Origin: Tannockella kyphosi
Lineage (GTDB): Bacteria > Bacillota_I > Bacilli_A > Erysipelotrichales > Coprobacillaceae
Length of the DNA: 32,000 nucleotides
Direction of reading: 5' to 3'
Assembly: GCF_021054785.1 (NCBI RefSeq)
Contig: NZ_CP088239.1
Location: 1,200,001-1,232,000, forward strand
Part shown: positions 1 to 32,000 of the stretch, one piece after another
Position numbering within the stretch: the stretch's first letter is position 1
Layout: each line of letters starts with the position of its first letter
The notes under the pieces: model-generated
What the model saw: only the letters and a program-made list of their open reading frames with translations
The model's database searches: none
What the model was told of the DNA's origin: nothing
Made by a program: the position numbers and the translations under genes

Positions 1-1450
1 AAGGTTCCAAACGAACATATGCTTCTGAACAGTCTTCACCAACATCACAGTTACCATGTAAACCGACACCAACACCACGTACTTTTGAACCATTTACAGA
101 AGTTGGTTTATACCATCCTTTGAATTTGTCAGCCCACTCAAATTTTTGTGCTGCTTGAGTCATAGCTGGACGATAGTCTGCATATTTACATACCCAGTTA
201 GTACCATCTCTCCAAGTATATGGATCTCCTTCTTTTACAAAGTTGTTTTTATAAAATTCTACAGGATCTAAATCAAGTTTGGCTGCACATTGTGAAATAA
301 TAGGCATTAACGCTGATTTTAATTCTTGTCCACCAAATCCACGAACTACCCCTGCAGGTTCTTTGTTTGTATAATAAATATCTGCTTTAAAGTCCCAGTT
401 TTTACACTTAGCACATACTAATTGCATTTCTCCTAGACCTACACCCATTTGTGCTTGTCCAATATCATTACAACTTCCTGTGTCAATCATCCAGTTCCCT
501 TGCATTGCATGAACTAAACCATCTTTAATACCAACCTTCAAAGTCATATGAGAACCTAAACGAGTTTCATAAGCTAATAATTGTTCTGATTTCGTATAAA
601 TGAATTTTACAGGTCTATTTGTTACTAACGCTAATGCGGATGCATGCATACACATACAAGTAATGTGATTTTTATTACCATAAGAACCACCTACGTTGAA
701 ACTTTCAGAACGTACAATAACATCTGGCATTTTTGTTGATAATTGAATTCTAAGTAAGTTTGGACTTTGACTAGAAGCTCTAATATATAAGTTTCCTGGT
801 TCTGTCCATTGTGCTAATACTGCAGGTGTTTCCGGAGCTAATGGTGCATGAGATGCACTATATGATGCAGTTCCTTCTACAACAGCGTCACATTCTTCAA
901 ACGCTGATTCTACATCACCTTTATCAATATGTTTAAACTCTACCCCATGTTCTCCTAATGGAAACCCTGGTAATCCAATCCCATAAGGAACTTTGTTTCC
1001 AGGAATATGATCATAAAATTGAATTGCATCTGGTTGTGATGATTCCATCGGTGTATAATATGGTTTTAATATTTCATATTCTACCTTAATTAATTTTAAT
1101 GCTTCTTCCGCAATTTCAGGAGTTTCCGCAGCAACGGTTGCAACTGGATCCCCTACATAACGAAGTCTACGATCAAAAATTGGTTTATGATATGGAAATC
1201 CTAAAGACCATTCTTTACATTCTTCTGGTAAGTTTTCCAAACATAAAACAGCTTTAACCCCATCCACTTTTTGTGCTTCACTAATATCAATACTTACGAT
1301 ATTTGCATGAGGATGTGGACTTTTTAACATTTTTGTATATAACTGACGAGGTAAGTTATAGTCATCTAGAAAAGTTGCTCTACCTGTTACGATATCTCTT
1401 GCTTCTCTTCTTGGTGTGTTCTTACCGACATAACGATAATCTGGTTTCAT
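1..1450 (-). CDS. xanthine dehydrogenase / aldehyde oxidoreductase family, molybdopterin-binding large subunit (N-terminal ~483 aa; 3' end runs off the window)
   Basis: Absent from the ORF track because it runs off the edge. My translation from the ATG at 1450 reads MKPDYRYVGKNTPRREARDIVTGRATFLDDY... and contains NVGGSYGNK and VRGFGGQE, which resemble family motifs. The ATG overlaps the TAA of the upstream 2Fe-2S gene (TAATG). Confidence 0.8.
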   Translation of the reverse strand, partial: MKPDYRYVGKNTPRREARDIVTGRATFLDDYNLPRQLYTKMLKSPHPHANIVSIDISEAQKVDGVKAVLCLENLPEECKEWSLGFPYHKPIFDRRLRYVGDPVATVAAETPEIAEEALKLIKVEYEILKPYYTPMESSQPDAIQFYDHIPGNKVPYGIGLPGFPLGEHGVEFKHIDKGDVESAFEECDAVVEGTASYSASHAPLAPETPAVLAQWTEPGNLYIRASSQSPNLLRIQLSTKMPDVIVRSESFNVGGSYGNKNHITCMCMHASALALVTNRPVKFIYTKSEQLLAYETRLGSHMTLKVGIKDGLVHAMQGNWMIDTGSCNDIGQAQMGVGLGEMQLVCAKCKNWDFKADIYYTNKEPAGVVRGFGGQELKSALMPIISQCAAKLDLDPVEFYKNNFVKEGDPYTWRDGTNWVCKYADYRPAMTQAAQKFEWADKFKGWYKPTSVNGSKVRGVGVGLHGNCDVGEDCSEAYVRLEP

Positions 1451-1956
1451 TATTCTTCGCCTCCTGAATTTTCAGCTACATATTTTACTGCATCAATAAC
1501 ATGATATTGGCTAATACAACGACAATAATTTCCTGATAAGCCTTCTTTGATTTCATCATCATTTGGATGTGGATTTTTATTTAATAACGCTTTTGCTGCC
1601 ATGATAATACCTGGTGTACAAAAACCACATTGAAATGCATAATAATCAATAAATGCTTGTTGTAAAGGATCTAGTTCACCAGTTACTGGATCTTCTAATC
1701 CTTCAATTGTAACGATAGAACTTCCATCACAATCTAAAGTAAGTGTGTTACAAGAAGTAATTGCATCACCATCCATAATAACAGTACAGCAACCACATGC
1801 TCCTTCCCCACAAGACTCTTTTGAGCCAGTTAATCCGATTCGTTCACGTAATGTAAACGATAATGTTTCAGAACATGCCACTTGGCCGTGTCCATCTCCT
1901 ACTGAGAAAGCATATTCTTTTCCATTAACAATAATACTAATCATACTTGCTTCCAT
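1450..1956 (-). CDS. (2Fe-2S)-binding small subunit of a xanthine dehydrogenase family enzyme (CoxS-like)
   Basis: 168 aa with two Cys clusters, CGEGACGCCTV and FQCGFCTPG...CRC. AGGAGG RBS lies upstream of the ATG. Translationally coupled to the Mo subunit gene. Confidence 0.85.
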   Translation of the reverse strand: MEASMISIIVNGKEYAFSVGDGHGQVACSETLSFTLRERIGLTGSKESCGEGACGCCTVIMDGDAITSCNTLTLDCDGSSIVTIEGLEDPVTGELDPLQQAFIDYYAFQCGFCTPGIIMAAKALLNKNPHPNDDEIKEGLSGNYCRCISQYHVIDAVKYVAENSGGEE

Positions 1957-2020
1957 TTTTCCTCCTATCCTTTTGGTTATACCAAAACTGAAACCCCTTT
2001 CGAAATGATTTTACAACAAA

Positions 2021-2049
2021 ATTATACAATAGCAAAAAGCACAAAGCAA
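2021..2049 (-). promoter_or_regulatory. candidate sigma-A promoter of the 2Fe-2S/Mo-subunit operon (TTGCTT-17-TATAAT)
   Basis: On the minus strand, TTGCTT is at 2044-2049 and TATAAT at 2021-2026 with a 17-nt spacer, about 65 nt upstream of the ATG at 1956. Confidence 0.4.
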
Positions 2050-2054
2050 CAAAA

Positions 2055-2072
2055 ATCAAGCGTTCGCTTGAT
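2055..2072. repeat. perfect 8-2-8 inverted repeat ATCAAGCG-TT-CGCTTGAT
   Basis: Read directly from the sequence. It sits 5 nt upstream of the candidate -35. On the minus strand it is followed by TTTTGTT. Confidence 0.6.
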
Positions 2073-2168
2073 AATTTGTTAAAAAATTTACAAGGATTTA
2101 AAGTAATCATTGTAATTTTAGTTAAATTCTTAAAAGTGTTTATTTTATCTCGGTTTTTCAACGTATAT

Positions 2169-2186
2169 AGTTAGCTTTTGCTAACT
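2169..2186. repeat. 18-bp palindrome AGTTAGC-TTTT-GCTAACT (candidate operator, copy 1)
   Basis: Perfect 7-4-7 inverted repeat in the divergent intergenic region. Confidence 0.6.
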
Positions 2187-2202
2187 GTTTGCACTGTTTA
2201 CA

Positions 2203-2220
2203 AGTTAGTTATAGCTAACT
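2203..2220. repeat. 18-bp palindrome AGTTAGT-TATA-GCTAACT (candidate operator, copy 2)
   Basis: Same 7-4-7 geometry and half-sites as copy 1 with one mismatch. Centres are 34 bp apart. Confidence 0.55.
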
Positions 2221-2305
2221 TATTTGTGATAATTTCATCCCGTTTTATTCTCTGCTTTCAAGTTATTTCAATATCCTGTTTTCGCTTTGTTAAAATAAAT
2301 AGAAC

Positions 2306-2334
2306 TTGCTTTTCAAAAACAAATAATTTATGCT
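2306..2334 (+). promoter_or_regulatory. candidate promoter of moaC-mog (TTGCTT-17-TATGCT)
   Basis: Hexamers at 2306-2311 and 2329-2334, about 40 nt upstream of the moaC ATG. Weak -10. Confidence 0.3.
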
Positions 2335-2373
2335 TAAGTTAAGAAAAGTATTATTTATATGGGAGGATAAGAT

Positions 2374-2850
2374 ATGGATTTTACACATTTTGATAAAGAT
2401 GGTAAAGCAATTATGGTCGATGTTGGTCAAAAGGAAATAACTCAAAGAGAAGCAATTGCAGTTGGTCGTATTAGAGTAAATAAACAATGTTTTGAAACGA
2501 TTAAAAGTAAAGATAATAAAAAAGGAGATGTGCTAGGGGTTGCTCGTGTTGCAGGCATTATGGCAACTAAAAAAACATCTGACTTAATTCCTTTATGTCA
2601 TCCTTTACAAATAACGAAATCAACGATTGACTTTGAACTATTAGAAGAATCATCGGAAATTGAAGTAACTTGTTTAGTTCGTTGTGATGGCAAAACTGGT
2701 ATTGAAATGGAGGCATTAACAGGAGTGAATATTGCCCTATTAACTATTTATGATATGTGTAAAGCAGTTGATAAAACAATGATTATTCAATCTGTTTATT
2801 TAAAACGTAAAACAGGTGGAAAAAGCGGTATTATTGAAAATAATTTTTAG
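2374..2850 (+). CDS. moaC: cyclic pyranopterin monophosphate synthase MoaC
   Basis: 158 aa. [32 protein letters not shown] and GIEMEALT match my recollection of the MoaC family. GGGAGGA RBS. Confidence 0.9.
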
Positions 2851-2866
2851 AAAGATAGGTAAGCAT

Positions 2867-3385
2867 ATGAAACATCAAAAAGAAGAATTGCCATTTCGTG
2901 TTGCAATCATCACATTAAGTGATAAAGGATCAATTGGTCAACGAGTAGATGAAAGTGGTCCTGCTATTAAACAGGAAATGGAAAAACAAGGATATGTCGT
3001 AATAGAGGAAATGATCATTCCTGATGACCAACCTACAATTGAAAAAGAATTAATTCGTTGTAGTGATGAATTACAAGTAGATTTAATTTTAACAACAGGT
3101 GGAACTGGTTTTTCAAAACGTGATGTAACACCAGAAGCCACTTTAGCAATAGCCTCAAGAAATGCACCTGGTATTAGTGAAGCAATTCGTTATTATTCTT
3201 TACAAATTACTCCTCGAGCAATGCTTAGTCGTGGTGCTTCTGTTATTCGTAACAATACGTTAATCATTAATTTACCAGGTAGTCCTAAAGCAGTAAAAGA
3301 AAGTCTAAGTTTTATTATCCCATCCTTGCAACATGGTTTAGGAATTTTAAAAGGAAGCCAAGGTGAATGTGGTAGTAATCAATAA
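2867..3385 (+). CDS. mog: MogA/MoaB family molybdenum cofactor biosynthesis protein
   Basis: Motifs AIITLSDKGS and LILTTGGTGFSKRDVTPEAT, plus PGSPKA. Start moved to the ATG at 2867, because the ORF-track start at 2816 lies inside moaC. Confidence 0.85.
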   Translation: MKHQKEELPFRVAIITLSDKGSIGQRVDESGPAIKQEMEKQGYVVIEEMIIPDDQPTIEKELIRCSDELQVDLILTTGGTGFSKRDVTPEATLAIASRNAPGISEAIRYYSLQITPRAMLSRGASVIRNNTLIINLPGSPKAVKESLSFIIPSLQHGLGILKGSQGECGSNQ

Positions 3386-3416
3386 AAAAACGATGAATTA
3401 GATTTCATCGTTTTTT
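3385..3416. terminator. bidirectional rho-independent terminator between mog (+) and the major pilin gene (-)
   Basis: AAAAAACGATGAA-TTAGAT-TTCATCGTTTTTT. The 7-bp core stem is extended by a flanking A-run and T-run. Confidence 0.75.
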
Positions 3417-3419
3417 TAT

Positions 3420-3821
3420 TTAATTAACAACTGTTGATACAGTTGCTCCTGGCATTGTTACACACTGTGCTCCATTATCAAAATAATAATAGATGATTAA
3501 ACTACCATCAGATGCATCAAAGCTATATGTTGCATCATTTTCATCCACACCCGCATCACTACAAATTTGTGACCATTCATCTGCTAAAGCAGTCACTTGG
3601 TCTTCTCCCTCCATTGCAGCTAAATCAGCTTCAAATTGAGCAAATAATAATACGCTTCTAGCCTCCGCAATAGCAGCTGTTTCATTTGCTTCATCAATCA
3701 AACCTGTAAATGACGGTACCGCAATAGCAGCTAATATTAACAAAATCACCACTACTACCATCAACTCTATTAAAGTAAATCCTTTGTTATTTTTTAATGT
3801 TTTTTTAATTTGTTTAATCAT
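3420..3821 (-). CDS. type IV major pilin (prepilin-type N-terminal cleavage/methylation domain)
   Basis: N-terminus MIKQIKKTLKNNKG|FTLIELMVVVVILLILAAIAV has the class III signal with Gly-1, Phe+1 and Glu+5. GGAGGA RBS. Last gene of the pilus operon and has its own candidate promoter. Confidence 0.85.
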   Translation of the reverse strand: MIKQIKKTLKNNKGFTLIELMVVVVILLILAAIAVPSFTGLIDEANETAAIAEARSVLLFAQFEADLAAMEGEDQVTALADEWSQICSDAGVDENDATYSFDASDGSLIIYYYFDNGAQCVTMPGATVSTVVN

Positions 3822-3861
3822 GTTTTCCTCCGTTTACTTCTAGACAACATTATATGTAGCA

Positions 3862-3891
3862 ATTTTACACCAAATATCACTTTACTGTCAA
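3862..3891 (-). promoter_or_regulatory. candidate internal promoter for the major pilin gene (TTGACA-18-TAAAAT)
   Basis: On the minus strand, TTGACA is at 3886-3891 and TAAAAT at 3862-3867, inside the 97-nt gap before the pilin gene. Confidence 0.45.
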
Positions 3892-3918
3892 GAAAGTAAT
3901 CCTTTCTGCTTTTCACCG

Positions 3919-4404
3919 TTATTGATAATAAATAAATATTCCTCTACTCCCACTAACTTCTTCTACCATATTTAATATCCGAATAGAAATAGTACTCGTA
4001 TAGTCATTATCACCACTACACATAATTTCAATATCCACACAATCACTCGTAATCTTTATAAAAGTAACACTAATTTGTTGATCTTGAAAAGTACTACTAT
4101 TCGATACTATTTCATCATTTATAATTACTTGATTATCCGTTATTTTTAATACATTATAATCACTACTATATGTCCCTATATCTTGATCACTAATAATTAC
4201 TTCACTAGCATAACGAATTTCACTACTAATTACTTCTTCTAAATAATGAACAATACTAATTTGTGTATTGTAACTAATTTGGCTACTATATCGATTCATA
4301 ACTGCTGATAAAAATGTTATCGCTACAGCCCCAACAATAACAGTAATAAACATTGCCGTTAATAATTCCACCAAAGTCATTCCTTTATTATCTAATTTTA
4401 TCAT
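3919..4404 (-). CDS. minor pilin / pseudopilin (prepilin-type N-terminal domain)
   Basis: MIKLDNKG|MTLVELLTAMFITVIV has Gly-1 and Glu+5 followed by a hydrophobic helix. Confidence 0.75.
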   Translation of the reverse strand: MIKLDNKGMTLVELLTAMFITVIVGAVAITFLSAVMNRYSSQISYNTQISIVHYLEEVISSEIRYASEVIISDQDIGTYSSDYNVLKITDNQVIINDEIVSNSSTFQDQQISVTFIKITSDCVDIEIMCSGDNDYTSTISIRILNMVEEVSGSRGIFIYYQ

Positions 4405-4407
4405 ACC

Positions 4408-4719
4408 TTACTCCTGCTCTTTGAAAAACTCAAATAGTTTTTCTTCTTGGACATCATAAAGATAACTACCAGATAAAACAATCTCTTGTTGGTTATAAAC
4501 ATAGGAAATAGTCCCTGTCTTTTGTTCTAACACACCTTCTTCAAGCTGTTTAGCTTGTATTGCATTATACACATCCTGTACCCTTAATTCTTCATCTCTT
4601 GTATTTTGATAAAGATTCATACCAGCAAACAAAACTGTACCTAAAACAGCTGAAAGAATCCCTAAAATAAGCACTGCAACCATATTTTCAACTAACGTAC
4701 TTCCTCGCTGACTATCCAT
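4408..4719 (-). CDS. minor pilin / pseudopilin
   Basis: MDSQRG|STLVENMVAVLILGIL. Start set at the ATG at 4719 (GGGGG RBS 6 nt upstream) rather than the ORF-track start at 4785, which overlaps the previous gene. Confidence 0.7.
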   Translation of the reverse strand: MDSQRGSTLVENMVAVLILGILSAVLGTVLFAGMNLYQNTRDEELRVQDVYNAIQAKQLEEGVLEQKTGTISYVYNQQEIVLSGSYLYDVQEEKLFEFFKEQE

Positions 4720-4729
4720 TGCCATCCCC

Positions 4730-5233
4730 CTATTCCTGATAAGAATGGAAGTTATATAATCCATACATGACTCCCTCAACTTCATACACTTCCCAAACTA
4801 AAGAAGCTTTCACTGTTTCTTGATAACCTTGCCACTTCGTTGTAGACTCTACCATCACATACTCATCTTCTAAATAAATACAAACAGTCGTAATTCCACT
4901 TTGTAGATTACTATCATCAAAACAAACTTCACCTAACTCTATTTCTTGACCTTCTTGTAAATTCGCAACATCTATTACTAACGAAAGCCTAGCCTCACTT
5001 AATTCTTCACTGCCTTCTTGCAACAAAAGACTATCTTGTTCTAATTGAAAACTAATTGCACTTGCAATACTGAGAGAGGATAAATAGACTTGTTTTTCAT
5101 AATAATCATCATTACTACTAGAAATATAGGTAGCAAACATTGTTTGAAGACCTACCACAAAAATAGATACCACTAACAATACAACCATTACTGTCATTAA
5201 TGTAGAGCCTTGATTGTTTTTTAGCCTACTCAT
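4730..5233 (-). CDS. minor pilin-like protein lacking Glu+5
   Basis: MSRLKNNQG|STLMTVMVVLLVVSIFV has a prepilin-like leader and hydrophobic helix, but Thr at +5. Confidence 0.6.
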   Translation of the reverse strand: MSRLKNNQGSTLMTVMVVLLVVSIFVVGLQTMFATYISSSNDDYYEKQVYLSSLSIASAISFQLEQDSLLLQEGSEELSEARLSLVIDVANLQEGQEIELGEVCFDDSNLQSGITTVCIYLEDEYVMVESTTKWQGYQETVKASLVWEVYEVEGVMYGLYNFHSYQE

Positions 5234-5246
5234 TTCTTCACCTACT

Positions 5247-5786
5247 TTATTGTTCTGCTTTCATATATATTGTAAAACTAATCTCAAACTCATCATCACT
5301 AGCCATTGTTAAACTCGTTAATACAACATCACTTCTTTGATATAGTACTTCCACAAAATCAATAAAATCATCTCTATCCCCAGATAAAGTTAATTGGACA
5401 CTTTTAGCCATTGCTACAGCACTATTAATATCATAATCATCCGCATCATTATTGATTAGTGTAAAATTACTAACTGTTAAATAATGATCCACTAACATCT
5501 CACTTACTAAACGATCCACATCTTCATCTTGCATATAATCACCTATTAAAGTTTCTAAACTTGCAAGCTCAGAAAGATTATTTTGATAAGCAGCTTCTAA
5601 TGAAGTGATACTTGCAAATGAAAGTTGATAAGAATCTACTTCGATGGATAATTCTGTAACAAGTGCTTCTTTTTCTTGAATAGACTGAATAGTTGGTTCC
5701 AATAAGAAAGCATAACTACCAAAAATCAAACATAAAATAAAAGTAATATATACTAATTTCTTTTCTCTATTTGTCAAATTTATCAT
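5247..5786 (-). CDS. PilO-like pilus assembly protein (bitopic, N-terminal TM plus coiled coil)
   Basis: 179 aa with one N-terminal TM (LVYITFILCLIFGSYAFLL). Lies directly after pilMN. Its ATG overlaps the upstream TAA (TAATG). The call rests mostly on architecture and context. Confidence 0.5.
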   Translation of the reverse strand: MINLTNREKKLVYITFILCLIFGSYAFLLEPTIQSIQEKEALVTELSIEVDSYQLSFASITSLEAAYQNNLSELASLETLIGDYMQDEDVDRLVSEMLVDHYLTVSNFTLINNDADDYDINSAVAMAKSVQLTLSGDRDDFIDFVEVLYQRSDVVLTSLTMASDDEFEISFTIYMKAEQ

Positions 5787-7174
5787 TATTCACTATCCTC
5801 ACTTTCACTTACATCAAAAAAAGCTTGAATACTAAATGCATATTGACCACCATTACGACTATCAATACTATAACCATTATAATACAATCCATCACCATAA
5901 CTAGACTCTCTAAGCATTTGTGAATAAGCAGCAATATCATCTTGATTACTACTATATCCTTTCACTGTTAAAGTCGTTGTACTACTTGAATAAGCTATTG
6001 ATTCAATCTCTAAATCACTTATAATTAAGCGTAAAAAATCAGGATTCACTACTTGAAAAGCATTCACTAAATCACTTATCGTTGTATATTCATTTACTTG
6101 TAGTAATACATCATCATTATTTGTTTTTATTTGTTCTAATGATTGTATTACTTGCGAACTTTCATAACTAGTAATTTCTTGTTCTAAACTAACTATTTGT
6201 TTATCTAAAGAAGCTTCTTTCATCATCAAAGATGCAAATACTACCATAATAAGAGCAATAACACAGAAAGGAAAAGCTACTAAAAGAGTTTTATTGATTG
6301 TCTTTTTAGATATTTTTTCTTTTTTTATAACTGCTAGATTTATATCATCTTTATTTGTTAATAAACCAAGATTTGGATAAAAATATTCCATATCTTTTGT
6401 CTTTTTCTTCTTAATATCAATAGATAAACCATAATCATGAATATGTTGTTCTAACTGATTCATTGATTCATCTGATAAACCAACATAATAACTTTTTTGT
6501 AATTCATATTCTGTTTTTTTAGATTTACTAAATTGAATCATAGTAGATAACTTAGCATATAACTCACTAATATATTCTTTGGTGTCGACATCATTATGAA
6601 TACGACTACGATTCGATAATTGATAAATTCCATTTTCAAACAATACTGATATCATAGCATCTTGACTAACAATATTTAATAAGAATGTTTGGTCTTTTAA
6701 AGTATCACTCGCATTTACATATTTAACAATCCCATTAATAGCTACATCAATACGATCTATTTTTATATTCGCTTTATCAAATATTTCTATATAACGATTT
6801 AATAACTCTTTTGGAATAGCACAAGATAAAATAATATCTTCTTCTTTCGAGCTTTTAATAAAATTACGATCGTAATAATATTCAGTTGCTTCTCCCATAT
6901 CAAACTCTCTTTGAATTACTTCTAATAATTTACTTTTTGGTATTTTAGGTAATGATAATCTTTTCAATAAAACATTACTACTATCTATAACAATAGATGC
7001 TTTTGTAATAGTTGGCTTTATTGATTTTAATTGTTCAATAATTTCTTCACTATCTACAATGACCCCATTTAAAACAGTACCTTCTTTTAATAAGAGGGTT
7101 TGTTTTTGATATTGCTCACCACTTTGGCCAACAACTTGAATCTTATCATAATTTATATAAATTACTGTACTCAT
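5786..7174 (-). CDS. PilM-PilN fusion-like pilus assembly protein
   Basis: 462 aa: a ~290-aa cytoplasmic N-terminal part, one TM (LLVAFPFCVIALIMVVFASLMM) and a ~140-aa C-terminal part. Lies between pilC and the pilO-like gene. The call rests on architecture and context. Confidence 0.55.
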   Translation of the reverse strand: MSTVIYINYDKIQVVGQSGEQYQKQTLLLKEGTVLNGVIVDSEEIIEQLKSIKPTITKASIVIDSSNVLLKRLSLPKIPKSKLLEVIQREFDMGEATEYYYDRNFIKSSKEEDIILSCAIPKELLNRYIEIFDKANIKIDRIDVAINGIVKYVNASDTLKDQTFLLNIVSQDAMISVLFENGIYQLSNRSRIHNDVDTKEYISELYAKLSTMIQFSKSKKTEYELQKSYYVGLSDESMNQLEQHIHDYGLSIDIKKKKTKDMEYFYPNLGLLTNKDDINLAVIKKEKISKKTINKTLLVAFPFCVIALIMVVFASLMMKEASLDKQIVSLEQEITSYESSQVIQSLEQIKTNNDDVLLQVNEYTTISDLVNAFQVVNPDFLRLIISDLEIESIAYSSSTTTLTVKGYSSNQDDIAAYSQMLRESSYGDGLYYNGYSIDSRNGGQYAFSIQAFFDVSESEDSE

Positions 7175-7184
7175 ATTTCCCCTC

Positions 7185-8378
7185 CTATCCTATCATCGAA
7201 TACATATCAAACATTGGCAACATAACTGCAACTAGTATTGGTCCAATAATACCTGCCATAACAATAATCATTCCTGGTTCTATATAGGTTAATAACCTTT
7301 CAACTGCTAACTCTGATTCTAATTCATATTCACTAGCAATAGATAAAAGCATGCTATCTAACTTACCGCTTTCTTCTCCTACTAAAATAGAAGCAGATAA
7401 CTTCCCTTCCATTCCTTCTACATCACTTATCGCATAAGATAAAGGATGACCAGATTGGACATCTTTTATTACTAATTGGAATTGTTCTTCTAGATAATGG
7501 TTATTGATTGTTTTTGCACTCATCTCTAATGATTGAATCATTCCAATTCCACTACTATACAATGAGCTCATTGTTCTAGCAAAGCGTGCCGTATAGATAA
7601 TCGATAACAATCTTCCTACCCCTGGTATCTTTAGATGAAATCTATCTATCTTTTTAGCCAATGGACTCCATTGCCTAAGTGCAAGCATCGCTGTAATAAA
7701 TAAAATAATTAACAATATAACTACTGCCCAATAATTAACAAAGAAATTACTAATTCTTTGTAAGAATAACGTAAAACTATTTAATTCTGTTCCACTTTTT
7801 TCATACATTTCAAAAAATATAGGTAATACATATGTAAATAATGCTAGAACTACAAATACAACTACAAAAGCCAATATAATCGGATAAGCTAAAGCATTTT
7901 TTATTTTCCCTTTTGTTTTATACTCACTATCATAATATTTTGCCATCTTACTAGCAGCCCCGTCTAATTTTCCACTAGCCTCTCCAGCATGAAACATATG
8001 AATCATCATTTCTGGAAAAGATTGACCACAAGCATACATTGCTTGCGATAAAGTATTCCCTTGTGATATTTTTGCATATAAATAATCATATAATTCTTGA
8101 GAAGATTTTTTAGATGATTGTTGTTTGATAATTTGAACAGCCTTCATAACAGATATACCAGAAGCTTGCATGGTTGCTATTTGGCGTGAAAAATCAGCTA
8201 GTTCTTTTACTTTCAAACGTTTGAATTGTAATTTAGGAGAACTTTGTTCTTCTATATCAAAAGCATAAACTCCTTGTATTTTTAATGTTTCATACAAATC
8301 ATTAGGATTCGCTGCTTCTTTTATCCCTTTTATTTTCTTTTTCTTATTTGATACACCATTGTACTTATATATTGGCAT
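7185..8378 (-). CDS. pilC: type II secretion system F family platform protein (PilC)
   Basis: 397 aa, polytopic, with a duplicated GspF-type domain pattern (LSQAMYACGQSFPEMMIHMFHAGEASGKLD and LSYAISDVEGMEGKLSASILVGEESGKLD). Confidence 0.85.
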   Translation of the reverse strand: MPIYKYNGVSNKKKKIKGIKEAANPNDLYETLKIQGVYAFDIEEQSSPKLQFKRLKVKELADFSRQIATMQASGISVMKAVQIIKQQSSKKSSQELYDYLYAKISQGNTLSQAMYACGQSFPEMMIHMFHAGEASGKLDGAASKMAKYYDSEYKTKGKIKNALAYPIILAFVVVFVVLALFTYVLPIFFEMYEKSGTELNSFTLFLQRISNFFVNYWAVVILLIILFITAMLALRQWSPLAKKIDRFHLKIPGVGRLLSIIYTARFARTMSSLYSSGIGMIQSLEMSAKTINNHYLEEQFQLVIKDVQSGHPLSYAISDVEGMEGKLSASILVGEESGKLDSMLLSIASEYELESELAVERLLTYIEPGMIIVMAGIIGPILVAVMLPMFDMYSMIG

Positions 8379-8394
8379 AAAACAATCTCCCTTT

Positions 8395-9153
8395 CTATAA
8401 AAGCCCTAAATACCACTGCAATATAACTTCTCCATAAAAAACACTAAAATAACAACTAATACATAAAGCTGGTCCAAAAGGCATATAAATATCTTTTTGT
8501 TTTTTTATAAATAATAAATAAATTGCTTGCATTCCTCCTATTATAATTGCAAAAATAAATGCCATTATAACAAGCTTTAGACCTAATAAAAAACCACAAG
8601 CCATCATTAATTTAATATCTCCACCACCAAATCCACCATTTTTTATAAGTGACACAACCAACATCATACCACTAACACTTAAAAATCCTAAACTTCTATT
8701 GAATAGTGATATCTCTGGTTGTAAAAAAGCAATAATAATTGCATTTATCATAATAAGTAAAATAAGAGAATCTGGTAAGATCATACAATCAATATCAATA
8801 AACATTAATATCAGTAATAAGGATGCAAAAATACAATAGAAAATACTAATTATTTGAAATCCAAATTGATAAAAAGTAAATCCCCATAAGACTCCTGTAA
8901 GCAATTCTATGATTGGATATCTTATCGATATCTTAGTACCACAATGACGACATTTCCCTTTTAAAAACAAATAACTCACCACTGGTATTAAATCATAAGA
9001 CTTTATTTTATTTTGACAAGATGGGCATTTTGAACGTCCTAGTACTATACTTAGATGCTTTGGTAAACGATAAATAATAACATTAAAAAAGCTCCCAAAA
9101 ATCATTCCTACTACAAATACGATTAAATACCCTAATAATTCAATTATTAACAT
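8395..9153 (-). CDS. pilD: prepilin peptidase (A24 family, PilD)
   Basis: CPSC...CRHCG zinc motif, the GGGDIKLM aspartate motif, and a polytopic layout. Start set at the ATG at 9153 (AAGGAG RBS) rather than the GTG at 9159. Confidence 0.85.
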   Translation of the reverse strand: MLIIELLGYLIVFVVGMIFGSFFNVIIYRLPKHLSIVLGRSKCPSCQNKIKSYDLIPVVSYLFLKGKCRHCGTKISIRYPIIELLTGVLWGFTFYQFGFQIISIFYCIFASLLLILMFIDIDCMILPDSLILLIMINAIIIAFLQPEISLFNRSLGFLSVSGMMLVVSLIKNGGFGGGDIKLMMACGFLLGLKLVIMAFIFAIIIGGMQAIYLLFIKKQKDIYMPFGPALCISCYFSVFYGEVILQWYLGLL

Positions 9154-9167
9154 CTTCACTCCTTTTA

Positions 9168-10847
9168 TTAAATATCAAAAGCAGTATGCTTTTGATATTC
9201 ATCAATGGAAGTAACTCCCTCCACTACTAATTCATAAATATCTTCTTTAATAAAATTCATTTTTCCTGTTTCTTTTATATAATCATATAACTTTTCAGTT
9301 GATTCTTCATGACTTATCATAGAACGCATTATTTTATCTATTTCTAATACTTCATGGACTGCAATTCTTCCCTTATATCCCGTTTGATTACAAGCACTAC
9401 ATCCTGAACCATGATAGAAATGTTCTACATCTGGAAACATTGCTTTTTGTTGATCAGTAGGGACATATTCTTCTTTACAAAATGGACATATCTTCTTTAC
9501 TAAACGTTGTGCTACGACACCTGCTAATGAATTGGCTAGTAAATAACTTTTTACTCCCATATCACTTAGACGAACAATAGAACTAATGGCGTCATTTGTA
9601 TGCAATGTTGATAAAACTAAATGTCCTGTGATTGCAGCACTAACAGCTATTTGTGCTGTTTCACTATCTCTTGTTTCTCCTACTAAAATCACATCTGGAT
9701 CTTGACGTAACATGGAACGTAAACCTGAACTAAATGTTAATCCTGCTTTTGGATTTACTTGTACTTGTGTAACGCCTTTGATATTTCTTTCAATAGGATC
9801 TTCTATTGTGGAGATATTGATAGGCTTTTTTTGCATTTGTTCTAAGACCATATATAAGGTAGTTGTCTTACCAGAACCTGTTGGTCCTGTGATATATACA
9901 ATACCATGAGGATTTAATAATATTTTTTGAAGTAAATCATAATTCTTTTGACTCATCCCATAAGTTTGATCATTATCTAATTTAATTTGTTGTGATAAAA
10001 AACGTAATACTATTTTTTCACCAAAAGGAGAAGGCATTGTTGATACACGAATTCCAACATCTTTCCCTGCAACTTGTACTTTAAAGTTACCATCTTGTGG
10101 CATTCTTCTTTCTGCTATATCTAATTCTGCTAAAATCTTAACACGAGTAGCTAATTGCATTGCCAAAGCAGGATCTAATTCCATATAGGGTACTAATTGT
10201 CCATCACTACGGAAACGAATTTGTAACACATCATCAAAAGGCTCTATATGAATATCAGATACGCCTTCCGAATATGCTTTTAATAATAATGTATTTACTA
10301 ATTTAATAATTGGAGAATCTTGTCCTCCTAATTCAATATCAATATCCATAATTTCATTATGTTGGTAAATACGAGCATCTTCACCGGCACTACTAGCTGC
10401 TAATCTTGCATCAATTTCTGCATAAGATTGACGGATCATTTGGGTTAATGCTTCTTTATGGCATAAAACAACAATGGCATCTCCATCAAAAAAAGATTTC
10501 ATATCTTCAATACCATAAAAATCCAAAGGATCATTTAACGCTAAAACAACACTTGTTCCTTTTTTATCAATAGGTAGCATATAATGTTTCATACTTACAC
10601 TTTTTGGTACTAACTCAACTACCTTTAAGTTTACATTCGTAGTTTTTAAATCTATTATTTCTACATTCAACCTTTTCCCTAAAGCTTCTAATAACTGAGT
10701 TTCACTAATAAATCCCATTTCTAATAGAACTTCACCAAGGCGTTTTGATTTGTTTGTTTGTTGGAAAGTGATTGCTAAATTTAACTGATCACTGCTAATA
10801 TAACCAGATTCTAGTAAGACATCACCTAATCGTATATTTGCTTTCAT
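9168..10847 (-). CDS. pilB: GspE/PilB family type IV pilus assembly ATPase
   Basis: 559 aa. Walker A GPTGSGKTTT, Walker B-like DPDVILVGETRD, His box LVLSTLHTND, and a C-terminal tetracysteine CPFC...CSAC. N-terminal tandem RLGxxLL motifs. Confidence 0.9.
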   Translation of the reverse strand: MKANIRLGDVLLESGYISSDQLNLAITFQQTNKSKRLGEVLLEMGFISETQLLEALGKRLNVEIIDLKTTNVNLKVVELVPKSVSMKHYMLPIDKKGTSVVLALNDPLDFYGIEDMKSFFDGDAIVVLCHKEALTQMIRQSYAEIDARLAASSAGEDARIYQHNEIMDIDIELGGQDSPIIKLVNTLLLKAYSEGVSDIHIEPFDDVLQIRFRSDGQLVPYMELDPALAMQLATRVKILAELDIAERRMPQDGNFKVQVAGKDVGIRVSTMPSPFGEKIVLRFLSQQIKLDNDQTYGMSQKNYDLLQKILLNPHGIVYITGPTGSGKTTTLYMVLEQMQKKPINISTIEDPIERNIKGVTQVQVNPKAGLTFSSGLRSMLRQDPDVILVGETRDSETAQIAVSAAITGHLVLSTLHTNDAISSIVRLSDMGVKSYLLANSLAGVVAQRLVKKICPFCKEEYVPTDQQKAMFPDVEHFYHGSGCSACNQTGYKGRIAVHEVLEIDKIMRSMISHEESTEKLYDYIKETGKMNFIKEDIYELVVEGVTSIDEYQKHTAFDI

Positions 10848-10955
10848 AATACCTCTCCTATCTTTGATGCTATAGATAGCTTAATCTTATCATAATTTTA
10901 CAAATTTGTATTCTTTTGCACACTATTTCTACATTTTTTCTCTTCGTTTAAACAC

Positions 10956-10993
10956 AATAAAAAGATGATAGCCTTAAACTATCACCTTTTTTT
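10956..10993 (-). terminator. candidate terminator after the zinc-ribbon membrane protein gene
   Basis: On the minus strand, GGTGATAG-TTTAAGG-CTATCATC followed by TTTTT. One mismatch in the stem. Confidence 0.45.
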
Positions 10994-10997
10994 ATTT

Positions 10998-11684
10998 TTA
11001 TAAGAATGAGAATAATGAGAAACTACTCATTAAGCTACTAATATAATTCATTACAATGGTACTAAATAACCATGCTCCAACAATAACAGAAGTAATTGTA
11101 ATTGCCGATGCAACATTATTTCTACCTCTTAGTTCACTACGAATAATTTCATTTGTATATAATAACCAAAGCACTAAACCTGCCACATAGACAACACTCA
11201 TTAATGTTGCTGATAAATAAGAACAGATAGCTCCGATTAGTTGTAAACAAGTAATAGGTAAATGAGCTAATCCCATTTTTGCTACCAAACTTAATAAGTA
11301 ATCTTTATCATGTTTTTTAGTAGCAATAGCAATACCACCAACATAAAGTACGACTGACATTATAATCAAACACCCTAGTATTACTGCAGCTCCTGATTTT
11401 ATTGATGATCCATAATCACCTAAATTAATCAAGAAACAAGATAAAATAGAAACTGCTAATGCTCCTCCACCAACTATTAATGATTCTTTTAAATCACTTG
11501 ATTTTATAGAACGAGTAACACTATATGGATTTTTTAAAACTCCTAAAGCTATTCTTTTAAATTTTTCAACTGGTACTTCTGGAGTAGCAGGCTCTGCTAC
11601 TTCATTACAACAAGCTTTACATGATTCACATTGACAAACACCATCAACTAATAATTCTCCACAATATTTACAATATTTTTTCAT
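10998..11684 (-). CDS. zinc-ribbon domain-containing polytopic membrane protein
   Basis: N-terminal YCKYCG...CQCESCKACC, then about five hydrophobic segments. GGGGAGAG RBS. Confidence 0.7.
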   Translation of the reverse strand: MKKYCKYCGELLVDGVCQCESCKACCNEVAEPATPEVPVEKFKRIALGVLKNPYSVTRSIKSSDLKESLIVGGGALAVSILSCFLINLGDYGSSIKSGAAVILGCLIIMSVVLYVGGIAIATKKHDKDYLLSLVAKMGLAHLPITCLQLIGAICSYLSATLMSVVYVAGLVLWLLYTNEIIRSELRGRNNVASAITITSVIVGAWLFSTIVMNYISSLMSSFSLFSFL

Positions 11685-11700
11685 TTTTCTCTCCCCTTTT

Positions 11701-13671
11701 CTATTCTACTTCTGCGCCACAGGCACAACAATAAACACTATCACTATCAATTTCTTGTCCACATTCTTCACAATACATTGTATCTAATACTTCTTCTTGT
11801 ACTGTTTCTTGCATACCTTCTTGAACTTCTTGTACTTCTTGCACACCTTCTTGCACTTCTTGAGTTACTTCTTGTTCTTCAATAGCAGTTGGTTTCTTTG
11901 AACCCAACATTCCTTTTTTCTTAGCAATAAATAATCCACCAGCAATGACTCCAACAATAGCAAGATAAATTATAACAGCAAAGATATTTGTATAAGTTCC
12001 AGTATAACTAGCAGTTCCACTTAATCCACTAAATTCTTCTGTAAAATTACTTCCTTCAATTACTGCATTCGAACTAGTTCCTAATAATAAACTATATAAA
12101 CTACTTAAATCACTATCATAATCTTCAAGTTCTTCCTGTGATGCAAATAAACCTAAATCAGCAGTATAAGTTAATACAAAATCATCATTACGATAATCAA
12201 CAATCTCGTAATAATAGAAATAATCACTAAATACAAATTCTTTTGTTAAAGAAAATAATCCACCTTCATCACTATATACAAAACTATCTCCTTCTCCAAA
12301 TAAGTAATTACTAGAAGCAATAATTTCTTCTTGTGTTCCAGTTTGAGTAATAATTATTTGTAATTGATCATCTTTTTCCTTTGTATCAATGTCATATCCT
12401 GTTACATCTTGTTCAACTAAATTACCTTCATCATCATATTCAGGATAAACACCTGCTTCTAAACTAGCAACAATTGAATCAATCTTTTCATCTTCAGGAA
12501 TACCATCTAAATAAATAGTAGTTGTTCTAGTAATATCACTAGAAAACATTGAATTATCTAAATGTACATCCATTTTAGCAACATAATATACATGTTCTAA
12601 ACTATAGTTAACTAATTCCACTTCATCATTAATATAACTATCAAGAATTAAATAATATCCATCATCATTTTGTTCACAATAAGCAACATTTGATCCAGTA
12701 TAATTACTAAATTCATATTCTTCATCATAATGAACCCAATAATATAAGTCTGTACTTCCTGATGTATCACTAAACATACCAAAAGCTAATCCTTCTTTTA
12801 GTGTATTAGCATCTACAAAAACACTACTAGAATCTTCTGTAAGTTCGATATAAGCAGCTTCATTATCTAAGAATGCAGCAGTTATACTTGCTAGATCTTC
12901 TAACGTAGTACTTTCTATTTCTAAAACAAATGTTTTAGAAGATGTTCCTTCTACCCATTGTCCTGATGCTCCATCAGGTACTAAATCTTCAAAATGTTGA
13001 ATAATTTCTTCTTCATTTAATGATAATGCAGCATTTGTAATTTCTACTTCAACAGTACGTACATATTCATCTAATGAAATAATGTCTGTATAGAATGTAA
13101 ATGATTCAATAGAAACATATTCCATTGTATCTACATCGATTGTATCTGATCCACTATAAGAGTTTTCACCAACAATAACAGTAGATGTACCTATTTCAAA
13201 GACATAACTTGTTTGAGATGATGTAATTAAACCTGCATCATATAAAGCAGTAGGCATCCATGAAAGTAAATCTGTAGTAGAAAAACTTTCTGTTACTTTC
13301 ATACCTGTTGTTAAAGGATTTTCAGCCTCTAAAATAACAATCGATTCATCCTCCCCAGTAATCGATTCTACTTGTAATTCATAATCTTCAATTGACTCAA
13401 AAGATAACACTACTTCATAAGACACAGTTTCTTCGTCATATGTAATTGATAAACTAGCTGGTGCAGTAGCATTAATAACAGTATTAATATCTTCCATCGT
13501 ACCATCAAATTCATCTGCTACAACATCCTGGTCAACCACAACATACATCACACGTGATCCACTCATGTCCTCATTGAATGTTAACTCCGTATTTACCACA
13601 GATGCATCACTACATCCACATATCATTACAATAAGCATTAACGTGGCAAAAACACTTAAAATTTTCTTCAT
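11701..13671 (-). CDS. putative lipoprotein with a large acidic ectodomain, C-terminal TM and cytoplasmic zinc ribbon
   Basis: Start set at the ATG at 13671 (GGGAGAG RBS), giving MKKILSVFATLMLIVMICGC, a lipobox-like signal. C-terminal TM IFAVIIYLAIVGVIAGGLFIA, then a QEV-rich repeat and YCEECG...CCACG. Confidence 0.7.
   Translation of the reverse strand: MKKILSVFATLMLIVMICGCSDASVVNTELTFNEDMSGSRVMYVVVDQDVVADEFDGTMEDINTVINATAPASLSITYDEETVSYEVVLSFESIEDYELQVESITGEDESIVILEAENPLTTGMKVTESFSTTDLLSWMPTALYDAGLITSSQTSYVFEIGTSTVIVGENSYSGSDTIDVDTMEYVSIESFTFYTDIISLDEYVRTVEVEITNAALSLNEEEIIQHFEDLVPDGASGQWVEGTSSKTFVLEIESTTLEDLASITAAFLDNEAAYIELTEDSSSVFVDANTLKEGLAFGMFSDTSGSTDLYYWVHYDEEYEFSNYTGSNVAYCEQNDDGYYLILDSYINDEVELVNYSLEHVYYVAKMDVHLDNSMFSSDITRTTTIYLDGIPEDEKIDSIVASLEAGVYPEYDDEGNLVEQDVTGYDIDTKEKDDQLQIIITQTGTQEEIIASSNYLFGEGDSFVYSDEGGLFSLTKEFVFSDYFYYYEIVDYRNDDFVLTYTADLGLFASQEELEDYDSDLSSLYSLLLGTSSNAVIEGSNFTEEFSGLSGTASYTGTYTNIFAVIIYLAIVGVIAGGLFIAKKKGMLGSKKPTAIEEQEVTQEVQEGVQEVQEVQEGMQETVQEEVLDTMYCEECGQEIDSDSVYCCACGAEVE
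11791..11880 (-). repeat. in-frame low-complexity repeat encoding EEQEVTQEVQEGVQEVQEVQEGMQETVQEE
   Basis: Reiterated CAAGAAG(T/G)N units, read directly. Confidence 0.7.
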
Positions 13672-13783
13672 TTCTCTCTCCCTTTCTAAAATATTAATGA
13701 TAATTAAATAATCCATCATCACCATATTTTAACCATAAATATACCATAATTATCTACCATAAAGCTGATAAAATCAAGCATTA

Positions 13784-14752
13784 TTATGATTGTATAGAAT
13801 TTGTTGCAACAAATTCTACTTTTAACAATATAAAAGTTTCTACTTCTTTTAATAAAACAAATAACTTAGCTCTTTCTTCAAATTCCATTCTTTCTTCAGG
13901 CAATGGACTAGACTTTAAATCATCCATTAATAAATATAACTTCTCTAACAATAATTCACCCGTATTATCTTGGTGAAATGATTGTGCTACTTCTTCTAAT
14001 AAATCAGAAACTTGTTTTGCAGTAATTGGGGCACTATGCATCGTATCAATTCTTTGATGCATGGCATATAAAACATGAAATTGTTTTTCTCTCATTTCAA
14101 GATATTCATTGTCTTTTCGATCAACATTGGATAATTGGTTCATATAGTTCGTTTCTGCTATGTTTTTAGCAATACGCAACGAATATTCCAAATCATGAAA
14201 ACACTGTCCTCCATTACTAGGAAACTGCTTATCAACGATTCTAAGTGACATACGATGTAAAATCTCTTTCATTTGTTGATCTGTTTCTTCTTTCATTTTT
14301 GTTATATAAGCATCATCCTTATGTAGATGTGCATTAACAAACATTGCCAAGCTAATTCCTATCAAAAACAATAAAATTTCATTCCCTATATTTTGTGTAT
14401 TCATAGAACTATGAATAAAATGAGAAATTAATACAGAATCAACTGCCATTGCACTTTTCCATTGGAAATGTTGACATACAACAATAAACAATAACAAGTA
14501 GATATAAAAAGAAAGATACCCATAACCAACTATTTCAAAACACAAAAAAGCAATAACTAAAGCAACTATAAAAGCTATCAAACGTTGACTTGCTGTTGCA
14601 ATCGTTTCTTTCTTTGTCGGTGCTACTGACAAAATAGCAACAACTCCTGCTGATACAGGATAATCTAATTGTAAATAATTAGCACATACAATCGATAAAA
14701 TAGCTGCAAAAGCTATTTTTAATGCATTAACATATTTTTGATTTATATTCAT
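13784..14752 (-). CDS. aromatic acid exporter (ArAE_1 / YgaE-like) family membrane protein
   Basis: 322 aa. N-terminal half has ~4-5 TM segments (KIAFAAILSIV...GVVAILSV...TASQRLIAFIVALVIAF). The soluble helical C-terminal half is typical of this family, from memory. Confidence 0.6.
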   Translation of the reverse strand: MNINQKYVNALKIAFAAILSIVCANYLQLDYPVSAGVVAILSVAPTKKETIATASQRLIAFIVALVIAFLCFEIVGYGYLSFYIYLLLFIVVCQHFQWKSAMAVDSVLISHFIHSSMNTQNIGNEILLFLIGISLAMFVNAHLHKDDAYITKMKEETDQQMKEILHRMSLRIVDKQFPSNGGQCFHDLEYSLRIAKNIAETNYMNQLSNVDRKDNEYLEMREKQFHVLYAMHQRIDTMHSAPITAKQVSDLLEEVAQSFHQDNTGELLLEKLYLLMDDLKSSPLPEERMEFEERAKLFVLLKEVETFILLKVEFVATNSIQS

Positions 14753-14823
14753 ATTTATCTCCCAACACTTGTTTATATTAGGTTATTGTACCTATTTTTT
14801 TAATAAATTACTATCATTTAATA

Positions 14824-14858
14824 TAAAAAAAAGAAAGACGTGGTATCTTCGTCTTTCT
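14824..14858 (-). terminator. strong rho-independent terminator 70 nt upstream of the ArAE gene start (leader terminator)
   Basis: On the minus strand, AGAAAGACG-AAGATACCA-CGTCTTTCT followed by TTTTTTTT. Confidence 0.75.
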
Positions 14859-15190
14859 AATTAATTGAAATAGTTTCCTACATCCCGTTGTTTTATTAGT
14901 AGACATCAAGTGGTATCTTCTCTATTCTAATAACAAAACATGTATTTACTATTCAATAATGATAGCTATTGTTGCCCATTAACTAGTGTTTATTAAGTCC
15001 ATCGAAAAGGGGAGGAGATAGTCTTAATAAAATAAAAACCAACTACATACACATTGATTAACAATGTCTGTGCAGCTGGCTAACTTGTAATGTAAGTCCC
15101 TATAGTTTTGTGTCACCACCTCACGATGGTTTTACCGATGTATTTGATTTTACTAGGTCCGTTTGTATTATTATTGCGGGCCCTATCACA
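14859..15190 (-). promoter_or_regulatory. unclassified ~330-nt leader / candidate cis-regulatory RNA (riboswitch- or attenuator-like)
   Basis: Bounded by a good promoter (15196-15223) and the terminator (14824-14858). No convincing ORF. Locally more G+C-rich segments (GGGCCCGC, GAGGTGGTG, CTCCTCCCC). Possible helices: ACATTG/CAATGT, and CCATCG (about 15122-15127) with CGATGG (about 14999-15004). Confidence 0.35.
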
Positions 15191-15195
15191 CGTAT

Positions 15196-15223
15196 ATAAT
15201 AGCATATATTTTTTTAAATGCAA
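15196..15223 (-). promoter_or_regulatory. candidate sigma-A promoter with extended -10 (TTGCAT-16-TGCTATTAT)
   Basis: On the minus strand, TTGCAT is at 15218-15223, TATTAT at 15196-15201 and the TG at 15203-15204. Confidence 0.45.
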
Positions 15224-15341
15224 GCAATTTGCATCATTTTTTTAAAAAATATACTATTTTAGTATGAATGAAGCTTTTTTAGTTGATAAAATCAACATAA
15301 TTTGGATTTATACAGGTATTTATTAACTCTTTTATCCAAAA

Positions 15342-17342
15342 TTAATCCGTTTTTATCCATTTTGCATAGATAAATAAATCTTCTGTAATTATATCCGTTA
15401 TTTCTACCTCACTACCAGCAGTAAAAGTACTAGTTGTATAATAACCTTCAACAACATATCCAGATATTGTCATATCAGTAAACTTTGCTTTCACCAGTGC
15501 ATCTTCTACACTTGTTCCATAATCTACAGAAGCACCTATTTGTGAATAATTCACACTCGAGTAAACATAAAAATCATAAGAATTAGCAGTCCATTTTGCA
15601 GTTAGTGAAATATCATAGCTAGGCATTGTTGTAAATTTCACTCCTGAAGCATTATACCACCCTTGAAATGTATAACCTGTTAATGTTGGCTCACTTATTG
15701 TTTTTCCATAAGTTGTTAAACTAGTCGTGCTATTCGTTCCATCATTTAAAGTTAGATTATAACTATTAATAGTCCACTTTGCACTAAGGCTTACATCTTT
15801 TGAAGGCATGGTAGCTCCGCTTTCCCATTTTACACCATCACTATCATACCACCCACTAAATGTATAACCTTCTAAGCTAGGTGTCGATAGGAAAACTGTA
15901 TCCCCACTTGCATAAGATGTCGTTGTTGATGATGATCCATTTGTTTGTGTTAATGAATACATGACAACATTATCATCAGTATCATTTTCTTGCCATGAAG
16001 CAGTTAATGATAAGTTATTATTTGGCATCGTATCGTTGTTATTCCATTTAACATTGGAATTATCATACCACCCTAAAAATGTATATCCTGATTTAGTTGG
16101 TGTTTCTAGACTTATTTTTTCTCCATAAGCATAACTTGATTTAACAGAAGAACTACCTGAATAAAGCGTTAAGGTATACTCATTAGTCTGCCAACTAGCA
16201 TATAAAGTAAGATCACTAGCAGGCATCTTTGTGACTTCTTGCCCCGCATCATCAAACCAACCTATAAATGTTGCATAACTAGAAGAAGGACTTGATAAAA
16301 CAAGGGGATCAAGATAGCAATAGGATGCTGTTGTTTGACTATCTCCATCTTTTAGTGTGAGAACATAAACATCCTCTTCAAATAAGCCATACAATGTTAT
16401 ATCCTCATCTGGCATAAGATAAGAAGAATAAACTGTTTCATATGTTTCTTCTAAATACCATCCTTTAAAACTATACCCTACTACTTCAGGTATCTCAATT
16501 TCTATCCTTTCATTTTCTTTAAAAATATATTCCACTGTTTCCCCATCCAATAAAACAACAGTTAATAGATGTTCTTCTAATGTTTCTCGACGTGTTAATT
16601 CAGATTCAATATCTTCTTTTTCAATTGAAATTTGATTCGTTCCACTATCAATATAAGTATCTATTAAACCCAACATATCCACACTCATTGTCGTTAAATC
16701 CAAATCCCACAACTCCGTATTATTCGTTTCTTCTAAAAGATACTTAACATACGTTTCTGTCTTACTTTCTATCTTTACTTCATAACCACTTTCAACTAAT
16801 AAAGTTTGTTCCAATTGACCATCAAGATTAATAAGATCACTAGTCACAGTCCCTTCCAATGTCGTAAGTCTCGTATAATAAAGTGCTCCACTTTGATAAA
16901 CCTCAACAGCAAACGTCGTTCCTCGAACCGCTAGGCTTGCATTCGGTGTAGTAACCTCAAAACTCTCATCCTCTTGTAAATCAGTTATAATTTCATGAAT
17001 CACTGACCCAACTAATACAATAATCTCCGTATTTGAATCATCTTCTCCTTCTATTTGTAAAGAAGAATTTTGAGACACATAAAGATACTTATCATCATCT
17101 ACTAACAAGCGACAATATCCATCTTGGCCTACATAAACCCTATCCCCACTCTCCAATAACATCCCTTCATAACCAGACAAATCTTCAATATCCCCTCTAG
17201 AAACAATCACTTCCCCTTCCATTTCAACTACCTTAATTACTCTTAGTGCTTGTGTATTTTGATTCAAATAACAAAATAAACCAACACTAAAAAGCACCCC
17301 AATAGCTATCCCAATCATTACAACCTTTTTATTTAATCTCAT
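15342..17342 (-). CDS. membrane-anchored FecR-domain protein with six Listeria/Bacteroides-type (Flg_new) repeats
   Basis: Start set at the ATG at 17342 (GGGAGGAG RBS); the ORF-track start at 17357 is a TTG. N-terminal TM. FecR-like segment ...TTPNASLAVRGTTFAVEV. Repeats marked by GYSFKGWY, TFIGWFDD, GYTFLGWYD, GYTFSGWYD, GYTFQGWYN and GYVVEGYY. Confidence 0.75.
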   Translation of the reverse strand: MRLNKKVVMIGIAIGVLFSVGLFCYLNQNTQALRVIKVVEMEGEVIVSRGDIEDLSGYEGMLLESGDRVYVGQDGYCRLLVDDDKYLYVSQNSSLQIEGEDDSNTEIIVLVGSVIHEIITDLQEDESFEVTTPNASLAVRGTTFAVEVYQSGALYYTRLTTLEGTVTSDLINLDGQLEQTLLVESGYEVKIESKTETYVKYLLEETNNTELWDLDLTTMSVDMLGLIDTYIDSGTNQISIEKEDIESELTRRETLEEHLLTVVLLDGETVEYIFKENERIEIEIPEVVGYSFKGWYLEETYETVYSSYLMPDEDITLYGLFEEDVYVLTLKDGDSQTTASYCYLDPLVLSSPSSSYATFIGWFDDAGQEVTKMPASDLTLYASWQTNEYTLTLYSGSSSVKSSYAYGEKISLETPTKSGYTFLGWYDNSNVKWNNNDTMPNNNLSLTASWQENDTDDNVVMYSLTQTNGSSSTTTSYASGDTVFLSTPSLEGYTFSGWYDSDGVKWESGATMPSKDVSLSAKWTINSYNLTLNDGTNSTTSLTTYGKTISEPTLTGYTFQGWYNASGVKFTTMPSYDISLTAKWTANSYDFYVYSSVNYSQIGASVDYGTSVEDALVKAKFTDMTISGYVVEGYYTTSTFTAGSEVEITDIITEDLFIYAKWIKTD

Positions 17343-17400
17343 ATTATCTCCTCCCAAATCAAATATGCCAGCAAATATAAATTCTTATTTTATATACCTA

Positions 17401-17724
17401 TTAAAAGATAACTTGAACTAAAAACATATAAAACAAAGTCCCTAATAAAATACTAATCAGTGTATTCTTTTTCCATAAATGTAAAAAAACAACAAAAGCA
17501 ATTCCTAAAAATTCAGGTAATCCATGCAAAGAATCAAATAATGCATCTTTTAAACAATAAACAATAATTAAACTAATTGATGCATAAGGTAATACAGTTC
17601 CTAAATACTTTACATAGTTTGGTGCTTGCTTATTATCTGGAAAAACTAGAAAAGAAATAAATCGAGTGAACATCGTTCCCAATGCTACAACAATAATAGT
17701 GAATAAACATTGTATCGTTGTCAT
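17401..17724 (-). CDS. azlD: branched-chain amino acid transport protein AzlD
   Basis: 107-aa hydrophobic protein. Its ATG overlaps the azlC stop (TAATG). Classic azlCD pairing. Confidence 0.75.
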   Translation of the reverse strand: MTTIQCLFTIIVVALGTMFTRFISFLVFPDNKQAPNYVKYLGTVLPYASISLIIVYCLKDALFDSLHGLPEFLGIAFVVFLHLWKKNTLISILLGTLFYMFLVQVIF

Positions 17725-18413
17725 TATTTTACCTCCCCTTTTGTTATTAGTTTTGTAATACCAAAACTAATAACAATCAAAAACATAGCCGGTAACATAA
17801 AGCTATCTCCGCCAAACAAAAACAAACTTCCTAAAGCACACAACAGTCCTACACATGCCGGAAAATGTTCTTTTGTTTCTTTCCATTGTTCTACAAACAT
17901 CACTACAAATAACGCTGTTAAAACAAATTCAATACCAGTTGTATCAAATGATACAACTGTACCTAGTATTCCTCCTAAAGTAGCACCTAAAACCCAATAA
18001 AAATGATTGAACAATGTTACAAAAAACATAAACCACCCTTTATCAATATCTTCAGGAATTTGTACCGTGCAATTAATTGAAAAAGATTCATCACACATAC
18101 CAAATATCAAATAAAACTTTTTCCATCCAGTTCCTTTATACTTATCCAACATTGATATTCCATAAAAAATATGTCTTGCATTCACCATAACTGCAAGTAA
18201 AAAAGCCTGCAAAGGATTAAAAGCCATTAATAATAGATTCGCAGTTACAAACTCCATTGCTCCTGCAAAAATCAAAAAACTAGTAATCATCGGATAAATA
18301 AAAGAAAAACCCAAACTACTCATCAAAAAACCATAAGATAACCCTATAAATAAAAATCCTATACAAATTGGTAATGTATATGGCAATGCTGCTTTCAATG
18401 CTTTTGTTTTCAC
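17724..18413 (-). CDS. azlC: AzlC family branched-chain amino acid permease subunit
   Basis: 229-aa polytopic protein. GTG start with a GGGAGA RBS 6 nt upstream. Followed by azlD. Confidence 0.75.
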   Translation of the reverse strand: MKTKALKAALPYTLPICIGFLFIGLSYGFLMSSLGFSFIYPMITSFLIFAGAMEFVTANLLLMAFNPLQAFLLAVMVNARHIFYGISMLDKYKGTGWKKFYLIFGMCDESFSINCTVQIPEDIDKGWFMFFVTLFNHFYWVLGATLGGILGTVVSFDTTGIEFVLTALFVVMFVEQWKETKEHFPACVGLLCALGSLFLFGGDSFMLPAMFLIVISFGITKLITKGEVK

Positions 18414-18429
18414 TAGAATTCTCCCATTC

Positions 18430-20202
18430 TTACTTCTTTAAATTACTAATTTGTTCTTGAATTTCTAATAATTCCATCCATCGTTCACTTAACTTCTCTA
18501 TTGTTTCTTCTAATAAAGTTCTTTTAGATGATAATTCATCTAATTTACTAAAATTATTCGTTGTTTCTTGCATTTGTTGATCTATTTGTTCTAATTCTAA
18601 TTCTTTGGTTGCAATTAATTGTTCCATACCCTCTAATTCTTGTTTTTCTTTCATTGAAAGCTTTGGTATATTTTGACGTTGCAATTGTTTTTCAATAGCA
18701 TAACGTTTTGCTCCATCCCCTTTTTTACTTTCAGGTTTTTGATCTAACTCTAAATACTGACTATAACCCCCATTTACAACTGTAATTTGTTTATCTTTAA
18801 AAACAAAAACACGCTCACAAATACGATCTAAAAAATAACGATCATGACAAACTACAATAACAATACCAGGAAAGGTATCTAAATAGTCTTCTAAAATAGT
18901 TAAAGTCAAAATATCTAAATCATTTGTTGGTTCATCAAATAACAATACATTTGGTACTTGGATTAAAACCTTTAATAAATTAAGTCTTCTTTTTTGTCCT
19001 CCAGATAACCTACTAATCTTAGTTTGTTGCAAAGAAGAATCAAATAAAAATCTTTCACACATCGTTCTTGCATTTAATCTACCATCATTTGTTTCTAAAT
19101 CATCACTCGTATCTTTAATGTAGTCAATCACTTTCATATCTTCTATTAAATCATCATTTTGTTGTTTAAAATAACCTAATTTTACAGTTTCTCCTAATAC
19201 TATTTGACCATTCGTTGGTTCTAAAGCACCAGCTATTAATTTAATTAATGTAGATTTACCACTACCATTAATACCTAATATTCCAATTCGATCTTGTCTA
19301 GTACATGTATAAGAAAAGTTTGAAAATAATTCCTTTGTACCAAATGCCATGGATACATTATCAAAAATAATTGTTTTTTTACCTAATCTTTGATGAACAT
19401 CCATCATTTCTACTGATTTATTTTCTTCTATTCTTTCGATACTACTTAGTTGTTCAAAACGTTCTAAACGATCTTTACTTTTTGTTGATCTAGCTTGTAC
19501 TCCAGCACGTACCCACTCAATTTCTTTTTTTAAGAATAAATCTCTTTTTCTTTGTGTACTAAATAATTCCATTTCTCTTTTTTCTTTTTGTTCTAAATAT
19601 TGGGTATAATTACCTGGATACTCGATTAATTCTTTTCTACTAATTTCATATATTTTCGTTATAATTCGATTTAAGAAATAACGATCATGACTTACCATTA
19701 ATATTGCTTTATTATATTTGATTAAATATCTTTCTAAATATTCTATCATCATACTATCTAAATGATTGGTTGGTTCATCTAAGATTAATAAGTCACATGG
19801 TGTTAATAGCGTGATAGCTAACGCTACTCTTTTTTGTTGCCCTCCTGATAATTGTCCAATCAACTGATCATAATCATCAATTCCTAATCTATTTAACATT
19901 GCTTTTACTTCATAGTCTGGTAATTTCTTTTCATCGATATCTTGATATACTTGTTGCATCACTGTTTTGCTTTCATCAAAATCAGGATGTTGAGGAAGAT
20001 AACTAATTGTTGTATTTCCATTTTTAATAATAGTCCCAGTAACTGGTTCTAATCCAGCTATCACCTTTAAAAAAGTGGACTTTCCAGTTCCATTAACACC
20101 TAGCAGAGCTATTTTATCTTGTTCTTCAATCGTAAAAGAAGCTTGATTGAATAATTGTTTATCGCCTAATTCTTTGGTAATGCTTGCACTTGATAATAAC
20201 AT
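18430..20202 (-). CDS. ABC-F family ATPase (two ABC domains, no TM, C-terminal coiled coil)
   Basis: Walker A GVNGTGKST and GINGSGKST. Signatures LSGGQQKR and LSGGQKRR. Walker B LLILDEPTN and VLLFDEPTN. C-terminal E/K/Q/L-rich tail. Confidence 0.85.
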   Translation of the reverse strand: MLLSSASITKELGDKQLFNQASFTIEEQDKIALLGVNGTGKSTFLKVIAGLEPVTGTIIKNGNTTISYLPQHPDFDESKTVMQQVYQDIDEKKLPDYEVKAMLNRLGIDDYDQLIGQLSGGQQKRVALAITLLTPCDLLILDEPTNHLDSMMIEYLERYLIKYNKAILMVSHDRYFLNRIITKIYEISRKELIEYPGNYTQYLEQKEKREMELFSTQRKRDLFLKKEIEWVRAGVQARSTKSKDRLERFEQLSSIERIEENKSVEMMDVHQRLGKKTIIFDNVSMAFGTKELFSNFSYTCTRQDRIGILGINGSGKSTLIKLIAGALEPTNGQIVLGETVKLGYFKQQNDDLIEDMKVIDYIKDTSDDLETNDGRLNARTMCERFLFDSSLQQTKISRLSGGQKRRLNLLKVLIQVPNVLLFDEPTNDLDILTLTILEDYLDTFPGIVIVVCHDRYFLDRICERVFVFKDKQITVVNGGYSQYLELDQKPESKKGDGAKRYAIEKQLQRQNIPKLSMKEKQELEGMEQLIATKELELEQIDQQMQETTNNFSKLDELSSKRTLLEETIEKLSERWMELLEIQEQISNLKK

Positions 20203-20254
20203 AATAATCTCCTTCCATGGGATTCGTTTATATTATATAAGTAAATTTAAAAAA

Positions 20255-20285
20255 AATCTATACAAAAACCACTCATTGAGTGGTT
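20255..20285 (-). terminator. candidate terminator at the end of the ATP-grasp operon
   Basis: On the minus strand, AACCACTC-AAT-GAGTGGTT followed by TTTGTAT..TTTTTTTT. Overlaps the stop codon at 20284-20286. Confidence 0.45.
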
Positions 20286-21219
20286 ATAAGTCTGGTGCTA
20301 TTTTAAATACTGCAGTATTCGCATACATTTTACTTTCATTTCTAGCAAATAAGATAGTCCCTTCATCAGATGATACTACTCTCCCTATTACATGTCCTTC
20401 AAAAGCATCAATTACTTCTGCAAGTACTTGGTTTTTATAAACTCTATCCCCAACTTTTACAAAGCTATGATAAAAGCCAGCTTTTTTAGAACGAATGGTA
20501 ACAATATCTTGACTACTAATTTGTTTTGAAATATATCCCTCATGTCCTTTGTAACTAATAATTCCTTGTTTTGATAAAAAACTAAGAATTGCATCAATTG
20601 CTTTCATCGCACTTTTATGATCTACTTCATCCGTTGTAGTGGTATAGATTGAAAAACTTAATGTATCCCATACTTGCCAATTATAATTTAAAGTCGCTGT
20701 ATCATAAGGACGAGGTTGATGAGCAATAACATACGGCATTCCAAAATCAGCTGCTAAATTTAATAACTCTTGATTGGGTTTATCGGCTATATTCATAACT
20801 CGAACATGTGGTAAAAAGTTACCTGGCATATAAAAAGAAGCAAGTTGCATACCATATTGATAATCTTTAATATTATCAAATAGCCCTGCTGCAATACGTT
20901 GGGTTGTTTCACCTTGATCATATCCTGGAAACATGCGATTGATATCCGTATTATCAATTCCCCAAAAACGTTTCTTTGTATTCAAAGAATACGTGTTTAC
21001 ACTAGGAACTACTAAAATCCCTTTTTTAATTAAACCTTGTTTTTCTAAACTTTTTAAACGCTCTATCAATTTTGCACAAACATATAACTGTTGATTTTCA
21101 TTCCCTCTAGTACTCCCAACAATACAAGCTGATTTTTCATTGGTACCAAATTGATAACCCACAATACGAAAATCATCTCGATAAAGACCTGTCATTTCAA
21201 ATAAAATTTTCTTTTCCAT
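20284..21219 (-). CDS. AstE/AspA (succinylglutamate desuccinylase/aspartoacylase, M14-like) family paralog with degenerate metal site
   Basis: 311 aa. Aligns by eye to the upstream paralog (NRMFPG vs NRIFPG). It has RGNE instead of HGDE (Arg codon at 21106-21108) and Ala where the third ligand His is expected. Confidence 0.7.
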   Translation of the reverse strand: MEKKILFEMTGLYRDDFRIVGYQFGTNEKSACIVGSTRGNENQQLYVCAKLIERLKSLEKQGLIKKGILVVPSVNTYSLNTKKRFWGIDNTDINRMFPGYDQGETTQRIAAGLFDNIKDYQYGMQLASFYMPGNFLPHVRVMNIADKPNQELLNLAADFGMPYVIAHQPRPYDTATLNYNWQVWDTLSFSIYTTTTDEVDHKSAMKAIDAILSFLSKQGIISYKGHEGYISKQISSQDIVTIRSKKAGFYHSFVKVGDRVYKNQVLAEVIDAFEGHVIGRVVSSDEGTILFARNESKMYANTAVFKIAPDL

Positions 21220-22181
21220 TATCGTACCTCTTGATACACTGCTTCTTTTAAAATACGTCCCATTAAAGAGCCTTCACTAACTACAGGATATTCACGAGTC
21301 GTAAACAACCATCCATTTCCAGGAGCTTGAATTATCGCTAATACTTGACCACTTAATGGATTTACAATATTACCAATCACTTCGTCTTTCCAAACATAAC
21401 TACCATGTTCTTTTTCTTTTATAAAAATACCAGAAACTGGAGCATTAAGAAACAAAACATCATCATTTCCATCAGAAATAATAGGTTTACGAATATTTCT
21501 TATTTTTTTATCATCATAAATACTTAATAAGTTCATTAAATTAAAAATCCCATCTAACAATTGATCACCATACCTTTTAGTAATACGCATACCAACACCC
21601 ATTTCAACTACAATAGTTGGTGTATTTAAAACATTTAAACTATGTGCAAAAGTCGATTCTAATACTGTACTAGCTCCATGTACCCATATAAAATCAACAT
21701 TCGCATTATTTGCATAACCCAATAACATATCTTTATGCAATTGATTAATTCTTATTTGTGGAACTTCCGTTAAAAAGATATTACTAGCATGAATATCAAT
21801 ACATAAATCAGATCCTTGTACATCTTCTATTATTTTAGCAGCAATATATTCATTCATATCACCATCGATACGTCCTGGAAAAATACGATTCATGTCTAAA
21901 TCAAAAGCTGGTATTCCTCGACTAATAGAATCAATTCCAAATGGATTTAATGCCGGATAAATATCCACAATACCCTGTAATTGATCTATATTTTCTTGAA
22001 TAATGGAAGATAATTGATAGCACACATATTGTCCTTCTAATTCATCTCCATGAATTCCTGTAACAATACTAATCCTTTTTAAACCTTCTATATTTGTTAC
22101 ACCTTTTGGTATTAAACGCATCTTTTTAACCGATAGATTTTCATCTACTGGTAACTCTACTTGTGTTACTATGATCTCCAT
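21219..22181 (-). CDS. AstE/AspA (M14-like) family zinc deacylase/carboxypeptidase
   Basis: 320 aa. GIHGDELEG places H44 at 22050-22052 and E47 at 22041-22043. Also NRIFPG and IDIHAS (H131). The stop overlaps the next ATG (TAATG). Confidence 0.75.
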   Translation of the reverse strand: MEIIVTQVELPVDENLSVKKMRLIPKGVTNIEGLKRISIVTGIHGDELEGQYVCYQLSSIIQENIDQLQGIVDIYPALNPFGIDSISRGIPAFDLDMNRIFPGRIDGDMNEYIAAKIIEDVQGSDLCIDIHASNIFLTEVPQIRINQLHKDMLLGYANNANVDFIWVHGASTVLESTFAHSLNVLNTPTIVVEMGVGMRITKRYGDQLLDGIFNLMNLLSIYDDKKIRNIRKPIISDGNDDVLFLNAPVSGIFIKEKEHGSYVWKDEVIGNIVNPLSGQVLAIIQAPGNGWLFTTREYPVVSEGSLMGRILKEAVYQEVR

Positions 22182-22192
22182 ACATACTCCCC

Positions 22193-23005
22193 TTATTTAT
22201 AAGCCTCATAAACAATAACTGAAATTGTTTGATGTTGAGTTCCTCCGCCTAAAAAAGCTCCTTGATTAATAATACAATCTAAATAATCTCGACCATTTGA
22301 TATTTTTATATGATCTTCATGAACTAATATATTGTTAGTAGGATCAATACCTATCCAATAACCAACATCCTGACAATTTTCATCTACTTCAAATATTTCT
22401 ACCCAGGCATGACTATAACCCTCTCCCACTAACAAACCAACTACATACCTTGCTGGTATTCCTGCCATTTTACAAAGCGCAATAAAAATATGAGCATAAT
22501 CTTGACATACACCACATCCTAAAGACATAGCTTGCTCCGCTGTTGTCGTGATATTGGTAACATCTTTTTTATATTCGTAACTTTTTTGTAATTGTTCCAT
22601 TATGATCATTGCTTTTTGAAAATTAGTAGATCTCTTTCCAAATTGCAATGATGCAAAGAAAGTTTGTAAAGCATGTCCTGGCTTTGTGATATTTGTAGGG
22701 TATTTATAAAACCCAACTTTATAAACATCTTCATAAATACGTGCTTCATTTCTACCTGTGTATGCTGTTCCTATTACATCAAAATAGAATTTTTGATGTG
22801 CCTCTGGTGCATGCCCCATAATACAAGCATTATGAAAAGAATCATTACTTTCACTAAGGTATTGATTAGGATAAACATCTACTTTTAAGTTTTCAATTTT
22901 TTGATTTGTATCACTTAATGGTATACATTTTAATGTAAAATGATGATTTTGGACATCATCATCAAACATTATGTCCATGTGATAATGAAAGTATAACTGC
23001 TTCAT
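22193..23005 (-). CDS. transglutaminase-like cysteine protease family protein (with an N-terminal Bact_transglu_N-like segment)
   Basis: 270 aa. Catalytic triad candidates: C167 in GVCQDYAH (22505-22507), H199 in YSHAWVE, D221 in GIDPTN. Confidence 0.8.
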   Translation of the reverse strand: MKQLYFHYHMDIMFDDDVQNHHFTLKCIPLSDTNQKIENLKVDVYPNQYLSESNDSFHNACIMGHAPEAHQKFYFDVIGTAYTGRNEARIYEDVYKVGFYKYPTNITKPGHALQTFFASLQFGKRSTNFQKAMIIMEQLQKSYEYKKDVTNITTTAEQAMSLGCGVCQDYAHIFIALCKMAGIPARYVVGLLVGEGYSHAWVEIFEVDENCQDVGYWIGIDPTNNILVHEDHIKISNGRDYLDCIINQGAFLGGGTQHQTISVIVYEAYK

Positions 23006-23017
23006 AATAATGCCCTT

Positions 23018-23680
23018 CTAAATTAGATTTTCTACTACCTTTATTAATTGAACATAATCAATTGGATTTGACTTAGTTAATTCAATAATTTGGTCAATAT
23101 CTTCTTGATGATAAGCTAATTTTGTTTGTTCTATACGTCTTTGTAAACGATATGCTTCTATTTTTATTTCTTCTTGACTAGCATGTAGACGAGTATATAA
23201 ACTTAATTTTTCAATACGTTTCCCTGTTTTCATTAGATTTCTAGCATTACGATTAACCATTATTTCATTAACCATTCCCCAAAATGCCATTAAATCATCC
23301 ATCACTTTTTGTAATTCAATCAATGGTGCTAAAGAAAGTAATGCTTTATCCATATCATAAATAGCAAGTTGAATATAAGATAATGTATCGCTCCCTATTT
23401 CTTCTCTTAATACAATCGCATTATCATATGCTCTAGTTAAATTACTAGCAATAGAATTAGTATCGGTTTGATCAAAACAATAACGTTTACAAAAATCTTC
23501 TGTAGAAGTATAAATATTTGGAATATCTAAATTCATACAAAACTCTTTATAATGATTAAAATCAGTATCAATCATTATATCATAACTATCTGAAAATAAC
23601 TTTAATGTTTCATACACACGTTGTGTGTATCTTCCTAACCAAATTAATTGGTCTGAATGTTCTAACGAGATAATACCCAT
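23018..23680 (-). CDS. alpha-E domain protein (short form)
   Basis: 220 aa. The N-terminal LEHSDQLIWLGRYTQRVYETLKLF matches the alpha-E signature I recall (..WMGRY.ERAE.). Overlaps the ATP-grasp gene by 19 nt. Confidence 0.7.
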   Translation of the reverse strand: MGIISLEHSDQLIWLGRYTQRVYETLKLFSDSYDIMIDTDFNHYKEFCMNLDIPNIYTSTEDFCKRYCFDQTDTNSIASNLTRAYDNAIVLREEIGSDTLSYIQLAIYDMDKALLSLAPLIELQKVMDDLMAFWGMVNEIMVNRNARNLMKTGKRIEKLSLYTRLHASQEEIKIEAYRLQRRIEQTKLAYHQEDIDQIIELTKSNPIDYVQLIKVVENLI

Positions 23681-24981
23681 GTGTCCTTGAAACCTCCCCC
23701 TTGTGATGAATTAACAATAAATGAATTAGGATCTCTAGTAAAACGAGTTAATCCACTTTTCCATACCATTGGCTCTTCTGCCATTAAAACAAATGCTCGA
23801 AGATCCGCTTTTCTTTTAACAATAATACCATTATCCACAATATCCTCATCTAAAAAATCAATTACTTCTTGTGCAATAAACCTTCTAGGTTCTGCCTTCA
23901 TTAAAGTAATAAAACTTTCTTTTTGATCAGGTGTCATTTTACTACCAAAGACAACACCATATCCTCCTGCTTCTGCTACATCCTTTAATACCAAATTATC
24001 AAAGTTTTCTAATACATAATCCATATCTTTTTGATAAAAAGGTAAATAAGTTGGCGCATTTTGTAAAATAGCCTTTTCATTTAAATAATATTCTATCATT
24101 TTAGGAACAAAATAATAAATTCCTTTATCATCTGCTACTCCATTACCTGGTGCATTTAAAATAGCTACATTTCCTTTTCTAAACACATCATACAAATGAG
24201 GTATTCCAATTAATGATTCTGGATTAAACGTCATAGGATCCAAATATTCATCTGAAATACGACGATAAACAGCCCCTACTTTTTGTTTATTCCCAGTATA
24301 ATCAATAAAATATAAATAATCATTCTCTACCACCAATTCATTACCTGTTGCAAGTCTTGAACCAGTTTGTTCAGCAAGATAAGAATGTTCAAAATAAGCA
24401 GCATTATATCTACCTGGTGTTAAAATAATATTTAAACCCCCAGTATTAGAATAATCCATCGTTGCCTTTAACATCTTTGCATAATCACGGTTATCTTCAA
24501 TTTGATTATCATGGAAAATACCAGGACATCCTCTTCTTGTTAACTTCCTAGCAATCATCGGATAAGATGCTCCTGAAGGAACTCGTAAATTATCTTCTAA
24601 AATATACCATTCTTTGTTTTTTCCTTGTACCAAATCAATTCCAGAAATATGACTATAAATACCTTTAGAAGGCATTACTTCTTCACACATTGGTAAATAA
24701 CCACTACATGAATAAATAAAATCCTCTGGTATAATATTATCCTTCACAATTTGTTTTTCATGATAAATATCTTTAATAAATAAATTTAATGCTTTCACCC
24801 TTTGTTTTAATCCTGCCTCCAAAACATCAAATTCATCTTTTGGAATAATACGAGGAATTGTATCAAAAGGAAACAATTGTTCAACAAACGTATTGTTTTT
24901 ATAAATACCAAACTTTACTCCATATCGGGCTAACAAATCATTAATAACCTCTTTTTTATTTAACAAGTCTTCATACAACAT
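23662..24981 (-). CDS. circularly permuted type 2 ATP-grasp protein (COG2308-like)
   Basis: 439 aa. FPFDTIPRIIPKDEFDVLEAGLKQRVKALNLFIKDIYHEKQIVKDNIIPEDFIY closely resembles the family N-terminal region as I recall it. GGGAGGA RBS. Confidence 0.75.
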   Translation of the reverse strand: MLYEDLLNKKEVINDLLARYGVKFGIYKNNTFVEQLFPFDTIPRIIPKDEFDVLEAGLKQRVKALNLFIKDIYHEKQIVKDNIIPEDFIYSCSGYLPMCEEVMPSKGIYSHISGIDLVQGKNKEWYILEDNLRVPSGASYPMIARKLTRRGCPGIFHDNQIEDNRDYAKMLKATMDYSNTGGLNIILTPGRYNAAYFEHSYLAEQTGSRLATGNELVVENDYLYFIDYTGNKQKVGAVYRRISDEYLDPMTFNPESLIGIPHLYDVFRKGNVAILNAPGNGVADDKGIYYFVPKMIEYYLNEKAILQNAPTYLPFYQKDMDYVLENFDNLVLKDVAEAGGYGVVFGSKMTPDQKESFITLMKAEPRRFIAQEVIDFLDEDIVDNGIIVKRKADLRAFVLMAEEPMVWKSGLTRFTRDPNSFIVNSSQGGGFKDTWVLSR

Positions 24982-25030
24982 AAAATTTCCTCCCTTGATA
25001 ATTTTTTATTATACTGACTGATTTTTAACA

Positions 25031-25059
25031 ATGATAGCATATCAAATATACCATGTCAA
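25031..25059 (-). promoter_or_regulatory. candidate sigma-A promoter of the ATP-grasp operon (TTGACA-17-TATCAT)
   Basis: On the minus strand, TTGACA is at 25054-25059 and TATCAT at 25031-25036. It lies just downstream of the Wadjet operon terminator. Confidence 0.5.
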
Positions 25060-25094
25060 CGAACATCCAACAAATAAAAATATTACTTTTTCAA

Positions 25095-25129
25095 ATAAAA
25101 AAATAAGTGAGGAAATTCCATCACTTATT
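25095..25129 (-). terminator. rho-independent terminator ending the Wadjet-like operon
   Basis: On the minus strand, AATAAGTGA-TGGAATTTCC-TCACTTATT followed by TTTTATTTG. Overlaps the stop codon of the 117-aa gene. Confidence 0.6.
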
Positions 25130-25474
25130 CATGTCAATTTCATATTTAGCAAGGACACCATTTCCCCTAGGATGTCCGTGTTCTTCACTCTTTGTTAGGG
25201 CTACTACCCCTAATTCTTTAAATAAAACTCCATCAATCATTGCTTTTTCTTGAAATTCTTCAATTGTTGCAAAAAACTGATCATCTAAATAAAGTCCTTT
25301 ATCTATTCTTTTTCCTTTTGCTACTTCATAACAATTCATCCCTACTCTATGTGTTTTTTCTTTGTATTCAAATGTTAAATTTTCTATCATTGTATCGTAC
25401 ATTCTATCTACTTCAAAAGCAGCAATAATCGCTTTTGCATCACAATATAGAGGGGCTTTTTTCTTAAAAAACAT
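25121..25474 (-). CDS. hypothetical 117-aa protein, fifth cistron of the Wadjet-like operon
   Basis: AAGGAG RBS. Starts 12 nt after the jetD stop with no intervening terminator. No family recognised. Confidence 0.65.
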   Translation of the reverse strand: MFFKKKAPLYCDAKAIIAAFEVDRMYDTMIENLTFEYKEKTHRVGMNCYEVAKGKRIDKGLYLDDQFFATIEEFQEKAMIDGVLFKELGVVALTKSEEHGHPRGNGVLAKYEIDMNK

Positions 25475-25486
25475 CTTTTTCTCCTT

Positions 25487-26746
25487 TTATTTTAATTTTT
25501 GTATGTATTTTTGATGTAATGCTTCTTGATAAGTAGCATACTTACATTGCTTTAAGGCATCACAAATAGGTAATAATTGATCATTTATGCATTTATCTAA
25601 CATCTTTAATCTTTTTTCACTAATCATTTTCGATGATAAATGTTGATAATAATTATCCGTTTCATAGTTCCATAAAGAAATAGTTGGATATCTAGTTAAT
25701 AATTTATCGGCAATCAATATTCCTTCAGGATCAAAATCACCTGCATAATAAATAGTTGCACTTGTTTTACTTAGAATATCTAACAATAAATATGCTGCTA
25801 AATTTAATTGCCCATAGGTACATATAAAAGCACAATCTTCCATATTATTTTGTTTTCCATGCAAACATAAATATCGAAACGTAGATGGATTTTCTAAAAT
25901 ATAAACTCGTTTAGGAACTATGATTTCTTTGATTTGACGAATATTATAAACTTGAATAATCCAAGGTTCATATAAGTCATACATTGCTTGCCATGCTAGA
26001 TGAATATCTTCCATCTTTGCACTTAAATGACAAATCATAACAAAGTTAGATACATCATTAGAAATAAGACCAGCTTGATAATATAAAAAATCTTTTTTTA
26101 TTATCTCATCCTCTTCATCAAAACCAAAGATATGTTCTAGAATGGAAATAAATAAATTTTGATATGCTAATCGATCTAAGAAATGAGGGTCTTTTAAATG
26201 ATTTTCTAAAAATTCAATTAGTAATTGAGTCTTTTGTTGGAAAACAGGAAGAACATTTATTGCATTAAATAAAGAAATCAAAGTATCTTTATCTTCTTTC
26301 CATAGTTTAAAAATATTGATAAAACTAGTTGGTTGACTAACTACCTTTTCTATAAAAGAATATATTGGTTGATTTTCATACATATCCAATAAATCTTCTA
26401 GAAAAGATAAATAACTTTCTTTTTCTTGCTTTTTGTTTTGTTTTTTAAAATAGAAAGGTGATCCCTTATGTAATTCTAACATTTTTACAAAATCCATCTC
26501 TTCATAATTACTTTTATCCAATGCTTTTTTTACTTTGTTAAAAGATATCTTCCATTCACTACCACCAGGTAGTGTTACCTGTAATAGTGCTGCAATAGAT
26601 TCCTTTTCATCATTTGATAAATCAACTAAAACAATAGAACCGCCTAAATATTCTAACTGTTCATATCTTTCTAACCATTTATCCAAAAAAACAGGAATAC
26701 CTGGTTTAGAGCTAGCATATTGCAAAAACTGCTCTTCTATAGCCAT
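25487..26746 (-). CDS. jetD: JetD-like Toprim nuclease subunit (TIGR02679 / DUF2399-like)
   Basis: 419 aa. Toprim Glu in YILENPSTF (E285 at 25892-25894) and DxD in YAGDFDPEG (25730-25738). Overlaps jetC by 10 nt. Confidence 0.75.
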   Translation of the reverse strand: MAIEEQFLQYASSKPGIPVFLDKWLERYEQLEYLGGSIVLVDLSNDEKESIAALLQVTLPGGSEWKISFNKVKKALDKSNYEEMDFVKMLELHKGSPFYFKKQNKKQEKESYLSFLEDLLDMYENQPIYSFIEKVVSQPTSFINIFKLWKEDKDTLISLFNAINVLPVFQQKTQLLIEFLENHLKDPHFLDRLAYQNLFISILEHIFGFDEEDEIIKKDFLYYQAGLISNDVSNFVMICHLSAKMEDIHLAWQAMYDLYEPWIIQVYNIRQIKEIIVPKRVYILENPSTFRYLCLHGKQNNMEDCAFICTYGQLNLAAYLLLDILSKTSATIYYAGDFDPEGILIADKLLTRYPTISLWNYETDNYYQHLSSKMISEKRLKMLDKCINDQLLPICDALKQCKYATYQEALHQKYIQKLK

Positions 26747-29700
26747 GTGTCTAACATCCTTTTATTCGTACCATTCCACTTATATAAAACCATTGTTACA
26801 AATTTTGCATTTTCTGGTCGATATAAATCATAGATAGCCAGATTTTTAACTGCTGGATAATCACCCCAAAGAACTTGTGAGTTAATAATATAGTCGAAAT
26901 CAAACTTAGCAATTAGCTCAAACATATTATTGATATTTTTTTCATCAATTCCTGCAAAAGCTTCATCTAAAGCAATTAAAACTGGAGAATCACTTCTAGC
27001 ATTTTCAAACTTCGCTGCTACTGCAGAAAATAATGGAACATACATAGACATTGCTTTTTCCCCACCACTATAAGAATTAAATAAATTGTTTGTTAATTCT
27101 TTTTTGTTTTCACCTGTTTTTTGAGTCATTATTTTAAAATCAAACCACTGACGATAATCTATTGCATCCTGCATTAATTGATGAAAGCTAAGTAAATTCC
27201 CTGTTTGCATTTGTTGTTTTCTAGCTTCATCAATTTTTACTCTAAAATGATTGGATAGTTTTTGACGATCACTTGGTTTTAATAATTGTGGATCAGCTTG
27301 TAAAAGTGTAATTAATTCACGAGTATGCAATTGTTCTTGTCCATCTGATGTTCTTTTTTCCCATTTCAAACTCAATGAAAGTCCACTACTTGTATCCATT
27401 CCCCTCATGTAACGATTCATTTTTTCTACCCAATCTAAACTACTTTGAATATGTTTACGTATCTTTTGACTAACTGTATTCACTAAAATATCCTCAAATA
27501 AATTCTTATCTGATTCTAATAACAATACTTCTTCTAATTCCAAAGCCTCTAATTGATAATTTTTAAGTTTTTCTAAACTTACTTGTTGTCCTGCATACCT
27601 TGCTTTAATATCTATTCTTGTTTTTAAATCATCAACTCCATCGCATGGAAATATGGATAATAACAATAAATTATTTTCTTGTAATGCAACACGATGTTGG
27701 TTCATCATAGCTTGTACTTCTAAAGCTAAGTTTTCTGGATTTTTCCTTACTTCATAATTCGAATATTTTTCTTTCAAACATTTATCATAATCCACTTTTT
27801 TAGTATCTCTATCAAAAACATAAAATAATTCTAGTTCTTCATATAAAAAAGATTGATATAATTGTGTGTTTTCTTTTTTAGAAATAATTAATTTTTGATT
27901 ATTATTTAATTGTTCTTGTGTTGTTTCTAAAGAAGTACGTAAACTACCAATATGAACATTCTCTTGAATAATTAAATCTTTAATTTCATGTAAACGTTTT
28001 GAAATTACTTCTAATCTTTCTTTTATATCTTCAAAACCAGCTTCTTTTAATAATTCATTCTTACTTATTAATTGTACTAAAATCGTATCTAAGTTATTTT
28101 GAGTTTGATAGATTTCTCCTTTTAATAACAATACATCTTCTTCTAGTTCTTCTAGAGATAGATGATAGTGTTGTTTTATTTCAAATTCGGAAACATATTT
28201 ATTGTGTTGCACTTGAATTTCACGCACATTTTTTTGAATATCACGATATCCTTCTACTTGTTTGGTAAAGTTTTCTTTTGATGGATGCATTTGTAACATA
28301 TTTCCAAGTTCTTTAATTTTATTTGATTTTTGTTTTAATAAAACATCCTCTTTTTCCACTAAAACACTTAATTCTTGTATTTGATTCATAATTACTTCCA
28401 TTGTTTGGTTTACCTTATGAATACTCTCTACCACTAATTTCAAATCTTCTTCTAAAAGAAAACTATTTTTTTCATTTTGAAGAGCTTCAAAAATCAAATC
28501 AATATCCATTATTTGTTTTTCATTTTCTGTTATTTTATTTTCTAAATCTTCAATTTCTTGTGATAACATATTTATCTTAGTTTGACGATAGATTGTTCTT
28601 GCCTCATTGCCGATATAGATTGATTCTTCCTCTTTCGATAAAGTTCCTTCTAAGAATCCATAACGATAAGTTTGGTCATTCCATGTAATCTTTGCATGAA
28701 GTGGACATCGTAAAGCTAAATAATCATTCACTTGTTTTTCAATACTTTTTATATCATTTCCCGTTAAATAACAAGCACTTACATCTAATTGATCAACAAA
28801 TATATAATTATCACTCATCCCATTAGGATTATTTACAATAACCTCTCGATCATCATTTCTAACAACTAGACTATACAATAATCCACTATTAAAAAATATT
28901 TCTTCGACTATTTTTTTTGTTGCATCTTCTACATCTTCTTTGAATTCAAATAACTCATAAAACATTTGATAAGAGATATTATTTTGTTTTAAATATTTCC
29001 TATTTGCAATTGATTTTTCTGTTAGTTTTGGTGTAATTGTAATCATATTTTGCCAATATTCAAGTTCATTATCTAATTTCAATAATGTTACCTTATATTG
29101 TTCTTGTTCTTTTTTTAATCTAGATTTATTTAAAAGATTATCTTGATAAGATTCTAAATAACAATCAGAAATCATTGTTAAAATATCACGATAATTATTT
29201 TCTTCTAAATAATCACATAAAATAGAAATAAGTAACTCTAATTTAGTTTGATCTAATTTTAGATATTTATTTTTGGCATTCCAATGATAAATATTTTCTT
29301 TATATTCTTCTATTTTTATTTCATATCTTTCCGTTGCTTGTTTTAATAAGTTTTCTTGTTCTTCTATTGAGTTTTTATAAGATTCTATTTGTTCTACTTT
29401 TTGGTCTAACTGTTTCTTTTCTAATTCATATTCTTGGAATAATTGCAAACCTGTTAATAGATGTCCTAAAATAGTATCCGTATTTGTAAAGAATTCTCCA
29501 TACTCATAAGAATTAGTAAGATTCGTCATTAGATCTTGTTTTAATATTTCATAGTCCGTACTTCCAATTGTTTTTTGTGCTTGATTGCATTCTAAAAAAG
29601 ATTCATGGATGGTACGATCTAATAAAGATAACTCATAGTTTTTCTGTTCTAATTTTTTTTCATTTTTACGATAAGTATCTTCTTTGTTTTCTAATGTTAT

Positions 29701-30747
29701 TTGTTTTATTTGAATCGTTTGATTTTTTTCTTTTTTCTCTTTTTCTAATAATTGTACTTGATCGTATAATTGATTAATGTTGTCATTAGAAATAGTTGCT
29801 TCTTCTTGTTGTAAAACTAATTGTTCATCATTTAGTTGTTTTAGTAAATTAGTAGTACTGTCTAATTCTAATTGTTTTCGTTCTAATAATTTATTGTTTT
29901 CTTTTTCTAGTTTTTGAAATTGTTGTAAATCTTTGTTTTCTCGATTATATTTTTGATATTTGTCATATAACATATATTCATTATATTTATCAAAAACAAA
30001 AAGAATTGATTTACTACTATGTATTGCTGTTTTTAGCGTTTCTATATTATCATGATGGCTATCCATATTAGATATTGCTTCACTCATAGGACGTAACTCA
30101 TCTTGTGATAATGGTTGCAATGAATCTCTTAGCATCTCATTAATAGCAGTTGGTTTTAATGTGTTGCTTAATTTTGGCATACGTAATTTCAAAATCAAGT
30201 CAATCGCCTCTTTGTAAATATCATTACTCGCAAATCCAAAAATACTTTGATTTACTCTTTCCATATATGCTTTTTGACCTTCTATATATTGTGAACCAAG
30301 GATGTTTCTTAACTGCAGTTTTGTAATTGCAAGTTTCCCATCATATAAGGAAATTTCTTTGTTAATGCGACGATTATCATCGATAACAAAATACCAAGAA
30401 TCCAATGGTTTTCCTTTTCTTGCACGCATCCCCATACCGATTGTTTTATATATTTCACTATCTTCTCTTTTAAATTCTATATATAAATAACCAATTCGAT
30501 CATCTCTACCTGATTGTTCATCTAACAAATAACTTTCTAGTTTTCTAGATTTACTTCCAAAGGCATCTAACCTTTCACTGCTTTTATTCCCATCTAACAA
30601 CAAAGGAATAAAGCTTTGCATCGTAACTGATTTTCCACTACCATTGCTTCCTCTAAGCAACATATGTCCATGATCAAAATAAAATTCCTCATTTACATAA
30701 AACCAAAAATCAACTACCCCTAATTTATTCATATGCCATTTACTCAT
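26737..30747 (-). CDS. jetC: JetC-like SMC/Rad50-type ATPase (TIGR02680-like)
   Basis: 1336 aa. Walker A GSNGSGKS (30628-30651), very long E/K/Q/L-rich coiled-coil centre, signature SGGE (27058-27069), Walker B LIALDE (D at 26965-26967). Confidence 0.85.
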   Translation of the reverse strand: MSKWHMNKLGVVDFWFYVNEEFYFDHGHMLLRGSNGSGKSVTMQSFIPLLLDGNKSSERLDAFGSKSRKLESYLLDEQSGRDDRIGYLYIEFKREDSEIYKTIGMGMRARKGKPLDSWYFVIDDNRRINKEISLYDGKLAITKLQLRNILGSQYIEGQKAYMERVNQSIFGFASNDIYKEAIDLILKLRMPKLSNTLKPTAINEMLRDSLQPLSQDELRPMSEAISNMDSHHDNIETLKTAIHSSKSILFVFDKYNEYMLYDKYQKYNRENKDLQQFQKLEKENNKLLERKQLELDSTTNLLKQLNDEQLVLQQEEATISNDNINQLYDQVQLLEKEKKEKNQTIQIKQITLENKEDTYRKNEKKLEQKNYELSLLDRTIHESFLECNQAQKTIGSTDYEILKQDLMTNLTNSYEYGEFFTNTDTILGHLLTGLQLFQEYELEKKQLDQKVEQIESYKNSIEEQENLLKQATERYEIKIEEYKENIYHWNAKNKYLKLDQTKLELLISILCDYLEENNYRDILTMISDCYLESYQDNLLNKSRLKKEQEQYKVTLLKLDNELEYWQNMITITPKLTEKSIANRKYLKQNNISYQMFYELFEFKEDVEDATKKIVEEIFFNSGLLYSLVVRNDDREVIVNNPNGMSDNYIFVDQLDVSACYLTGNDIKSIEKQVNDYLALRCPLHAKITWNDQTYRYGFLEGTLSKEEESIYIGNEARTIYRQTKINMLSQEIEDLENKITENEKQIMDIDLIFEALQNEKNSFLLEEDLKLVVESIHKVNQTMEVIMNQIQELSVLVEKEDVLLKQKSNKIKELGNMLQMHPSKENFTKQVEGYRDIQKNVREIQVQHNKYVSEFEIKQHYHLSLEELEEDVLLLKGEIYQTQNNLDTILVQLISKNELLKEAGFEDIKERLEVISKRLHEIKDLIIQENVHIGSLRTSLETTQEQLNNNQKLIISKKENTQLYQSFLYEELELFYVFDRDTKKVDYDKCLKEKYSNYEVRKNPENLALEVQAMMNQHRVALQENNLLLLSIFPCDGVDDLKTRIDIKARYAGQQVSLEKLKNYQLEALELEEVLLLESDKNLFEDILVNTVSQKIRKHIQSSLDWVEKMNRYMRGMDTSSGLSLSLKWEKRTSDGQEQLHTRELITLLQADPQLLKPSDRQKLSNHFRVKIDEARKQQMQTGNLLSFHQLMQDAIDYRQWFDFKIMTQKTGENKKELTNNLFNSYSGGEKAMSMYVPLFSAVAAKFENARSDSPVLIALDEAFAGIDEKNINNMFELIAKFDFDYIINSQVLWGDYPAVKNLAIYDLYRPENAKFVTMVLYKWNGTNKRMLDTWL

Positions 30748-30759
30748 TACAATGCCTCC

Positions 30760-31866
30760 TTAAAATGATCCTACTATTTTTGCTACAATTGGAAAAATAA
30801 CTACCATTTGTTCTTCTAATAAAATAAACCCTACGTTTTCTTGATATTCGATAACTTGTTTTGTTAAATTTTCAATTCCTACTATTTGATATTTTTTTGG
30901 TAATTTCTCAATATTTGTTTTCAATATTTTTTGTATTGCCAAATCATATTCTGTTTTTTGGATACTGACTATTTCATGTTCATTCTTTATCCATTTATTA
31001 TTTTTTATTAATTTCCTAATGTTTTCATTTACAATTAAACATAAATCATTCATTGTCCCAACACCTGGAATTGTTTTCTTTAAAATAGCATCTTCATCTA
31101 TTACTAGATAAGCACTTGATGAATGTACTTGCAAAGTACATGGAAATAACTTTTGGAAATCTTTTTCAATTTGATTTCGATAATTTCTAACATATTGAAA
31201 ATCCTCTTCATCACTTGTACTATAACGATAAATACCCAATGATAATAACAACTTACGATACACTCTTTGTCTACGAACAATCCCTCGATTTTCTTCTATT
31301 CCTATCCATTGTCCATAAAGAAAGTCTTCTGATTTTTGATAATCCATGATATCTGTTGTAAAATGTCTCATAAAGTAACGTGAGTTTCCTGTATTTTCAT
31401 ATAATGCATTTGCTTTTTCATCTTTTAAAAAGCCTTCTTCATCTCCATCATTTAGAATTAGTAATCCATTTTTTAGAGCAAATTTGATAACATGAATAAA
31501 TTGTCTTCTATTTTTATGAGTTTCCCAATCAATTTGATTATTTTGAAATTGAGTTTTGATGTATTCACTAATATCTAATAGTGCAAATTGTTCTTCTATT
31601 TCTTTATCTTCTAAATACATTAGAAGATAACAAAACATTTGATATTCTGTATTTGTTTGAAATTCTTGGATACCCATCCACCCTTCTCCTTTACCAGGAA
31701 TTTTTTCTAATTTGATTAGATTTTGGGTGATTATTAAGTTATAACCTATTTTTTCATATACTTTTTGTCTTATTTCTTTGCTATCATCTTTTATTTGATA
31801 ATACAGTTCGGTATTATCTTTTTTTAATACCCATCTTCTATTTAACAGTTCTTCAATTGTTTTCAT
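30760..31866 (-). CDS. jetB: JetB-like subunit (DUF2398 / TIGR02678-like)
   Basis: 368 aa. The N-terminal LLNRRWVLKKDNTELYYQIKDDSKEIRQKVYEKIGYNLIIT pattern matches my recollection of TIGR02678. Lies between the partial upstream ORF and jetC. Confidence 0.65.
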   Translation of the reverse strand: MKTIEELLNRRWVLKKDNTELYYQIKDDSKEIRQKVYEKIGYNLIITQNLIKLEKIPGKGEGWMGIQEFQTNTEYQMFCYLLMYLEDKEIEEQFALLDISEYIKTQFQNNQIDWETHKNRRQFIHVIKFALKNGLLILNDGDEEGFLKDEKANALYENTGNSRYFMRHFTTDIMDYQKSEDFLYGQWIGIEENRGIVRRQRVYRKLLLSLGIYRYSTSDEEDFQYVRNYRNQIEKDFQKLFPCTLQVHSSSAYLVIDEDAILKKTIPGVGTMNDLCLIVNENIRKLIKNNKWIKNEHEIVSIQKTEYDLAIQKILKTNIEKLPKKYQIVGIENLTKQVIEYQENVGFILLEEQMVVIFPIVAKIVGSF

Positions 31867-32000
31867 TTAGAATCCTCTCCAAATATAATCTTAAAGCAAG
31901 GTGTAATAAAATCACCATCACTACATTTTAAAACACATTCCCCTTCTTTTTCTTTTTCTACTCGATAAATTAATCCAGAATCTGTTTTTGCTGTTTTCGA
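31863..32000 (-). CDS. jetA: C-terminal end of an upstream ORF, probably the JetA-like (DUF2397/TIGR02677-like) subunit
   Basis: My translation gives ...SKTAKTDSGLIYRVEKEKEGECVLKCSDGDFITPCFKIIFGEDSK*. The TGA stop overlaps the jetB ATG (ATGA). Identity is inferred from operon position only. Confidence 0.45.
   Translation of the reverse strand, partial: SKTAKTDSGLIYRVEKEKEGECVLKCSDGDFITPCFKIIFGEDSK

Follow-up and report, generated by a model that had tools for sequence, protein, structure and literature searches.

Beside a type II Wadjet operon, the genome of Tannockella kyphosi carries five closely spaced genes for an ATP-grasp protein, an Alpha-E protein, a transglutaminase-like protein and two proteins of the AstE/AspA fold. 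What function could such a cassette have, and is it related to that of its neighbor? These questions were addressed in the window, that is, the whole stretch of 32,000 nucleotides analyzed, and in a comparison set of 80 related genome loci, many of them from gut Clostridia.

Organization and conservation of the cassette

All five genes lie on the minus strand. The first encodes a circularly permuted (CP) ATP-grasp amidoligase (24981-23662, 439 aa), and it is followed by those for the Alpha-E protein (23680-23018, 220 aa), the transglutaminase-like cysteine hydrolase (23005-22193, 270 aa), the AstE/AspA-family protein M14a (22181-21219, 320 aa) and the AstE/AspA-fold protein M14b (21219-20284, 311 aa). 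From the ORF calls, the first two genes in the window overlap by 19 nt, the next two junctions are gaps of 12 and 11 nt, and the last two genes share 1 nt, in agreement with the initial annotation, which had described overlapping or 10-13 nt junctions. A single operon running from a promoter at 25031-25059 to a terminator at about 20255-20285 had also been proposed, and both signals were found. The promoter (25059-25031, minus strand) is of the sigma-70 type, with TTGACA, a 17-nt spacer and a TG-extended TATCAT; its 11 of 12 sigma-70 matches are the best score in the region, and it is located about 50 nt upstream of the first start codon. The intrinsic terminator (20285-20257, minus strand) consists of AACCACTC-AAT-GAGTGGTT followed by the T-rich tail TTTGTATAGA. 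Its 8-bp stem (20285-20267), which starts inside the M14b stop codon, is the sole terminator-like site in 20000-25600. With a common strand, one promoter, one terminator and short or overlapping junctions, the five genes are predicted to be one autonomous transcription unit.

The same gene order and strand were observed in all of the 80 related loci where the contig is long enough, and the complete set is present in 65 of them, as expected if the five families co-occur in other genomes. Because the same genes, order and strand recur in this way, the arrangement is not due to chance. Independent gene calls with Pfam labels agree on it, and the median junctions across loci are -19, +12, +12 and -8 nt. 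This form of the cassette was found in gut Clostridia and Erysipelotrichales. In 64 of the 80 loci there is also a covarying terminator-like hairpin 5' of the first gene; it is absent from the T. kyphosi window, in whose short leader the covariance model (R1) detected no hairpin.

The five domain assignments made initially were borne out by HMM searches, since CP_ATPgrasp_2, Alpha-E, Bact_transglu_N, Transglut_core and AstE_AspA_cat were all recognized and the Pfam matches of the five proteins exceed the curated cut-offs. The ATP-grasp protein covers positions 1-373 of 374 of the CP_ATPgrasp_2 profile (4e-130, 434.5 bits, cut-off 32), and it also matches CP_ATPgrasp_1 (3e-118) and, over its full length, PDB 3N6X from Methylobacillus (4e-103). 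The name of 3N6X, "putative glutathionylspermidine synthase", is a structural-genomics guess. Among the matches listed for the 80 loci, identity to Clostridia/Lachnospiraceae homologues is 74-84%, and plasmid-borne copies from other phyla are 42-44% identical. The ATP-grasp protein is much more conserved than its partners; across loci its identity is 74-83%, and that of the transglutaminase-like protein 29-55%. The latter contains Transglut_core (2e-20) and Bact_transglu_N (1.5e-7) domains (Pfam) and resembles PDB 3ISR, a putative cysteine protease (3.6e-12). Its Cys-His-Asp triad had been described as intact, and indeed C167, H199 and D221 are found in the protein, with a conservation of at least 95% among 73 homologues.

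The Alpha-E match (5e-19, 69.5 bits, cut-off 20.8) extends only over profile positions 7-168 of 294, and the hhalign alignment with a canonical Alpha-E of 316 aa is limited to residues 8-107. Homologues belonging to this cassette have 218-225 aa, compared with about 315 aa in the canonical form, and the protein is a truncated, divergent member of the family. Its AF2 model is all-helical (pLDDT 89.6) and gave no match among PDB folds (best E 0.3). About 50 residues do not vary within the family, and many of these are charged.

A CP ATP-grasp gene, an Alpha-E gene immediately downstream and a transglutaminase-like gene in third place constitute a known and widespread triad (COG2308/COG2307/COG1305), which is often accompanied by Anbu in the so-called Anbu operon (Valas & Bourne 2008; Fuchs et al. 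2017; PMC6376114). Families and order thus support the initial view of the cassette as this triad extended by two AstE/AspA genes. The likeness to the Anbu operon includes the three shared families in a common order and strand, a hydrolase gene downstream of the triad, and a transglutaminase-like protein with the same Bact_transglu_N plus core architecture and catalytic triad. A Ralstonia locus shows that order, with genes for ATP-grasp, a 316-aa Alpha-E, a transglutaminase and a Proteasome-family protein. However, the Alpha-E protein has about 315 aa there and 220 aa here, with the first ~100 residues alignable, and the fourth slot is taken there by the Proteasome-family protein Anbu and here by one intact and one degenerate AstE/AspA gene; Pfam found no Proteasome-family fourth gene in the cassette. 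Judging by gene order, the M14 pair occupies the slot held by Anbu in Proteobacteria. In Proteobacteria, the triad depends on sigma-54/NtrC or is induced when nitrogen is limiting (PMC5491218, PMC5666114, PMC6376114); these NtrC data refer to the proteobacterial Anbu form only and not to the form described here. Release of phosphate from ATP is reported for the ATP-grasp protein of the Yersinia triad (PMC6376114). That the triad has no established function, as the initial annotation held, is stated explicitly in the literature to 2018 (PMC5666114, PMC6376114), and full texts to 2026 yielded no functional characterization of it.

The two AstE/AspA proteins

Genes 4 and 5 match AstE_AspA_cat (Pfam E-values of 1.3e-20 for M14a and 3.6e-12 for M14b) and no other Pfam family. 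Both had been regarded as M14-like deacylases, which holds for M14a, with an intact zinc site, but not for M14b, which is devoid of two zinc ligands and of the catalytic Glu. The zinc ligands of M14a (H44, E47, H131), its catalytic E193 and the carboxylate-binding N98/R99 are invariant in 40-73 homologues. Its family profile aligns near full-length, with the catalytic motifs in register, to 2QJ8, 3CDX, 3NA6 and the structures 6TWM/6TWL of DoeB, the N-acetyl-2,4-diaminobutyrate deacetylase. With the AstE/AspA enzymes DoeB, CphZ, AstE and aspartoacylase, M14a shares the H-E-H zinc triad, the catalytic Glu, the N-R clamp and the two-domain fold, and it is predicted to be an intact DoeB-like zinc amidohydrolase.

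M14b shares the fold of these enzymes, without the metal site and the catalytic Glu. The first zinc His is substituted by R38, no residue aligns with the second His, and a deletion of 10 residues covers the position of the catalytic Glu. This degenerate pattern is invariant in 40 homologues and is also seen in the top representatives. Other motifs, and the residues R84/N94/R95 that bind carboxylate, do not vary either. The AF2 model of M14b (pLDDT 89.2) had its best Foldseek matches with 3CDX, CphZ (8EIP/8EIN), 2QJ8 and DoeB (E from about 1e-20 to 1e-22), with TM-scores of about 0.75-0.80 to 3CDX, CphZ and DoeB. Access in the AstE/AspA family is restricted by a C-terminal domain, which M14a and M14b both retain. 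M14b is probably a pseudo-enzyme with an AstE/AspA fold, acting as a non-catalytic partner of M14a, and a heteromer of the two is suggested solely by their strict co-occurrence and by CphZ being a dimer. We found no description in the literature of an obligate active/inactive gene pair in the AstE/AspA family.

Orthology of M14a or M14b to the characterized DoeB, CphZ or AstE was discarded, as the equivalog scores are far below the cut-off: the NCBIfam model ectoine_eutE (DoeB) gave 44.6 and 37.8 bits against a cut-off of 402.7, and the aspartoacylase and AstE models gave about 15 bits.

Genomic neighborhood

The type II Wadjet genes jetB2, jetC2 and jetD2 (31866-25487) lie about 500 nt upstream of the cassette, with a 117-aa ORF in between. 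From this adjacency a conflict or defense-related role had been conceived as pure speculation. No Jet homologue was found near the cassette in any of the 80 related loci, the adjacency being unique to this genome, and the PADLOC search gave no family match for any of the five proteins. Furthermore, the 130 immediate neighbors were not enriched in defense families, since apart from generic ABC-ATPase matches they included just six defense families, each seen once, and 50,697 phage records contained 4 weak or dubious cassette matches. The cassette also has its own promoter and terminator, and its ATP-grasp protein is well conserved across loci (74-83% identity), unlike fast-evolving defense genes. 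The adjacency seen here is a matter of chance; a tie to Wadjet or to defense is already contradicted by the neighborhood data, and we give it hardly any credence.

Among 240 flanking proteins, the only recurrent neighbors were citrate synthase, NADP-isocitrate dehydrogenase and an ArAE/FUSC-HAD membrane protein. At least one of them is directly adjacent on the same strand in 12 of the 80 loci, in at least six arrangements, and in one locus (L006) citrate synthase and isocitrate dehydrogenase genes sit between those for Alpha-E and the transglutaminase-like protein. This link involves only 15% of the loci, from a few lineages, and it is absent from the window.

Other neighbors bear on the idea that the cassette serves the catabolism or salvage of an external amide-containing nutrient, for example a polyamide or something similar to a peptide from the gut. 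The two hydrolases would then do the work, and the ATP-grasp protein would re-ligate or activate an intermediate, or carry out an ATP-dependent ring-opening or carboxylation-like step. DoeB, CphZ and AstE are all catabolic enzymes, and the nitrogen-limitation induction in Proteobacteria would suit scavenging. In addition, putative polar-amino-acid ABC transporter ORFs, called from sequence appearance only, lie within 7 kb (ATPase in 11 loci, permease in 8, binding protein in 6), and Peptidase_C26/GATase proteins are immediate neighbors in 4-6 cases. However, the cassette does not include a transporter or a secreted enzyme as a conserved member, and inspection of the five protein sequences by eye revealed no signal peptide. 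ATP-grasp enzymes are overwhelmingly ligases, and the ATP-grasp protein is the most conserved component, which would not be expected of an accessory. Salvage is an improbable explanation.

A predicted cycle of ligation and hydrolysis

A 2009 comparative-genomics prediction by Iyer et al. is said to favor peptide tagging of proteins by the triad, the role adopted in the initial annotation. In this scheme, one or more target proteins would receive an amino acid or a short peptide from the ATP-grasp protein, at the C-terminal or a side-chain carboxylate. Removal of the tag would fall to the transglutaminase-like peptidase and to M14a, by analogy with M14 carboxypeptidases opposing TTLL tubulin ligases or with RimK-type systems, and M14b would be a non-catalytic tag reader. 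M14b keeps the carboxylate-binding R/N/R yet has lost catalysis, as expected of a reader, and the fourth slot elsewhere encodes a proteasome-like protein. Published work likewise interprets the triad as serving tagging or peptide synthesis (PMC5666114, PMC6376114). Furthermore, an operon on a Vibrio europaeus plasmid combines rimK, an AstE_AspA_cat gene, whose product is the best plasmid match to M14b, and a gene for a retropepsin-like Zn_protease. As in the cassette, an ATP-grasp amidoligase, an AstE/AspA-fold hydrolase and a second peptidase occur together, but RimK is not circularly permuted and neither Alpha-E nor a transglutaminase-like protein is present; RimK is annotated as adding glutamate to ribosomal protein S6.

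Against tagging, no candidate tag or target gene was found in or beside the cassette in the 80 loci: no conserved small ORF of at least 40 aa lies next to it, and of the small ORFs (40-120 aa) in the 800 nt flanking it on each side, none is conserved in more than three of them. Moreover, the AstE/AspA members of known substrate cited here, such as AstE, aspartoacylase and DoeB, act on small molecules, and M14a and M14b keep the access-restricting domain. Tagging also leaves the citrate synthase/isocitrate dehydrogenase link unexplained, and attempts to show complexes or peptidase activity for the Anbu operon failed (PMC6376114). We therefore consider tagging unlikely, though less so than salvage. 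A graspetide-type ATP-grasp RiPP cluster was also rejected, as there is no conserved adjacent precursor ORF of 40-120 aa in the 80 loci.

The relatives of M14a and M14b with known function (DoeB, CphZ, AstE) are amidohydrolases of small molecules, which release amino acids from compounds rich in nitrogen. A role in small-molecule chemistry, linked to glutamate and nitrogen, is rather suggested by the relationship of M14a to DoeB and CphZ and by the recurrent citrate synthase and isocitrate dehydrogenase neighbors, and the lack of a conserved tag or precursor gene was counted in the same direction. Our preferred reading, to which we give about even chances, is that the cassette is a clostridial variant of the triad that runs an ATP-driven cycle of ligation and hydrolysis of a small amino-acid-derived amide, within the glutamate/nitrogen economy. 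The ATP-grasp protein, probably with the translationally coupled Alpha-E, would join an ATP-activated carboxylate to an amino group. The transglutaminase-like Cys-His-Asp hydrolase would cut or transfer an amide or isopeptide bond of the product, and M14a, as a DoeB/CphZ-like zinc N-acyl-amino-acid hydrolase, would release a free amino acid from the resulting small unit, with the catalytically dead M14b as its partner in binding or regulation. As no gene of the operon encodes the substrate, this would be a common cellular compound; the strong conservation of the ATP-grasp protein and its 4e-103 match to a betaproteobacterial structure fit a universal substrate. Most likely this is a small amino-acid-derived amide or a short isopeptide of the glutamate family. 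The cassette is probably a module of amino-acid/nitrogen metabolism, and we think that it serves the nitrogen/carbon economy rather than a protein tag or defense. Against this reading, synthesis and hydrolysis encoded in one operon imply a futile cycle unless they are regulated, and the Vibrio AstE/AspA gene beside rimK argues that such enzymes can serve protein-tag systems. The limited extent of the citrate synthase/isocitrate dehydrogenase link, the proteobacterial origin of the nitrogen-regulation data, the prediction ascribed to Iyer et al. and the narrow basis of the M14a-M14b heteromer also count against it.

Cyanophycin metabolism resembles the preferred cycle in its logic only, with an ATP-grasp-type ligase that makes amide or isopeptide bonds, a peptidase that frees small units and an AstE/AspA-fold enzyme that breaks these down to amino acids, in the service of nitrogen economy; this last enzyme, CphZ, is a cyanophycin dipeptide (beta-Asp-Arg) hydrolase (PMC9974463). 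The architectures are unrelated, since CphA1 contains an ATP-grasp domain there and the ATP-grasp protein is circularly permuted here. The cassette has neither a CphA-type synthetase nor an S51 cyanophycinase, and a CphZ specificity could be ascribed to M14a only by analogy.

A more specific proposal, which we regard as a long shot, is that an undescribed glutamate- or citrate-derived amide is made and recycled as a nitrogen/carbon buffer or chelator, with the ArAE/HAD protein handling carboxylates and the hairpin gating expression. Candidates would be an N-carboxyacyl-glutamate of the citryl-glutamate type or a short gamma- or beta-linked oligomer, and the hairpin would be a candidate for a new kind of promoter-proximal terminator. 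If true, this would provide the first biochemical function for the whole ATP-grasp/Alpha-E/transglutaminase triad, including the Anbu operon.

In glutathionylspermidine synthetase/amidase, an ATP-dependent amide synthetase and a papain-like Cys-His amidase act on the same bond. The corresponding domains are separate proteins in the cassette, and the link to glutathione or polyamines comes solely from the name of 3N6X; the likeness lies in the pairing of synthesis with hydrolysis and in the deposition of this ATP-grasp relative under that name.

Gene content of the cassette and its conservation

The cassette comprises five consecutive minus-strand genes, arranged head to tail, and all five encoded proteins match Pfam families above the curated cut-offs. 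The first gene (24981-23662, 439 aa) encodes the ATP-grasp protein (CP_ATPgrasp_2, 4e-130; CP_ATPgrasp_1, 3e-118), followed by those for an Alpha-E protein (23680-23018, 220 aa; Alpha-E, 5e-19), a transglutaminase-like protein (23005-22193, 270 aa; Bact_transglu_N, 1.5e-7; Transglut_core, 2e-20) and two AstE/AspA-fold, M14-like proteins, M14a (22181-21219, 320 aa; AstE_AspA_cat, 1.3e-20) and M14b (21219-20284, 311 aa; AstE_AspA_cat, 3.6e-12). The junctions measure -19, +12, +11 and -1 nt. Within 20000-25600, the top-scoring promoter-like site (TTGACA-17-TG-TATCAT) lies at 25059-25031 on the minus strand, and the sole terminator-like site, with a T-rich tail behind it, at 20285-20267 on the same strand. 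The open reading frames, promoter and terminator of the initial annotation were checked and every coordinate was right; the domain families that it named for the five genes agree with the Pfam matches.

To our knowledge, the triad of ATP-grasp, Alpha-E and transglutaminase genes is among the most widespread bacterial gene clusters without known chemistry, and its form with the proteasome-like protein Anbu was reportedly described by Iyer et al. in 2009. This form was also described by Valas and Bourne (PMC3235984). According to later structural papers (PMC5666114, PMC6376114), the function of the operon is unconfirmed, Anbu shows no peptidase activity and forms no complexes, the triad ATP-grasp protein of Yersinia liberates phosphate from ATP, and the operon is induced in nitrogen limitation. 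In Burkholderia, the genes for DUF404/407, DUF403 and transglutaminase proteins show a 6- to 9-fold dependence on NtrC (PMC5491218), and a 2026 preprint that assayed the mycobacterial homologue Rv2411c solely for the synthesis of GABA-trehalose reports a negative outcome. The canonical layout was confirmed in a Ralstonia locus, where the ATP-grasp gene precedes those for a 316-aa Alpha-E protein, a transglutaminase and a Proteasome-family protein; in contrast, the window cassette has M14a and M14b in the fourth slot. The cassette is the known uncharacterised triad, with the fourth-slot hydrolase replaced by a pair of M14-like proteins which, judging from their residues, are predicted to be one active and one inactive.

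Regarding the triad proteins, the ATP-grasp protein can be aligned over its whole length with the Methylobacillus structure 3N6X (4e-103), and the transglutaminase-like protein retains C167, H199 and D221 and is similar to PDB 3ISR, a putative cysteine protease. The Alpha-E protein is a short form (218-225 aa throughout the clade), whose Pfam match covers just the first half of the profile and which aligns to a canonical 316-aa protein only over residues 8-107. Its AF2 model (pLDDT 89.6) shows a bundle made up entirely of helices, for which no fold relative was found in the PDB. About 50 positions are invariant, many of them charged, which suggests a specific catalytic or binding role.

The ATP-grasp protein was scanned against one genome per GTDB species, and the best 80 of at least 592 relatives, mainly from Lachnospiraceae and other Clostridia in gut metagenome-assembled genomes, were searched with the five window proteins by tblastn and blastp. 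Gene order and strand are the same wherever the contig reaches far enough, and the full set is present in 65 of these 80 loci, with median junctions of -19, +12, +12 and -8 nt; separately made gene predictions, with Pfam labels computed beforehand, agree with this picture. Identity to the window protein is 74-83% for ATP-grasp, 55-75% for M14a, 45-63% for M14b, 45-61% for Alpha-E and, lowest of the five, 29-55% for the transglutaminase-like protein. A fortuitous arrangement had been contemplated at the outset; the five genes co-occur in other genomes, and the cassette is real and autonomous. GC content is uniform across the window region (28-32%) and gives no sign of recent horizontal acquisition. 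Gut Lachnospiraceae carry the module abundantly, so that what it makes could influence how the microbiome handles nitrogen.

The M14a and M14b pair

The initial annotation counted two deacylases. The description suits M14a, whose catalytic set is complete (H44-x-x-E47, H131 in DIHAS, E193 in VVEMG and the N98-R99 carboxylate clamp), invariant among homologues and in register with the DoeB-like structures 2QJ8, 3CDX, 3NA6 and 6TWM. It does not suit M14b, which aligns to M14a with 99.7% probability and has R38 at the first-His position, a gap at the second-His position and the catalytic Glu position inside a 10-residue deletion. This degenerate site is invariant in 40 homologues, together with the motifs RGNE-QQ, KRFW-DNTDINRMFPGY, GETTQRIA and DT-TLNYNWQ-W, and it is common to the high-scoring full-length matches of a profile search against 1.84 billion representatives, which gave 161 matches at E <=1e-30. 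Distant relatives with the signature RFWP-D-TDINRMFPGY-GETTQRIA still have HGDE and D-HSSN, and the keeping of these zinc motifs indicates that the loss of the catalytic site in M14b is derived.

The AF2 model of M14b (pLDDT 89.2) retains the full two-domain fold and best matches 3CDX, CphZ, 2QJ8 and DoeB (E about 1e-20 to 1e-22, TM about 0.75-0.80). Because the carboxylate-binding residues R84, N94 and R95 persist (R102, N112 and R113 in CphZ) and CphZ is a dimer, we infer, and only infer, that M14b may be a non-catalytic partner or reader. As a separate observation, eight distant M14b relatives in alignment A6 (P0439, P0463, P0466, P0477, P0478, P0495, P0498 and P0506) have the HGDE and D-HSSN zinc motifs and show Gln or another residue at the position of the M14a catalytic Glu, e.g. 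ILQGG and VIQAG; they may represent one more non-canonical AstE/AspA lineage, unless a shift in the alignment accounts for the difference.

For the characterised members of the AstE/AspA family (DoeB, CphZ and AstE), the substrates are dipeptides or small N-acyl amino acids, so that a downstream hydrolase of the M14a type narrows the product class, besides giving an assayable enzyme. CphZ is the AstE/AspA-fold final step of a pathway begun by an ATP-grasp-type polymerase (PMC9974463). On the Vibrio europaeus plasmid NZ_CP064859.1 (L081:6904-9294), rimK shares an operon with an AstE_AspA_cat gene and one for a retropepsin-like Zn_protease, so that an ATP-grasp ligase and an AstE/AspA-fold hydrolase are encoded together there too, independently of the cassette. 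We see an even chance that the cassette runs an ATP-driven cycle of ligation and hydrolysis whose substrate is a small amide of amino-acid origin, tied to the glutamate or nitrogen economy; we infer every chemical step of this cycle. Protein tagging, which takes up the peptide ligation and tagging initially proposed, is a serious rival, if an unlikely one; no conserved precursor or tag ORF was found beside the cassette in the best 80 loci, among ORFs of 40-120 aa within 800 nt of either end.

Wadjet genes and other neighbours

Upstream of the cassette, very strong PADLOC matches identify the type II Wadjet genes JetB2 (31866-30760), JetC2 (30747-26737) and JetD2 (26746-25487), all on the minus strand, and the start of JetA lies presumably beyond the window end. 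Between JetD and the cassette promoter there is a 117-aa ORF (25121-25474, minus strand) without Pfam or PADLOC family, behind which a weak hairpin with a T-run was observed. Downstream, the cassette neighbours are an ABC-F ATPase and AzlCD.

From this adjacency a defence role had been put forward. PADLOC gave zero matches on the five cassette proteins, and tblastn with JetB, JetC and JetD found zero homologues in the best 80 loci. The neighbourhood is not rich in defence genes either: on 130 immediate neighbours, PADLOC returned just generic ABC-ATPase matches and six singleton families, and these neighbours carry 156 different Pfam families, the second neighbours being equally diverse. The phage collection gave four matches, two of them from MD-2021a 'Acinetobacter phage' records; one such record is an 'UNVERIFIED' unannotated faecal scaffold with many long overlapping ORFs, like high-GC bacterial DNA. 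The plasmid-collection matches are all below 44% identity and all classical triads. Taken together, these searches argue against a defence role, which is essentially excluded; the module is not a Wadjet accessory, a false lead that can be dropped, and the adjacency is peculiar to this genome.

Further away in the window, a c-di-GMP-I riboswitch aptamer (15068-15146, minus strand; 48.2 bits, gathering cut-off 35) was observed downstream of a gene for a FecR/Listeria-Bacteroides-repeat protein and some 300 nt ahead of an ArAE-family gene (13784-14752). The product of the latter has no detectable similarity to the ArAE/HAD fusion found beside other cassettes, and an ArAE link in the window genome was therefore dropped. 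Two minus-strand ORFs without Pfam match (11701-13725, 674 aa; 10998-11684, 228 aa) separate it from type IV pilus genes (PilB-like, prepilin peptidase, PilC-like and pilin; 10847-4408).

Metabolic linkage and the leader hairpin

Work on the Anbu form of the triad has stalled, and the Clostridial variant offers three new handles: the M14a-type hydrolase, a link to citrate synthase and isocitrate dehydrogenase, and a leader hairpin. Clustering of the flanking ORFs in the best 80 loci revealed an ArAE_1/FUSC_2-HAD fusion membrane protein (ArAE/HAD) in 14 loci, an NADP-type isocitrate dehydrogenase in nine and a citrate synthase in six. In 12 of the 80, one or more of the three directly adjoin the cassette on the same strand, and six or more layouts can be told apart. 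Citrate synthase, isocitrate dehydrogenase and ArAE/HAD precede the cassette in this order in L024, L045 (5851-14622), L050 and L077, and follow it, the three genes mutually overlapping, in L080 (9992-18578). Isocitrate dehydrogenase and ArAE/HAD follow in L052 and L068, ArAE/HAD alone follows in L023 and L042 and precedes in L002, and isocitrate dehydrogenase precedes in L066. Finally, in L006 (3551-12237) citrate synthase and isocitrate dehydrogenase lie between the Alpha-E and transglutaminase-like genes, in a tight run of at least eight genes.

That the genes stay linked through these rearrangements favours a functional connection between the cassette and the production of 2-oxoglutarate, the glutamate precursor; the link is present in only 15% of loci, from a few lineages, and absent in the window. 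The operons shared with citrate synthase and isocitrate dehydrogenase in this subset of genomes point to substrates of the 2-oxoglutarate/glutamate family. Salvage of external amides is a lesser rival, which we regard as quite improbable; no conserved flanking regulator or transporter occurs in more than 14 of the best 80 loci.

Many loci present, upstream of the ATP-grasp gene, a hairpin whose conserved base reads AAAGGCG...CGCCTTT, whose upper stem varies and which a T-run follows, the stem being typically of 12-19 bp (e.g. L035:9938-9984, L079:9915-9961, L001:7960-8004 and L045:9919-9965). Among 35 aligned examples, 95.3% of cells pair and 7 of 14 pairs show both-sided changes; the pattern used for selection included the stem base, and the covarying pairs lay outside it. 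None of 500 shuffles matched the percentage paired or the covariation score, and no Rfam family was found for the hairpin. The covariance model detects it in 64 of the best 80 loci, the closest relative L001 among them, no further than about 400 nt ahead of the ATP-grasp gene. Elsewhere in the loci there are about 14 weaker matches, several ahead of citrate synthase or ArAE/HAD, and a hairpin of this type was also observed before citrate synthase in L024, L045, L050 and L077. Since the distance to the start codon is just 18-32 nt in six loci, ribosome-binding site included, and -35/-10-like boxes lie upstream, the hairpin must be part of the transcribed leader; in form it resembles an attenuator of the terminator type close to the promoter, and could serve as a reporter for the inducing signal.

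The same model finds no leader hairpin in the window at 24982-25100, where a strong predicted promoter stands directly ahead of the ATP-grasp gene. Operator motifs of CodY, GlnR/TnrA, cre, Zur, Fur and ArgR upstream of the cassette scored no better than shuffled sequence. Several loci also have a GC-rich element (roughly GTGCAG-GGAA-ATGCCGC...GCGGCGAGTAGG) between hairpin and start codon, seen in the leaders of L007 (9671-10001, two copies), L048, L053, L064 and L027, which could represent either a repeat or one more structured RNA.

What the first reader, a model, noticed from the sequence alone, without database searches (positions are those of the whole stretch)
25487..32000. Wadjet-like SMC anti-plasmid defence operon (jetA partial, jetB, jetC, jetD) with intact catalytic motifs
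Four tightly coupled minus-strand genes: an ATGA overlap at 31863-31866, a 12-nt gap at 30748-30759 and a 10-nt overlap at 26737-26746. They encode a partial upstream ORF, a 368-aa DUF2398-like protein, a 1336-aa SMC-like ATPase and a 419-aa Toprim protein. The ATPase has Walker A GSNGSGKS, signature SGGE, Walker B LIALDE and a huge coiled coil. The Toprim protein retains its Glu and DxD residues. This is the TIGR02677-02680 cassette architecture. As far as I recall, that cassette is one of the Wadjet subtypes, which restrict circular plasmid DNA by SMC loop extrusion and JetD cleavage. It is a known family, but it is the clearest defence system in the window and looks functional.
Basis: partly seen in the sequence, partly recalled or inferred. 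Interest (0 to 1): 0.65.

Follow-up and report, generated by a model that had tools for sequence, protein, structure and literature searches.

The report
Type II Wadjet anti-plasmid operon
This is an intact but ordinary copy of a known bacterial anti-plasmid system (type II Wadjet, jetABCD) in the chromosome of a poorly sampled gut-type Bacillota lineage, and the only new detail is a small co-transcribed gene of unknown function after jetD.

Summary
Four tightly coupled minus-strand genes sit at exactly the stated coordinates, with the stated junctions and motifs. Profile searches assign all four to type II Wadjet: JetA2 (the window holds only its C-terminus), JetB2 1e-119, JetC2 E=0, JetD2 5e-95. 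They match TIGR02677, 02678 and 02680 above the curated cutoffs. TIGR02679 aligns full-length but scores below its cutoff. JetC and JetB match the cryo-EM structure of the biochemically characterised Neobacillus vireti type II complex (PDB 9QE0/9QE1). A metagenomic contig identical to the window over 6,345 nt supplies the missing jetA (493 aa, full length). JetD keeps every residue that is invariant across 30 homologs (E285, D337, D339, E341).

It starts 12 nt after the jetD stop, has its own Shine-Dalgarno sequence, and is followed by a terminator hairpin. It belongs to a tiny uncharacterised family with a confident predicted fold and no structural match. Its relatives do not lie next to Wadjet, so it is most likely a passenger gene.

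The host is an Erysipelotrichales (Coprobacillaceae-like) bacterium, and its closest JetD relatives are only 41-43% identical. Verdict: a new, divergent member of a known kind, of low interest.

The parts
31863..32000 (-). jetA (kleisin, DUF2397), C-terminal 45 codons plus stop; the gene continues beyond the window edge
   Evidence: Translation. PADLOC JetA2 matches profile positions 453-494 of 496, E=4e-8. The full 493-aa JetA was recovered from contig L004, which is identical to the window over 6,345 nt. It scores JetA2 3.8e-179 and TIGR02677 283.6 bits against a cutoff of 165.85.
30760..31866 (-). jetB (type II tandem-KITE subunit, DUF2398), 368 aa
   Evidence: PADLOC JetB2 1.1e-119. TIGR02678 scores 134.3 bits against a cutoff of 124.65. 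Pfam DUF2398 scores 268 bits over profile positions 2-362 of 363. It matches N. vireti JetB, PDB 9qe0_D, at 4.8e-51.
26737..30747 (-). jetC (SMC-like ABC ATPase with long coiled coil and hinge), 1336 aa. Walker A is at 30628-30651, the signature at 27058-27069, Walker B at 26962-26979 and the D-loop at 26944-26961
   Evidence: PADLOC JetC2 scores 1198 bits, E=0. TIGR02680 scores 611.5 bits against a cutoff of 462.85. It aligns full-length to N. vireti JetC, PDB 9qe0_A, at 2e-153.
25487..26746 (-). jetD (CAP-like N-terminal DUF3323 plus Toprim DUF2399 nuclease), 419 aa. The Toprim Glu (ILENPS) is at 25883-25900 and the DxD (GDFDPEG) at 25721-25741
   Evidence: PADLOC JetD2 5.3e-95 over profile positions 5-424 of 430. 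Pfam DUF3323 and DUF2399 are both above their gathering scores. E285, N286, G336, D337, D339, P340, E341 and G342 are invariant in 30 homologs.
25121..25474 (-). Fifth co-transcribed ORF, 117 aa, an uncharacterised small alpha/beta protein; probably a passenger gene and not a Wadjet subunit
   Evidence: It starts 12 nt after the jetD stop with an AAGGAG Shine-Dalgarno sequence. It has no Pfam, NCBIfam, PADLOC or PHROGs hit. Its family comprises 16 representative proteins with E<=0.001, the query included. The AlphaFold2 model has pLDDT 90.6 and no Foldseek match. Relatives lie in non-Wadjet contexts.
25091..25130 (-). Terminator-like hairpin (AAUAAGUGAUGGAAUUUCCUCACUUAUU) followed by a U-run; the likely 3' end of the operon
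   Evidence: RNA fold gives -13.7 kcal/mol, z = -2.87 against shuffles. The consensus scanner missed it because the stem is AT-rich. A strong promoter-like site for the next operon lies at 25059-25031, matching 11 of 12 positions with an extended TG.

Best explanation
This is a complete, apparently intact type II Wadjet (JetABCD) anti-plasmid system in the chromosome of an Erysipelotrichales (Coprobacillaceae-like) bacterium. The mechanism below is inferred by homology to the reconstituted N. vireti type II and E. coli/P. aeruginosa type I systems. JetA (kleisin), JetB (a single tandem-KITE subunit) and a JetC dimer (SMC-like ATPase) form a motor unit, and two motor units dimerise through the JetA N-terminus. 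The complex loads on DNA and extrudes loops using ATP hydrolysis. On a small circular molecule, extrusion runs to completion and the motors stall against each other. This recruits or activates the JetD Toprim nuclease dimer, which cuts the plasmid without sequence specificity. In the type II system that has been reconstituted, cutting depends on Mn2+. The large chromosome and linear DNA escape. The five genes (jetA, jetB, jetC, jetD and a 117-aa ORF) are translationally coupled and end at a hairpin terminator. The 117-aa protein is most likely a passenger of unknown function.
For: Shown here:
- Gene order, tight coupling and intact frames.
- Subtype-specific PADLOC profiles hit all four proteins over their full length.
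- TIGR02677, 02678 and 02680 are above their curated cutoffs.
- JetC and JetB are homologous to the solved N. vireti type II structure 9QE0/9QE1.
- The JetC ATPase motifs are present.
- The invariant JetD Toprim residues are retained.
- The full-length JetA was recovered from a contig identical to the window.
- A second strain, with 42 differences in 10.5 kb, carries the JetD C-terminus and an identical 117-aa protein.

From the literature: nvJET-II needs JetABC, JetD, ATP and Mn2+, and cuts only circular DNA at random positions (10.1101/2025.03.10.642339). A native Wadjet system lowers conjugative plasmid uptake about 10^5-fold in Clostridium cellulovorans (PMC12287153).
Against: There are no functional data for this locus. 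JetD scores below the curated TIGR02679 cutoff (132.3 against 196 bits). Neither JetD alone nor its family profile matches any solved structure by sequence, so its link to the characterised type I JetD rests on Pfam and PADLOC profiles and on motif conservation. The closest JetD in 5.8 billion proteins is only 41-43% identical, so the properties of nvJET-II (Mn2+ dependence, size limit) may not transfer. No promoter was identified in the 97 nt known upstream of jetA.
Confidence: 0.9

Rival explanations
1. The locus is a five-component variant in which the 117-aa protein is a lineage-specific Wadjet accessory. It could be a regulator, a self-protection factor or a modulator of JetD or JetB. It would be co-expressed stoichiometrically because it is translationally coupled to jetD.
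For: It starts 12 nt after the jetD stop with its own Shine-Dalgarno sequence, and no terminator separates it from jetD; the terminator comes only after it. The protein is identical in a second strain. It has a confident, compact predicted fold with no known relative. Related type II loci also carry variable small genes at their ends, namely HIRAN-like and ASCH-like genes. Its family profile gives a weak collinear hit to the anti-CRISPR DNA mimic AcrIIA2, E=0.24.
Against: None of the four family members with readable context lies next to Wadjet genes. The five related jetABCD operons examined, whose JetD is 38-43% identical, do not have this gene. The AcrIIA2 hit is not significant, and AcrIIA2 is not among the 50 best matches listed by Foldseek. 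The family is absent from the phage and plasmid collections.
Confidence: 0.08
2. The locus is a non-defensive or decayed SMC system. It would either be a MksBEF-like chromosome-organising complex or an inactive remnant that no longer restricts plasmids.
For: Wadjet complexes are homologous to MukBEF/MksBEF and probably also extrude loops on the chromosome (discussion of 10.1101/2025.03.10.642339). No expression or activity data exist for this locus.
Against: The nuclease subunit JetD is present, full-length and keeps all invariant catalytic residues. All four frames are intact with full profile coverage. The ATPase motifs are canonical. The best hits are Wadjet type II profiles, not condensin profiles; SMC_prok_B scores only 20 bits.
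Confidence: 0.04

Closest known systems
Neobacillus vireti LMG 21834 type II Wadjet (nvJET-II; PDB 9QE0/9QE1; Roisne-Hamelin, Liu & Gruber, bioRxiv 10.1101/2025.03.10.642339)
   Same: It has the same four-gene architecture. JetC is enlarged (1336 aa here, 1371 aa there) and aligns end to end at E=2e-153. JetB is enlarged and of tandem-KITE size (368 aa here, 388 there; E=5e-51). JetD has DUF3323 plus a Toprim domain.
   Different: The sequences are distant. phmmer aligns JetB only over residues 6-285. There is no solved structure of a type II JetD to compare with. This locus has an additional co-transcribed 117-aa ORF. The host is an Erysipelotrichales bacterium rather than a Bacillaceae. Mn2+ dependence and the roughly 50-kb size limit have not been tested here.
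Type I Wadjet (E. coli GF4-3 and P. aeruginosa PA14 JetABCD; Corynebacterium glutamicum MksBEFG)
   Same: The logic is the same: a kleisin, a KITE subunit and an SMC motor combined with a Toprim nuclease. The inferred mechanism is also the same, loop extrusion followed by cleavage of small circular DNA. The Toprim Glu and DxD are conserved.
   Different: Type I has a shorter JetC and a KITE homodimer of about 240-aa JetB subunits. Its hinge has a central channel and its JetD N-terminal CAP/arm differs. Type I and type II subunits are not interchangeable. Type I PADLOC profiles hit this JetC only weakly (56 bits against 1198 bits for type II).
MukBEF / MksBEF condensins
   Same: They share the SMC-kleisin-KITE architecture. 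According to the nvJET-II paper, the dimer geometry and the compact channel-less hinge of type II resemble MukBEF.
   Different: Condensins have no nuclease subunit and a chromosome-organising role. Here JetD is present and intact.
Native Wadjet of Clostridium cellulovorans 743B (PMC12287153)
   Same: It is a chromosomal jetABCD in an anaerobic Bacillota. [quoted passage not shown]
   Different: That system was compared with the Bacillus cereus Q1 Jet proteins. Its relationship to this locus was not tested here.

Membership tests
Wadjet type II (JetA2-JetB2-JetC2-JetD2; TIGR02677-TIGR02680 cassette) | Four co-oriented, adjacent genes in the order jetA-jetB-jetC-jetD | tested here: met
   ORF map and junctions. 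jetA was completed from the identical contig L004.
Wadjet type II (JetA2-JetB2-JetC2-JetD2; TIGR02677-TIGR02680 cassette) | JetA kleisin of the DUF2397 / TIGR02677 family | tested here: met
   The full 493-aa protein from L004 scores PADLOC JetA2 3.8e-179 and TIGR02677 283.6 bits against a cutoff of 165.85. The window itself holds only the last 45 codons, which hit the JetA2 C-terminus at 4e-8.
Wadjet type II (JetA2-JetB2-JetC2-JetD2; TIGR02677-TIGR02680 cassette) | Enlarged (about 370-390 aa) JetB of the DUF2398 / TIGR02678 family (tandem KITE) | tested here: met
   It is 368 aa. Pfam DUF2398 scores 268 bits across the whole profile. TIGR02678 scores 134.3 bits against a cutoff of 124.65. PADLOC JetB2 is 1e-119. 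It is homologous to the tandem-KITE chain 9qe0_D. The four-WHD fold itself was not modelled here.
Wadjet type II (JetA2-JetB2-JetC2-JetD2; TIGR02677-TIGR02680 cassette) | Enlarged SMC-like JetC (TIGR02680) with Walker A, Q-loop, signature, Walker B and D-loop flanking a long coiled coil and hinge | tested here: met
   TIGR02680 scores 611.5 bits against a cutoff of 462.85. PADLOC JetC2 scores 1198 bits. It aligns end to end with 9qe0_A. Residues of roughly 250-600 and 750-1200 are rich in E/K/Q/L/R and poor in Pro/Gly, which fits coiled-coil arms around a hinge (a crude proxy).
Wadjet type II (JetA2-JetB2-JetC2-JetD2; TIGR02677-TIGR02680 cassette) | JetD with an N-terminal DUF3323 domain and a C-terminal Toprim domain (DUF2399) that keeps the catalytic Glu and DxD | tested here: met
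   Pfam DUF3323 scores 75.8 bits and DUF2399 72.5 bits, both above their gathering scores. PADLOC JetD2 scores 317 bits. E285, D337, D339 and E341 are invariant among 30 homologs.
Wadjet type II (JetA2-JetB2-JetC2-JetD2; TIGR02677-TIGR02680 cassette) | JetD reaches the curated NCBIfam TIGR02679 equivalog cutoff | tested here: inconclusive
   It aligns full-length (profile positions 3-380 of 382, E=2.3e-38) but scores 132.3 bits, below the 196-bit cutoff. This measures divergence of this clade from the seed sequences and does not indicate a missing domain.
Wadjet type II (JetA2-JetB2-JetC2-JetD2; TIGR02677-TIGR02680 cassette) | Assignment to type II rather than type I or type III | tested here: met
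   All top PADLOC hits are type-2 profiles. JetC1 profiles score 56 bits or less and a JetD3 profile scores 32.5 bits.
Wadjet type II (JetA2-JetB2-JetC2-JetD2; TIGR02677-TIGR02680 cassette) | ATP- and JetD-dependent cleavage of circular DNA only; restriction of plasmids in vivo | not testable with these tools
   This needs biochemistry or genetics. It is known for nvJET-II and for native C. cellulovorans Wadjet.
MukBEF/MksBEF condensin (considered and rejected) | An SMC-kleisin-KITE operon without an associated nuclease gene | tested here: not met
   An intact jetD overlaps the end of jetC by 10 nt.
AcrIIA2-like DNA-mimic anti-CRISPR (considered for the 117-aa ORF only) | Significant sequence or structural similarity to AcrIIA2 and residence on phage or prophage DNA | tested here: not met
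   The profile hit has E=0.24. AcrIIA2 is not among the 50 best matches listed by Foldseek against the PDB. tblastn finds no match in the phage or plasmid collections.

The most novel reading that the evidence does not exclude
The translationally coupled 117-aa protein, which has a confident predicted fold and no match in the PDB or BFVD, is a lineage-specific fifth component that tunes this Wadjet system. It might, for example, hold JetD or the tandem-KITE JetB in check to protect the chromosome. More generally, the variable small genes seen at the ends of this clade's jetABCD operons (HIRAN-like, ASCH-like and this ORF) would then be an unrecognised layer of Wadjet accessories.
Probability: 0.08. 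Interest if true: 0.55.

Novelty: new member of a known kind. Interest (0 to 1): 0.2.

Why it matters
Practically, a native Wadjet system predicts that this poorly sampled Erysipelotrichales lineage will resist small plasmids. Deleting jetABCD may therefore be needed to make it genetically tractable, as was shown for C. cellulovorans. Scientifically, it adds a divergent type II sequence (the closest JetD relative is 41-43% identical) to a subtype that has only one biochemically characterised representative. That is useful for conservation mapping of the tandem KITE and of the type II JetD N-terminal domain. It does not open a new question by itself.

Tried and rejected
- A genome-contig scan with JetD found no relative among the GTDB species representatives. 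A second scan with the ABC-F protein found only distant hits. I placed the host from the names attached to ABC-F homologs instead.
- JetD alone and the JetD family profile gave no hit against PDB sequences, so I could make no direct sequence link to solved type I JetD or MksG structures.
- The single-sequence AlphaFold2 model of the 117-aa protein was unusable (pLDDT 34.6). With the 14-sequence alignment it was confident, but Foldseek found nothing significant in the PDB or BFVD.
- I examined the weak AcrIIA2 hit and rejected it as non-significant. The family is absent from the phage and plasmid collections.
- The small genes downstream of jetD in L013 (ASCH-like and a 118-aa unknown) are not homologous to the 117-aa ORF.
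- The consensus terminator scan found nothing. Direct folding found the AT-rich hairpin.
- No consensus promoter was found in the 97 nt upstream of jetA.
- A literature search for Wadjet accessory genes listed no paper that looked, from its title or abstract, to be about an accessory gene of a Wadjet operon. I did not open those papers.
Full report
**Observation.**
- jetD is at 25487-26746 (419 aa), jetC at 26737-30747 (1336 aa) and jetB at 30760-31866 (368 aa), all on the minus strand.
- A further frame stays open from 31863 to the window edge (45 codons).
- Reading the junctions base by base confirms the ATGA stop/start overlap at 31863-31866.
- The jetB-jetC gap is 12 nt ('ggaggcattgta', which contains a GGAGG Shine-Dalgarno sequence), and the jetC-jetD overlap is 10 nt (ATGGCTATAG).
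- The quoted motifs are present. JetC has GSNGSGKS at aa 33-40, SGGE at 1227-1230, LIALDE at 1257-1262 and the D-loop AFAGID at 1263-1268.
- JetD has ILENPS (E285) and GDFDPEG (D337-x-D339).

**Identity.** Three independent profile libraries agree.
- PADLOC assigns the proteins to the type II Wadjet profiles: JetD2 5.3e-95, JetC2 1198 bits (E=0), JetB2 1.1e-119, and JetA2 4e-8 for the 44-residue C-terminal fragment, which matches the very end of the profile.
- NCBIfam gives TIGR02680 at 611.5 bits (cutoff 462.85) and TIGR02678 at 134.3 bits (cutoff 124.65). TIGR02679 aligns full-length but scores 132.3 bits, below its 196-bit cutoff.
- Pfam gives DUF2398, DUF3323+DUF2399 and SbcC_Walker_B, all above their gathering scores.
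- Type I and type III profiles hit only weakly.

**Link to a characterised system.** Against PDB sequences, JetC aligns end to end with JetC of entry 9QE0/9QE1 (E=2e-153), and JetB aligns with the JetB chain of the same entry (E=4.8e-51). That entry is the cryo-EM structure of the Neobacillus vireti type II Wadjet complex (bioRxiv 10.1101/2025.03.10.642339).

**Completing jetA.** Four metagenomic contigs encode exactly this JetB. One of them, L004, is identical to the window over the whole 6,345-nt overlap and extends 1,441 nt beyond window position 32000. It carries a 493-aa JetA, which scores JetA2 3.8e-179 and TIGR02677 283.6 bits against a cutoff of 165.85.

**Integrity of the nuclease.** I aligned JetD with 29 homologs that are 21-41% identical to it. 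The invariant columns include E285, N286, G336, D337, D339, P340, E341 and G342, which are the Toprim Glu and the DxD(PEG) block, and this protein retains all of them. Neither JetD nor its family profile matches any PDB sequence. This is consistent with the nvJET-II paper, whose cryo-EM preparations lacked JetD, so that its comparisons relied on AlphaFold3 predictions of nvJetD.

**Mechanism (inferred by homology).** For nvJET-II the paper reports the following:
- The motor units have JetA1B1C2 stoichiometry and dimerise through the kleisin N-terminal winged-helix domain.
- The KITE subunit is a single tandem protein, the coiled coil is long, and the hinge has no central channel.
- Plasmid cleavage needs JetABC, JetD, ATP and Mn2+. 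It occurs at random positions, leaves short 5' overhangs and spares linear DNA.
- In vivo restriction wanes at DNA circles of about 50 kb and above.
- Type I and type II subunits are not interchangeable.

The locus here has the same subunit set and sizes and all the catalytic motifs, so the same extrusion-then-cleavage mechanism is the best-supported explanation. What is shown here is homology, intact frames and intact motifs. Activity, metal dependence and the size limit are inferred. A native Wadjet system in another anaerobic Bacillota, C. cellulovorans, reduces conjugative plasmid uptake about 10^5-fold (PMC12287153).

- The transcription unit does not stop at jetD. Twelve nucleotides after the jetD stop, preceded by AAGGAG, a 117-aa ORF begins (25121-25474).
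- It is followed by a hairpin plus U-run (25091-25130; -13.7 kcal/mol, z = -2.87).
- A strong promoter-like site at 25059-25031 (11 of 12 matches with an extended TG) then starts the next operon, which encodes a circularly permuted ATP-grasp protein, an alpha-E protein and a transglutaminase.
- The 117-aa protein has no hit in Pfam, NCBIfam, PADLOC or PHROGs.
- The word-indexed search of 5.8 billion proteins found only itself and one 60%-identical cluster. An exhaustive phmmer search of 1.84 billion representatives found 16 proteins with E<=0.001, the query included. Most are stand-alone proteins of 116-130 aa.
- The family alignment shows invariant F2, C11, G45, F74 and P102, together with an FYLDxQxFxTxEEF block and a GxPRN motif.
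- With this alignment AlphaFold2 gives a confident alpha/beta model (pLDDT 90.6, pTM 0.82). Foldseek finds nothing significant in the PDB or BFVD.
- A profile search of PDB sequences puts the anti-CRISPR AcrIIA2 on top at E=0.24. That is not significant, and AcrIIA2 is not among the 50 best matches listed by Foldseek.
- The family is also absent from the phage and plasmid collections.

**Is the fifth gene part of the system?** Probably not.
- The four family members with readable context sit in unrelated neighbourhoods: after an ABC transporter, before a methionine sulfoxide reductase gene, or among unknown genes.
- The five related jetABCD operons I examined, whose JetD is 38-43% identical, lack it.
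- Those relatives do carry other small genes at the operon ends. L008, L010 and L011 have a HIRAN-like gene upstream of jetA. In L013 and L014 an ASCH-like gene overlaps the jetD stop and is followed by a 118-aa unknown gene, and neither is homologous to the 117-aa ORF.
- I treat the fifth gene as a co-transcribed passenger and give the accessory-subunit reading a small residual probability.

**Context and host.**
- The window is chromosomal. It contains MoaC/MoaB genes and a type IV pilus or pseudopilus cluster comprising pilins, a prepilin peptidase, PilC-like T2SSF and PilB-like T2SSE proteins.
- It also holds a c-di-GMP-I riboswitch and AzlCD, ABC-F and ATP-grasp operons.
- Both GTDB scans failed to find a close genome.
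- The nearest named homologs of the ABC-F protein are from Coprobacillaceae and Thomasclavelia at 60-66% identity, and the closest unnamed one is 76% identical. The host is therefore an under-sampled Erysipelotrichales lineage.
- A second strain, differing at 42 positions in 10.5 kb, carries the same jetD end and an identical 117-aa protein.

**Verdict.** The finding is correct and its interpretation is supported, with the subtype now fixed as type II. It is a new, divergent member of a known and recently characterised kind. It is a useful annotation and has practical relevance for genetic tractability, but a specialist would not find it surprising. Interest is 0.2.

Noticed in passing
window 25121-25474 (-): A 117-aa ORF is co-transcribed after jetD. 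It belongs to a tiny uncharacterised family: 16 proteins with E<=0.001 among 1.84 billion representatives, the query included. The predicted alpha/beta fold is confident (pLDDT 90.6) but has no significant Foldseek match in the PDB or BFVD. The family profile's top PDB hit is AcrIIA2 at a non-significant E=0.24.
   Followed up: yes
L008 995-1336, L010 995-1336, L011 2059-2367; L013 10281-11015, L014 8573-9307: The closest related type II jetABCD operons carry different small genes at their ends. Some have a HIRAN-like 102-113-aa gene upstream of jetA, directly adjacent in L011 and separated from jetA by a 333-aa unknown gene in L008 and L010. Others have an ASCH-like 113-aa gene overlapping the jetD stop, followed by a 118-aa unknown gene. 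These may be a variable accessory layer or just neighbours.
   Followed up: partly
window 15068-15146 (-): A c-di-GMP-I riboswitch aptamer (RF01051, 48.2 bits against a gathering score of 35) lies between the FecR/Listeria-Bacteroides-repeat surface protein gene and the aromatic acid exporter family gene (13784-14752). The gene it controls was not determined.
   Followed up: no
window 3420-10847 (-): A type IV pilus or competence-pseudopilus-like cluster. It has three small proteins with N-terminal methylation motifs, three unknown ORFs, T2SSF (PilC-like), a prepilin peptidase (A24) and a T2SSE ATPase with an MshEN domain. Two unannotated ORFs of 228 and 674 aa at 10998-13725 have no Pfam hit.
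   Followed up: no
window 20284-24981 (-), promoter-like site 25059-25031: An operon encodes a circularly permuted ATP-grasp protein, an alpha-E domain protein, a transglutaminase-core protein and two AstE/AspA-like proteins. It begins immediately downstream of the Wadjet terminator, behind a near-consensus extended -10 promoter-like site.
   Followed up: no
L004-L007, position 1 (97 nt upstream of jetA; 1,441 nt beyond window position 32000): Four independent metagenome assemblies all break at exactly the same base 97 nt upstream of jetA. This suggests a repeat or a strain-variable junction at the upstream border of the Wadjet operon.
   Followed up: no
whole window: Host placement: the nearest named homologs of the ABC-F protein (18430-20202) are from Coprobacillaceae and Thomasclavelia at 60-66% identity. 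Two scans of the GTDB species representatives found no close genome. GC content is about 30%.
   Followed up: partly
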